Source: Sphagnum compactum (taxonomy: Eukaryota). Taken from it: a stretch of DNA of 64,000 nt. Both the position numbers and the translations under genes were made by a program. Numbering within the stretch: the first letter of the stretch is position 1; each line of letters opens with the position of its first letter. The notes beneath the pieces are model-generated. The model did not search any database and was not told the DNA's origin. It saw only the letters and a program-made list of their open reading frames with translations. Positions 1 through 64,000 of the stretch are shown piece after piece. The DNA lies in assembly GCA_965153455.1 (NCBI GenBank), contig OZ234493.1, positions 26,154,213-26,218,212 of the forward strand, in the 5' to 3' direction.

Positions 1-1577
1 TTAATTTAAACTTATGGAATGAAACTTATGGAATGAAAGTCTTTTATGCAGTCAACCAGGAAAGAAAGGACTTGAGAGATGGCCTGCTAATAATAATATA
101 ATAAGGCTATGAGATATTTCATATCTGATAACATAACACAAAACAATCACCAAACCTGAAAATCCAACCCTAAAGAAAAGAGAGTAAACACAACCCAAGA
201 ACAAGAAAATGAAGAGTGGTTTGAAATACAATGACAAATCCATTCGAATGTACAGGGACATTCATCAGCAACATGTAAGTACAAGAGAAGGGTCTATATT
301 TAAACCCTTCCACAATTTGAGGCACCTGTCATGAGGTTGGTAGGCTGAGTGCAGACTGCCAAAAATTGCAGAAGGGCCTAAACATAGATCCTTCCTCTGC
401 ATTAAGAACCTTCACATTTTTTTGTGTTGACTCACTTTAAATGTGAAAGAAGTAACGATAAAGATAAAAAAGAGGTACCTTCCAAATTATGGAAGGTACT
501 CCGACAGGCTGGCATGGGATCTTCTAGGAGGTGGAAAGCCCCTTGCCCCAGATTCAGTCCTAAAATGATCCTCAGAATTCACTAGAAAAAAATTGATGGT
601 TCTTTATGGTATTGACCATGTACCATGAAGATATCATCAGCTCCTAGCAATGGTTGGAAGTTAATGTCAAATGTATTAACCAATGTATTGAGTTTCTGTC
701 ACAAGACTGGCAATAACAGGAAACCTCAGCCATGATGCTGGCTTACCTCAACAAGAACTAACAACCTAAAAGAGAAGGGGAACAACAACGAAAAAAACCA
801 AAGAAAGAGGAATGCTAAGAGAATAAGAAGAAGTAGTAGCTGCATAAAAGAATCTAGGCTTCATCAGGATATTCATGGAACTTCCAAGCCACACAAAGAA
901 AAGGAAAACAAGGGGCCACACTTCTGTTTTAAAACTCGTAGCATCGAAAGAAACTATGAATACTTAAAACCTTGAGATTTTTGACAAACTAGAACAAGTG
1001 CATTTTTGACATTCTGAAAACTTCTTGAACAGCAGAAGGGCACAACTACAGTTGATTCTTAACAATTTGGAAGTAGGCATTAGTCCTGAAGAAATTCCAG
1101 GAAATTTCAACAATACAGCAACTACTACTATCTATCATAATGACCTATGAGAGATTTCCCAACGTATTTAGAGGGTGTCTTAAATCCATAACATTCCCTC
1201 CTGACAAAGGAGGTCATCTTACGTTTCTGGGTTGGCTCTTACATTTTTGCAAGTGCCTGCCATTTTTCTTTGTGTGATGAGTAGGATCTGGCCACTAGAT
1301 TTGGAAAAAAACCTCTGACAGGTCATTACACACAGTAAGGCCCTTGAACAGGCATGTTACCAGAATTCAAAGCCTGCCCACACCTTATTCTGGTAATGCC
1401 CCTGTCTGCGGCCCTTACCTACCACTAAACATACAGTAACAACACCTGGTGAACAATCCTCAAAATGTGGGACAGAATGAAAACTACCCATCATTTCCAT
1501 AGTGTCTCTCTCTCCCTTGCTTACAGGCAGAGCTAAGAAATTGGCAATGGGGCAAAAATGATGGTAAGCAAAGGTAC

Positions 1578-1801
1578 CTGGGTTGCTTGGGCAAGAAATC
1601 TGAAAGGAGCCCACCGCTGCAACCAGTTGAAAGGAGGAGCTTGGAAGATGGACAACCATTGCAAGCTCCACCAAATGGGCCGACACTTAGCTTGTGATGC
1701 TCGTCGCAATGCTTCCAATGCTGACACTTTGATCAAGAACACGAACAACTTCCCTGTTGCAACCTTAACCCCTCTTCTTCTCATTGTTGTTGTTGTTCTT
1801 G

Positions 1802-1832
<31 letters not shown>

Positions 1833-1880
1833 TGTCACATTTGGAGATGCATCCGAAACTGATGATGGTTTCTTTCCCAT
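1578..1880 (-). CDS. First coding exon of a plant SEC14/CRAL-TRIO (phosphatidylinositol transfer-like) protein; no further exon recognised in 1-1577, so the rest probably lies left of the window
   Basis: MGKK...LFVFLIKVSALEALRRASQAKCRPIWWSLQWLSIFQAPPFNWLQRWAPF resembles the conserved N-terminus of a plant Sec14p-like family (At3g22410 type, from memory). Ends at a CAG|GTACCT donor at 1578/1577. An upstream in-frame ATG at 1946 is an alternative start. Confidence 0.7.
1801..1830. repeat. (GAA)10 microsatellite, encoding poly-Ser on the - strand exon
   Basis: Directly visible. Confidence 0.95.
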
Positions 1881-2432
1881 TCTTGTAATCCTAATTTTGG
1901 CTGCTTCTTGCTGCTTCTCTTCTTCTTCCATTTCCATCTGCTGCATTGCTGTGCCCGTTTTGTCCCACTGCACACACTTGCTTGATTGCTTGTTGTGTTG
2001 TTAGGAGCTCTAGTTTCTGTTGTTTGTTGTTGTTGTTGTTATTGCTGTGTTGTTGCTCCTCCTCCATGACTTTCTTGTGCTGCTGATACTCATCTCCACC
2101 TCTGCTCTTTGTTCCTTTCCTTTTTCCTCCTCGTATCCGACTTCGCTTGTTCTAATAATACTACTTGGTTGCAAAGACTCGGTTTGTGAAACCATCAAGC
2201 TCTCTTGCTCTCGAGATAATTTTTAGTTGAAGCTTGTTTTCATGCCATTGCCACTGCTCTGCAGCAGTTGTGGTGCCTAGTGTTAGTAAGCAATAAACAC
2301 CCACTGGAGGGTGGATGCAAAAGAATCTCGCAGAGCTTCATGTCCTTCAATAATGCAGATGCTTCACGTTCTCCTCCTCCTTCTTCAACCATAACTTTTT
2401 GACAGATCAAAAACCTCAGAGCCAGAGAGCGA

Positions 2433-2437
<5 letters not shown>

Positions 2438-2466
<29 letters not shown>

Positions 2467-2670
2467 CTCACTCGCCTGACGATGCGCCTCTCCTACTTCG
2501 CAAACTGTTGTCGTTCTGGCTCATCCGTCTCCACAAAACACCCTCGCGGCAGCTCTTCTGGCGGCTCTTGAAGTTGCCTAAAACTCCAAAGAGCCTTCAA
2601 TCAATTACCAGTCGAGAACCGAGAAAACATCGAACCTTGAAAGCCGTCATCCGCGCACACAGAGAGGGAC

Positions 2671-2702
<32 letters not shown>
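2438..2702. promoter_or_regulatory. Two (GA)n tracts (~2438-2465, ~2676-2702) in the divergent promoter region; GAGA-element-like
   Basis: Tracts are directly visible between two head-to-head genes. The regulatory role is inferred. Confidence 0.45.
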
Positions 2703-2709
<7 letters not shown>

Positions 2710-2969
2710 CTTGAGAAGAGAGTCCGATGTAGGTCTTATGGCGAGCGCGAAGAATATTCGAGCTCCTCGATATGTGCGTGTGAGCGATCGAATCCTGTGA
2801 ACGAGTTGGCCGAAGGAAGGACCCACCACATCCATCGCAACAGTAAAGCTGGAGTAGCAGCAGCAGGTCTAGAATCATCGTCGCGTTTCGTGCTCTTGGG
2901 AAGAAGAGAGGCAGAGAGAGAGATCCTGTTTGACAAGAGCGTTGTGGGTGGGAAGAGTGTGATTGATTG

Positions 2970-5541
2970 ATGATGGCCTGCTGCTGTCTCGTACCCACCT
3001 CTACACTTGCATGCGTTGCTGCTCTTCCTCCTCCATCTCTTCTTCCCTCTTGCACAACATCACATCCTTGTGCACAATCACATTCACCCTTTCTGTTCAG
3101 GTCGCAAGCTTCGTTGCCTGCATCTGTTGCTTCTTCTTCTTCTTCTTCTGCATTTGTTGCTGCCCCGTACCGCAGTTGCTTTGTTGCAAATGGGATGAGG
3201 TCATGGAAGTTGTTGTGTAGAGATGTGAGTCAGCCATACAAGCAAGCTGCTGCTGCATCTTCTTTTGTGATGTCTGGTGGAGTGGTTGCCAAGGCTATGG
3301 CTGCCTCTACTGCTGTGGAGGAAGAGCGACCAGGGCGATTCTACTTCAACATAACGGGCTTTCCATTTCCATTAGGTCCATTCCTCGAAAGACGCACCAT
3401 CCGGAAAGAGGTAACACTGCCATCTTCTTTCTTTCTCATTGTTGCTGATTTCTTAACCATGTCAAGCTTGTGAGTTTTGTGAAGAAGCAGTTGTGGCCGC
3501 TGTGGTGGCAGTCATCTTTGTTCCAAGCAAATTCACAACCTCATTTCATGTTGCAACTGCAATTCTTCACCAGTTTGCTTTGCTCCCGGAGCAGGATTCC
3601 TTGAGCAGTCTTCTAGGGCGTAGAAATCTGCAGGCCCATCATGCAAGTAATTGTGTATTAGGGTTTTCAAATACCAGAGAAATCTGAAGAATTTTGTTGC
3701 AGGTTGTGTGAAGAATGTGTGTGTGATGTTGTTCTTGTTTTGTTCTTGCTGTGTTGATGACAATCATGGGTCGGGGCCGGGGGGGTTTATGGCAGGTTGA
3801 GAAGGGGCTGATATGGATGCTGGAGCAAGAGCAAGCTCTGGCATTTGGAAATGTGACCACAAACATACGCATGACAGTAATCAAGCTGAAATCAGGGGGT
3901 TTGTGGATCCATGCTCCAATAGCTCCAACAGATGAATGCATCCAGGTACTCCTCAAACTGGCATCGTCATCATGATGAAGAAAAGCATTCATTTTGCAGA
4001 TCATGCCGGCATGTCCATCTTATATGTCTCTTGCAATTATTCAGAGATTTGATTTCTCAGGGTTTGTGTAGTTTTGAGACTGAGGTTTTGTGGAAATGAT
4101 AATGGTGTTGTGGAGGATGACAGCTGCTGAATGAGTTGGAAGCTCCAGTTGAGTACATTGTACTGCCTACGTTTGCATATGAGCACAAAGTGTTTGTGGG
4201 ACCTTTCTCACGCAAGTTCCCTCGAGCTCATGTCTGGGTAGCTCCCCGTCAATGGAGCTGGCCTGTTGATCTTCCACTGCAGTTCTTTGGCATTTTTGGA
4301 GCAAAGATATTGCGCAATGATGATAAATCTGCTCCATGGGTTGATGAAATTGACTACAAAATTCTGAGTTGTTCAGTTGGTGAGAGCTTCGTTCTTTTCT
4401 ACTCATCTCCTCCTCTGTTGACTCCAGAAGATGATGATGATGGTGGTGGTGGTGGTGGTATATTGAGAACCTTTCAACACTGACAGATATCATTGTGAGA
4501 TTTCAGGTGTTGGCCCATATGTGGAGGTGGCATTCTTCCACAAGCAGTCAAAGATATTGCTGTTGACAGATGCGGTGATCTTTGTTCCAGAAAAGCCACC
4601 TGAAGTGGTGGGCAAGCAAGCGCTCCTGTCTGCAGCAAAAAATGGGTTGGCTGTAAAGCTTTTGAGTGCTGGAAAGGAAGTTTCGAATGATCCTATCATT
4701 GATGATGAAGCCACTCGTCAGAGGGGTAATAACATGTTCTTTTTTGTAATGGATGTTTGCACTTTTGTTGTCAATGAAGCTCCTCCCAAGCTTCTTCTTT
4801 CCCTTAGTCCTTCACTGCACAGTGGATTTGGTTGCCTTACTCATATTCTTCAGCAATTTGATGGCCCTGTATTCTGTCTTTTTGCAACAATTTGAAAGTA
4901 TGCACATGGAGATGATCAGAGTCTGTGACTTGTGCAGGATGGGAAAGAATGGTGTTACAAATTCTTTTTCTAGGTCCTTCAAACCTGCTGGAGCCCAAGC
5001 AAAGCTTTGCTCAAATGTCAAAGAAACTTATCGTCTCACCGATAGTCAAGACACTCGTGTTTGACAAAGTACCTGAAAAGGTTTGTTTCTTTTCTTTTTC
5101 TTCGAGCAAGATTTTGACTCGCATTGTTGGGTGACTTCCCTGACTACTTGCAACACCCTCAAATTGCTTCTTCTTTCTGGTTCTCTCTGCTACAAGCGAG
5201 ACATGCATTGAAGGAGCTGAAAATGTGGGAAACTGCAGGTGAATGCTTGGGTGCAAGAGATAACAAGAGAGTGGAAATTCAGTCGAATCATTCCTGCACA
5301 CTTTGCAGCACCAGTTGCTGCAGATGGTCGAGACTTAAGAGTGGCTTTTAGATTCCTAAACGACTTGTTGCCTGAGGAGGAGATGTGGGCATCGTCAGTT
5401 CTTTTGTCAATCTCTAGCCTTTTTAGTAGAGCTTCATCTGTGTTTCCAGCTGCAGATATGAAAACTCTCTCCTCATTAGATGAGTTCCTTGTGTCTGTGG
5501 GTGCTGTGAAAAAAACCATTTCAGGCAAGGGGAGACAATAG
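2970..5541 (+). CDS. DUF4336 family protein with a probable chloroplast transit peptide; 6 exons
   Basis: Exons 2970-3410, 3796-3945, 4124-4379, 4507-4725, 4938-5080, 5239-5541; all introns GT-AG with consistent phase. Motifs RFYFNITGFPFPLGP, TNIRMTVIKLKSGGLWIHAPIAPT, YIVLPTFAYEHK, EVAFFH, GWERMVLQILF, RIIPAHF. The N-terminus is Ser/Ala-rich. Confidence 0.92.
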
Positions 5542-5639
5542 AGCAGATCCATAAATTTGACGACAATCTTCTGCTTCCCTCACAATTCTGTGTATGCACT
5601 GGGTCCAATACTGTCACATGCCAAAGAATGGCTACATCC

Positions 5640-6090
5640 ATCGATGGAAGGGTCCTTCATGCGGTAGTGTGCAGACAAAAAAGTGTAGGGTAAAGTGCCA
5701 GGGTGGGGGCATTCCTATTTTAAGGGGCTTAGGATGAGGTGGTAGCTGAGTTCCAGCCCTGCATTTTGTGAATGTCCCCCACCCATGTGCTTTACCCATC
5801 GTAAAGCACATGGTGAAGGTTATCATGAACCTTGATGTTTGTTTGTATATCATGAGGCACATGAGGGAGGGTTCATTCACCTACTCCTTAAGAGTGGGAG
5901 GAATCTTACACCTATAAAGACTCTTAGGGAGTAGGTGTAATCTCCCTCTTTTCCAGGAGGTTCACGCTTCTCACATATAAGTGTCCTCAGATATATGAGG
6001 AAATTTCTCCGAGTGGTGCTTCACCAGAGATGGAAAGCACTTCAAGAGTTTTTTCTTTGTATTTGAAAGTGTGTCATGCAACCTTGCATG
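5640..6090. repeat. Dispersed hairpin-rich repeat; related copy at ~53480-53760
   Basis: Both copies share AAGGTTATCATGAACCT, ATCATGAGG, GAGTGGGA and TACACCTA in the same order. Boundaries approximate. Confidence 0.55.
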
Positions 6091-8109
6091 GAAGATTTCT
6101 TCTGTAGTTGAATGTGCCTTCTACCGCACACATGCAGACCTTTTCGCCTACCACCGTTGAGGCTATGGCAGAAACACATGAACCACATCACAATGAGGTG
6201 GTGGGGATGACAACCCAATCGTCTAATTACTCTAAACCCCAGAAGAAAGAATCAATGGCCTCCCCATTTGTTGGAATACCAAGAGATCCCCCTAAAACCA
6301 ACTTTTATTCCAACAATTTTTTCTTTATGTGAAATGTGTTATATTAGCTACTTAGTTAAGTCATGGTGAAATTTTTGAACAAAACTTGGAGGTGCCACAA
6401 TTTGGGAACTCTTAACTTTTTCTTGAAAATGAAAACTTGAAAAAACAATAGATGCAAAAAAGAATCACAAAGAATCTTAAGGTTTAAAAAGAAATGAAGA
6501 TGAAAAAGCGAAAAACTCCTTCAACCTTAAAACCAAAATTGGATTAAATTTTCTTTTTTGGTTCAATTCTAATTTCAAATGAGTTTAGAACTAAACCTTG
6601 GGCACATTCACCAATGCCATAACCAAAGAGTGATTTCAATGTAGTTTCATAATTAACCCCCTTTACGTGATTCCAATTCCATACAATTTTAAAAATTGGA
6701 CCTTGTTTCAATTTTGGTTCTAGTTTTTAAAGTTGGAATGTAACTGAGTTTGAATAGCCATGTCCATGTAGATCACAAGTGGGTTTAGGATTTAAACTAT
6801 ATATGTTTATTATATAGCTATGGAAATTTAATTCTTGTTTGCACAAATATTTTTTCAACGTTCTATTTCCTATGTATAATTAATATGCCACACCATTATC
6901 TTACTTGGATTTCACACAAACATGTACTATGTTGAAACTTTTTAAGATTAAAATCTCAATTCCTTTCACAATTTTATTCCATAAACCTTGCATTCATATA
7001 ACAACTTATTTCATCAAGTGAATGTGTTTTTAAAGGTCACAAACATTTATTTATACATTAATCAAAAGGAAACCAAACAAATTTGTTTCCTAAAGTTTAC
7101 ATATCACATGATTCCTTATGTGATTCAACATGCATATTAATGTGAATTTTTTTTTCACATGAATTATCATATGTGAGTTAATGCATATTAATTAAAGCTA
7201 TGATAAACCACAAATCAATTATGAAATCCAACCACCAAGTAAATTACAAAATTTAATTTTTATGTAATTACATAAGTAATAATCAAGTTACATCCACTTG
7301 AGGAGCTAGCCAATAGTGGTTTAAATTAGTTTTCATTCTTGGGTTCAAAAACTTAATGAAAAAAATAATTACATAGTTATTTTTAAAAAAGAAAAAGGGT
7401 ATGTACACAATAATAATGAAATGTGGAATCAATACCAACTACCCAACAAATGCACACCCCACTTTTCAAATGTGCATTGTGAACTTTATTCCAATTGAAT
7501 AATGATAATCCCATTCTTCTTTGGACCCAAACCATTTGATGAATGAAAGGAAGACTTAAGGTTGTATTTTTCACAAACGCAATCCAACAAATTTTTGTTC
7601 AATGTTTCCTTTATGTGGTGGGCATGTAGGATGATTTGTGATTTCACTCTAAACTTTTGTTGTTGGGATGAATTCATGTTGGTTGTTATTGTGTTAATTG
7701 GGTGATCATTTCAAGATAAGGGGTGTAATAAAAATATGTAGGGTTTAATATACAACCCAAAGTGAACATTTGTTTTTGGGTTAATCTTTCCAAAAGGTGA
7801 AAAACAGTGAAAGTTCATAGAGAAACCCTAGGATATTGGCTTCTTCAAATAATGACTGCCATTTTTTTAGTTCCAACCATTCTTATAGCAAATGTTTCTA
7901 CTTTGATTTTGTTAAATATCTCATTATTTTGGCATATTCATGTGGGAATCGAAGAAATTTGACAGATTATGTTCATCATGAAATAACACGAAATTGGATC
8001 TTGATTCTTCTCATAACTTATTTTAAAATAAAGCTCACATCAAAAGGCTATGAACCATTTATACGTACAAAATGTTGGCAAATATATAATGGATAACTCA
8101 CATTAAAAG

Positions 8110-9002
8110 TGTCATGATCTTAGTCTTTGGTTTGTAACCAAAGTTGGGACAAAACAAAGAAAAAGCAAATTGGGAATATATTAAGGTGAGAGACACACCC
8201 AACACATTCCTTTTATGATAAGGAAATGTGTGAAAATATAAGAATTTTTTTTCAAGATTCTCAAGTGCATTCTCATTTGCAAGAATTTGAAGTCATAGGG
8301 TGTTATACAACTTTGGAATAATGCTTGATCCAAATTAGACCTTCTTTACATCATTGGAAAGGACTTGAAAATTAAATATTTAAAGTGAGATTATGCATTT
8401 TCCATTTGAACATTTGAAATGCAAGTTATAGATAATTGAATGGTTGACAGTTAAATTGGTAGTTTGACTCTTGATTATTAAAATGTCTTACAAAAGGTTC
8501 AAATCACTTCCAACTAAGGAGTGTGATACATTGTTGGAAAATTCTTTCCAAATGTTGCTTCAATTTTTTCTTTAATTTTTTTTGAATTGAAATACATATG
8601 AAGGAGGAATGGACCCACAAATAATGAAATTCATAACTTGAGGATTTCAGTAATTTATCACTTTGATGTAGTCTTCATCACCATCTACGTAATACATATT
8701 AAAGAAAAAAATGATAATTCCTTCCAAGTCTAGGCCATGGTGAATCATGTGAATGTGTTTATCGTGATTTCATTTGTGCACCATTTTGATTCCAATTTGC
8801 ATTATCCACCTTCTTCTTTGGTTCATGCAAATTGATTTCATTTTGAGTTCAACCTTTTTAGTTCACTTTAGTCCAATCCTAAAGTTTTCACATTTTTTTG
8901 TGAAAATGAGGGAATGTGCCTTGGGTTTACATTCTATTTGAAAACCATGAATCAACAAGGTTTTTTACCTCAATACCACTTGAGAAACTTAGGAATGTAT
9001 CA
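8110..9002. mobile_element. Degenerate solo LTR (~890 bp)
   Basis: TG...CA termini; flanks AAAAG/AAATG give an imperfect 5-bp TSD. Terminal sequence is the reverse-complement relative of 25497-26387. Confidence 0.55.
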
Positions 9003-11435
9003 AAATGGCATTGAACCTTCCCACATGTACAAAATGATATATTGAACATTGAGATTACAAAATGTGTAATAAATGATTAAGTATGAAATAACATCCATCA
9101 ATCCACCTAATTATGTACATTCTATTTCTTTAGATTTCTGGGACATATTGATTAGGTTCCAATTAGGTTCCTTTTGAACCAATTTGGAAATTATTTCAAA
9201 TGTTTCTTGGGGAGTGTGATCAAAATTAATATTTCATTAATTCACAAGTAATGAGATTAGAATGTTGACCAATAAATTGGTTACATTAGGTTCATATGGT
9301 TGCCATGTGTATTTAGAAAATGATGTTTGGTTTATATTTGGTGATTTGATGTTAGTGCATTGTTATGTTTAATTTTGAGTGGTGAACCACAAAAGGTGCA
9401 ATAGAAAGTTAGTTATTTGAATCAAGGTTAAGTTGAGAGGTACATTTGATGTGGACTAAACATGGTTACATGTCAATTTTAAGTTATATAAGGTGACTTT
9501 ATTATGATAAATTCATTTGAACTCATTTGTCCCATGAAAACAAGATACTTGGTCACTTAACTAGTTATTGTCAATTAGTAGAATTTTAGTGACCAACTTA
9601 AAGTGTTTTTGACATCAATTTGGTTTGTGACAACATGTTGGAGTCCAATTCCCAAGCAATGTGACATATCTTGCCCAAAGATGCCCTTAAATTCTTATTG
9701 CATTTTTTATACAAAGGAGTCATGAATATAAGGAGAATAATGCATGGAGGATTAGAAAGGAACGTAATGCATGGAAGAATGTAAGAAGAATATGGTAAAC
9801 CCATCCTTGAGTGGTACCACTAGAAACCACTTCAAGGAATGGTTAAGGAATCAAAAGAAGCCAATTCAATTTCTTGGGTCCTTTTTAAAAAATGTTTTCA
9901 CAAATTTTACTTTTCTTTTCATATTAATCCATTGCATGCCTAAGTATATGGCTTGAAGCTTATTTTGGAAAAACAAATGTGAAATTTAAAAAAAATTTGT
10001 ATTTTTAATAATGATGGTTCTTTCAAAAATCACATTCCTTAACCTTCAAAATTCATAACAAAATTATTCTTATTCAATTAATTGCTTAATAAAAACTACA
10101 AATAAAATGACTTCAAAATTACTTTAGGAAAAAAATTTCCAAAAACATTTCCAAATTTGTGTTCATGATCAAAAAGTTCAAATAAAAGAACCGACATTAC
10201 ATTCTTGAATTTTTTACTAAATGCAATGATTAGGAACATAAAAGTACACAATATTTTTGATATTATTGAAAATTTAAATTTTATAAAACTTAAAAAATCT
10301 ACTCACTAAATTTTTCTATGAAAATATTTATTTAAATGTTTCCTATGATTTAAAAAAATTCAATGGGTCCAATAAAATCGTGTGAGGTTCCTAGTGGTAT
10401 CACCCAAGGATGGGTTTGCCCAATACTGCTTAAAAAGCCATCCAACTTGGAAAAGGTGTTGATACAACCCATTTTTACCAAACCTTCAATGACCAATGTT
10501 GACAGGCAACCATTGGTTGTAAAATACACAAATAGGGACCAATGATTCATCAGAATTGGTTGATTTTTATGTCGAAAATCATAGGAGGTAATAATATTAT
10601 TTTATTTTTAAAAATGTGTCATTTTGCCAAAAAATAATATTTGAATATTTTTTTAACAACTTGTTATTGAAAATGTTTATATTTACCCCAATATAATGTA
10701 ATGTGTTAATAATTGTTGAATAAATGTAATTTTTTTCAAAAATGTGTAAATTCTATTACATTTTACATCTATTTTGAAAATGATCACAATTTCGAATCAT
10801 ACCAAGGTCCAAAACATCTGCACTCCTTGAGGGTTCACTTTCTTTTAGATATTATCTTGCATCTAAATGCAACTTAAAAATGCAAAGTGCATTCATAGAG
10901 GTTGGATGCAAACATCACGGAGCTCAGCCCCCATGTATTCTCATCATTTCCCTGAGACATCCATTTTTGTCAGTCAAGTTGATCAACATTCCAGCTCAAG
11001 GGGCCATGACCACACGCCTCACAAGTTAATGCAAATCCATCACTTACTAAGGTAAACCAACTCATCATTGATTGGGTGCTTATAATCGAACACTTATTTA
11101 GTGTGTTTTAAGGTTGGCGTTTGTTTTGGTTTATGATGATTTCTGTTTAAATAGACACTCATGATCAAACGTTTGGCCAAAATTTTTCTCTTGTGAAAAC
11201 TTTTAAATTCTTAATGCCTTTAGATAATTTATGGTTCAGGAATAAGGGGTGGGATGGTCAACTTTAAAATGTGAGCACGATGGATTATTGCTTACTTATG
11301 TGCAATTTTGTGTTTGGTAATAGGCGTGCAAGGTAACATTCAAAAACGATGAGGTGACTGCGAATCAATGGAGGCTTTATGCACGAAGAGAGATCGAGCC
11401 AAGCCCATCCGAAAGAGAACTTGCCAATATCCATT

Positions 11436-11785
11436 CTCCTCACAAATTAACTTACACAAGAGTAATGTATTCTATACAGATGAGCTTCACAAATAGCTTG
11501 TACAAAAATTGTTGTATTTTCCAAAGGAAAAGAGGGGGGAGGGAGGGATGCTCCTCACAAATTAACTTACACAAGAGTAATGTATGTATACAGATGAGCT
11601 TCACAAATAGCTTGTACAAAAATTGTTGTGTTTTCCAAAGGAAAAGAGGGGGGAGGGAGGGATACTCCTCACAAATTAACTTAGACAAGAGTAATGTATG
11701 TATACAGACGAGCTTCACAAATAGCTTGTACAAAAATTGTTGTATTTTCCAAAGGAAAAGAAGGGGGGGGGGGGGAAGGGGGGGA
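11436..11785. repeat. Tandem repeat, three copies of ~115 bp
   Basis: CTCCTCACAAATTAACTTA starts at 11436, 11551 and 11665; units are near-identical. Confidence 0.95.
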
Positions 11786-12015
11786 GGAGCATACACGACA
11801 AGAATTGGAAGAACCTCTTGGAAAAAAAATTCATTGTGCAGCTGGTGGCAATAATATTCCATATAGTACTCTCTATGCAGGACACAACTTACTTCCATGT
11901 TTGCATATGCAATAACTTTTGAGATCAATCTTGAAGGCCTACACAAAACCACACCCAGATCCTCGAATCGATCCATTACCATCATCATTGTTGTTGTTGT
12001 CATCGTTGCCATCAT

Positions 12016-13622
12016 TCAAAGTACAAATACAATCAAAGATTGCACTAGTCCATACCGTGCTGCAACACCAAGAAATTTCTATCTAACATTTTCAGTCTCC
12101 ATCATCTCCCAGTTCTTAATCTGCACAACATTGATATAAACACACACACACACTGGTCCTCAACTTAAGAGGAGAACAAAGATTCTCAGAACTGTCAGGA
12201 ATCAATTCACTCAAGATTGCTGCTGCACACAACACACAATTTGGTAGTTGTCAAAAGATTGACAAGCTTCACAGATTCTCTAGGGTTATGGCCATTCTAT
12301 GTGGATGCAGAGGTAGACTCTCAGGGCAACGAGACATTACATACATACCTGGGCAACAAAAGTATTGAGGATGTTGTCTTGAAAGGAAATATGGTGGGTA
12401 TTGACAAGATCAATCTCCAAAGACTCCAAAGCTTGCATGAGCTGCACAAGCACTCCATGTCCATTCTGACATACAATATGCAGATGGTAAATCTCATCCT
12501 CCAATTTGGCAACCTCCACCTGCAGCCGCAGCAAAAGAACCCAAGAGAAAAAAAGAAGAACAAAATCTCTTTGAAACCTTTGAATAATATCAGAAGCAAG
12601 CAACATTGTCCCGATTTGCAAAATTCATTTGAAAACATATATATGGAATATGATTACATATTATGTATCTATGTCAACATGTGAGAAATGTTTTCGCCTT
12701 ACTTGAAGAATCTTCTTCAACATCTTCTTCTTCTTCTTTGGGCCCATCAAGTGCAGTTGATGAGAAGAAGACTTGTGGTTGGTGTTGTTGTCTGGTGCAG
12801 TGGCGGTTGTAGCACCAGCAACAGTAGCATTGTGGACACCTCCAGTTGCAGCAACTGTGTTTGTTCTTCTTCTACCATTGCAAAGCTTACCTTGCTGATC
12901 TTGGGAACCAAAGCTCGTAGAGACTAGAGTCCTTTATTGCGTTTCTTCCTGTGTTTGTGTTCCGACACAAGGTTTTTGGACACAAATGAATTATCGCAAC
13001 CACCCCCTTCACAACGATTAGTGTTGATCTTACCAATGCTCTTGAGCTGCTCCTGTTGGCCACCATCACTGCAGCAGTTTGCAGCAGTCGATGTAGATAA
13101 CTCTGGTACCCCACTCCAGCTCTTGCTACTAGTTTCCACATTCTCCAACGCATGTAGAAGCTCCAGCTACTGCTTTGCAGCTACAGCTGAAAAGTGATCA
13201 CGAGTACGTGATCCCTGCTGCTACGCTAAAGCTGGCGAACTATAGCTGCAGGGAGCTGCTGCGACGTGCAGTGCATGATCTGGAAATTGCTGCTGAGCTT
13301 CTGTTGCAGCAGTTGTAGAAATGGGTTCCATGGGGGACTCGGATTGTACTACCACAGTACTGGGCTTCAGTTCATTCTATTGTGGGCGCGGTGTAATCAT
13401 CTGTAGATGGGGGGGGGGGGTTTGAAGCTCTCTGGTGAAGAAGAAGAAGAAGAAACTACTGGCATATTAATTGCCACCGCAGATATGCAGTTGTTTGGTG
13501 CTGCACCACCTGTCGAACCCTGCAATAGACTCATCCCTACATTCGAGACCTGATTCGGAAGCATGAAAAAGTTGTTGGGATCATGGAATGAATCGATGAT
13601 CTCCAGCTTTGAGCTTACCCAT
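12016..13622 (-). pseudogene. Group III (AMS/DYT1/FIT/ICE-like) bHLH-ACT transcription factor pseudogene
   Basis: SKNLVSEHKHRKKRNKGL*SLRALVPKISK|GTAAG with an in-frame TAG at 12924-12926. The helix-2 exon start (MDKASI...) is absent. ACT-like exon 12349-12519 (VEVAKLEDEIYHLHIVC...LVQLMQALESL). Last exon from 12120 has a second TAG at 12079-12081. The 5' region is broken across frames. Confidence 0.85.
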
Positions 13623-14449
13623 GGCTTAAATTGAAGTTCACGGCCACAAGAAGAAACAAGAGTTCTCATATCATTGCAAGCCACCCATCTCACAGACTCT
13701 AGCTGCAGAACCCGTTTCCCCTTCCTCCTCCTCTTGTTTGTGCCATCTTCTTCCGCCTCCTCCAAAACACACAACAACACGCACCAAGGTCTGGAGCCGA
13801 GCTCCAGAGCGACGGCGACTTTCGACATGATAGACACACACGCACACAAAAGACAAACACAACCTAGAGCAGACTAACGACAGACAAAAGTCTCAGGCAC
13901 ATGAGAAAAAATGTAGAGCCGTTTGCTGGCGAATATGGGCTAGCGGACCCCCACTGGAAAGGCAAACAATGGGCAAATCATCTGCTAGCAAACAGGCAGA
14001 TGGCAGCAAGTGGCCCTGGGCTTATGGTTAGCCCGAAACTTTTCACCAAAAAAAGTATACCCCAGGGCCTTTTCAGAGAACACCGTTTACAGATAACAAC
14101 AGAGTCCTCAATTTCCAGAGACTCCAAGCTCTCTTCTTCAAGCTCTTCTTCTTTTCAGAGACTCCAAACTTTTTCATGTTTTTCATACTTGCTCCAATTT
14201 TCCACACTTCAGTTCTGTGTTTTAAGTGCGATGATAGGACAATGAAGCAAACATTTGGGTTTTATTATCGTGAGCCAAAATGCAAATACATTTTTTGATC
14301 GCATCAATTTTGTGAACAAAATTTCAAGCCACAACAAAGGGTTCAAGCTCTTATGTAAGTTACATGAAATAAACACCACAACTACCCTATTGCCCATGGT
14401 CAAACTCAAAGTGCATAAAGTTGTTATCTTTAAGAATTTTTAGGCTTAA

Positions 14450-15070
14450 GATACTCAACCATCACCATCTTTTTTAACTCTTTCACAGTTGTTGAAATTT
14501 TTTTAATGGCATCAGCAATTGTAGAAGAACCTGCATACAATTTTCTTCTTTTATTTTTCATTCTTTTGTTGGCTTTGCCTTGCACACCAGACAATTTACA
14601 AGCCTTAGTTCTTGGAGTGTTTGAACCTACAGATGGAGCATGAAACTCCTTTTCATTTCCATGACCAAAAACAAGAGCTTGCTATGATGGACTAAAGTGC
14701 TTTTGAGTGTCTAGTGTCACATCACCATCACTCACTTCAAAAATTTGAACCTTAGAATGTGAATGTAAATTTTGTACTCCCTTATCAATTGCATTGGGAA
14801 TGCCATTAATCTTGGCTATGGCTCCAAACATCCGATCAAATCTCTCAAACCATGGCCAATTAGAAAGGGATGCACCAGTCTCCTGAGTTTTCTTCTTTTC
14901 GGTCTCATACTTATCTTTTATCTTGTTCCACTTGTCATGCACTTGCTTCCAACTCCCATCCACTCTTAGAAAATGTGCATTCAACTGCTCTCTGTAACAT
15001 CTTTCCAATTTGTTTCTCGAAAAGGCTTCCAATTGTACTCCTAGAATTTCTTTTCACAAATATCTAGAAA
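14450..15070 (-). mobile_element. Myb/SANT-like (trihelix) ORF remnant, probably PIF/Harbinger ORF1-derived
   Basis: ORF 14682-15032 contains WKQVHDKWNKIKDKY...WPWFERFDRMFG, typical of trihelix/Myb_DNA-bind_4 domains. Truncated, with no transposase nearby. Confidence 0.6.
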
Positions 15071-16181
15071 AAATTAAAATTATGCATTTGTCCACAACTT
15101 GCTTGCATTCTTTTGATGTCTTGAATGTTTTGGAACAATATTAACTAGTAAAAAAACACACCTCCTTGTTGTCCATTAACAAATTGAGGAACAAATTTGG
15201 TGAGAAGGTTGGGGAGTTCATGGGTGCTGATCTCTATAGTGCAAACCGCATGTGTCTATAGTGCCCTATGTTTATAGTGTCGTGCATCTATAGTGTTGAG
15301 AGTGCAACCACTTGCATCTATAGTGTTGTGCATCTACAGTGTCGAGAACCCTAACATGTGCAAAGGCAGAGAAGAAGTCTAGAGAAAGAGACACAAGAAC
15401 CAGAGAATATAGGAACTGAAGCATTTCCTTCTTCTGTTGTAGTAGTGATTTTTTACTACAAGATATTTTTTTCCTATTCGATTGCGATCGTAAGTTGCTG
15501 ATTTACTATAGTGAAGCAAAAGCTTGAAGTGAAGCAAACCTGTGATTCGTTTGCACGTAGTCGTTGCATTGACAGTACTAATCAAAGTAACGGCCTCAAA
15601 TTTGTTGGTTGAATCACACTCAAGTTTGTTAGTTGAATCACACTGTTTGCCCTCATGTGCCCAGTCCAAAAGAGAGAAAGGAAGAGAAACTTCAAAGAGA
15701 CAAGAGGGAGACACTGAGAGAAAGAATTGCAACAGCCATTGTTGGAACGTTCTTCTCTCACATCCTTGGAGAGATGGACAAATTGGTCCATGTGGCTTTA
15801 GAAGGATTGTTGATTTTAGGGTATTAGGCTACTATTAAAAAAACTCTCTATTTCAAAACCCCTGAGTCTGAACCCTTAAATGTTTCGTAATGGGCCGGTT
15901 TACCGTATCAAGCATTTAGAATATTCATGAATAATAGCAGATGCCAGAGCATAGTAAAAAAGCATTTTATTGCTAGATCATTATAACTCAAAATAAGGTA
16001 AAAAATGCTGATCCCTTCTGAGAAACAGGCATGTATAAAACATCTATAGGACACCAGCTGAATACTAACAGAATCCTCTTTTTCCCACTGGATCCTCACC
16101 CTTCAAAACCTGTCAAGGGAGAGTATTAAACCCTCCTCTAGGTACCACCTGGGGGCGAACCAAGACTGTATGTGTCTGTAT

Positions 16182-16370
16182 CTTGTTGTCCTGTGCAACT
16201 TTGTGGTTGCAGAATTTTAGAGGGTCTGTTGCCATCATAGTTCCAGGACTTCCAAAAGTTTGTCCAAGCTCAGGACTTGTTGTCCTGTGCAACTTTGTGT
16301 TTGTAGAATTTTAGAGGGTCTGTTGCCATCATAGTTCCAGGACTTTCCAAAAGTTTGTCCAAGCTCAGGA
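16182..16370. repeat. Tandem duplication of ~95 bp
   Basis: CTTGTTGTCCTGTGCAACTTTGTG...GTCCAAGCTCAGGA occurs twice in direct succession. Confidence 0.92.
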
Positions 16371-16696
16371 AGGAATTAGGAACTCAAGCAACAAACCAGT
16401 TTTGATGCTCAAATTATATATGTAACCATTTCTCACTAGACAATATTAAATGGGTTGGAGCAAATCCAACCCTTATTTAATTTACCCACTCAAACCCATT
16501 ATATGGATTTGAATCTCGAGCGACCTTCAGTGGGCAACTGGAAAGAATCACAGCCCACAGACGATCCAAAATGATCTGATCAGAAAAGTGGTTTTCAGAT
16601 TTTTTTTTTTTTCAATTTGTACATAGTGTTGAGAGAGATCGAGTCGAGAATTTTGAAGAAAATTTTCGGAGTTGTAGAAGTAACTGCAATATTTTT

Positions 16697-19272
16697 TCAA
16701 TTTGTAGAAGTAACTTCGGAGTTTTCGACGTTTTTGATGAGGAGTTGCATGCCGAATTTGGGCCATAAATTGTTGCCGCCACGGCCTGGTGCATGGCAGT
16801 AGCTTGGCGACACAGAGAAGCTGAAACGCCGTAGTAGCATGGCCAAAAGCAGCTTCACAGTCATGCGCGCCAGGTTCCGGCCTAAGCAGATCCTGTTGCC
16901 GCCGCCGAAAGGCATGAAGTTGTTGAAGCTGTTGACACTATTGGCGGCGGCAGCAGTAGCAGCATTGAGGCCGTCAGCTGCACTGTTCTTCCCGTTTGTA
17001 TGAACATTCTTCACCTCCCAACGATCCGGCTTGAATAGATGGGCATCCTGGCCCCAAATCTCCTTGCTTTGATTCAGTACTGCCATGGGGATGATCACAT
17101 TGGTGCCTGGAGTTATGGTCACTGATCCAAGCTGATGTACCTCGGAAGCATCTCTGGTTATCGCCTGTACTGGTGCGTAGAGTCGTAGCGTTTCATTCAG
17201 TATCATGTCTATCTGTAATCAGTAGAAAAGCAGCTAGCGGAGTTAGGAAATCTTTCCATTAGGTTTGCTATATGATCACAATAGCTTTCCATTATATATG
17301 AACGACTGATGCATGCAGTTTGTATAAGAGAGAGTTTCTGTGATGGGATTTGTAGGTACCAATTTGAGGTTAGCGAGGTTGTCAACTTGGGGAGTATCTT
17401 CGGCGCCAAGGACTTCCTGCACTTCAGAGCGTGCACGTTGTTGCCAGTCGGGGTTCTGAGCTAAGAGCAAAAGTGACCACATCAAGAGTAGGGAGGTGGG
17501 GCTGTCGGTTGCTAAGAAGAAGACCGTGCATTCGTCTAGCACCTGCGACGCCGTCATGTTGGAGTTCCCTTCGTTCATTGCCTCCAACATCATGCCCAGT
17601 ACATCGCTCCCATACGCACTCTGCCTTGATCCAGCCTTGGCAATAATGCTGCTTCCCTTCAAGTCGTTCGCCACTTTCATCCTTGCACTCACGATGTTTT
17701 TGAGAACTTTTACCATAGCCCGTTTCTTTATCCAGAAGTTGATATTTGTTGCAGTTGGAAAGAAACTGGATAACAAGTAAGATACACACACAGCCATGGA
17801 AAAATTAGTTTTCTTTCCTATCGAGACCGGAACTCATGTACCGGCCTGCAGCTCCTAGATTTCACATTCTTCCTGCTTGGGGCACAAGTCTTGATGAAGG
17901 GTTCATGATCGATATTGCAATCTATGTAAACATGGTCCAGAAATAATTGTGCTCAAAACGTGGGGTCAGCTGCTGCAACAATGGGAAGTTAGTATGGTAC
18001 ACACCTATATCCGGGAATGAGGCGGGCATATCCGCGGATTCTATTCCCAATTACACCGGTCATGAAATTGACAGCGTCGTGAACGGCATAGATATCACCA
18101 CCCTCGATACCAGATGTAGAACCGAAGGTCGTCCTGATAATGATATCCAGCAGCGTTTCTGGCACATCCACGTCTACTGCAACTTCTGCTGCACCCTGTT
18201 TGATGTCTGCTGCGTTGTTGATCGCTTTCTGCCACTTGGTTACCAGATCATCTCCCCTTTCAACGATCTGGTGGAACAGACCCTGCATGCAGAATAATTC
18301 AATGCGCTGCAAAGTCAGCACGAGGAGGGCGCGCAATAGATCTATATTGCACTTGGGTACGTCGTAACAGTTATGAAGTCGAACAGTTATGAAGTCGAAC
18401 ACGTCTCTCATGAAATGTGTGATCTTGAAGGGTTTATAAGAAGTCCAAGGGATTCCAACTTGCCTTAAGAAAGGTGTGACGAAAAGCTGGGCTCATGATT
18501 TGGTTCTTTTGCTTCCAATTGCCTCCTTCGGCCGTAAGGATACTACCATGACCCGCGATAGCAGAAACAGCTTCGCTGGCAAGAACGCTCTTTTTGTAGT
18601 ATCCCGCCTTTGACAGCAACACGTCCTTCGCCAACTTTGCATCGGCAAGTATCATCCTTGTCATGGAGCCTTGCTCGAAAACAGAAATTTTTCCTGAAAC
18701 CCCAGAACGTAATTTACGGAGCTGCTTAGTTAGCGCAGAAGAGTAGAAAGCACTCCGCGTCTTCTCTTTCGAACCTGCTAATTATTGTTTGCGAAACAGA
18801 CTGGCCAACATTGAACTCATGACTTCCTTCGAATTCACAAGAAAGTTTACTCGAAGGATTGATACATATATACAGTAGCGTAAGTAGTGTGATCGAAAAT
18901 CTTACCATACTTCTCACTGAAGACGAATAGTTCCGTTCCCACTCGTCCTGCCGGCGATTCAGAGATCTGACCACCGAGCTTCGGCACCCCTCTACGTAGC
19001 TCCCGAATCTCGGGCAAGTTGCCGATGAAAGGTCTGAAGACGGGGCCGCTGATACCTTGCTTCTCGTAGAATCTCCGTTTGCTGTAAGGTTTCCACAACA
19101 TCCAATAGAATATATTCACCATCGATACAACCAGAACCGTACTGCATACCGCTGTTACAAAAGATCCCCACTCATCATCCACAATATCCCTACTCGAAAT
19201 CCTCAGAAGAATGTCCTGATCAGCCTCATGAGGAGGAAGCCAACTCCTGCTGGACTCATTTAGTAATGCCAT
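16697..19272 (-). CDS. Cytochrome P450, CYP72 clan; 5 exons
   Basis: Exons 19272-18906, 18693-18464 (GC donor), 18282-18005, 17765-17360, 17212-16697. N-terminal TM segment, QGISGP..PFIGN, PDWQQRARSEV, ETLRLY (ExxR), PDRW and the heme motif FGGGNRICLG are present. Intron positions match the CYP72-clan pattern. Confidence 0.92.
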
Positions 19273-19911
19273 CACGCTCGTTAATCGATCACTCGAGATT
19301 GAAAACGTCGCAAAAAAAGGCAAAAAAAAAAGAGAAAAAAACTCTGTGGGACTCTCACAGTCTCTCTCCTCTAGTAGTGCATGAGGTAGTTGATTTATAA
19401 TATGGACAACAACAACAACAACAGGTGACAAAAAAGAGATAGATCTTCAATAAGTGATCAATCGCGAATGTCCTGACTCTACCCAACTACAAACACAACA
19501 AGCTTTGATTTCTAATAATAATTTCGTCGATAGAAGAATGTGCGTCATGAACTTCAGAATTTGTTGTTGTGCAGGAGTTTGATGGATTATTGTATGGATC
19601 CGGGGTTTAGGCGTGATCTATTTATACTCTTGTTATCCTCTTCTTGTGCTCGGCTGAATGAAACTGCGAACTTACTGAGAACGAACTGCTAGCCTTGGCG
19701 GCGCGTGGCAAGTGGCAGTTTTGTCGTACTCCTCGAGATCTGTCGATTTTAGCTTTGCCGCATTTGGCTTCTTCTGTTGGGATCTCAGGCAACTTCCTGA
19801 ATGGACATGTGTCAGGCAATTTTCCTCCTCCACGGACATGCCAGCTGAGCGGAGGATCATCATCCAAGCAAGTAAGCAAGAAGCCTCCCCGCGGAGTCCC
19901 GTGGGGCCTTG

Positions 19912-20879
19912 CTTGGGTGATGTACCAACCAGCACCTACACCAGGTTCCCATGGTAAACTTCATCCCAAACTTGTCTAGCTTGATAGTCTTCTAACCATG
20001 GTTAATATCGCGTCCTAAGGCTAAATCAGTGCTTCTGAGTCCAAATCGCGGGGGGTTTTTTTTTTTTCTTCTTCGTTTTTGTTGGGGTCTTTGCAAGATA
20101 TATCTCAAGTCGATCTAGCAATAAATAAATGGTGTCAGTTGAATGTTTTCAAAAACTCTCTTACAACTCATGACTTACCTACCTGTTCATCTCTCCTATT
20201 CATTGGATGAGGTGCCTCCCAAGTTTTTTTTTTTTTTTTTCAATGAGACAATTTGACTAGCCCATCAACTAAAATTAAAAAAAAACTATGGAGGCTCTCC
20301 AAAATAGAAGGTTCTATTTTGAAGTATAGAGTTCCTCCCTTTTTGCTCACCTATGTAGGTGAAAGGAGGACAACATTTGCCAAAGCATAAGGTATAAAAG
20401 TGAGGTGCTATTGGGAACTCTTTGGGGAACATGTTAGGAAACTTGAGAACTAATTGCTTTGACCCCCCACCCCCCTTTTTCCCCCCCAACCCACTAGGAA
20501 AAAAGGGACGCCCCTTCACTTGATGACATGACTTCTCATTGGTTGAATGGTTATTCTATCCCTAAAATTGGCAGCCACTATTTTTTTTTGGCCTGGACTA
20601 ATAGCCCTTCATAAGAACACCCTCCCTAAATTGCCTAAGCCTAGAAATGGTGATTTTGAAAATAAAAATAAATAAAAATAGAAATGTTATTTGAAACTAT
20701 ATATTTTTCATATATTTGGCTTTTCTGAGAAAATTCATGAAGTCACAAAAATCCGCCCCCAATAAAAAAAAAAAAAAAACAGTGTTCCAAATTTAACATT
20801 TCCTAAGTGAAATATGGCTACTAAAAGGCCTCAGTTAAGAAGAAGGTGACATACTAGTGTAGGTGCTGGTTCACCCTGG
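19912..20879. mobile_element. MITE-like element with imperfect TIRs (GGGTGAACCAGCACCTACAC family); contains an internal repeat at ~20190-20630
   Basis: Left end TTGGGTGA..AACCAGCACCTACAC; right end GTGTAGGTGCTGGTTCACCC. Related end pairs at 42877-43085, 51888-52638 and 60870-61025. Confidence 0.5.
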
Positions 20880-20920
20880 CCCATGGATGGTAGTGGGACC
20901 CACTCCTACAATCCCCACAA

Positions 20921-22098
20921 TCTATCTACCAACCCTCTTCAACCCTGCAAATTTTGCCTTGTGTAAATGAAGGACCTTACATATTCCACACGTATCATCC
21001 TACATTATGCAATTCCGAAAGGACTGTAGAGGGACTTTACATAGTCTGGAAGATCAGGGCTCCATTATGCAATGATGAAACAAGTGAACCACCTAAGAGG
21101 ATGGACCACAAGTGGGACATCAAGTTCTGGAACCCCTTCTGATTCTTAGAAGCATTACATATAGTAAAGGACGTCGGGATGAAATGAAGCTTTCCATCCA
21201 TCCGTCCGTCATCCATCCCGTTATCCGTCCCGTCATCCATCCAAACAGAACAAATATATATTTTAAAAAGGGAAAAAACTAGAAAAAAAATAAAAACAGA
21301 AAAACACTTTAACAATTAGAAACTTTTTGTAAACACTTAAACATGAAACAGAAAGGGAAACACAGTAAAATAATCTTAAAAGAAAATTAAAAAATAGATG
21401 ACAAAAAATAAGAAACAAAACAGAGAGCAAAAGAAAGAGAAAAAAAACCATACTTGAAAAAAAAAATGAAGTTTGTCTTCTTTTTCCAAACTTCAAACCT
21501 GCATCTAATCAAACAAAAATAAAAAAGTTTTTTTAAATTTATTTTTATTATAAAACATATTAGAAAAACTAGAATTGTTTTGGAAAAAAAATAGAAACTA
21601 AATAAATAAATAAACGCATAAAAATAGAAGAAAAATGAAGATAGACAAAATAAGAATAAAAAAAATTAAAACATGAAACAAACATAAACAAAAAAAAAGT
21701 GAAAACACAAAAACTATAAAAAAGGAATGGAAACAAATGAAACAAGGAAAGGGAAATACAGTAAAATCATTTTAAAAGAAAAAAAATTACAAAAAAAAGA
21801 AACCAAATAAAGAGTAGAAAATAAGAAAAAATAAAACTTATAATAATGAAGAAAAACCCTACTTGAAAAAGAAAGAGGTGTGTCTTCTTTCTCCAAACTT
21901 GAAACTTGCATCCAAAGAAACAAAAATACAAAAGTGAAAAAGAAACACTTTATTTTTATTCTACAAAATAATAATAAAAACAGAACACACATAAATGTTT
22001 TTTTTAAAAAGATAAAAGTTTTTAAAAAAAAAATTAAAACATGAACCAAACATTGTTGAAATAACACACCTGTGCATTAGGCACGGGGTTCAAACTAG
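20921..22098 (+). mobile_element. Non-autonomous Helitron
   Basis: 5' end A|TCTATCTAC; 3' hairpin CCTGTGC-ATTAG-GCACGGG followed by CTAG|T at 22095-22098. Inserted between A and T with no TSD; A-rich internal duplication. Confidence 0.8.
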
Positions 22099-25000
22099 TA
22101 TCAAATAAGGAAAGGGGAAGTTGGATTGTGTAAGGTCTATCCCACCCCCAGACACACCCATAGCTATGTCCACAGCCAGAAGAGTGTCATCAAAATTTGA
22201 CAGGTTTTTTTGTAAAGTAGGAGAAAAGGCATCCTTTTGAACCACCATCTGAAACGCTTTTAAGCTATTGGACTCTTCCTAGTGAGGCCGATAATTCAAA
22301 TCTCCGAAGCTTCTAAAGATAAGCGAACATTCACATCTAGGAACCAACATTGCAAGATGCTGGTGAGACTCTTCTTGGTCATGTTTTGCTCTTGAATGGA
22401 TAGTCTAATAGGCATCTTTCTCATGAGTAGTTTCTTTGTGGGACGCATAGCAAATTCACCCACAACTTCCAAGCCACTGTTGTAGCAAACGTGGACACTC
22501 GAGATAGGATGTGAATCCTCCCTTTGGAATGTATGTCCATTCCTTGATCCCACACCTCTACAGGATGTGAAGGTAAGGTGACACCCACCATTGAAGAAAT
22601 TTCTTATTGAACCACATGCGCAAAACTTTACAGAAAAATTTCTTTCCAAGCAAAGCAAAGTTCAAGCCTGTGTTTTTCAGCCAAGATCAAAGGCAGGTTC
22701 CCACTTCTGGACTTGCACCTTTCTGACAGAATCGTGCTTGAGCCGGAGGCTGAAACAGCTTTCACCTTTGACTGGCTTCAATCAGCTGATTTTGGAGCTT
22801 TATACATCCTCCACTTATTTTGGTTTTCCAGAAGGTCACCTGGACAAGGTATTTCATTAACCATTAGAGATATCTGCAAATTCACCCTGTCTTCACCCCG
22901 TCATTGGGTCTCCTTTCACCCCCTAATCCTGTTTTAGTGGTATCTGTAAAGTAAGGAAATTTTATTGAATTTCAGTATGAAATGCTGAAACTCAGTACGA
23001 AAATGCTGAATCTCAGCATTTTATGCACAAGGCTCGAGAGGAATTATAGTTAGCTGTACATGCAGGTACAGTGAAAATCTATGTAGTAACAGTGGAGGCG
23101 CTCAGGAAAAAAGAAAGACAGGGTGAAACTGAGGAACCATCAAAATTGATAGTTTTTTTGAGTTTCATCCCCTCTTGATTTCTAATGTACTTATTTTTGC
23201 AGGTTTGTTTTTAATCTCACCCTGTGTATGACCAAACTCCGGGTACTGGTGCTGTCTTTTCCTGACTTGACGGATATCTCTATTATCCAGTGAATATTAA
23301 ATTGCATGGGCAATTATTGGTAAGTACATAAAGACCTTGCCAATTTTAATAACAATAAAATGGCCAGTCTCCATAAAGCAATATTTCCCTCCAAGAGTAG
23401 AGGAGGGAAAATTTCTTTTGACTCCTATTTGACCTATGCCTAAAATGGACAATGCCTTTTATTGGCCACCCATTATTATTGTGTTGAAAATGGATGTTCA
23501 TTGAACAATGTATGGGTATGTATTAAAATTAACCTAGAAAGGGTGAATCCCAATCACATCTATTATTGTCAAGTTGCAAACACACTAAAAAGACCTAGGG
23601 GTGCCAATGTCAAAGTCCCTCCAAGGACAACAATTGACACATGACATTCCTTTGCTAGTTTATTTTCTTATCGTTTGTATTTTTCATATTTAGTTTATAA
23701 TTACATGCTAGATATAATTATTTTTAAAATTAAAATTTGAATTATATCATTTATATTATGCATTCATGCTTTGAATAACATAAAAATAGATAATTTTGTT
23801 AAAGACACATTTTTAAAATCAAAATCACATTTGAAACCAATGCATTCGAGTGTTTTAAAAAATGAATTTCACCAATTTGGACATTCTAAACAACCATGCA
23901 GTTAAATTTGAACCACCCATTGTACACGAATGAGTTGATGAATGTTGGAATGTGATTGTTACTCAATCATGTCACGTGGAACATGTACATTTTGGACACT
24001 AAGGGACCAATTTTGGTCATGCAAGTTGACCATTTTAGGTGTAGCAACATTGTTTGCTGCTTCATCAAAAGAACACATAGCCCCTATTGAATCTCATAAG
24101 AGAATCTTAGTTTTTCTTATTGTTTCTAGACACATAATTACAACACAATGAAGCAAATATTGAAAGTGATGAAAATTTTAAAAATATGTATTTATCAAAA
24201 GGAATTTGAATGTGTGCAACAGACAAAATCAGTTTTAATTTTCTATTGAAATCATCTATTGAAAAATCTATAACCTCTTACACCTATACCAATTGGGTCC
24301 CATAGGTTGAATAAACATCAATATGATCACACAAGAAGTCAAATTCATCAATCTCATGCATAAACATTTCAAGCAATCATTTTTTGGTAGATATAATGAT
24401 TCATAGGATTGAAGAAACAAGAATGCAATTTTGATTGAATTCACCTAGCCAAGGTCAACCAACTAAGCAAGCAAGGTCCAAGTGATTCATCTTGATTGTC
24501 ACTTGGTAGGTCTAAGGACTGTGTGATGTGCAAAGTGCCAAGCAATGATGATCCTACATGATGATCTACAAGGTGAAGGAAAAGTCTAAAAAAAATGGCA
24601 ATTAAAATGACAAAAAATTGACATTCATAATGGAAAATATGGAAGATAATAAAAAATTTAGAATGCATCCTAGGTGTGGGGTGTGCATGTCACTTCATTA
24701 TGAAACTATCCATATGGAATAATTCAAACTAAAAATAGAAAAAAAAAGAGTCTTGAACAGAGAATAGGAAGGGTTCAAGTATAATAAATTACCCACTACC
24801 AATTGCCAATTATTTTATGCTCAGGATTTTATTTTTTAAAATTGGGATTTTTTGGAATTTTTTTTAATTTTTTAATATATATTTAATATTATTATGCTAA
24901 ATTTGATACCAAATATCTTCCAAAAATATGTGATTTCCATATTTTTTAGATATTTTAAACAAAATCTTTTATAATTGTTCTACAAGTGGTTTTGGGGACT

Positions 25001-25496
25001 TTTTATTCATTAAATTAATTTCCAATTTTTTCACATATTCACATAATATATTAAAAAAATTGTTGTATAAATATTCCAAACATTTTCAATGTTAATTTAA
25101 CTTACTTTTAAGTTAAATCCATAGCGGACGAAGTTTCCTTCAACTACCTTACTTTTGAGTTAGATGCAAAACTATTTATATTCCTACTACCTCATTTTAC
25201 AAGTTTTCATTACACTTTCTTTTATTCATGATGTGTATCCATAATGTCATTCCTCATCTATCAATGATAATTGCTCTTGGTAATTTGCACATGATCATTA
25301 CCCATGGATGTGATGCAATTCTAAGAAGTCGAAAAAATTCACGATTAATGAAAACAACTATCATACACAAGCAATAAAGATTGCTACCAATGGGACACTC
25401 CAAATGTAGATGTGTGACATAATAGGACCAATGATCATGTTGGTTTTGTTGTTGTATTTTCTGCAACATGAATCATTTAAGTGGAGCAAACATGGT

Positions 25497-26387
25497 TAAT
25501 GTACACCCACACTTCTTGAAAAACTCAAATATGAGTCTGAAAGTGAAAACAACGAAAGAAGGAATTGGGGTATGCTTCTTAGTTCGCAACATTTCAGGGA
25601 TAGAAGGGCATGTTGGAGCTTCGGGATGGGGAATAGGTCGAGTGACAAGTAAATCAATTATTCACACGGACTTACACAAACTAAACAACAAGCTGGTTCG
25701 TGTGTGGTTGGAGCATTTTTGTTACATAGACGAGCCATGGGTATACACAGACTCACAAGACTCACCACGGCCCGAACTTGGGAAAAGTATTCTCCCCTTC
25801 ATAGTATTCTCTATGATTAACCACAGGGGTTACATTCAAATGTCATTTTGTCCCAGGATTCCCAAGTTGGAAGTCCTGAAATTGGGACTTCTAGAATTTT
25901 GGAGGGCCATAACTTCTTTTGCAGACTTTTGATTGAAGTGAAGTCTCAAGAAAAGTTGTAGCCCTTGTCGAGAGTTTTTCAAAGATATGTGGCACGCCAC
26001 CTTCACGCACTTATTTTAGGGAGATTCCCTACTTTTAGTGGACGAAAGTCAAATTGGCATTTTGACCCCAACCCTTCTTTTGGCCATTACTTGTGTTTTA
26101 AGTACTCAAATGGGTCATGTGAGCCCATTTTAGACATTTATGTTTCAAGAACTTTCTAATGATCTAAGGAATTCTTCAGTCTAATGAGTTTTGAGTCTTG
26201 GAATACTTTTATGAAAATTCGGGACTCCACAAAAATTCCAATTCCCAAAGTGGGAGTCCATTTGGGAGTGTGTGAATTCATTCCCTCACATTCCCAAGAG
26301 TGCAAATGTGATTCCCGGGTTGCACTGTCGACTCGCACCTTTCCATGCCTTTGATTTGATTACAAGCCCAAGGCTAGGGTTGTGACA
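25497..26387. mobile_element. Solo LTR (~890 bp)
   Basis: Ends ...GCTAGGGTTGTGACA; starts TAATGTACACCC (degenerate TG). Flanks ATGGT (25492-25496) and ATGGC (26388-26392) give a 5-bp TSD with one mismatch. Confidence 0.65.
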
Positions 26388-29300
26388 ATGGCTATGGGAT
26401 ATTGGTTCATGTCTAGAGGTATATTCTTGCCAAACAACCATAAGTGCCTCACGCCAACATGCTTATGTTTTCAACTCCTATTTTCACAATAAATAATAAC
26501 CTACAACAACCATGAAAATTTATCAGTTGCAATTTGTGATTTTTAAAACATCTTTGCAAGAGAAATTTTTTTTAATCCTTTTCATTCCTTTGTTAGCTTT
26601 TCCATGAGCTAATAAATATTTTACAAAACATTGTCACACTAAAGAACATCATTGCCATCAACATTACAAGCACATAATGCACTAAAGAATGGCATCATCA
26701 CAAAAACTGAAGACTTAAAAATCCAAACATGATGGTCAAGCTTGGAGCACATTGTTAAGGTGAAAACATGGTTAGGTGGCTCAAGAGTGGTGTTTGAGAA
26801 TTCATAATTTAACACTAGCGATTCTTTTTGAAGTTTTAACAATTATCAAATCATAAATCCTAAGTTATCCCCAATAATTTTAATCAGAAGTATTAATAAG
26901 CCAACCTATGAATATCCTTAAACATGTGATTGATAAAAAAATCCATGCAAAACATTAAATTTTTTAATGTGAAATGGACTATCAAGGATAAAAATTTACA
27001 ACAAGCACGTCATTTAATTTTTAAAATTAGAAATATACATATTAAAAAAATTTAAATGCACTTCATTAATAAATTTTTCATTTGAGGATGTTTTATTTTT
27101 TTAATTTTATTTTGACCCTACTTTGACATTTTTTTGAGTTCACATTTTTCAATTTTTGTGTGACAAACGTAATGTTGTCATTTCAAAGTCTATTGTATGA
27201 GTCTATAATCTTCTTAGAATTCATCCAAAAAATTTATGATGATTCCCATTAAAGTCTATAACAACCTAAATAATTAAAAATTAATAATGTTAGTTTTGTA
27301 TATGGTTTTGAATTTTACATTTGTGTGTAATCCAAAAATATATAAAATGTGACAATCCAAATTGTCCCCCTATTCATGCTTTCACTTGTTAGAATATTGT
27401 GATGGTAGAAGTTTAGTTTGAAAGAAGAAGCTTTAGTAGACTTAATAACAATTCCTATGCTCTTGCGAAGGTAGACATCTTATTTAGGCCAAAAAAAGCC
27501 AATCCAATCCCATGTGTGCGTGTGCGTGTGTGTGTTTATATATACATGATCTTGCATCACCACCCTAATCCTCTTAACAATAGTTAATTTAACAAACATG
27601 ACCTTCATAAACAAATAAAGTCTCAATTTGTATAGAATTTTAAAGTTGTGACATAAAAGTTAACACCTAATAACAGTTATATGAGTTTCACCTCAAAAAA
27701 TAGCCATATGCACTACAATTGATAACAATTGTAGTTCAAAGAATCTTAAATTAGGTCTAAATCAACAATGTCTCAACAATCTGAGACAATTTGAAATGTT
27801 TCAAAACGTTTGCTTAATCTTTAAAACTTATCATGTTTACAAATCATTGGCCCATTCATCAAAGCTTTTGTTTTGATTCCATATGAGCACTTAGACATAA
27901 AGTTATCATCAAAGGCATCTGGAATTATGAGCTCATTTATCATTGACATCTTATGAGCTCATTATCATGGCTTTTGTTTCAATTCCTCGAACTATTGTTA
28001 CAACCTCGCTTGCTAGTTCAACTCTTTTGTACAAATCTTTCATGAAACCCACACAAAGTTTCCTTAAATCTTTAAAGTCCGAATCCAAAGATTGATGCGT
28101 CATAACAAAACCAAAAGCATTGGTGGTCACCTCACACAATTTCAAAAAATGCTCCTATAGGACTCGGTACAAACAAAGGCAATACAAAACGTTTTTTTGA
28201 GCATCGATTAATTTGCACATGATTAATGAAGAAAGTGAAAACAAAACAAATTATTTGCCAACAATTCTCCTTGCAAACAAAAACAAAAGAAAAACACCAA
28301 AGGGTGAACTTCAAAACTACATAAAGGATTTGAAGGGCTAATTCTAAACACTTTTCAAGCTCCTTATATTTGTAAAAGTTTGAAAAAAATTGCAATTTTG
28401 AAGGAAGTGCTAGTGTCACCAAAACAAGGGTGCACACAAGTTGTATACACATTGATCACAACAAAATAATGCTTAAGTGCATCAATACAACAAACATAAA
28501 AAATACACAACCAATGTAACAATATTGCATATGTTTATAACTCAGTGAAAAAATGACTTTATGGGCTTTGACAGATCAACATGCTCTGGAATTCCTCTCT
28601 TTGTGGACTATCATGGCCTTATATTAAGGTATCTTTACAACAAACAAGTTTTACACATAGTCTTCCCAAAATCCCAGTAGAGATATTGGTTTGGAAATGG
28701 TAAAGATATGGACAAGCAATGTTTGTAATGGTCTTTTCAAAATTTCCCAAGAACTTCCCATTACAGAGAACTTATTTTCAAACATTCAAGTACTTAGTCT
28801 TTCCGATGTCCCAACATAATTCTCAAGCACGTTCAACTTAAATAGGAACCCCATTAAGGCCAGGCCAATTAACCCCTTTGACCCTCTCAACATTTCCATC
28901 CTAAAAACTCTACTGACACATTAACTCTTAATGTTATGCTCATTAGCTTTAGCACAACAGAAATCCTAAAGCAAACACGAGTAACCTAGTTAAAATCACA
29001 AGCTTTAGGCATTCCTTTTGAAAGCTTCCAAACAACAAAACCAAATTGAGATGAATTTGAGTCTAAAAAACCAATGTGTTTAGCTTGAGTCATCATCAGG
29101 TATTTATTTCCTCTCCCCACCAAACACATTTTTCCTTCACTTAGTAATTTTGCATCATCTTCCTCACACAACTAAAGAAAATCCAAGAAACAACACTTCG
29201 TCACCAACTTTTGACGTGGGTGTCGGCATTCCATGAAGAACAACACACCAAATTCCATAACCTATAAACAACAAAAACACAAGAAAATAACAAAGACATC

Positions 29301-29399
29301 AAAAAGCAAAATGCAGCTCCTTTAAAGTTCATGATCACCAATCGTCCCCTTTCTTGGTGTTTTTTGCCAATACATCCATCAACATAGTAAATCATTCAT

Positions 29400-30060
29400 T
29401 AGGGCAATATCACCCCACTTCATTTGGTTAGGGCTTAGTCATCCAAAAAATTTGTGGACACAAATTTTGTAGCCATGCTGATGCGATAAATTGGTGTATG
29501 ATATTATAATCTTGACATAGAACATCAAATTCTTTCATCGACTCATTGCCCTTATCTGTAAGAATGTACTTGGGCATTCCAAATCAACATATAATTTCAT
29601 CTTCAAGGAATATGGGTACAATAACTACATCATGCTCTTTCACATGACATGTTTCACACCACTTGGAATAGTGGTCAATAACAATAAAAACATATTTATT
29701 GCCATTAGATTATCAGGCAAAATCCTGCAATATCAATAACCATTTGATAAAAGAGATCACACATACGTATGCTCTTCATACCTTCCATTCTAGACCTCAT
29801 ATTGCCAGTTTGTTTGGCCAATTGGCATATATCACAAACGTTGACAAGTTCTTTAACATAATATGTCATATCATGCCAAAAAAATCGCTTTTTAATTTTA
29901 GCAAACATCCTTGCGTCACTGAAATGTCCAATCTCATCGTGCATATTTTTCATTATTACAAATATGTCGTCCGGTTTAGGAACCATTAGGTTTTAAAAAT
30001 ATAATGTATCCTCCTGCTGGTGATATCTCATCACTTTTTGTTTTGCCATCTCAATATCAA
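29400..30060 (-). mobile_element. Ty3/Gypsy integrase remnant (HHCC zinc finger and start of the core)
   Basis: MHDEIGHF...RFFWHDM...VNVCDICQL, followed by a frameshifted 'VIDHYSKWCE' core segment. Confidence 0.8.
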
Positions 30061-30671
30061 CAAGAGTGCATGCATTTATGTTTAATGAACCACGGGTGAG
30101 TAATGTCATACTCAAAGGATCTTCCGAAATGTCTAAGCAGTAGTTTTGTTCGTCCCCATCCATCTTTGGTTAAATAATAATGTTGGTCTTGGCCTGATCA
30201 ACAAGGTTTGTGCTTCATGGGCCAGATTTTAGTAATCTTGTACAGTGTATTTTGGTCCTTATTGTTCAACATTCATCCTTTGATCATGTCCCCCATCTTG
30301 GTAACAAAATGATTTATTTTCCTTTCTAAGTTTGGACCTCAATGTGGTCTGGTGTTGCATCCACTTCCATCACAATGAAAAGATTGTTGATAATTTCACT
30401 ACCCTTAGTGGACATGGAAACCTCTTGTGCAATCCTAATTTAAATTCTGAATCTCACTTCGAAAGTTTTCATGAGCTTCATACTTGCCAACCGGGTTTTT
30501 GCTCAATGCATCCACATTTGTCCACCAAAAGAGTAAGCGGTTCAATTTACTTGACAATTGTGATTTTTTTTTTTAAATATTCAAAAAATTACGATTGAAA
30601 CATAGTCAAAGATGACATTAGGTCGAAGGCGAGTTGGTTGAAAAAGAGGGGTTATCTATTAGTGATTCAAT

Positions 30672-31129
30672 TGGCAATAGATGAAGGTAATTCATTCAAC
30701 CTGACACATTTTAACAAATTAAGTTCCTTGAATGCATGAAAGGCCAATAAACATAAGTAATTCCTCCAAGTTCGTATGTTCCCACAATTAAAACTTTTGG
30801 AGTGCATTTAATTTGCCAATGTACATGCAAGTAATTCTTGCAAGTTGAAACATTCACACAAATCAAGATTTTTAAGTGCATTCAATGACCAATAGATGAA
30901 AATAATGTTTTGAAACTGGAACACCTTAACAAATGAAGCTTTTGGAATGTACTCAATTGGCCAATAGTTGAAATAGTTATTTCAAATTGGACACCTTGAC
31001 AAATGAAGGACTTTGAGTGCATTCAATTTGCCAATAGATGAATATTTCTCTCACGATGCTCTCGAGTTGGAGAAGTCTTATAAGTAAAGATCTAGAGTGC
31101 ATTCAATTGGCCAGTAGATGAAGGTAGTT
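30672..31129 (-). pseudogene. Degenerate orphan LRR units (~6), the former 3' part of the NLR LRR array
   Basis: Repeated GAGTGCATTCAATT.GCCAATAGATGAA motifs match the 72-bp LRR unit but contain indels and stops. Confidence 0.85.
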
Positions 31130-34100
31130 CACTAATAAAAACTCCCCCATTTTGTAACTATGTTTTCAACTAGCATTCAATTACAAACCAAGTCGAAAAC
31201 TACACATATAATTGTAACTTGTTTTTTGCAATTGGTAACCAATAATGTCAACAAGTACAAGTCGAGAATGAAATTTAGTCAAAAGTGTATGCCACGTGTC
31301 AACACCATAACAATAGCTACTACATGCCATTGTTTGCCAATTTAGTTGAAAGTTGTTGTACCAATTTAGTTGAGGGATGATTCAACTAGATTCGACTATT
31401 GAATGAACTTCATCTGCTAACTGGGCGTGACGTCACCCAAAAATAAAATTACAATTTTAACTATGTTGCAACTATGTAAACTGAACACTTGGCTAGTTGT
31501 TTGGTATAGTCACAATGTTAAGGTCAACAAATAGTTAAATGACACTTGGCACATCCACATCAATAGGTTAAGCCGCATGGTGCTTAATCATAGGTTAGGT
31601 TTAAACCTAGGTCTCTAGGCTAAACCTATACATAGGCCGTTCAACTTAGGATTAAATTAGGGTTGGACCTAGACACCTATGCTAGACCTAGACTTAGGCC
31701 ATGTGGTAATTATAAATGAAATTATATTACATTTGGTTGAACCTTTAGGGTTGAACCTTTTTAATTGGATCATCCCAAATGACTATTACATTTTCATATT
31801 TATCATGTTTTCCAACAATCTTAATGCACTCCTTTAAATAGTTTGGATTCATGGAATGGAAGCCAAATAATTGGGATAAAAAATTTAGTTATAACCTAAT
31901 TGTAATCCAGTTACAACCTAATTGCAACTCAAATAGTTGTAATCTAGTTATATAAGTTAGTTTAAGCTTAATTAGGCCTAGTTTAAAGTAATAATCTACC
32001 TAGCCTAAGTTTAGTTAGTTACTCTAATTACTTGTAGTAATTATTTATCAATTATTTTTAATTGTATAGTTGTATAAGTAAACAATTAAACATATTTCCA
32101 TCATATTAAATAATATGGTGATTAGTTAGTTTAAAAGAAAATCAGCAATTAAATGTAATTGTCTTTAAAAAATAAGTATTAATATTATTGAATATTTTTA
32201 AAATTCCAAATCCATAGGGTTTTCAATATTTCATAAAACAAGGAATTAACTCAAATATAAATATTCAATAATATATTTTAAATGAAATTTTAATTAAATT
32301 GATTATTAAAATATAATGATAAATACTAATTGGCTATAATAACCAAAAAAACATTAATAATACTATTGTAGCTAATAGTTAGGCTAGGCTAGTTAATTAT
32401 TAACTATTATTCATATATTTCTCTACCTTATTGGAACTATGATGAATTAATATAATAGAGGTTAAGTAAGAAAAATATAACAAAAATAGATCTTAAAACA
32501 TAGTAATGTTAAATGAAAATAATCTCTTCAATTATATAATAATTTATCAAATATATATTTCTAATTATTTCAATAATTTTTATAATTTAATCATAAATAA
32601 ATAATAAAATAATTGGTAATAAAATGAAAACATGAAAATTTTATTGGAACTAATAACCAACACTAGAAAAAATATTGAATTTATAAAAAATATTAATAAT
32701 GTATCATTACATGATATGTTGTAAACTAAAATTGATCTACATGGAAATAATAAATTACAGATGTATTGAACATATTCCCAAAAAATATTAATTAAGCCTC
32801 ATTACTTGAGATGTTGTAAATTAAAATTGAATCTACATTGAAATAATATATTATGCATGTATTGAACATACACATTATTAAATTGACTTATATTTCCAAA
32901 ATTGCTTAAATTTTATTTTCAAATTAAAGTGTAATATTTATATGCACAAAAAATTTCTTGTTACATAACCAATGAACCATTCATGTATACAAAAAACATT
33001 TACATGGATCTTAATAATTAATGAATTTATATTTTATTTTAAATATATATTAAGACATCATATGTATAAAAATGAATGAACATTACAGTTCCACAAAATT
33101 ATTAATTATGTATCATTTCTTGATTTTTTGTATATTAAAACTTGATTACAAAAAAATAATAAATTACATATATTGAACATTCATTATTACAAACTCATAT
33201 TTCATAAATTCTTTAAATTTTATTTTGAAATTACATATTTATATGCACAAAATTATTTGCATCATACATAACCATTCATTTGATACAAAAAAAACTTACA
33301 TGTAATTTAATCTATTTACGAAGGTAGATAATTTGTTTTGTTTTGTTTTATTATGTTTAGATTTTTTGAACTAAATTGCTTCATGCAATGCTATTAATAT
33401 ATTTGAAAACCTAACAATGAGTAGGGTGCATTGACTTGGTTTGAGAATTTTTGGAGCTACAATGCAAAGGTTATTGATTATTGAATCATTTTCTTGGTAA
33501 ACCTTAATAAAATCATACATAAAAAGTGTATTTGAATCTAAGGGTTTACTTGGTGCCGTTGGAAAATAATTGATGAGCCAAATTTAATGAAGTTTATTTA
33601 GTATTTTCATATTTAAGGTGCGGAAGATATTGAATTTTGAATGAATCTTGTTTCTGAAAATTCAATCCATTTTTTTAAAAAATGGGTTTAGAATGGAAAA
33701 TGCTTTGAGTGTGTTCACACTTGGGGCCATCAACACATGTTACATTATTCGTTCATGAAGGAAGGTAGTCTGTTTTGTTTTGTCACAATGAAATCTCCCA
33801 AACCATAGCATTTTACGTTATGCTATGGGACATATCATCATAAAGTTCTCAATGAGTAGGGGTGCACCAACTTGGTTTAAAATGTTTGGAGTTATGGTGT
33901 AGAATTTATCGATTATTCAAGCATGTTTTCATTGAATTTATTAAAAAAACCAATATTGAAAACTATGTTGGAATATGGGGGCATTCTTGCTATTATTGGA
34001 AAGCCCTCACCAAGTTTGATTTAATAATGTTGATTCCATAATTTTGAGACCTAAAATGGGAACTATATTATTGAAATATTAGTGGGTATTGTTGTTATAA

Positions 34101-34830
34101 ATTCAAACAAATTACAAAAAGGGGTTACGAAGGAAAATTCAATTGAATGCATTCAAACTTGGGCCAATGACATAAGGTACATTAGTGTTTAATGAGTTTT
34201 TATCATAATTTTAAACAAATATTAAGATATCATGTATATAAAAATGAATAAACATTAGAGTTGCACAATATTATTAGTCATGTGTCAGTACTTAATATGT
34301 TTTAATGATGTACATAAAAATAATAAATTACATGTGTATTGAACATAAACATTATTACTAACATATATTTAGAATTTCCAAAACTTTATTTTGAAATTAA
34401 ATTTTAATATTTATATGCAAGAAAAAAACCATTCATTTATACAAATAAAATTTACATGAAAGTTAATGTTATTATAATTTTAAATAAATATTAAAATCAA
34501 AGTTGCATACTAATTGTTTAACCTAGTTGAAATAAATAGTTACAAACAAGACTACATTTGATTTGTCCTTTAATACATTTTATCATCCATATATGTGTGT
34601 TGTTGGTGTCATTAAAATAATTGAACATTCATCAATGTTTTGACTATATGCCAATTAAAGAACCTTAGATGCCAAAAATATTTTTAAAATGGCACTTTTG
34701 TGAAAACATGTTTCACATTGTTTATCAACATAGTTGAGTGTTCAACTTGGAGAGACATTGTTGATGTTGAGAATATTCAGTAATTGACCAACTAGTTGAA
34801 AAATGTTTTCGACTATATACCAATATAGTA
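31130..34830. mobile_element. ~3.7-kb non-coding CACTA/EnSpm-like insertion within the LRR array
   Basis: The left junction GAAGGTAGTT|CACTAATAAAA and right junction TAGTA|ATTGGAACAC interrupt one LRR unit. CAACTAG/CTAGTTG subterminal motifs occur near both ends. The right TIR and TSD are imperfect. Confidence 0.55.
33311..34185 (+). mobile_element. Nested Helitron-like element made of two ~440-bp tandem units
   Basis: A|TCTATT 5' end and TTAG|T 3' end; AATGAGTAGGG..GCA..ACTTGGTTT occurs twice (~33415, ~33850). Removing it restores a unit homologous to 33001-33060. Confidence 0.55.
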
Positions 34831-34839
34831 ATTGGAACA

Positions 34840-36800
34840 CTTTCATAAATAAAGCTTTCGGAGTGCATTTGATTGCCAATAGATGAAGGTAGTTCTTCCA
34901 AATTGGAACACCCTTTTCAATAAAGCTCTTGGAGTGCATTCAATTAGCAGCAGATGAAGGTAGTTCTTTCAAGTTGGAACACCCCTACAAATTAAGCGTT
35001 TGGAGTGCATTCAATTGGCCAATAGATGAAGGTAGTTCTTTCAAGTTGAAACACCCTTCTACATCAAACATTTCGAGTGCATTCAATTGGCCAATAGATG
35101 AAGGTAGTTCTTTCAAGTTGGAACACCTTCCTAAATAAAGCTTTTGGAGTGCATTCAATTGGCCAATAGATGAAGGTAGTTCTTTCAAGTTGGAACACTC
35201 GCACAAATCAAGCTCTTCGAGTGCATTCAATTGGCCAATAGATGAAGGTAGTTCTTTCAAGTTGGAACACCCCCACAACTGAAGCTCTTGGAGTGCATTC
35301 AATTGGCCAATAGATGAAGGTAGTTCTTTCAAGTTTGAACACCTTTCTAAATCAAGCTTTTCGAGTGCATTCAATTGGCCAATAGATGAAGGTAGTTCTT
35401 TCAAGTTGCAACACCCCGACAAATCAAGCTGTTGGAGTGCATTCAATTGGCCAATAGATGAAGGTAGTTCTTTCAAGTTGGAACACCCTCCTAAATAAAG
35501 CTTTTGGAGTGCATTCAATTGGCCAATAGATGAAGGTAGTCCTTTCAAGTACGAACACCACCACAAATAAAACTCTTGGAGTGCATTCAATTGGCCAATA
35601 GATGAAGGTAGTTCTTTCAAGTTGGAACACCCTTCTAAATAAAGCTTTTGGAGTGCATTCAATTGGCCAATAGATGAAGGTAGTTCTTTCAAGTTGGAAC
35701 ACCCTACCAAATAAAGCTTTTGAAGTGCATTCAACTGGCCAATAGATGAAGGTAGTTCTTTCAAGTTGGAACACCCTTCTAAATAAAGCTTTTGGAGTGC
35801 ATTCAATTGGCCAATAAATGAAGGTAGTTCTTTCAAGTTGGAACACCCTTCTAAATAAAGCTCTTGGAGTGCATTCAATTGGCCAATAGATGAAGGTAGT
35901 TCTTTCAAGTTGGAACACCCCCACAACTGAAGCTCTTGGAGTGCATTCAATTGGCCAATAGATGAAGGTAGTTCTTTCAAGTTGGAACACCCTTCTAAAT
36001 CAAGCTTTTGAAGTGCATTCAATTGGCCAATAGATGAAGGGAGTTTTTTCAACTTGGAACACCCTATCAAATAAAGCTTTTGAAGTGCATTCAACTGGCC
36101 AATAGATGAAGGTAGTTCTTTCAAGTTGGAACACCCTCCTAAATAAAGCTTTTGGAGTGCATTCAATTGGCCAATAGATGAAGGTAGTTCTTTCAAGTTG
36201 AAACACCCTCCTAAATCAAGCTGTTGGAGTGCATTCAATTGGCCAATAGATGAAGGTAGTTCTTTCAAGTTGGAACACCCCCACAAATGAAGCTCTTGGA
36301 GTGCATTCAATTGGCCAATAGATGAAGGTAGTTCTTTCAAATTGGAACACCCCCACAAATGAAGCTCTTGGAGTGCATTCAATTGGCCAATAGATGAAGG
36401 TAGTTCTTTCAAGTTCGAACACCTTTCTAAATCAAGCTTTTCGAGTGCATTCAATTGGCCAATAGATGAAGGTAGTTCTTTCAAGTTGGAACACCCTTTT
36501 AAATCAAGCTCTTTGAGTGCATTCAATTGGCCAATAGATGAAGGTAGTTCTATCAAATTGGAACACCCCCACAAATAAAGCCCTTGGAGTGCATTCAATT
36601 GGCCAATAGATGAAGGTAGTTTTTTCAACTTAGACCACCCTGACAAATGGAGCTCTTGGAGTGCATTCAATTGGCCAATAGATGAAGGTAGTTCCTTCAA
36701 ATTGGAACACCTTGACAAATCAAGCTCTTGTAGTGCATTCAATCGGCCAATAGATGAAGGTAATTTTTTCAAGGTGGAACACCCTGACAAATCAAATACT
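34840..36800 (-). repeat. Coding tandem array of 27 x 72-bp LRR units (25 before the stop codon, 2 after it)
   Basis: The GATGAAGGTAGTT motif recurs with an exact 72-bp period from ~34885 to ~36757. Confidence 0.97.
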
Positions 36801-39800
36801 TGTAATTGTAAACAATCAAACAAATTACTTGGCAACTTTCGAATCATGCAATTTTTGAGGCACAACCACTTAACATTATTCAAATTTCGCCCTTGAATGC
36901 AATTTTCCACAATAGTTGGTGAAGCTTCTGTTAAGTCAACCAACCTAAGGTTACGAAATCCTTTGGAGCCGATTTGGGACAATGTAGTCAAATTGACACA
37001 TTTTTTCAATGAGATGCCTTCTAAAATTTCCACCACCTATCACATGAAATGAAAACAAAAGGATTATCAATATAAAAAAAACATTTCATCTTATTATTAA
37101 TTTTTATTAAAAAACATTATTCATAAAATCAAAATTCAAAGTTAAAACATTTGTTTTTGGACATTAAAAAAATTCATAAAAAATCGAAATAAAATTATAA
37201 GATTGAAATAATATGGTGACAACCTGATTGTTTGGTAAAACAAAATTTGGTTCATTTGCTTTCCATATAAATCGATTCATAATTGGAAGTTCCATTGCAA
37301 TATTTTGACCCATGTCTCGTAATTGTTCATGTATGTACAAGATTCCACCTTCTCCGCATTGGATTAAAGATCTATGTTGTAAATTTTGCAATGCAAATTT
37401 TGGGTGTAAATAATCTCCATTCCACGCTCGACAAATTGTCCTTATTTTCAAACCACCAAAGAAACAAGCAATATCCAAAAACATCCTTTGATGTTCCTTA
37501 TCCAAATACTCATAAGATATCTTCAATTTACTCCAAAGTTTTTCATTATCATTGCCCCCCGTGAAACTTTGCCCACTTTTCAATTTGTTCAATGCGCCTT
37601 CCCAGATTTCCAATTCTTTAGTATCGCACAAAAAAGAACCCAATACTTTAAGACTTAAAGGGAGCCCTCCACAAGCTTTTATAATCTCCTTACATATATC
37701 TTTGAAATATTTTGTTGGAACATGATTTGCATTACCGAATGCATGGAACATAAAAAGTTCCATTGCTTGCTCTTTCTCCAAAGATTTCATGATCATTTTT
37801 CCATCTTCACTTACGTGAGATTTTAGATTTTGCCAATTTCGACAATTCACAAGTATTCTACTTTTAGAAGCTGCATTCCTAGCAGCCTTATCAATGAAAA
37901 TTGGCAAGGACAGGTTCTCCACTTTACCAACATCATCCACCACCACTAACACTTTTTTTGATATCATACATTGCCTAATTTTGTCAAAGTCTTCTTTGTT
38001 CACATTTTCATCCTTGGATATTTTTTTGTCACACAAATCATGTAGGAGTTGTTTTATGACATCATTGATATTGTCCTTTGAATTCACATCCTCCAAAAAA
38101 CTAGATTTGTCATATTGGTTGTGGAACAAATGATAGAATTTTTTGCTCAAAGTGGTTTTCCCAATTCCCCCCATTCCAACCAAACCAACAATAGATTCCT
38201 TTTGTAACAAGATGTTTATATCTTTTGCTTTGTCAATCAACGCCACCTCATGACATGGCAAAGGTGGAAGTAATATATTTTTCTGTCAAATTTCACAAAA
38301 CAAAGGTCATTTATATGTTATTTTTCTTACTTGATAACCAATATATATGACATTGCATATGCGATACACATCAAATGTGCTATGACCTAAAATGTATAAA
38401 ATAACATGAACATATATGAAGTCAAAAGACTTAGATTTGATGTTTTTACCTCCATACATATTCTCAAACATTGTAACAATAAATAATAGCTTGGATGATT
38501 TTTGTTTGGTGGCTTGCAAATTGTCAAATGATTAGCATCTTCGATTCTATAATGGTTGTTGTTTGACAATTGAATAGCTGAGGAATATGGCACTAAAATT
38601 CCCTGTATGAGCAAAAGATTAAGTTAATGGAACTCATTTACTTGTTTGTTCAACTATGCTTGAACTTATAAGTAACACAGTAAATCCAAATGGTGGTGGA
38701 AACTATAGCTTAATAACTATTGATGTTTCAATAACAATGAAATATTTTGTGTGAAAGTAATTTCCTTCAACCTTTTGGCAAGCAAATCACAAAGTTATTG
38801 GTTTTTGATCTCATTAATCTTACATGTTTTAATGATGATATGATTTTCATGACAAATATTTGTATGGAATTGATTTGATGAAGGCGAAATTTAGAACCTA
38901 TTTCATGATGTTTGAAGTCAATCAAATTGTCTTTCCATCAATAGTATTTCATGAAACAAAGTTCATAAAACACATGACCCATTCACCACATTATTGTATT
39001 AAGAAGTATTGAGTACATGATCCCACACAAATTTTGACGATACAAAAAATGTTCAATTAATGAACTTAGTTGGATAACTTTCGATGTGGTGAAATGAAAA
39101 TCTTACCCAATTCTCGTCGAGTGGTAATCCTTCACCAAATGCATAAATGTTGACATCTTCAGGAATAGCATTTTTAAAATCTGTTGAAAGGTGTTCCATT
39201 TGTGGGTTGAAAGATTTTAAACTTTTTAAAAAACCAGATTGGGTTGCACACTTGTTCAATGTGTTGATTTGTTGATGTTGCCAAATGAAATAATTTGATA
39301 AATATTGGGTACCGCCAACATGTGGTACACCGTAAAATATTACACCTTTCACATTGTTCAAAAATGTCTTACAACATTTGTGGACTTCATCATCCAAAGT
39401 ATTTTTTGACCTTTGATGTACATGTTTGTGAGCTTCAACCACCAAGCTTTTGAGTATAAGACCTCCAAAACTATAAGCAATTAATGCCACCGGTCCATCC
39501 CAAAGCGATTGATAACTACAAAATATTCAACAATGCATAAAATTCCATTATCAACATTCTATTAACATGTACAAATTTGTCCTATTATACTTGGGGACAA
39601 TTTTCCAATTCACACATGACCTAAACCATAAGTCCGTAATTGATTTGCTTGTCATTTGTCATTTATCAATTCCATGAATTTACCTAAAAAATGTGACAAC
39701 CATGTTTTGGTAAAACAATTATATTGCTCAAGTATGTAGGCGTTTACATTCTTGTGTTAATGCACGATTCATCTTCTGTGTTACCTTGGAAATATTGTTA

Positions 39801-40820
39801 AAACAAAAAAAAATTTAAAAAAAAAAAAGATACATTCTTTTTGGAATTTTTTTTTGCAATGAAATGGATGCAAATTTTACACATGTATTAATAGAACTTA
39901 ATTTAATTCAATTCCATTACCAAAGATGAAACTCCAAAAAGCTCGACCTAAAACTTGCCATCAAAACCAAACTAGTTGTACCATGAACTTATAATATGAA
40001 CATAGACTTTGTTATTATCTTCAAACAAGAACATTTGCACATAAGCCCCATTTTATGTTCTCCTACATGAATTTAACAATTCAAATAAATTGAAACTTGT
40101 TGGTGTGTATCACAATACTAATACACATGAACAATTAACTCCTGCACAACATTTAAGAAATTCTAAAGATCTAAACAATTTTCTTTAATATACATAAGGA
40201 GAAGTAATCAATGTGTCCTTAAATAGAAGAGATTGTCACACCTTGAATTTGTAACCAAACTTTGAATGAGGTTTTTGCCAATTTCAATCACATCATTGTG
40301 AACACTTGTCACAATTTTAGAATCATAAGACAATGATAAAATTCGAACATTATTGTTCAAGTCTTCGGGTAGCCACTTTTCTGGCCAACATATGCACTCT
40401 TCTCTATTGTTGGTGGGGCATGTTGTCCATGTTTCCTTCCATTCATCATTTGTGCCAAAAGCAATCCCATGAAAAAAAACGATGGTCAAGTTTGGATTAT
40501 TGGTATTACAAGTGGGATTTAAATCATGCACTACATATTTCTGCAAAGAAAATGAAAAAGAGTCAACACAATTGTTCAAACATCTTTTGAAAATTATTTG
40601 ACTATACAATAAATTGGAGACATGCAATATACAAAATATAGTAGTTAGATAAAAGAAATAATTAATTGAAAATATTAAGTATAACAAGAAGACAATAATA
40701 GATGAATTGGAGAATGCCAAATGTATCTTGCACGACTAACAAATGAAGATCATTCACCTGCGTCAAAGTTTCAAAACATAGTTCAATTAAGTAAATACTG
40801 TTACGTAGTAGATCGAACAT
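34985..40820 (-). CDS. Alpha/beta-hydrolase-NB-ARC-LRR (HNL-type) NLR immune receptor
   Basis: Exons 40820-40758 (tentative first exon), 40540-40242, 39515-39107, 38602-38450, 38282-37224, 37036-34985; all GT-AG and in frame. Hydrolase: IVFFHG, CWPEKWLPEDL, RILSLSYDS, AYSFGG, FYGVPH, DANHLTICKP. NB-ARC: GMGGIGKT, LVVVDDV, GLPL, IHEQLRDMG. Followed by 25 complete 24-aa LRRs. Confidence 0.92.
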
Positions 40821-41304
40821 ATGTCCATCAATAAAGGTTAATTCTCAGAATTGGATTCTTTCAAGTTTGGGTCGATTAACTAAGCCATCTAGTTTGGTTC
40901 ATTTGTATTTCATGACATTTTCCCCGACATTTCGGCCACTAAGGCCTCCCACCCCTAAGAAATTGGGACACAAACCCAATAAGAATGTCCAAGAGCAGTT
41001 TAATAATTTGCCTTTGGTTGTTGGATTAAGATTACACATTGAACTTAACTCATAATCTATAATGAAAGTTCCAATCCTTACAAGTTCAATATATTCTTAG
41101 TCAATGCCAATTGACGAATTTCCCTTTCACCGATCCTATTTGTTATAGCAAGTGAGTCGCTGGCCTAATGTAAGAGGCTATAATGATGACTCCATTTCCT
41201 ACTGTTTAAAACATCATTTCATATCGTTTTTATCTAAACAAACAAACTGGAAAGTAGGCAAAGTGAAAATGTATGGCAAGGAAGCTTGTAAATGATTGAG
41301 GACA

Positions 41305-41373
41305 TTCAGTTACCCTAGTGGCTAAAGGGTATGGTTGCCAAGCTGTTGGCTAGGAGTTCAAATCTGAACTAGA
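41305..41373 (+). other. tRNA-like sequence (pseudo-tRNA or SINE head)
   Basis: A-box-like TACCCTAGTGG (41311) and B-box GTTCAAATC (41356) at tRNA spacing, with TTGCCAA in the anticodon position. Stems pair poorly. Confidence 0.3.
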
Positions 41374-41489
41374 CCTCCTTCTCCTGATGCTTTGTCAGGA
41401 CAATAAGCTAAGGTTGTTGTATGGGTCACGGAAAATTGTCAACACCCAAACAAAATTAAAAAAGCAAAGAAAAATCAAACTTAAACATG

Positions 41490-41790
41490 TAACTTGGGAA
41501 AGCCGAAGAAAAAATTGTGCAAAGAAACTTCATCATAAGAGTAAGAAAAAGCACCACATTGCCGTGCCCTCCAAAGCTTGAAGGAGCATTTTCAGCAGGG
41601 ACCAAAGGTGTCTCAATTGCAGCAGGTATCTGCACAACATCTTTACATGGGAAAGCCCAAGAAAAAACTGTGCAAAGAAAGCTCATTATAAAATTAAGAA
41701 GAAGCATCACATTGCTGTGCCATCCAGAGCTTGAAGGAGGATTTTCAGCGGGGACCGAAGGTGTCTCGGTCGCAGCAGGGATCCGCCCAA
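41490..41790. repeat. Diverged tandem duplication of ~150 bp within a coding-like segment
   Basis: The - strand peptide repeats as IPAATETPSVPAENPPSSSGWHSNV / IPAAIETPLVPAENAPSSFGGHGNV. Confidence 0.85.
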
Positions 41791-43004
41791 CATCTCTCTT
41801 TCTTTTTGGTGGCCCTTGTGAAAGATCAACTCCTTTTCCCTTGAGGCCATATGAATTTCCCATATTTCGCACTACTGAAATTCCTTTTGCTCACTGCTGT
41901 GATAAATGTTTTTCTCTTAACCTTTTGCTCTCATAAAACCTGCTACAAATCCTTTGCCATCCCAATAGCATACACAAGGTATGATGGGTGTCCCTCACAT
42001 CACAGATTCCCGCAAGCTAAGCTGATCTTTCCACTAGATCTCCCCAAAAAACATCAACCCCTTTCCTCTTCACGATCTCCCTGGAATTCCCACTCTCTTT
42101 TCTTACTCCTTTCTCGACTTTTCTCCCGGATGTTTCTTCTTCTTCTTCATTTTCTCCTCCCCCAGAAACTTCTAGAACGGTTTTGCCGGGACTCTTCAGA
42201 CTGTAGCATACGCGCTTTACCGATTTCTTGGCCCATGCTTATCATCATGACTTTTGTTCACATCCACACACCAACCTTTCTTTTACTAAAAAACCAGAGC
42301 TGAAAAAAAGCTAAGTCATCAATTTAAAAAGTGTTAAAATCAAATGCTTTTTGAGATTCTCAATAGCCAAAATTCAACCAAATTCAAAGAAAAATCGTCA
42401 GAGTTCCACACATGAGTTTCAAGTAGGTAGCCAATAAAAGAGAAATATGTTAAAAAATTTCGAATGCCATATTTAGCTCATAGCCAAATCTGACTAAATC
42501 TTCCTACCGATGATAGCCACTTGGGCTATATCTCAAAACTGACCCAACAAATTAGTGATCCACACGTTTCCTGCTGTTGGCTGGCTGATTTCAGCCAGTG
42601 CATTATTGAAGCGCTCTGCCAGAGCTCATGTTGCAGGCAATGCATGATTCATTGGGCCTTGGGCGAACCGGCCAGGCCAGGGTGAATTGACCTCCACATT
42701 GGGATCACTGTAAAAATCCCCAAAACCCATTCAAATGGCCATATTAGGCCCCAAAATTTATAGATTAGGACTTTGGGACCCTAATTTAGTCGGTCTAGGG
42801 AAATGATATTTATAAATATTTAGAACATTTACGAGCAATTTAAATGGGCTTTGTTTGCGGGGTCAAGTTGCCTTGGTTGGGTGAACCTGGCCTACATTAG
42901 AACCAACGTGAAAATCCCAAAGTTTTTGGGGGCAGCTTCAAAACATTATAGATACATGTAGTGTCCTTAGACAAAATCAGGGCCTCTGAATCTACTACAA
43001 CCTG

Positions 43005-43028
43005 AAACCCTAAACCTAAACCCTAAAC
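43005..43028. repeat. Short interstitial telomere-like (AAACCCT) motifs
   Basis: GAAACCCTAAACCTAAACCCTAAA. Confidence 0.6.
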
Positions 43029-44159
43029 TCCAGAGGCCTCACTCAAGAAGGTGAGTGTACCAGTTTAGGTGCTGGTTTGCCCTGCCCAGTGGCAATGATC
43101 CTCGGAGGAGCCTGGGGGCAGAAGGAAAAATTACATGTACGGTCGTAGCAAATAAATCCCGAGTGGAAAAACCCCTGTACAGAAAGAGCGGTGATTTTTC
43201 TGGGTGAATTTTTGCACTGTGGCTACAAGTTGTTTTCCGAAGAAACTGGGAAATTTCGTTTAATAGTGTGAATTTGAGAAAAAAAATTCTCAAAAAATGG
43301 AAAAAATGGTCTAAACAAATTTATGATTTTAATAGTCAAACTAAACAATAAATCATATTTAATTTATGAATGATAGATGGAAATGAAAGAAGGAGGCACA
43401 TGAATCATTTAGTAAAGTTATTATCCTCCGACAATGTTGAACAGACTTGTTTCTAAGGAAATAATCAATAATCAAACAAGGCTTCCATTGATAATAGGCA
43501 ACGGATGCAAGATTTAATAGACAAATGGAAAACATATAAAAGTTCATGAGTTAAGATTTCATAATTTACTAATTGAACCTACTAACAATTAATTAATTAA
43601 AAATACAGATTTTATATTTATATATTCTTAATAAGACCATGAATTAACATATACCCTAAACTAATTATATTTTGGTCTTTAGTTTAAACATAATTCTATT
43701 ATGAAATTAACTAAAGTATAATTTTTATGCAATAATCAAGATATGAGACCTTATATTTTTTATTCACTATTTTGTAAAATTTTAAAAAAGTATCCCTTCC
43801 AAGGATATGGATGACGTTTATGGCATGTCCAATTGGTTGTGCACCGAAATTGAACTTTAACAAATCGGCTTATTCCTGAAACAAGAAATGATCCTTCAAA
43901 TTTTGTGAATTACCCACAATTTAGGTTGCCTACATGAAAGGATTGTCCTCCACATCCCATGAGTACACATTGATGGTTGTATTCATGCCAAGACTTGGAG
44001 TAAAAATTGGTTGTTAAGGGCAAAAAATGGGTTATAGTAGTTATTGTTGTAGTCGGTAATTACAAGACTTATCTAAGTAAGGTTGATTTTGCTTACCTAA
44101 CCCCCCTATTATCAAGGAAAATTTGTTATAGTAATTAGAAAATAAGTGTAAGGAAAAGA

Positions 44160-46264
44160 GAGTAAGAAAGAAAATATGTCATTTAATATCTCCATAATGG
44201 TTAATTACCTAAAGGAGGAAGGATTTGGAGAGAGGAGATCATTTTGACATGTGTGATGGATCTATTAGAAATACAATAACATAGTGTGAATGTGTGTAGT
44301 TTGAGAGTTCCAACTAGTGTTGTGTGTGTAAATGATTTTAAATTTACACAATGTGTAAGTGTAAATCAATTTGGCAATATCTTTTACATGTCATGTAAGT
44401 GTATAAAGTTTGTTTAGAAAAGTGTAAGTGCAAGTGTAAATGTATAGGAAGTGACATATATAAATGTAAGTGTAAAACATTTACAAGTCTTAAACTTATA
44501 TTATTTTACACATTTTTTACACTTACATTTTTTTTGCATTTTTTTCATTATTTTCATTTATAATTTTTTGAATTATTCTATACTTAGACTTTAATTTACA
44601 TCAACATTTATGTTGCTTTATGCTATCTAAGTGTAACTAAGAGTGTAAATAGAAAATGTGAAACTCACAAGCAAAGCAAGCTCCTAAGCTTGCAATAACA
44701 ATGACTATGGTGGGCAATGCATTACACATGATCTCAAAAATCCTACAAAAAGCTAGATCCTAAGGTTACCCCCTTTTCCATTTAGAAGACCAATTTATTT
44801 TATACAAAGTTGTGCAAGTGTTTTAAACCTCATTTACACTTACACGATTTTACACACCCATTTACACATACACACAACATTGGTTCCAACTTTTGGAACT
44901 ATATATACTTGGCAAGTAATTCTGCTTTGTCAACCAATGGAAATACTTATTTTATTTTATTTTCAAATTATTCAACCCAAATTCCCATCATGTAGAATGG
45001 TTGGCCTAAAATAAATATCAATCAAATCAAAATCCTTCAAATAAATAATCTAAATTACCATATGACAAGTCACCTTCCCATCTTAAAAGTTGAAAACCCA
45101 TGATGATGATTTAATAAGTTTTATCAAGGTCCATTTTGGACATTATGACTATTAAAGGTCAACCATTCCCATTAAAGGTTATATTATGTGTAGAAATGTA
45201 GAAATCTTCATAAAGTATTTTCTTCAAAGAAAATTATTCTTTGAACGAAATAGAAAATATTTTAAAATGTTCAAGAATATTTTTTTTTGATGTGAAATCT
45301 TCAAAATTAATTAATGATTCCATAAACCAAGTTAAGTATACAATATTTTGATCAATGATCAATCATAAGCACACATCAAGAATACACAAGCACGTATAAC
45401 CTACTCCACCAAAATAAACAAACTCTTAAAAACACAAGTGGAAAAATTGTAACAATCAAAAAGATTACCTTCACTAACATAAAAAGAGAAAGAGTTAAGT
45501 TTTAGTTTGGGGATCACCACAATTCTTAAAGCATGAGGAATTTGTATTCTATTTTTCATGCCATGATCACTATCTTAAGCAATCCCCCTTCATATGAGGG
45601 ATTTTTTATTTATTTTTGTATTGAAAATTTTCCAATTTTTTTTCAAACTATTAGCAAAATGAATGGAATTTACCTTGGAAACACTTTTTGTTGTTTTTTG
45701 GTTCCTCCCATCAATTTCTCAAATGGTTTCCCAAGTGCTCAATGTGTTCCCCAAGATGTTGATAAATAAAAGGTCAGCCAGAAGGTAGCATAGATGTGCT
45801 TTTATTTTGGGTGAGTGCCCAATGCTTCAAAAAAATTGGTGATGGTCCAATCAAACTAGAATTGAGAATCATGATTATATATCAAAATCGAGTATTTGGT
45901 TTTTTGATAATTGTGATTATATATCATAATTGGATATTTGATTTGTTTGAAAAATTGTGATCATATATCAAAATTGGGTAGTTGATTTTTTGAGAACCAT
46001 AGTTACAAATCCAAAGAACCACCATGATACCCAATTGGGGTTTGGTGCAATTTTTAATAATCCCCCAACAATGACTAGAAACCATCCCCTCCAACAACCT
46101 TAATGCTTTGAAGGATTTTCAAACTAAAAAAAAACTCATTAAGAAAATCTAAATTTAATTGAATTGAACTTTGGAGAGATATGGAACTTTTTCCATTTAA
46201 GAAAAGCTGGTGGCAATTGTTAGGTTTCAATAGTTATAATTGCAAGACTTCCAACGTTTCATGT
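44160..46264 (+). repeat. Left arm of a long inverted repeat
   Basis: Reverse complement of 61905-64000 over its whole length, with scattered substitutions and short indels. Confidence 0.95.
44315..44882. mobile_element. hAT-type MITE with an 8-bp TSD
   Basis: TIRs TAGTGTTGTGTGTGTAAATG / CATTTACACATACACACAACATTG; perfect TSD GTTCCAAC at 44307-44314 and 44883-44890; many TGTAA subterminal motifs. Confidence 0.85.
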
Positions 46265-47251
46265 TTGGAGGGGAAACCTTTCATGTCAAGTGATTGATCA
46301 ATTTCTTTATAAGAAAAAAATTGTTGGGTGATCATGGAAACAACTAAAGGTTGCTTGAATTCTTTTAACCTTTTTTGGTTTCTCCCCCTTGTATCACCCC
46401 CTATTATTATTGTTCACATCAACAATTCAATTTAGTACATGATAATTGCTAGTGCAAAACAACACATATAGAGTTTGAATACTATAGCTATACGTTTCTT
46501 TAGATTTGAAACATGAACTTTGTAAATTATGAATGTGGTGTTTTTAGTCTTGATGATTGATGATGGTGGCTTAAAAACATGTCATTTCTAAGAATATTTG
46601 AAAAGGTGGTGGAGGTTTTCTTCTTTGAAATGTGCCAAGGTTTCTCTTTATTAGCTTTCACCATTATTTTTTCACTTCCTTTCTTTTGAGAAGATTACTA
46701 GTTTTTTCTTTGATTATCTTTTTGACTCCCAATTCTAAAACATGTTATTAACCGACAAAAAACCTTAAACCCCTTTTTAAAAAATGTTGTTTTGATTATA
46801 GATTATGGTTGAATTAATTAAAAATTAAAAATTGAAGGAATTTCTTGGGTTTACATTATTTTCTATGGTTCTTTTCTTATTATATCAAGTGTTTGTTGTG
46901 AAAATGTAATTGATGAATTCTTATTGCACCTAATTTGTGGTGTCCTTAATTGTTTTTAAATGTGGTTGTATAGATATATGATGGCCAATGCTCTAGAAAA
47001 AAGATTAACCTCCATGAATTATGGCCATCATTTGGCTATGGTAGACCAAATCAAGGATTGGCAACAAGGGATTCAACCCTATGTTGTCAACAACCGCATC
47101 CCCTACTACAATCTGCAACACAATCAATTTCTTCCATGGATTTTTCACCAACTTTTATGGGCCATTGAACATCCAAAATCCTCATATCCAAATTTTGCTT
47201 CAACACATGTTGGGGTAGGAGAAGGACTAAGAATTGTCATTGACCAAAGCA

Positions 47252-50044
47252 ATGGACATAATAAAAATACCAAATTTATCATTTGAAAATAAACCATCAA
47301 TAGAAATTGGTAACAATGAAACACATTGTGTTTTGGATTTAAAATGTGAAGGCAACATTTCCTTCAACAATGAACACCCAAATAATGCAAACATTCAAAT
47401 GCAACACGTTTGTATGGTAGAGAAGAAAGGCAAGTCAAAATTTGGAATTGGACTGCCAAATCTTGTGACATGTAAAAAAACTCCTAGAAGGAGGGAAATT
47501 CTAAATAATGATCAAAGGAAATTGAGACCAAGCTCCTCTTCTTATTCAAAGCAACACCAAAAATATTTACTACAACTTTGTTGTCATCAAAATATCCATA
47601 GAAATGGTTTGCCCGGATTGTTTTTTCAAGCACATTTAATATCAAGACAACAAAATTTGACACAAATTGAGTTTGTATTGAGGCAACAATACATACAAAC
47701 AAGGATTCTTGCAAGCTTTTGTAAGCACAATATGAATAGTTTTAGTGTTCTTCACAAAAGATGGAACATCAATGTTCGGGATTATATGAAAACCAAAGTA
47801 CTTGGGCATAGAATTGTGTCAAGTTGGTTGACATCTACACAAAACATTAAGCAAATTCCTCATATCATTCAAAAATATAAGCAATGGTTGTTGCTTAGGT
47901 TTCCATCAATGACACAGGATCTTATGAAGAAAAGCAATAATGGAAAGTGCAAAAGTTATGTTAGATTGCAAGGCCTAAAACATGAAATTGAAGCATATGG
48001 ATGTGTTGTAATTGATGATGCAAAGAATGAAGGAACAAGCTATCATCTCATGAGTCGAAAATTGCAACTTTTCCATCGAAATGCTCAAGTTACCAACAAC
48101 TTGCAAGTTAAAGAGGTAGGTTCAAGTTCGTTGAATTTAATTGTGAAGAAAAAAAAAGCAAGAGAAACAATTATTGCTCAAATGAACTCTATGATCAACA
48201 ATGGTAGTTACAATATTACAATGTATAAAGAGTTGTGTAAAGGAGTGTTGAAAAGTAAAATGACTTTTGCACAAAAAGAAGTGGTGCCAAACTACAACAA
48301 GGACTTCATTGTCACATCTTCATTGAATGAGAATTTGATGTTGATAATTGCCTTGAAAAAGAAAAAGAAGAAGAAGCAATATCATCTTGGTAATCAATTT
48401 TTGAAAGGCAAAGACCTACAATTGGTTATGAAGCATAATAATTCTAATAATTATTTGCGCAAGATGGATGTTATTCCAAGACAACATGTTTTTGTTGGAC
48501 ATTTTACTGCATTTTCATCATTTTTGGGGTTTAGGTTAGGACAAGAGGCACATCGTGTGAGATATGAAAGCAATGCAGGTGGGACTTCCACCATATCCGA
48601 GGTTTGAGATTTTAACCCAACCTATTAAATTCCTATAGTTGTAGATCCTTTCAATTTCAAGTTGTATACATATGCAATCTTGACAATGAGAAAACAAAAT
48701 GTTTAAGAAAGAGGTCTTGTCATTTGCTAGTTGAATGATTGATTTGAGTTTGTGGACAAAAGTTTTTTTTGTTAGTTTAACCATGAACTATTCATTGTTT
48801 GTGGTGGTAGTCATTGTCCGTGGAGTATTTTGTAAGAAGGTTTGAAGCCAAGGATGTTGTCACTGAGATGGAGGTTGAGTATTGTTCGAGGAATTGGAAG
48901 AAGGTGGATTACATTTGCACATTGTATGGTCAACGAGTTGGAGTATCAGTTACACGAGCAATGTTTTATCCTAACCCAAAGGGCTTCTCCTCCGACGTAG
49001 CCTATCGACTTCTTCACAAGAAGCTTTTTGGTTTGGTAAAATGCCACAAAATCTCTTTCCATACACAATGCCTCCCATTTTGATCATTCTCTCTATGGAT
49101 GAAAAAAAGACATCTCCATTCTCAAAAGGCATGGAGATGTCCATTAATTGGCTCAAGCACACTAGGTTAGCACGAATAGTTTTGGCTCATAACCTACACT
49201 CACACCGGTTACGTAGTCCATAATCCATTACAAAGACCTTAAAGGTTAGTGTATATAACCTATCCTCAATATACACCAAAGACGACTCTAACATGTTTTC
49301 AATCCAAGTGAATAACATATTTTCACAACAAGAGCTCTAGTAATGGTTTATGTTGAAGGCTTGTTCATGAATCCTATTGCATCCATTTATTTTTCTTTGA
49401 TGACAGATTATGGCAAGGCAAGGTGTGAAGGAAAGACATAGCTTTTTACAATGCATTTTGCATGTATGGTGTGAAACCATACAGATAGCAACAATTGTTG
49501 AAGCTGCATACATAGGTAAAAAGATATGTATACCCCCAAGACCCTCTTCATTTGACTACTCATGTAACCTAGGGTTAGCTTCTACATTGAGAAAATGAAT
49601 AATTATTTTTTTTCAAAAAAACAATTCATTTTGCAGCTTTAAGATTAAGTACTATGGTTTTTTTGTGTTTTAAAATAGTCTAATAATATTTTCAGACAGT
49701 TAGTCTCAGTATCCATTTTGGAGCTTGCCATGAATTTGATGGGTTTCATCGACCTTAGTGTCATGATTTCACCAAAAAAAAAAGAAAAAAAAACACTTTA
49801 CGTCGCTCTAAAATAATATGTAGACAAATGTATATATAACCTTGGTTACATTTTCACAAGTTTTGTTTTCGTAGTTGGGCAAGCAAGCTAACAATTTCCT
49901 TGAATTTATATCATTCTAGAGGTTTCAAGGGATTTGGACATAACCGATGATGTAATCCCAGTGCTGACCGTGGCAGAAGGTTTACATGCTCGACCGATAT
50001 TCTACGAACATTGTTTATTTACATCATTTGACCCTCATACTTAA
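47252..50044 (+). CDS. Protein with a long unrecognised N-terminus and a C-terminal AAC4-like (putative PD-(D/E)XK-fold) domain; 4 exons, start uncertain
   Basis: Exons ~47252-48601, 48811-49035, 49407-49515, 49920-50044 splice in frame (GT-AG). Spliced product: EAHRVRYESNAGGTSTISE|SLSVEYF..TEMEVEY..WKKVDYIC..RVGVSVTRAM..LLHKKLFGL|IMARQGV..ILHVWC..|..DDVIPVLTVA..IFYE. Confidence 0.75.
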
Positions 50045-50960
50045 TATAAATCAGCATGGATGTCAATATGCAAAATACGGGGTGTTTTTTTTTTTCACTT
50101 CCAATCAACAGATAGTAGAAGGGGGTCTATCTCCTCCTCTCTACTTGGGATCTCTAATAGCAAAATTGGAATGTCATAAATGGTCCTTAGTTTAAGTTAT
50201 GGATATAGTGTGATTCATATTAATTAGTTTGTGGGGACAACCTTCACATTTTTTTTCTTTTTGTGATGGACCTTTCTGATTGGTTTATCACCCATTCTGA
50301 TGAAACCTTGCAAAACTTTACTAATAAACACACCATAGATTTGGAAAATGTACAAAGGAATAAGAAAAAGGAACCCTAAACCCATACCAACACACTACAT
50401 TCCTAATATAGAAAATTGTCCACATAGCTCACTAATTGACACTAATCTAAGTGAAAAAATTGAAACTGTTTGTAAATCTCCATTCTGAAGACAAGTTTTA
50501 TTTACACGAAGCATGCAACTCTGTTGTCTCTCCATAGGACAAAGAACTAGTTGGTCCCTTCTGGGACCTGGAGTGGAGGTAGGCCTAACGCCGTCTTTTA
50601 TTGACCCATCTTGCACAAGACCTTCAAATCGAGAAGGCAGCAAGTCACCTACACTTTTATCTAACTAACCCAAGTCCTTAAAATAGAGAACAGAAAGTCT
50701 AAATGTGTATTCTTCCATAAGAAAATCTGTTCCCTCCTGTACCAATCCTGCTTCAAGAGCTGTGAAGGAGGAATGCTGATAGTATTTGCCATCCAGTGGC
50801 CCTCCATTGTAGGCCCTGTCCGACTCTGCAGCTATCAAGTGCGTCTGCAGAGCACAAAGTCATGTCAGAAGGCTTTCCCAAAACAAATCAGGGGACTAAA
50901 CCCAAAGCAAACATATGAAAGCAAAACAGACCAGCTGAGGATGACAGAAATACACTGACA

Positions 50961-51095
50961 AGCATTTCCGATCTCATCATGCAATAAGCATCTTCTAGGG
51001 TTTAGGACCCTGTACATGGCTAAGCCAAAGCATTCCCGATCTATTCATGCAATAAGCATCTTCTAGGGTTTAGGATCCTGTACATGGCTAAGCCA
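50961..51095. repeat. Tandem duplication of ~68 bp
   Basis: AGCATT.CCGATCT...CTGTACATGGCTAAGCCA occurs twice. Confidence 0.92.
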
Positions 51096-52027
51096 TTCCT
51101 AGGAGCACTAACCTAAACGTTGTCAGCTTGGGTCACTAGAGAGAGTCGACACAGACAGAGCGGATGATGATATTACAGTCTTCCTCTGCAATATTACCTA
51201 GTTCATTACCTATTAAGAAGAGGTGAGGACTTCGAAAATTTCACATAGCCTGTTGTTTCCAGCAACTACAAACACACTGAATGATTGCTAGTCACAGCAT
51301 CAGACTTGGAAAAAAGAACAGTACTAATTTGGAACAGTTGGACTATTTACAGGATCTTAACAGACTGTTGTTCTCTACCGTTGTAGACCAAGCTGCCCAG
51401 AAAACTGAATACTACTTAGCCTACTACATGGGGGGGGGGGGGGGGTGAACAAGCCAGCAGCAGCTGCAAAATCACTGGCACACATAAGTCTTCTTCAGCA
51501 CCTGGACACTTTCTGCAACTGATGTTCACAGACATGTCTCTGATGGATTCAATGATACAAATGAGATCGGAGGGGATTTTCACAAGAGCCCTATGGTCTT
51601 GGACTTCTTGTGCAACTCTAGCTCACCTTTTTTTTTTACAAAATAAATATTGCTGCTAGTGAGAACCGGCATGTAGGTTGCAATAGCCTGTCATTGTGCC
51701 CTTTATTAGTACCCAACATATTTATTAAAAAACAATTCCCCAATAACAGGGCAACACTAGCCTCAATGCCTTGATTGTTTCTATAAAAAGATTGTGGACT
51801 CTGAGAAACTTTTTCAAATTCCCATCCAGCAATTAAGTAGTTTCAATGATATTCAATCAGCCAACAAGGGCACAGTGACTTGAGAGCCTTTGGGTGAACC
51901 CAAGCTAGTCCATTTAAATTATTTCTAAACATTACAAACATCCCATGGTTAGACTAAATCAGGGTGTCTGAGTTCAAATTTAACATTTTTTGGGCTTAAT
52001 ATGGCCACTAAGAGGCCTCACTCAAAT

Positions 52028-52258
52028 GATGCCACGTGGCGCTCTGAAAATTTAGATTGCATTTTGAGCCCTCAGACCTACCTCCACTAAAGAAAGATGG
52101 TGAAACTCAGAAAACCATCAAATGGTTTTTTGAGTTTCAACCCACCCCCCCTAATGCTAATGTACTTTTTGGCAGGTTTTTGTTGAATCTCACCCTGTGT
52201 ATGACCAAGCTCCGGGTGCTAGTGTTGTGTTTTCCTGACTTTACGGATATCTCTATTG
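52028..52258. repeat. Dispersed repeat; 5' part also at ~59337-59400, 3' part also at ~23185-23285
   Basis: Shared GATGCCAC.TGGCGCTCT.AAAATTTAGATTGCATTTTGAGCCCTCAG and AATCTCACCCTGTGTATGACCAA.CTCCGGGT. Confidence 0.8.
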
Positions 52259-54354
52259 TGCTGCGTAAATACCAGAACCTGGGGATGGGACGGAATTGAG
52301 GCACCTTATCACCATTGACAAGAGAGAACCAGTACCCACCAGTGTTGCATGAAGGGTGGATTCTAATTGGTCGGTAAATAGTTTTCTGTTGGGTTCCAGT
52401 TCCATAGCTAACATGGGTGTGAGCTCAGTTGCTTTTTTTACTACCCACCTACTAGGTGCCTGATTGTTGGGTTGTTAGTTGTTAGTAGGTAGGTAGTAAA
52501 AACAGCCCTTAACTAATGTATAAAGTATAAACTACGAACCATCTACTTTGCTAATAGTCACTTAGTTTCTTAGGTATCTACAAGTTTACAGATAGGACCT
52601 GTATGTGACACAATGGATTAACGTCTGGTTCACCTTGGTAATGTGTTTGAGGTTTATCTGGGACTCATCTGCAACTCAGGATCTGGTGGGTGCGGGTTCA
52701 CTCTGGCCATAGCCATGGGCATTTTGTACTCTTACTCTTTAGTTCCCTAAAATACCCCCAAGAAGTGACTAGTTGTTTGGCCTAATTACTAATTAGTTAG
52801 TGGAAACTGGCAAGCGTTTCAACTCCAGCACCAATTTTTCTGCGATGGGCCAACCTCCGTCATCCCACAAATTGACGGCCCAATGAAAAAATCACAATCC
52901 GTAGACTCATTAATTATGGGGTTCCTATTAAATTTGGGAGGTTTTCCAAGGATCTAGAAGAGTAGACCCCATGCCCATTTACATACACTTTACAAAAAGT
53001 TGCTAAATAAAACAAAGTGTGCAAGTAATGTGACACAACCCTCTTTGTTATTACTAGGAATAAAATCTCTGATTAAGAGAATGACTTGTAAAAACTCCAA
53101 ATCCTTGTTGAAAACCACCTTTCAATTCGCATCTCATTTGCATGCAACATGTAAGTACTAACTCACCGAGGCAACTTGTCAAAACAATTCGAGGCACCAA
53201 TTTGAACAATCTTATTGGTCACAATTTTTTTGTTTCCTCCTATGAACAAGGCTGTGAACTTATTACAACATTTAATATTCTGTTTACTGAAGTTAACTCC
53301 TCAAAACAATTCAAGGGCCCTCATTCTGACAATCTGGGCAGCCAGATAAGTTTTTTTTTCTATGCTAGGCACAAGCCTATTCCACAACCTTTTATATTTT
53401 ATGAATTTTTTATACTAATCTTATAACCCTTGTTTATATGCAGACAAGGTAAAAAACTAACCATTTTGTGGAAGGAAAATGTTTCACGCCTATGGGCTTT
53501 CCTCATAATAAAGCATGAGGCAAAGGTTATCATGAACCTGAACGTATGTAGATCATGAGGGGTAGGTAGGAGGGGAAAGGTTCTTACACCTATTTACTAT
53601 GAGTGGGACGGGTCCTACACCTACATATAAGTCTAGGACCCATCCCACTCTTATGGTGTAATATCCCTGCACTTGCCTAGGAGGGCTATTCAGGTATATA
53701 AGGTGTCATCCACATAGCCTCTGAAATTCCTCCCAACGTTCAGCTGTTCAATTTCATGACAAGTAGCATCAAGTTCATGCATTATTGTAGTGTAGGATAC
53801 CAACCCTATCTATATTGGATAGCATTTGTGGAAGAGTGCTTGCCTGGCCTGACGCATTGGAATCATTTTCCTGAGCTTTTTTTTTTTCTTTTTCATACTT
53901 TGTTTTTCAGAAGAATGCTTCATTTGCACGCTAGACCATGATGTAAGGATAATTTCTTCAACAAAAGTGGGTGTGGCCAAACTACATTAGCAATTACACA
54001 GCCAATTTTCTAAAAAAAAGTGGTGGTGGGCGGATGGTGGGGTAGGAAGACTGTCTCCACTCCATAGGGTGGATTTTCTTAGGTTTGCATAATGTAAAAA
54101 ACCAAAAAGCATTGTATTGTTGAATTGTTGAATTTCTTTTAATATTATATGGGTTGGGGGAATCACTATTTTTTCAACCTTTTATCATCAGGATATCCCA
54201 GCCTGCAAATGGTAGTAGGCCGACTTCACTTTTGCAAACAATGACCTAGGAAAAACGGAAGGCATGTTAGACCCTTTCTCTGACTCTCATTTGGGGACCT
54301 GAGGAGAGAAGAGCACTTACCCACCTCCAACTTTATGTACAACAGGCCCACAAC

Positions 54355-55225
54355 TGGGCCATCCACTTTGTGAACCGGGGATTCGGCCACATTCCACTCC
54401 TTCCAATTCCTATGTCCGACTATACAAGCACAACTTGTGCCGGCCCATGTGGGCTTCATAAACTCTATTGGGTGCATGATGACTAAGACTAATCAAATGT
54501 CAAACCAACCATACAATTTCTAACTGCACCATTTATGCATGAAATCTATCGAGCCATCAACTTTGTGAACCAAGGAATAGGTCACACTCCACTTCTATGC
54601 ATGTTCATTCCTAGGCCACGCATGTTGATCAATCAAATGTCGAACCAACCATACAATTTCTAAGTACACCATCTATGCAGGCAATCCATTGAATCATCAA
54701 CTTTGTGGAACCAAGGAATAGGTCACACTCCATTCCTCCCCCAATTCCTATGTCCAATTATTCAAGCACACGTCAAGCCAGCCCATGTGAGCTTCATAAA
54801 ATCTATTGGTTGCATGATGATCAATCAAATGTGAAACCAACCACACAATTTATAAGTGCACCATGTATGCACGCAATCCATTGAACCATCAACTTTGTGA
54901 ACCAAGGAATAAGTTGCACTCCACTTCTATGCATGGTCATTCCTGGACCACACATGTTGAAACTAAAAATACGAAAAAATAAAAAATTCTATAGTCTATT
55001 CAGGGAAATTCCTTATATATTTTATTGATTTTTTTTAAAAAAATCTTCGAAGTAATCGAATATGAAATATGAAGCTTACAAGTCACACTCCATTTCTCCC
55101 CCAACTCCTATGTCCAATTATACAAGCACACGTCACTCTGGCCTATGTGGGCTTCGCAAAATCTATTGATTGCATGATGATCAATCAAATGTGGAATCAA
55201 CCATACAATTTCCATGTGCAGCATA
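54355..55225. repeat. Complex diverged tandem array with alternating ~140- and ~190-bp units
   Basis: CATC.ACTTTGTG.AACC at ~54360, 54556, 54695, 54887; AATCAAATGT..AACCAACCA.ACAATTT recurs; a fifth partial unit starts at ~55082. Confidence 0.85.
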
Positions 55226-56559
55226 TGCATGGAATTTTTTGTTGCAATTCATATACATACATATTGTGTATTTTTGAGACTTTTGGGCTATGTGGACAAC
55301 TACTTGGTTGTTGCAAATTAGGTTGAAAGTTCTTTAAAAAATGGTTAATACTAGATCTCAAACTTTGAAAACATGACCATGTCACATTTCATGCATTGAT
55401 ATAGTTTAAAATTTTAACATCAAAATGTTTCACACATTTTCATGGTTGGTTTTCACACATTTTCATTTTTCTAGTATACAACATGCTTAAACCCAACCCA
55501 AGAATCCATTGATCCAATTGACTTTTCTAACTACATTTAAAGCCTCTAAGAAAATAGATGTGACTTAACATATTCTATTTTTGTCCTAGGAAATTATGAA
55601 AACCCCATGAATTAACATATCTTATTTTTGTCTCATATGAAAGAAGTGAATGTTTTAATACTAGTGAAATTTAATATTGACCTCTCACAAAACCAATTTT
55701 TGTGATAGACTTTTTTTCATGTGACCCCACAAAAATACATCTAGTCAAATGTAATATCAAAAGCATGAACCATGCATGTTGCTAGTCATCTAGTAAATAC
55801 TTTAGCAAAAGAAAACAACATGACTATCATATATCCAAACATGTTTTTTTTTGCATCAAATGAAATTTGAAAATAAATAAATAAAATTCTAATGTTCAAC
55901 CCATGAAAAAACACATTTCTCCCTTCCCTCCACATCCATATAGAGTTCTTCTTTGTATCATGAAGCATCAAACTACAAAATCCATAAGCTTTTAAATATT
56001 TGTCCCCTACATTATAATGTTCACCTTCCCTAAAAGCCCTCTCTATCTTTCTTTCTCCCTTTCCATATAACACCGTAGTGAATTTCTTAACACTCTTTTG
56101 ATCCCTACACAACCTACCCAAATTGTCCATGTCGATGGACAAAGCAAGAGCAATGATTTTATGAGAAATTGCACCATCAACACTTGTAAAAACCCTAGAG
56201 TAATCCTCATTAGCAATTTTTTTTCCATGTCACATAAAATTTGTGCCAACTTTAACCTCTTCCATATTTATAAAAACTTTCAAAATGTACTACCCAAAAA
56301 TGGATATTATAATTCAATAATAATACTAGTAGTATTAATAATAATAAGTGAATCATCATTTCATTCTCACTATATTACTATTATAGCATGTCTTGTGAAC
56401 CAACCCACACAATGAACCAAGTGGAAGCTTCAACTTGTGGAAACTAAACCCAAGGCTTGCGACAATGAAAATAATCATTTAAAAAGAATAACATGGAGTT
56501 GTTGGAGGTCATTTTGCAACTAATATCATAAATCGCAAGATAACTCAATGCCAACTATT

Positions 56560-57400
56560 GGTGGGCAACTTGTTTCAAATATGTAATTGAATGTTGTAGG
56601 ATGTGATGCATGTTAATGAATAGGAAGTTCGATTACACTTAATTTAGCAAAATTGGTGACCACATTATTTGAAAAACCATTTATGAAATGGGGATTGAAT
56701 TTTATCGGACCAATTAAATTTATTGGCATGTACACAAGAAATAGGTACATTTTGGTGGCAACCAATTATGCAATGCAATTGGTCAAAATAAAGGTGTTCT
56801 ATAATAATATTGCAATTGTCACTCTTAGACTTTTATAGGAATAATATATTATCATGTTCCAACTATCTAATGACACATCTGATTGATCAGGGAATAAATT
56901 TCATCAAGGACACAATTTGATATTTCATCAAACATTTTGTTTTTTTTGTCATACTAATTTAATGCCATTTATTGGTGGATGACTAATTCATGTTTTCATA
57001 TTGTACTACTTATAAGGAGGCCATAAGTTACACAAGTGATGTATGGATTATACCAATTAATGCTTGCAAAATATGTCTTTCCAATCAATAAGAAGGACAT
57101 GGTGGGATGGAAATCCAATTTGTGTGCTTACAAACTTACTTGTTTATTTGGAGCATTTATAAGGATACAAGTTACATGCACAAGATGATGTTGTTGCCAA
57201 TTAACGGAACAAATCACTTTGGTAATAACATCACCATGAAAATATTTTCAAATTTGGCTATTATACATTGTGGTTTCCGAAGGGTGTCAAAGACCATATG
57301 ATAAAAATTTAAATATATAGTTTGGTGTTTAATATACTCAATATTGCCTATTGAGTAATATTGTGTTATTGGTTGTTCTTGATAAGTTTCACCCAAATCC
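56560..57400 (+). mobile_element. Degenerate Ty3/Gypsy integrase (rve) remnant
   Basis: PFMKWGLNFIGPIK...RNRYILVATNYA matches the KWGLDF.GP...YILVATDY integrase core; many stops and frameshifts. Confidence 0.8.
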
Positions 57401-60400
57401 TATACTTGATAATGTTTACAAGTTAAAACCACACAAATTATTGAACATGTTTCTTAACCTACTACAAAGTAGTTGGTTGTTTTAGAGATGAATATTCCAT
57501 AATTTGCACTAGTGATTACACAACCTACATAAGTCATATCACTATTGCAAAACAATTTTTTCAACTAGTGTATTAGGGAAACCCCCAATAATATTTTTTG
57601 CATTATATTTTATGAACAAATTTAGAATGAAACATAGGATGAATTTGAAACCATTGTTAACTTGCTTTCATTTCCAAACATGACAATGTTATTCATTACA
57701 ACATATTAACACTCACAATTGTTATTAATTTATTAATTACACATGTCATGTGTGTGTAATTAAAATTACTATACATAATAAGTTTAGACCAATGTTGGGC
57801 ATGTATATTGATCAGTATTGGGTATCTTTACTAGTATCAATCTAAGTATCAAATAACAAACATGGCTAATATGCCTATATAAGAAAAACAACATTTATAT
57901 CCATATATTGATCAATAGACAAATGTTAATACTATGATTAATAATAGACTTCCCTTGTTGTAAATTTTGGAAACATTATTCATAACAATATTTCACTTTC
58001 ATCAATTAATCACATTACTAGTATCAAATGATCCTAAATAAAATATGATTTTATTATAACTTATTAATAATGACATTGCTACTTGCCAACTTTGCTTCAA
58101 TGAATGCAACTTTGTTGGAATGGCAATTTGTTTGAAGATCTTCATGAGTAGGTTGCAATTCATACATGTCAAGTTTGTGCAATTCCATAATAACATAATT
58201 GATCATTTCATTGTTGACTAATTCTTATCAATGGAACTTCACTACTTGACCTTGGTTGTCCCTAGGTCCTTTGATAATTTTCAAAGGTTGTCAAAGTTGT
58301 GGACACATGGAATTTCTTTCTTTGTAAGTTTATTGTAATGCAGGGTGAATATAATCATTACTACTACCACCAATATTGAGACCATGTTGGTATGAAAGTA
58401 TCAAAATTAACATTGCTACTCATATCTAACTAGTTTCTTTTGTGCATTATTGATATTAGACTGGTACCAAAATTTCAAACTTAAATAATATACTTAGATT
58501 TGGCCAATATCAATTTATTGAAAAATCTTGAGACCTAGACTTGGCTAGTATAAATAAAATGTAACACATGCACAAAACTAGTTTAGACCCAGCCCATAGT
58601 TCCATAATGACATTGATTTCATTAGGCAAGGTCATTAGTGTTAATCATGTCATGTCACACCAGGCACATTAGTTTTGATGTGACGTAAAGTAGCATCACA
58701 TTGGTTTATAATCAACTTAAGGTCAACTTAGGTAAACAAAAATTGTTTTGTAAGGGTATAATTAATTACACCAATGGTGATTGAAATTTAGTCTCCATCA
58801 AGTTTAATGAACTATGTGTGGACTTTGATCTTGGTCCACATGGCAAACAAAATGTAGTCCCAAAAATGATGTAACTCATCTACATGTGATAAGTGAATTT
58901 TATTTTACCAATTGATTTTTGACCAAAATTCAATCACCATGTATGGATGACCTTGTTTTTTTAATGTATGTATATTTTTCATGAAGTTTCAACTTCAATT
59001 GCCACAAGGATTGAGACCAAGGCGGACTTGGGTCCCAATCCCTAAGCAATTGAAATATAGTTTCAATGAAATAACCAACCATATATATGTGGCAATTGAT
59101 TTTGATTGTTATGTTGATGATTTGGACTTTTTTCTTTTCAAACAAGGTGGACTAGATCCCAATCCCCTATGGTGATCCAAATTCAATCTTAAAAACAAAT
59201 TGATAATAAATAGTAATAAAAACTACATGTATAATGAAATAATAATGATATTCTTAAAGTTATGGGAACATTTGGTCAATGTTTTCTTTGACCATAGACA
59301 AAAATATGTGTTAGAGATGACAACCAACAATTAATTGATGCCACATGGCGCTCTAAAAATTTAGATTGCATTTTGAGCCCTCAGGCCTACCTCCACTAAC
59401 AAGAAATAATAAAATAAATTTGGGAAAAAGTTTGATAAAATTAACAAGCCAGAATTGAACCTCTAGTTTTCTGTAAATGTGACACACACATGTTCGTGAA
59501 AAGAATAGGCTAATAGAACTTCTTTGGACCTTCGCAACCACTTTGCAAACTAAACTGAAACAACAAAAGTTTGTTTCTCATGTTCATGTTCATGTGATTT
59601 ACTCATGCAAGTGAAAAGAATAAGACTCTTTTTGAACCTTCACAATGACCTTGTAAACTAAACCAAAACAAAAAGTTGTCTCTAGTGTTCTCTCTATGTG
59701 GCTCATCCATGTAAGTGAAACGAATAGAACTAGTTTTGGACCCTCACAATCACCTTGCAAACTAAGCCAAAACAAAAGTGTGCAATGACACAAAAACTCA
59801 CACATGACTCAAAATAGAAAACAACACTCAAAAACCCCCTCCTACTCAAAATAACAAAACTCATGTACCCGACCACAACCCTCCCCCCCTCCCCCCCCTT
59901 TCTTAAATTTGTTGGCCATCATTTTTGTCCCACACTAATGCCAGGGGCACTAATTGGGCCACATAGTGTCTTTTGTCATGCAGTTCATGTGGTATGTAAT
60001 GGTGTAACCAAAGTTGAACTTAAATTTCTTCTTCTTTCTTTGAGGTTTTAAAACATGTTTTGCTTGGGGGACTAAGGCTTTGAGTGAACTTCCATATTTC
60101 AAAATGACACCCACTTTCACAATTTTGATCTACTGCATTCAGGGTTTGAGGTAGTCCTTAGAAGATTGAATTGGTCAAGATAAATTGGAACAAAAAGAAA
60201 AAAAAAATTACTGCATTTTTTAAAAGAAAATTTGTGTTCCCATCATTTTCCCAATGTGTTCCCACGTGCTCTCAATGATGTTCCCCAATGGTGTTCCCAA
60301 TGGTCCCTCACTTTCTTTTTTCCCATACTATTTTCCCAAACTTCTCCCCTTCTCACAATTGGACAAAGGGTTGCAATATTCCTCCATACTCTTGGAAGAG

Positions 60401-61904
60401 GTTCATGTAGTACTTATTACCTTGATTTGTAAGTTTGTATCACTAGATTTGAGAACCAAGACATGTACATATAGACTTCATACATTATTCTATGAAACAT
60501 ATTCCCTTTTTCAATGTTTTGTTGATAAATTGACTAACAACTAGAGGCCATCTAGGTCTATTTCAATGTTGGGCAGCTATCAAAAACAATTCCATGCCCC
60601 GAGATTCATGTATGAGATGTTTTCCATCTTTGCCCCTAATTCCACATGTGATTAAACTTTCAAATTATGATACCCAATATTCACCATATGTGGAGTAAAT
60701 GGGGGATACATCATACCATAATCAATATGTTATCAACATCAGATATTCGATATTTCACATGAACCTATTCCTCTTACCCACCATATAATTTATAATATTG
60801 CATTTAATGTTTAAAACAATAATACCTAGGATTATACAAACAATTTATACCATGAGGTGTTAACTACCGCCTTGGGTGAACTAGCACCTACATCGGTACC
60901 ACTGAAGGATGAACGACATAACCACCTCAAAGTGGATGAAAAGCTTGACTAGGTAGGTAGTGTAGGTGCCTAGTCTATGTGTTGTAACTTAGGTTGCTGA
61001 ACTAGTGTAGGTGGTCTACCTAAGGTATATTTAAAAATTTCTTTTTGTGTGTCTTTGTCACTACCATCACCTAGAGCATTGCAACCTTGACTAATCTACA
61101 AGTTTTAGCTCATCTTGTGTTCATGCTTTTGCTTATTGCTACCATCATAGATTGCAACTTATCTTGCACTCTTTCTCACCATCACCATCTCTTGCTCATC
61201 ATTCGTTTCACACATTCATGGTCATTTTGCTCTAACACCTCAAAAATGTTCCCACAAGTTGTTTTGACATTGTTTCAAGTTGTTGACTACTTTCATTGCC
61301 ATTGCTTTATGTTTAGGCCTAGCTCCTTGGCTACCATTGTTTAATGACTTCTAACTTGGCTACCTTGTCACCATCACCTACCAAGCTTCCATCTGGTTGC
61401 CTTTAAAGTTGTGTTGAAGGTAGGCACTGCAGCCATTTTAAATGTTTAGAGGCACTAAAGTTAAGCACTTGAAGCCTAATTTTTCAAAGATTTCAATGCA
61501 ATGGATTTTTCAATATAGGTTGTTGATTATGCACTTAAGTGAAAGAAAGTAATTTATAGAATTCATAATGGTTGCCTATTTGAATGATTATTTAGAAAGT
61601 ATTGGGACTGCTTACCAAAATGATTAAGTAACCTCTAATTGGTTACATAAGGTGATGGATTAGTATTACATGATTTTATAATAATATGTATTTTTAATAA
61701 CACATTATATTACTATGTCAAGGTGTGGATAATCATTGTACATGATTATGTCATTTTGAAATCATTTGAAATCATTCTAAAATGAAAAAAATAGCAAAAA
61801 AATTAAAATCACAATGTTTTATGAATTTTTTGACTATTTTATATTCACTAGATTCAATCATTGAATTGTTCCACATGTTTTCATAATATATTGATAATGT
61901 TTCC

Positions 61905-64000
61905 ACATGAAACATTGGAAGTCTTGCAAGTATACCTATTGAAACCTAATAATTGCAACTAGCTTTTCTTAAATGGAAAAAGTTCCATATCTCTCCAAAG
62001 TTCAATTCAATTAAATTTAAATTTGGTTTATGAGTTTCTTTTTAGCTTGAAAGTCCTTCAAAGCACTAAGGTTGTTGGAGGGGATGGTTTCTACTCAGTG
62101 TTGGGGGATTACTAAAAATTGCACCAAACCCCAATTGGGTATCATGGTGGTTCTTTGGATTTGTAACTATGGTTCTCAAAAAATCAACTACCCAATTTTG
62201 ATATATGATCACAATTTTTCAAACAAATCAAGTATCCAATTATGACATATAATCACAATTATCAAAAATCCAAGTACTCGATTTTGATATATAATCATGA
62301 TTCTCAATTCTAGTTTGATTGGACCATCACCAACTTTTTTGAAGCATTGGGCACTCACCTAAAATAAAAGCACATCTGTGCTTCCCTTTGGCTCACCTTT
62401 TATTTATCATCATCTTGGGGAACACATTGAGCTTGGGAAACCATTTGAGAAATTGATGGGAGGAACCAAAAAACAACAAAAAGTGTTTCCAAGGTAAATT
62501 CCATTCATTTTGCTAATAGTTTGAAAAAAAATTAGCAAATTTTCAATACAAAAATAAATAAAAAATCCCTCAAACGAAGGGGGATTACCTAAGATAGTGA
62601 TCACGGCATGAAAAATAGAATACAAATTCTTCATGCTTTAAGAATTGTGGTGATCCCCAAACTAAAACTTAACTCTTTCTCTTTTATGTTAGTGAAGGTA
62701 ATATTTTTTTATTGTTACAATTTTTCCACTTGTGTTTTTAAGAGTTTGTTTATTTTGGTGGAGTAGGTTATACGTGCTTGTGTATTCTTGATGTGTGCAT
62801 GATTGATCATTGATCAAAATATTGTATATTTAGCTTGGTTTATGGAATCATTAATTAATTTTGAAGATTTCACGTCAAAAAAAATTATTCCTGAATATTT
62901 TAAAATATTTTCTATTTTCCTTCAAAAAATAATTTTCTTTGAAAAAAGTACTTTATGAAGATTTCTGCATTTTTTACATATAACATAACCTTTAATGGGA
63001 ATGGTTGACCTTTAATAGTCATAATGTCCAAAATGGACCTTGATATAACTTATTAAATCATCATCATGGGTTTGCAACTTTTAAAACAGGAAGGTGACTC
63101 GTTATATCATCATTTAAATTATTTATTGGAAGGATTTTGATTTGATTGATATTTATTTTAGGCCAACGATTCTACATGATGGGAGTTTGGGTTGAATAAT
63201 TTGAAAATAAAATAAAATAAGTATTTCCATTGGTCAACAAAGCAGAATTACTTGCCAAGTATATAGTTCCAAAAGTTGGAACCAATGTTGTGTGTATAAG
63301 TGTAAATGGGTGTGTAAATGAGGTTTAAAACACTTGCACAACTTTGTATAAAATAAATTGGTCTTCTAAATGGAAAAGGGGGTAACCTTAGGATCTAGCT
63401 TTTTGTAGGATTTTTGAGATCATGTATAATGCATTGCCCACCATAGTCATTGCTATTGCAAGCTTAGGAGCTTGCTTTGCTTGTGAGTTTCACATTTTCT
63501 ATTTACACTCTTATTTACACTTACATAGCATAAAGCAACATAAATGTTGATGTAAATTAAAGTCTAAGTATAGAATAATTCAAAAAATTATAAATGAAAA
63601 ACAATGCAAAAAAAATGTAAGTGTAAAAAAAGTGTAAAATAATATAAGTTTAAGACTTGTAAATGTTTTACACTTACATTTATATGTCACTTCCTATACA
63701 TTTACACTTGCACTTACACTTTTCTAAACAAACTTTATACACTTACATGACATGTAAAAGATATTGCCAAATTGATTTACACTTACACATTGCGTAAATT
63801 TAAAATCATTTACACACACAACACTAGTTGGAACTCTCAAACTACACACATTCACACTATGTTATTGTACTTCTAATAGATCCATCACACATGTCAAAAT
63901 GATCTCCTCTCTCCAAATCCTTCCTCCTTTAGGTAATTAACCATTATGGAGATATTAAATGACAGTTGCTTGAGGCTTAGATCCTATTTTCTTTCTACTC
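61905..64000 (-). repeat. Right arm of the long inverted repeat; continues to the window edge
   Basis: Reverse complement of 44160-46264; paralogous short ORFs at 45533-45769(+) and 62410-62634(-). Confidence 0.95.
63283..63826. mobile_element. Copy of the hAT-type MITE inside the right arm
   Basis: Same TIRs and the same TSD (GTTGGAAC at 63275-63282 and 63827-63834). Confidence 0.85.

Follow-up and report, generated by a model that had tools for sequence, protein, structure and literature searches.

The window analysed here, a stretch of 64,000 nucleotides of Sphagnum compactum DNA, holds a tandem array of leucine-rich repeats (LRRs) of fixed length. This raises the question of whether the array belongs to a working receptor and by which process its repeat units come to differ. 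The initial annotation, made from the letters alone, had proposed a recombination-driven array in a moss NLR. According to the explanation favoured here, the array is probably the sensor domain of a functional hydrolase-type NLR that would evolve by homology-driven recombination among its own 72-nt units; the recombination step taken alone can be held with high confidence.

The open frame carrying the array runs on the minus strand from 37036 to 34985 (683 codons). TRF delimited a 72-nt tandem repeat of 27.3 copies at 34832-36792, in which matches amount to 89% and indels to 0%. The 25 units of 24 amino acids announced in the initial annotation were found at 36802-35003 on this strand, and every unit variant that it quoted is present. 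The LPS motif occurs 26 times, with an exact spacing of 24 residues throughout. Mean pairwise identity among units 1-24 is 90% for DNA and 83% for protein. Unit positions 9-24 (16 codons) form a scaffold with pN 0.025 and pS 0.088 in units 1-24, and 8 of its 16 codons are invariant across the 24 units; its description as nearly invariant even at synonymous sites is a fair one but does not hold in an absolute sense. Change is concentrated, as had been claimed, in the xxLxLxxC segment, whose x positions (1, 2, 4, 6 and 7) have pN 0.295 and pS 0.181 in the same units. At codons 1, 2, 4 and 7 of the window array there are many amino-acid changes and 0 synonymous changes between codons for the same residue. 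The beta-strand is placed at unit positions 2-6 by a single-sequence AlphaFold model (pLDDT 92.9), which agrees with the earlier assignment of the variable positions to the LRR face, and strand positions are far more variable than exposed scaffold positions. According to PMC8226289, the x positions make up the concave binding face of plant NLRs. A fold search returned generic LRR solenoids, with Leptospira LIC11098 as top match and no clue to the ligand. The TAG stop is variable codon 6 of the 26th unit, beyond which one further decayed unit extends to about 34832. A plus-strand ORF of 191 aa at 35424-35999 was rejected as a gene, being a shadow frame of the repeat.

The array is the last exon of an intact, spliced minus-strand gene that has five GT-AG introns and codes for 1,426 aa up to a single terminal stop (Table 1). 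By its domain order the predicted product is a Sphagnum hydrolase-NB-ARC-LRR receptor. The NB-ARC motifs are intact, and among solved structures Roq1 and RPP1-type receptors come closest. All of the nearest public proteins come from Sphagnum, one of them, with a 100% identical NB-ARC, being labelled S. compactum; the attribution to a moss NLR made at the outset is confirmed by the NB-ARC and LRR gene and by these relatives. DUF676 matches in 23 of 23 aligned relatives (best E=4e-6), is the ESM Atlas top match for the head (0.98), and scores E=0.0014 and 18.6 bits, just below the cut-off of 20.3, on P0002, the protein of the twin gene described below. The hydrolase Ser and His motifs are conserved among relatives. 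These matches point to a DUF676-like alpha/beta-hydrolase head, which would have enzyme activity.

Table 1. Position of the gene, of its repeat array and of the adjoining decayed region in the window.
Feature	Position	Strand	Remarks
Exon 1 (coding part): ATG and low-complexity N-terminal extension of 103 aa	41555..41863	-	GT donor; joint 41555-40540, 9 reads
Exon 2: start of alpha/beta-hydrolase domain, FFHG motif	40242..40540	-	Joint 40242-39515, 34 reads
Exon 3: hydrolase core, nucleophile-elbow-like AYSFGG motif	39107..39515	-	RNA joint, 29 reads
Exon 4: end of hydrolase, conserved His motif DANHLTICKP	38450..38602	-	RNA joint, 32 reads
NB-ARC exon	37224..38282	-	Pfam NB-ARC E=5e-35, WHD_ROQ1 E=1e-12; joint to exon 6, 19 reads
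Start of exon 6: degenerate linker LRRs ahead of the regular array	36803..37036	-	
25 complete 72-nt/24-aa LRR units (units 0-24)	35003..36802	-	Single exon, zero indels
Units 17-23: 7-unit block, replaced by 6 different units in L001	35075..35578	-	
Unit 25 with TAG stop (34985-34987), then decayed frameshifted repeat	34832..35002	-	Twin gene alike
AT-rich insertion of ~3.7 kb, approximate ends	31170..34830	.	33400-34100 part: 40 near-full-length genome matches
Decayed LRR remnant, old far end of the array	30515..31170	-	

A 153-nt tandem duplication (window 41495-41795) straddles exon 1 and intron 1. Both copies code for a segment rich in proline and for a hydrophobic one of about 20 aa; with the exon 1 splice donor used, the first hydrophobic segment is retained and the second is dropped. 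A basic PPKRKR-like stretch found close to the amino terminus recurs in many relatives. N-myristoylation at a Met-Gly start was rejected as a family feature, Gly2 being found in 7 of 22 amino termini, some of them from partial models.

Transcription was followed in four RNA runs aligned to positions 36810-42600, a target from which the array was excluded. A stranded polyA run with the same species label (12% of the run) gave 1,353 aligned reads, nearly all from the gene strand, and covers all five intron joints with the counts listed in Table 1. The reads are a mixture of close paralogues. At 38584, 19 of 50 reads carry the window-type A; the window-type T at 37775 is carried by 24 of 61 reads and the window-type A at 40352 by 13 of 92. 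An A at 36987, seen in 16 of 43 reads, is private to the twin, where "private" refers to the fetched loci only. The Logan contigs X1 and X2 supplied short pieces only.

The strongest view of how the array changes comes from a comparison with the twin gene L001. The window gene lies in one arm of an inverted duplication whose other arm carries L001 just beyond the window end. The flanks of the two genes differ at 53 of 7,351, 3 of 987 and 13 of 3,304 sites (0.3-0.7%), units 0-16 differ at 4 of 1,224 sites, and neither the last full unit nor the stop-bearing one shows any difference. Between these conserved parts the seven units 17-23 are replaced in L001 by six different ones, and the best collinear pairing of the two blocks leaves 32 of 432 sites different (P=4e-22 at the 0.7% flank rate). 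The L001 block begins with 325 nt copied from units 3.5-8, at 3 differences from the source, and ends with two identical units in tandem. The donor of the copied tract lies 13 units upstream in the same array and its 5' breakpoint falls within the scaffold. L001 units 17-20 match units 4-7 of the same gene with 3 differences, and 0 of 1,000 shuffles reached as much; for the window's own 17-23 block no simple copy source was found within the twin. L001 has Asp at position 6, a variant absent from the window array, and retains the identical stop and the open frame despite the block replacement. The earlier proposal of recombination as the driving force is borne out by this replacement between genes that are more than 99% identical elsewhere. 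Provided that the assembly is right, the comparison shows that blocks are rewritten much faster than point mutation proceeds.

The next paralogue, L002 (2.2% divergent), matches the unit order of the window for units 0-3 only and continues with about 35 reordered units. Window units 19 and 24 are identical to two L002 units. An exchange of units between genes is only suggested by this identity since the L002 units could be inherited. The unit order of the window is less telling. The succession EKLDLERC to QELxLWGC, put forward in the initial annotation as a sign of shuffling, is indeed present at units 5-6 and 20-21, but such recurrence is at chance level (one adjacent pair is repeated where shuffled orders give 0.4; p=0.35) and was rejected as proof. 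Block tests on the order gave p=0.53, 0.27 and 0.105. A failure of the four-gamete test in 43 of 120 site pairs was also dropped as evidence of recombination because recurrent mutation at hypervariable sites could yield the same result. A scan of metagenomes with the distinctive unit 17 gave 0 matches and is uninformative on variation.

The inverted segmental duplication pairs window 30784-46264 with 61905-64000, continuing into L001 and L002:1-3305, with arms of about 15 kb and a spacer of 15.6 kb. The inner 2 kb of the arms are 94.5% alike and the gene-bearing parts 99.3-99.7%, an unevenness which suggests that the arms may have been re-homogenised unevenly. A third copy of the gene (L002:3303-10000 and the start of L003) lies directly behind the twin arm. 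It matches the window gene from 41213 onward only, and thus lacks exon 1, and it has a broken NB-ARC and a stop in unit 2. The duplication spacer contains a 458-codon open frame with no Pfam match (47231-48607, plus strand). Elsewhere in the window there are a multi-exon cytochrome P450 gene (Pfam p450; 16697-19446, minus strand) and three 114-nt tandem copies that are 95% alike and open in frames on both strands (11436-11776). On the far side of the array, the decayed LRR remnant is found directly after the array in about 15 more distant paralogues and about 4 kb away from it in the clade of the window gene. This displacement and the dispersed repeat lying in between make it most likely that an insertion broke the dead array end in two in an ancestor of that clade.

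The window gene was then placed among its relatives. An NB-ARC search of the genome gave 218 candidates, of which 150 were scored, all matching. Sixty stretches were taken, comprising neighbours, best matches and a non-random spread down the list; the set amounts, with the window, to 60 loci. An LRR array is present in 59 of the 60. The 55 loci with at least 50% NB-ARC identity have from 8 to at least 73 units, several arrays extending past the fetched stretch, and the number of open units per gene varies from 1 to 70 across family members. An internal identity of 85% or more along 100 aa or more defines the fungal arrays of high internal conservation (HiC). The window array has 93% over 100 aa, and 41 of the 48 own-genome arrays with at least 8 open units are HiC by the same measure. 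Among 120 public matches, those with at least 6 LRR motifs reach this level in 33 of 51 Sphagnum-labelled and 4 of 5 Ceratodon-labelled proteins, 6 unlabelled matches being omitted from the counts. The angiosperm-labelled ones, a small control biased to long TIR-type proteins and compared at offsets below 150 aa, reach it in 0 of 7 (at least 6 motifs) or 0 of 12 (at least 4 motifs); the high internal identities that they show at offsets of several hundred residues were discarded as due to duplicated NB-ARC blocks.

The relations among units were assessed for 1,215 of them: the nearest neighbour is in the same gene for 734, in another gene for 325 and tied for 156. The distance to it is about 17 nt for edge units and about 4 nt for middle units. 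Both divergent edges and clustering by gene are predicted by unequal exchange. The 36 nt downstream of the first stop are still repeat-like in 49 of the 54 genes with a stop in range. These frames ending inside the array indicate a family without a dedicated carboxyl-terminal cap, and annotated proteins of other Sphagnum species likewise stop within a repeat or shortly beyond one. Arrays of this kind are the norm in the family, of which the window gene is an average member. In two relatives larger blocks recur: an 11-unit block is repeated several times within the at least 70 open units of L015, and a 6-unit block is repeated in L008 with its own indels included. Highly conserved LRR arrays (91-98% over 100 aa) are also found in distant moss NLRs (L060, L056, L058, P0071, P0116, P0120) that have about 36% NB-ARC identity. 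Some of these arrays are built of alternating doublets of 47-48 aa, and some of the public proteins carry kinase or ZZ domains.

Selection acts differently on the two parts of the unit. In the scaffold, pN/pS is 0.53 for units ahead of the stop (48 arrays) and 0.73 for those beyond it (34 arrays): purifying selection is clear and relaxes past the stop codon. At the x positions, comparison of nearest-neighbour units, which are not independent and bias the test toward shared polymorphic sites, gives a ratio of 1.73 (43 genes, 95% CI 1.35-2.18). The value is 1.87 for the 21 genes with a stop near the array end, and it is down to 1.14 (0.72-1.72) for units past the stop. Pooled pairwise pN/pS within x codons is 1.01. 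The x-position pN exceeds local pS in 22 of 44 arrays and array-wide pS in 43 of 44. For private alleles the ratio is 1.10 (0.92-1.34) relative to all synonymous sites and 0.62 relative to synonymous sites of x codons. The window alone has 19 distinct amino-acid changes over 12.6 x sites and 12 synonymous ones over 16.3 sites (p=0.036). Diversifying selection on the LRR surface is only partly supported: the window count, the excess over array-wide pS and the nearest-neighbour ratio speak for it, the pooled and private-allele ratios and the comparison to local pS against it. One reading is that mutations would arise neutrally and that amino-acid variants at the x positions would then be preferentially kept and spread. 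The long dead tails and early stops of many members suggest that part of the turnover is neutral.

One alternative is a neutral, minisatellite-like turnover, in which the array would be expanded and homogenised mechanically, the scaffold held by purifying selection, the x positions left to drift and units reordered without adaptive gain. In its favour are the pooled and private-allele ratios near 1, the 49 of 54 frames ending in the array and the many broken copies. It deals poorly with the excess of x-position pN over array-wide pS in all arrays save one, with a nearest-neighbour ratio that is high in translated units, higher still in late-stop genes and lower past the stop, with the window codons 1, 2, 4 and 7 that change residue and have no same-residue synonymous change, and with exposed scaffold positions being far less variable than the strand. 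Neutral turnover as the whole explanation is unlikely. Also unlikely is that the window gene is a recently truncated, non-functional copy in which the TAG of unit 25 cost a needed carboxyl terminus, a view compatible with the other alternatives. The stop does fall at a variable codon with repeat sequence running on beyond it, and early stops occur in L002, L004 and L005, the closest of the other paralogues. Nevertheless, the 1,426-aa frame is open with its NB-ARC and hydrolase motifs intact, window-type alleles are transcribed, the twin keeps stop and frame through the replacement of a block, and an ending inside the array is the norm in the family as well as in annotated proteins of other Sphagnum.

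Two further alternatives were weighed. A targeted or somatic shuffling of cassettes, of the VLR kind or of the one suggested for Ectocarpus, could take its donors from untranslated units past the stop. Recognisable units do lie beyond the first stop in 44 of 55 arrays; in 26 long-tail genes, 98 of 669 translated units have a post-stop unit as nearest relative, 36 of them within 1 nt. Such similarities are explained equally well by duplication before the stop arose. Moreover, post-stop units are decaying (scaffold pN 0.149 against 0.076), all units lie in one exon, and neither intron-bounded cassettes nor signal sequences were seen, which makes this process very improbable. The same observations qualify the phrase "modular recognition system" of the initial annotation: the recombination of unit blocks fits it, but "system" is too strong for a single exon with no dedicated machinery seen. 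The least probable of the alternatives is that the twin differences are an artefact of assembly. Tandem units so nearly identical, lying in an inverted duplication, are difficult to assemble, and the array is known from the assembly, not from reads. On the other side, the copied tract differs from its donor at 3 sites, the Asp at position 6 is found in the twin only, the diagnostic alleles of both twins (38584 A and 36987 A) occur in one RNA run, and there are no indels among the 25 units.

In the favoured explanation, that of a functional receptor with a recombining sensor, the 48-nt near-invariant scaffold would provide the homology for unequal crossing-over and gene conversion, by which units would be gained, lost and reordered. 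Selection would prevent the differing surface codes from being homogenised and would in this way lead to new binding surfaces. Protein length would depend on where in the array the first stop or frameshift falls, with no carboxyl-terminal cap. In the general model of NLR action, a microbial ligand binds the concave face, after which NB-ARC swaps ADP for ATP and the protein oligomerises. By analogy with this model and with the heads of Marchantia, clustered serine-hydrolase heads would trigger cell death. Two Marchantia hydrolase domains give HR-like cell death, as reported in PMC11218826.

Receptors of this class have been described before. Bryophyte NLRs with an alpha/beta-hydrolase were reported as HNL by Xue et al. 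2012 (PMC3352924) and as Hyd-NLR, Sphagnum included, by Chia et al. 2024 (PMC11218826), where Sphagnum hydrolase-NLRs appear in more than one clade. The window gene has their hydrolase-NB-ARC-LRR domain order and on that ground is classed as a predicted hydrolase-NLR. Its phase-0 introns within the hydrolase, between hydrolase and NB-ARC, and after NB-ARC are of the kinds and phases described for HNL in PMC3352924 and are putative counterparts of these; the gene differs by an extra phase-2 intron in the hydrolase and by its N-terminal extension. Homogenised LRR arrays are a feature of the window gene that the relevant parts of PMC3352924 and PMC11218826 do not describe for HNL or Hyd-NLR.

The closest known counterpart in mechanism is found in fungi, in the HiC NLRs HET-E, HET-D and NWD with their WD40, TPR or ANK arrays (Paoletti 2007, PMC1805685; Dyrka 2014, PMC4986451; PMC13449251). 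As presented in these papers, they have in common with the Sphagnum arrays an identity of 85% or more over 100 aa, a concerted evolution that is largely intragenic, a variable number of units, few variable residues on the binding face, units common to paralogues and many pseudogenes. Heads of the sesB-like hydrolase type are found in fungal NLRs too. The differences are the LRR type of the repeat (none found in fungal NLRs, going by these papers), the plant lineage and larger unit numbers, up to at least 73. In addition, polymorphism of repeat number among individuals, positive selection and specificity were shown in fungi, whereas the Sphagnum arrays were compared between paralogues. With NB-ARC and LRR in a moss in place of NACHT and WD40 in a fungus, the window gene would work like HET-E and NWD proteins but is outside their family. 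HiC NLRs were concluded to occur in plants in PMC13449251, whose main text mentions neither Sphagnum nor moss nor bryophytes.

Repeat turnover in LRR domains of flowering plants has a precedent in rice. The LRR domain of the CTR-NLRs Xa1 and Xa14 holds nearly perfect tandem repeats, more or fewer of them depending on the allele (PMC7748011). As characterised in that paper, the Xa1 class carries 4-6 units of 93 aa (1-9 in homologues) between an initial and a terminal LRR region; it has a BED head and is restricted to grasses. The units of the window gene, in contrast, are single 24-aa LRRs that occupy almost the whole domain; this period and the absence of a terminal region place the gene outside the Gramineae CTR-NLRs. 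The contrast to angiosperm NLR LRRs drawn in the initial annotation thus stands in part: it agrees with the 0 of 12 HiC proteins in the small, biased angiosperm control, and is weakened by the Xa1 repeats and by the plant HiC survey. The candidate immune receptors of Ectocarpus type also have reshuffled repeat units under diversifying selection, but with one exon per repeat; the window array is one open frame without introns between units and so does not belong with such exon-shuffled receptors. A study of tomato Cf-2/Cf-5 reportedly found LRR copy-number variation, the Cf proteins being surface receptors and not NLRs. Repeat shuffling in Arabidopsis RPP5 is credited to Noel 1999 by PMC13449251, where the RPP5-type repeats are given as being of low internal conservation. 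A search of titles and abstract openings, with few subscription papers, found no paper on homogenised LRR arrays in moss NLRs; Fig. 8 and the supplement of PMC13449251 could hold a moss case. Both the receptor class and the mechanism are already published, and the moss LRR version was found in no paper.

A bolder extension covers the hydrolase- and kinase-headed NLRs of Sphagnum and Ceratodon, whose open-ended, cap-less LRR arrays would be a rewritable recognition code: stops would set protein length, post-stop units would be donors, and unit blocks would be exchanged so fast that arrays differ between shoots of one long-lived haploid clone. This idea is improbable on present evidence. If true, the NLR repertoire of a plant would be diversified within one individual. 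Closer to the data, the twins offer an unusually clean before-and-after view of a block replacement, and the constant scaffold with about five variable positions would make these receptors a simple system for testing how an LRR surface encodes specificity. Since frames end in the array, many genes called "broken" may be working receptors of differing length. The finding extends the diversification mode of fungal HiC proteins to LRR domains, in an NLR family that is very large in mosses.

Follow-up and report, generated by a model that had tools for sequence, protein, structure and literature searches.

The bryophyte NLRs that carry an alpha/beta-hydrolase domain reportedly go back to Xue et al. 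2012, a source that we know through the papers citing it. The available text of one review describes these hydrolase NLRs (Hyd-NLRs or HNLs) as abundant in Marchantia, Sphagnum and Ceratodon (PMC10952240), and reviews from 2023 to January 2026, in the parts at hand, still treat them only as 'atypical' (PMC10952240, PMC12856790). Two Marchantia Hyd domains, when expressed alone, caused HR-like cell death and ion leakage in N. benthamiana, according to the accessible portion of that report (PMC11218826, Chia et al. 2024), in which catalytic mutants seemingly do not feature in the cell-death test. The preliminary description of the locus studied here had stated that HNLs occur in bryophytes and that their signalling output is unresolved, and the consulted parts of three papers say the same (PMC11218826, PMC10952240, PMC12856790). 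The signalling route of Hyd-NLRs is an open question in plant immunity, and our literature searches found no paper on a biochemical mechanism for the plant members. Fungal SesB-like NLRs also carry a homologous alpha/beta-hydrolase N-terminally, in front of a STAND NTPase, but they have a NACHT-type NTPase with WD40, ANK or TPR repeats instead of the plant NB-ARC and LRR. A sesB-related fold in a bryophyte NLR, as well as the relation of sesB to human SERAC1, was already noted by Dyrka et al. 2014 (PMC4986451), so the SesB/SERAC1 comparison is not new for the bryophyte class. A precedent by function only is Neurospora crassa PLP-1, a fungal NLR whose N-terminal patatin phospholipase domain contributes to cell death, as given in the available text of two sources (PMC10952240, PMC11218826); the patatin fold is unrelated and uses a Ser-Asp dyad.

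We analysed a stretch of 64,000 nucleotides from Sphagnum compactum (contig OZ234493.1), referred to here as the window. Its minus strand holds a gene of six exons encoding 1374 residues in an open frame with no internal stop. All introns are GT-AG, and splice sites are canonical throughout, as read from the stop-to-stop ORFs and the reverse-complement sequence. The features are as follows, in positions of the window:

41711..41863, minus strand: exon 1, residues 1-51; starts Met-Gly, contains a basic stretch, predicted disordered
41495..41795, minus strand: tandem duplication of 153 bp x 2 (85% matches) that takes in the 3' portion of exon 1 together with the first part of intron 1
40758..40820, minus strand: ATG-led stretch ending in GT, non-exonic
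40242..40540, minus strand: exon 2, residues 52-151; first hydrolase strands and the FFHG oxyanion-loop motif (40466-40477)
39107..39515, minus strand: exon 3, residues 151-287; AYSFGG nucleophile elbow (Ser166, 39470-39472), VPH (39320-39328), cap helices, and Glu279 (39131-39133) ending strand beta7
38450..38602, minus strand: exon 4, residues 288-338; strand beta8, DANHLTICKP (His312, 38528-38530) and the helix linking to the NB-ARC
37224..38282, minus strand: exon 5, residues 339-691; NB-ARC and ROQ1-like winged helix
38151..38177, minus strand: P-loop, in exon 5
37929..37949, minus strand: Walker B, in exon 5
37653..37670, minus strand: GLPL, in exon 5
37326..37334, minus strand: MHD-like IHE, in exon 5
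34985..37036, minus strand: exon 6, residues 692-1374 and stop; irregular start, then 25 regular 24-residue LRR units

Each of the three hydrolase exons (exons 2-4) is bordered by an AG acceptor and a GT donor, and together they run in frame into the NB-ARC exon (37224-38282) and the LRR exon (34985-37036). Their translation holds FFHG, AYSFGG, FYGVPH and DANHLTICKP, the four motifs quoted in the preliminary description, which had also joined the three exons to the NB-ARC in the same way. Exon 3 is not a chance ORF, since it alone matched 82 database proteins at E<=0.01 (72 from Sphagnum and 10 JGI proteins; best 4.3e-88). The annotated near-identical protein P0001 is 100% identical across exon 3, differs from the window protein at 2 of 649 positions over residues 52-700 and uses the same stop codon. 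Residue 294 is Ser in the window and Ala in the other proteins aligned or read.

Stranded poly-A reads (run X24) crossed the exon 4/NB-ARC joint 38282|38450 (97 reads, 45 starts, many from a nearly identical copy), confirming that the hydrolase and the NB-ARC lie in one transcript, as had been proposed. The exon 2/exon 3 joint 39515|40242 was crossed by 180 reads with 64 starts, and the exon 1/exon 2 joints from 40540/40539 to 41711/41708/41707 by 13, 11 and 8 reads. The exon 3/exon 4 joint is absent among the joints listed (15 of 59) and is supported only indirectly: the same join is made in all annotated relatives, and an X1 contig has a loose end at 39106 that resembles the start of exon 4 in 25 of 28 letters in a by-eye comparison. 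Read depth was 63-227 in the bins with coding exons 2-4 and the NB-ARC (132-227 for exon 2), versus 1.6-4.6 in three all-intron bins and the bin of the ATG at 40820. The metatranscriptome contigs X1-X3 are short pieces only and give no basis for expression of the window copy.

The 5' end of the gene had to be revised. The preliminary description set it at 40820, but the ATG there is intronic: the bin 40656-40899 has a depth of 4.64 compared with 132-227 in exon 2, the stretch 40758-40820 is not used among the joints listed, and reads skip it to 41711. Reads link 40540 directly with 41711 and so define 41711-41863 as the first exon, which falls outside the interval described before. The tandem duplication creates a second look-alike donor, with the ORF 41456-41890 spanning the region; despite the look-alike in the duplicate, the RNA joints use the first donor, 41711. 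Among the joints listed, the second copy appears only in 40541|41573 rows, single contigs of X2 and X3 whose two sides are separated by 17 unmatched letters. Read-through of both copies, as in the public annotation of P0001, was rejected, as no clean joint for it appeared among those listed. The N-terminal peptide of exon 1 recurs in paralogues, and residues 1-49 have pLDDT <50 in the model of a proxy protein, P0004.

Residues 52-338 constitute a DUF676/SesB-like alpha/beta-hydrolase domain in place of a TIR or CC. DUF676 (PF05057) is the nearest Pfam family, matching exon 3 at E 0.0079 with 16.2 bits and P0004 with 16.8 bits against a curated cut-off of 20.3, the window domain being split over three exons and scanned piecewise. 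The family matched 7 of 8 Sphagnum relatives (best E 9.3e-6), and PF05057 stands in the precomputed domain lists of four Sphagnum relatives. Exons 1, 2 and 4 gave no significant Pfam match, the sole match of exon 2 being at E 0.074, which leaves no other candidate for a signalling domain. No TIR family was found by Pfam in exon 1 at E<=0.01 or in exons 2-4 at E<=1. The fold was modelled with AlphaFold2 on P0004, which is 85.7% identical to the window's domain, from a 69-sequence alignment (pLDDT 84.9, pTM 0.83); this run was used instead of one with only 8 close Sphagnum sequences, which was unusable (pLDDT 49.3). On this model, we are confident in predicting an alpha/beta-hydrolase fold for the N-terminal domain. 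Comparison with 48,161 chains (VIA-align) gave 429 chains at Z>=8. Among the closest solved structures, whose cores superpose with the Sphagnum domain, are the Legionella phospholipase PlaB (6zth; Z 19.3, rmsd 3.0, 222 aligned) and the lipase BlEst2 of Bacillus licheniformis (6wpx/6wpy; Z 18.2), while other alpha/beta-hydrolases plateau at about Z 16. Foldseek likewise placed lipases and esterases on top, with BlEst2 best and the strigolactone receptor ShHTL5 at rank 45. Sequence identity of PlaB and BlEst2 to the Sphagnum domain is only 14-16%, and a hydrolase-domain profile matched none of the PDB sequences even at E<=10. PlaB exceeds generic alpha/beta-hydrolases by only some 3 Z units, which is weak evidence for a lipid substrate, and with so small a margin over hundreds of other hydrolases the likeness to PlaB and BlEst2 assigns no substrate. 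Likeness of fold does not in itself establish a function.

A profile built from Sphagnum sequences only (8 sequences) was compared with 120 fungal NACHT-WD40 proteins, a set collected using P0238, and matched 92 of them in the N-terminal region at E<=1e-3 (E values for a database of 1.84e9 sequences; best 3.5e-13, 65.5 bits), and 113 of the 115 reported fungal hits lie at the N-terminus. The Sphagnum profile also finds NB-ARC-LRR proteins of Calypogeia and Ceratodon at E 1e-20 to 1e-28. The earlier designation of the domain as SERAC1/SesB-like is borne out: the domain belongs to the DUF676, SERAC1-labelled and fungal SesB-like group. The Marchantia relative P0233 and the fungal P0357 and P0358 carry the source name 'protein SERAC1'; the likeness to SERAC1 rests on these labels together with the published statement (PMC4986451), whereas the architecture of the window protein is that of an NLR and not that of SERAC1.

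The Hyd-NLRs of Marchantia, Sphagnum and Ceratodon are built in three parts like the window protein, with homologous hydrolase domains; most are published with a TIR-NLR-like NB-ARC, as in the window, and nothing categorically different separates the window gene from them. It is therefore a further member of a class already described, in Sphagnum itself too. A quick tree puts the Sphagnum domains in a clade by themselves (66 rows, SH-aLRT 98), and a separate clade holds the named liverwort and Ceratodon rows plus other rows (43 rows, SH-aLRT 93). The elbow reads A/G-Y-S-F-G-G in the Sphagnum clade, as against mostly G-H-S-x-G-G in liverworts, Ceratodon, Volvox and fungi; similarly, the His motif is D-A-N-H in the Sphagnum clade and mostly A-D-H in the others. 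Free-standing relatives of about 300-400 residues occur in Marchantia, Ceratodon, Calypogeia and Riccia and are interspersed with NLR-fused forms in the tree. The domain is also fused to kinase, metacaspase, B-lectin and Arm-repeat partners, and such varied partners mark it as a mobile module.

In the P0004 model, strand 160-165 precedes Ser166 and helix 168-184 follows it, Glu279 is at the end of strand 273-279 and His312 comes after strand 304-307; His75-Gly76 follow strand 69-74, and a linker helix spans 324-333. By this order of secondary-structure elements, as distinct from atomic distances, Ser166, Glu279 and His312 are predicted to sit at the canonical triad positions of the fold, with Glu279 the most likely catalytic acid. 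Counting only rows that span all three positions, 48 of 50 NB-ARC-fused domains of Sphagnum have an intact S-E-H, and the remaining two read C-E-H and T-E-H. NB-ARC-fused representatives of other taxa keep S-E-H in 13 of 19 cases, with five more C-E-H, and it is missing in 13 of 46 standalone or other representatives. The preliminary description had pointed to the retained Ser of AYSFGG and to the His of DANHLTICKP, and both are conserved among the Sphagnum rows with a residue at the position (Ser 76/80, His312 66/66); the oxyanion His is kept in 74/74 rows that have a residue there. In 21 of 116 rows of the wider family a residue other than Ser stands at the nucleophile position (Cys in 13 rows, Gly in 3, Asp in 2, Asn in 2 and Lys in 1), implying that some members work without Ser or not at all. 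Kinase-fused paralogues have lost the His segment, or both the Ser and His residues.

The remainder of the protein resembles a TIR-NLR. Pfam matched NB-ARC at 4.6e-35, WHD_ROQ1 at 1.3e-12 and LRR_14 at 3.4e-137, and the LRR also matches the RPS4B-like LRR_13 family. The best solved relative of the NB-ARC is ROQ1 (4e-40, 141.5 bits), with the next TNL at 74.3 and the best non-TIR NLR at 64.3; by sequence, the NB-ARC is TNL-like. ROQ1 (7jlv), a TIR-NLR, shares the NB-ARC and winged helix with the window protein but has a TIR where the latter carries the hydrolase. As the window protein has no TIR, the NADase chemistry of TNLs cannot be its output. The LRR is encoded by a tandem repeat at 34832-36792 (period 72, 27.3 copies, 89% matches). 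Among its units, three of the x positions of LxxLxLxx have an entropy of 1.9-2.6 bits and the fourth x position one of 1.1, against <=0.9 elsewhere in the unit. The array ends at a stop codon within a repeat unit, and degenerate units lie beyond.

These features fit a model in which the variable residues on the beta-strand face of the LRR would sense a ligand, either pathogen-derived or modified self, upon which the NB-ARC would exchange nucleotide and oligomerise, probably into a tetramer as in ROQ1. Once clustered, the hydrolase domains might work as serine esterases or lipases, a membrane lipid or another acyl ester being the most likely substrate, and membrane damage or a lipid-derived signal would lead to cell death and immunity. 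Oligomerisation-activated hydrolysis of a lipid or ester is our best inference for the putative output, and we consider the odds slightly in favour of an immune output that depends on this putative catalysis. A catalysis-dependent lipid reaction would add a third biochemical class to the outputs of plant NLRs, next to the CC channels and the TIR NADases, and would have its counterpart in the fungal SesB-like NLRs. A bolder version, in which a membrane-directed serine lipase has replaced TIR chemistry on a TNL-type chassis and the tetramerised Ser-Glu-His hydrolases would cleave membrane phospholipid or an acyl ester, with immune execution dependent on catalysis and independent of EDS1, NADase products and CC channels, seems to us possible but rather doubtful. 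If the lipase reading is true, the same fold would serve the kinase-fused paralogues as a dead scaffold.

A fold of this kind might also signal without hydrolysis, and the EDS1-family lipase-like proteins are a plant precedent for triad-independent signalling. The hydrolase would then be a non-catalytic scaffold or small-molecule receptor that binds partners or a ligand after oligomerisation, comparable to the hormone receptors with an alpha/beta-hydrolase fold. The replaced nucleophile in 21/116 wider-family rows, the missing S-E-H in 13/46 standalone or other representatives and the presence of ShHTL5 among the Foldseek matches speak for such a role, and EDS1-like and lipid-binding roles are raised as possibilities in the consulted part of a review (PMC10952240). 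However, nearly all NB-ARC-fused domains of the window's own clade keep S-E-H (48/50), and the invariant oxyanion His and His312 form a pattern expected from purifying selection on catalysis, while the substitutions elsewhere are mostly to Cys, still a capable nucleophile; we therefore regard dispensable hydrolysis as unlikely. Less probable still is an integrated decoy or sensor, in which the domain copies a free-standing host hydrolase attacked by effectors and the NLR reports the modification. Free-standing relatives in the same lineages, interspersed with NLR-fused forms in the tree, and the mobility of the domain among kinase, metacaspase, B-lectin and Arm-repeat fusions would suit this reading. 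Yet the domain occupies the N-terminus, the usual place of NLR signalling domains, in a protein with no other candidate for that role; the fusion class is large and recently expanded, with dozens of Sphagnum paralogues on short branches, as is typical of a signalling-domain class; and isolated Marchantia Hyd domains set off cell death, as far as the available text of that study goes (PMC11218826).

Whether the window copy itself is the source of the RNA is a separate matter. Reads differing from the window by 1-5% (3467/4645) indicate that much of the RNA comes from a nearly identical allele or paralogue. At position 38584 the window's base occurs in 19 of 84 reads and the other 65 differ, with a similar majority mismatch at many positions, so the transcript of the exact window copy may be a minor one in the sample. 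Together with the LRR stop inside a repeat unit followed by degenerate units, and Ser294 in place of Ala, this could describe a decaying or silent paralogue whose RNA comes from near-identical relatives. Against this, the 1374-codon frame is open, the splice sites are canonical, every catalytic and NB-ARC motif is preserved, 1178 reads match the window at >=99%, and P0001 shares the stop while differing at just two positions over residues 52-700, which makes decay or silence very improbable. An expressed Hyd-NLR with an intact triad is a reading that we hold with near certainty.

As Marchantia members are already in hand in a tractable model, the window gene does not make the question of output newly testable. 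What it adds is the triad-retention counts for the Sphagnum NLR-fused clade, a likely catalytic acid in Glu279, direct profile-level homology to fungal NLR heads and a corrected gene model. The Met-Gly start of the window protein also fits the N-myristoylation pattern. Gly2 occurs in 26 of 74 proteins with the N-terminal domain from Sphagnum and in 12 of 70 others, and these low counts rule out N-myristoylation as a family-wide trait; at most it would mark a subset to which the window protein belongs.

The hydrolase-type NLR gene (Hyd-NLR) comprises six exons, which were derived from stop-to-stop open reading frames and the reverse-complement sequence, with exon 1 placed by RNA joints.

Exons of the Hyd-NLR gene
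41711-41863, minus strand: exon 1, from RNA joints; 51-residue leader, common to paralogues
40242-40540, minus strand: exon 2, from stop-to-stop ORFs and reverse complement
39107-39515, minus strand: exon 3, same derivation
38450-38602, minus strand: exon 4, same derivation
37224-38282, minus strand: exon 5, same derivation
34985-37036, minus strand: exon 6, same derivation

All introns of the gene are GT...AG, exons 2-6 are joined in frame, and the model including exon 1 encodes 1374 residues with no internal stops. The spliced translation contains all four motifs read by the preliminary description: FFHG, AYSFGG, FYGVPH and DANHLTICKP. To the region 34800-42100 we mapped the raw reads of one poly-A run (X24) and three metatranscriptome contig sets (X1-X3), the latter being no measure of expression. 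From X24, 4645 reads were placed, 1178 at 99% likeness or more and 3467 at 95-99%. Virtually all had the first mate on the plus strand, and the RNA therefore derives from the minus strand under the usual stranded protocol. Read depth was 63-227 in bins with exons 2-5, and 1.6-4.6 in three all-intron bins and the bin holding the ATG at 40820, where the preliminary description had begun the gene. That 5' exon proved wrong: the ATG-led stretch 40758-40820 (bin depth 4.64) was rejected because exon 2 is joined instead to 41711 (13 reads, with 11 further at 41708 and 8 at 41707), which places exon 1 at 41711-41863. The joint from 39515 to 40242 was supported by 180 reads with 64 starts. That from 38282 to 38450, which links hydrolase and NB-ARC and for which a cDNA check had been proposed, was crossed by 97 reads with 45 starts; both joints read CT..AC on the plus strand, that is, GT..AG on the gene strand. 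The exon 3/4 joint was absent from the 15 joints listed of 59; its support is the loose end of an X1 contig resembling the start of exon 4 (25/28 letters, by eye), and the join is identical in all annotated relatives. Most X24 reads differ from the window at many positions (65/84 at 38584, for example); a nearly identical allele or paralogue therefore accounts for much of the RNA signal. Within 41495-41795 a 153-bp stretch is duplicated in tandem (2.0 copies, 85% matches), and the last part of exon 1 thus occurs twice, each time with a donor site. In the public annotation P0001, a near-identical relative, runs through both copies and gains about 50 residues; in the RNA, splicing takes place at the first donor, 41711, and not by this read-through. 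The highest RNA depth in the region examined, 448, lies upstream of the start codon at 41876-42100 and extends past the mapped region; an adjacent transcript, a repeat or a long 5' UTR may explain it.

In Pfam searches, exon 5 matched NB-ARC (4.6e-35) and a ROQ1-like winged helix (1.3e-12), and exon 6 matched LRR families (LRR_14, 3.4e-137). Together with the in-frame exons and the joint-crossing reads, this bears out the main observation of the preliminary description, an NLR with a hydrolase N-terminus. The NB-ARC carries the P-loop, Walker B, GLPL and an MHD-like IHE motif, and its best solved relative is the TIR-NLR ROQ1 (4e-40, 141.5 bits), followed by the next TNL at 74.3 bits, with the best non-TIR NLR at 64.3. 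The LRR exon consists of 25 regular 24-residue units, very uniform in sequence (89% nucleotide matches). Entropy reached 1.9-2.6 bits at three x positions of LxxLxLxx, was 1.1 at the fourth x and did not exceed 0.9 anywhere else in the unit; the term hypervariable LRR fits if taken to mean that contact positions vary while the units otherwise remain highly uniform. At 34832-34987 the array stops at a TAG within a repeat unit, and two degenerate units follow the stop. P0001 ends at the same place with fewer units, so repeat number varies between copies or assemblies.

Translated as single exons, exon 3 gave a sub-threshold Pfam match to DUF676 (E 0.0079, 16.2 bits vs a cut-off of 20.3), and exons 2 and 4 gave no meaningful Pfam match. 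DUF676 matched 7/8 members of A1, a profile of eight Sphagnum hydrolase domains (best 9.3e-6). This profile found no match among PDB sequences; among 1.84 billion representatives it retrieved 2034 proteins at E<=1e-3, of which 546 reach 1e-10 or lower and 51 reach 1e-30 or lower. AlphaFold2 with the eight sequences produced a poor model (pLDDT 49.3) and was rerun with 69 diverse ones (A3) on P0004, a Sphagnum relative whose domain is 85.7% identical to the window's with identical numbering. This model reached pLDDT 84.9 and pTM 0.83, only residues 1-49 being disordered. Its best Foldseek matches were lipases and esterases (BlEst2, E 2.1e-7). In an alignment to 48,161 representative chains the Legionella phospholipase PlaB ranked highest (Z 19.3; rmsd 3.0 over 222 residues), followed by BlEst2 (Z 18.2); both stand above the level of about Z 16 at which the scores flatten. 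The alpha/beta-hydrolase fold of the N-terminal domain is certain, while lipid as the substrate is only suggested by these structural neighbours.

The candidate catalytic residues lie at canonical places in the P0004 model: Ser166 at the nucleophile elbow, where strand 160-165 turns into helix 168-184, His75-Gly76 after strand 69-74 (oxyanion loop), Glu279 at the end of strand 273-279, the usual acid position, and His312 after strand 304-307. These places were read from the order of secondary-structure elements in the model. Among Sphagnum rows with a residue at the position, Ser is found in 76/80, Glu in 79/79, His in 66/66 and the oxyanion His in 74/74; other representatives have Ser in 95/116, Glu in 98/112 and His in 78/81. 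Liverworts do not show the conservation of Asp309 (the Asp of DANH) seen in Sphagnum, and we therefore take Glu279 as the putative acid. Where all three positions are covered, 48/50 NB-ARC-fused Sphagnum domains keep S-E-H, as do 13/19 NB-ARC-fused other representatives; 5 more of the latter have C-E-H. Cys replaces the nucleophile Ser in 13/116 non-Sphagnum rows, including these five of 19; such domains may carry out the same chemistry with a Cys-His-Glu triad.

A search with exon 3 retrieved 82 proteins at E<=0.01, 72 named Sphagnum (at least 8 species labels) and 10 from JGI. The best was P0001 (1138 aa, labelled Sphagnum compactum), which differs from the window at 2/649 positions over residues 52-700. 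A quick LG+G4 tree of 115 domains placed the two as sisters in a shallow, recent radiation. All Sphagnum rows formed one clade (66 rows, SH-aLRT 98), and the named liverwort and Ceratodon rows, with others, a second (43 rows, SH-aLRT 93); fused and free-standing forms are mixed in both. Since many branches are long, we draw no order of events from the tree. Five Sphagnum paralogues (P0045, P0054, P0034, P0126, P0365) join the hydrolase to a protein kinase, with no NB-ARC and no catalytic His. In P0045, P0054 and the partial model P0034 the domain breaks off after the exon 3 equivalent, without the His motif, and P0126 and P0365 have Lys in place of Ser and no His in the motif; they may be dead-scaffold versions or mis-annotated models.

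Among 43 well-covered representatives scanned, 19 have an NB-ARC; the rest either have another partner (protein kinase, metacaspase domain, B-lectin or Arm repeats) or stand alone at about 300-400 residues. In liverworts and further records (P0115, P0139, P0208, P0198) the hydrolase is fused to a metacaspase (Peptidase_C14), B-lectin or Armadillo repeats. Judged from sequence, the putative hydrolase is a mobile module. Names recovered for relatives were Marchantia (one labelled 'protein SERAC1'), Calypogeia, Riccia, Ceratodon, Sphagnum, Volvox and one ascomycete. The ascomycete protein has 785 longer relatives at E<=1e-5, the best 120 of which are mostly NACHT-WD40 NLRs, some labelled HET-E-1-related, GPI inositol-deacylase or SERAC1. 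With E-values scaled to the full library, the Sphagnum-only profile detected 92/120 of these at E<=1e-3 (best 3.5e-13), and 113/115 reported matches were N-terminal. Leads from the protein atlas agree: DUF676 forms clusters in Streptophyta and in Ascomycota, and one cluster includes a NACHT-associated domain. The SERAC1/SesB-like assignment is correct on the DUF676 matches, the SERAC1-labelled relatives and these fungal NLR heads.

The Hyd-NLR picture is already published for bryophytes, including the genus Sphagnum, and the window gene is an additional member of this known class. PMC11218826 reports Hyd-NLRs in non-flowering plants, Sphagnum included, and PMC10952240 finds the hydrolase head most abundant in Marchantia, Sphagnum and Ceratodon, confirming the background on bryophytes given in the preliminary description. 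PMC4986451 places SesB-like lipase heads on about one-fifth of annotated fungal NLRs, relates them to human SERAC1 and notes a sesB-related fold in a bryophyte NLR. PMC11218826 also groups bryophyte hydrolase NLRs mostly with bryophyte TIR-NLRs and describes two Marchantia hydrolase domains that caused ion leakage and HR-like cell death in N. benthamiana. Hyd-NLRs are termed bryophyte-specific and not found in ferns in PMC12512272, and in January 2026 were still listed only as atypical in PMC12856790. Our literature search found no paper giving a mechanism for Hyd-NLRs.

With an intact triad conserved in the NLR-fused clade, an N-terminal position, structural neighbours that resemble lipases and the cell death caused by Marchantia domains, we lean towards a catalytic output, in which NB-ARC-driven oligomerisation would precede a catalysis-dependent esterase or lipase activity; the oligomerisation-activated lipid hydrolysis envisaged earlier is reasonable as a proposal. 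That conserved triad is set against a hydrolase serving as a non-catalytic scaffold or receptor, which we consider unlikely. Free-standing hydrolases do exist, and an integrated decoy of one is conceivable and less probable still. Least probable is a silent or decaying copy: the frame is free of internal stops and 1178 reads are at least 99% like it. In favour of that reading, much of the RNA signal derives from another, nearly identical copy.

The window protein begins with Met-Gly (codons 1-2, 41858-41863), a start that we take to fit the PROSITE N-myristoylation pattern. The pattern also fits 22/74 Sphagnum and 12/70 other relatives in which the hydrolase domain is N-terminal, and in several of those that fit a Cys adjoins Gly2; position 2 is Ala, Arg, Glu or Val in many paralogues. 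Among ORFs of at least 110 aa in the 64-kb window no second NLR was seen.

Neighbouring features
4121-4895, plus strand: DUF4336 protein (2.9e-31)
14682-15053, minus strand: Myb/SANT-like ORF (2.6e-6)
16697-19446, minus strand: cytochrome P450 (p450 1.4e-30 and 2.1e-15 on two exons)

A 458-codon open frame at 47231-48607 (plus strand) is rich in lysine and asparagine and matched nothing in Pfam at E<=0.01; it may belong to a transposable element.
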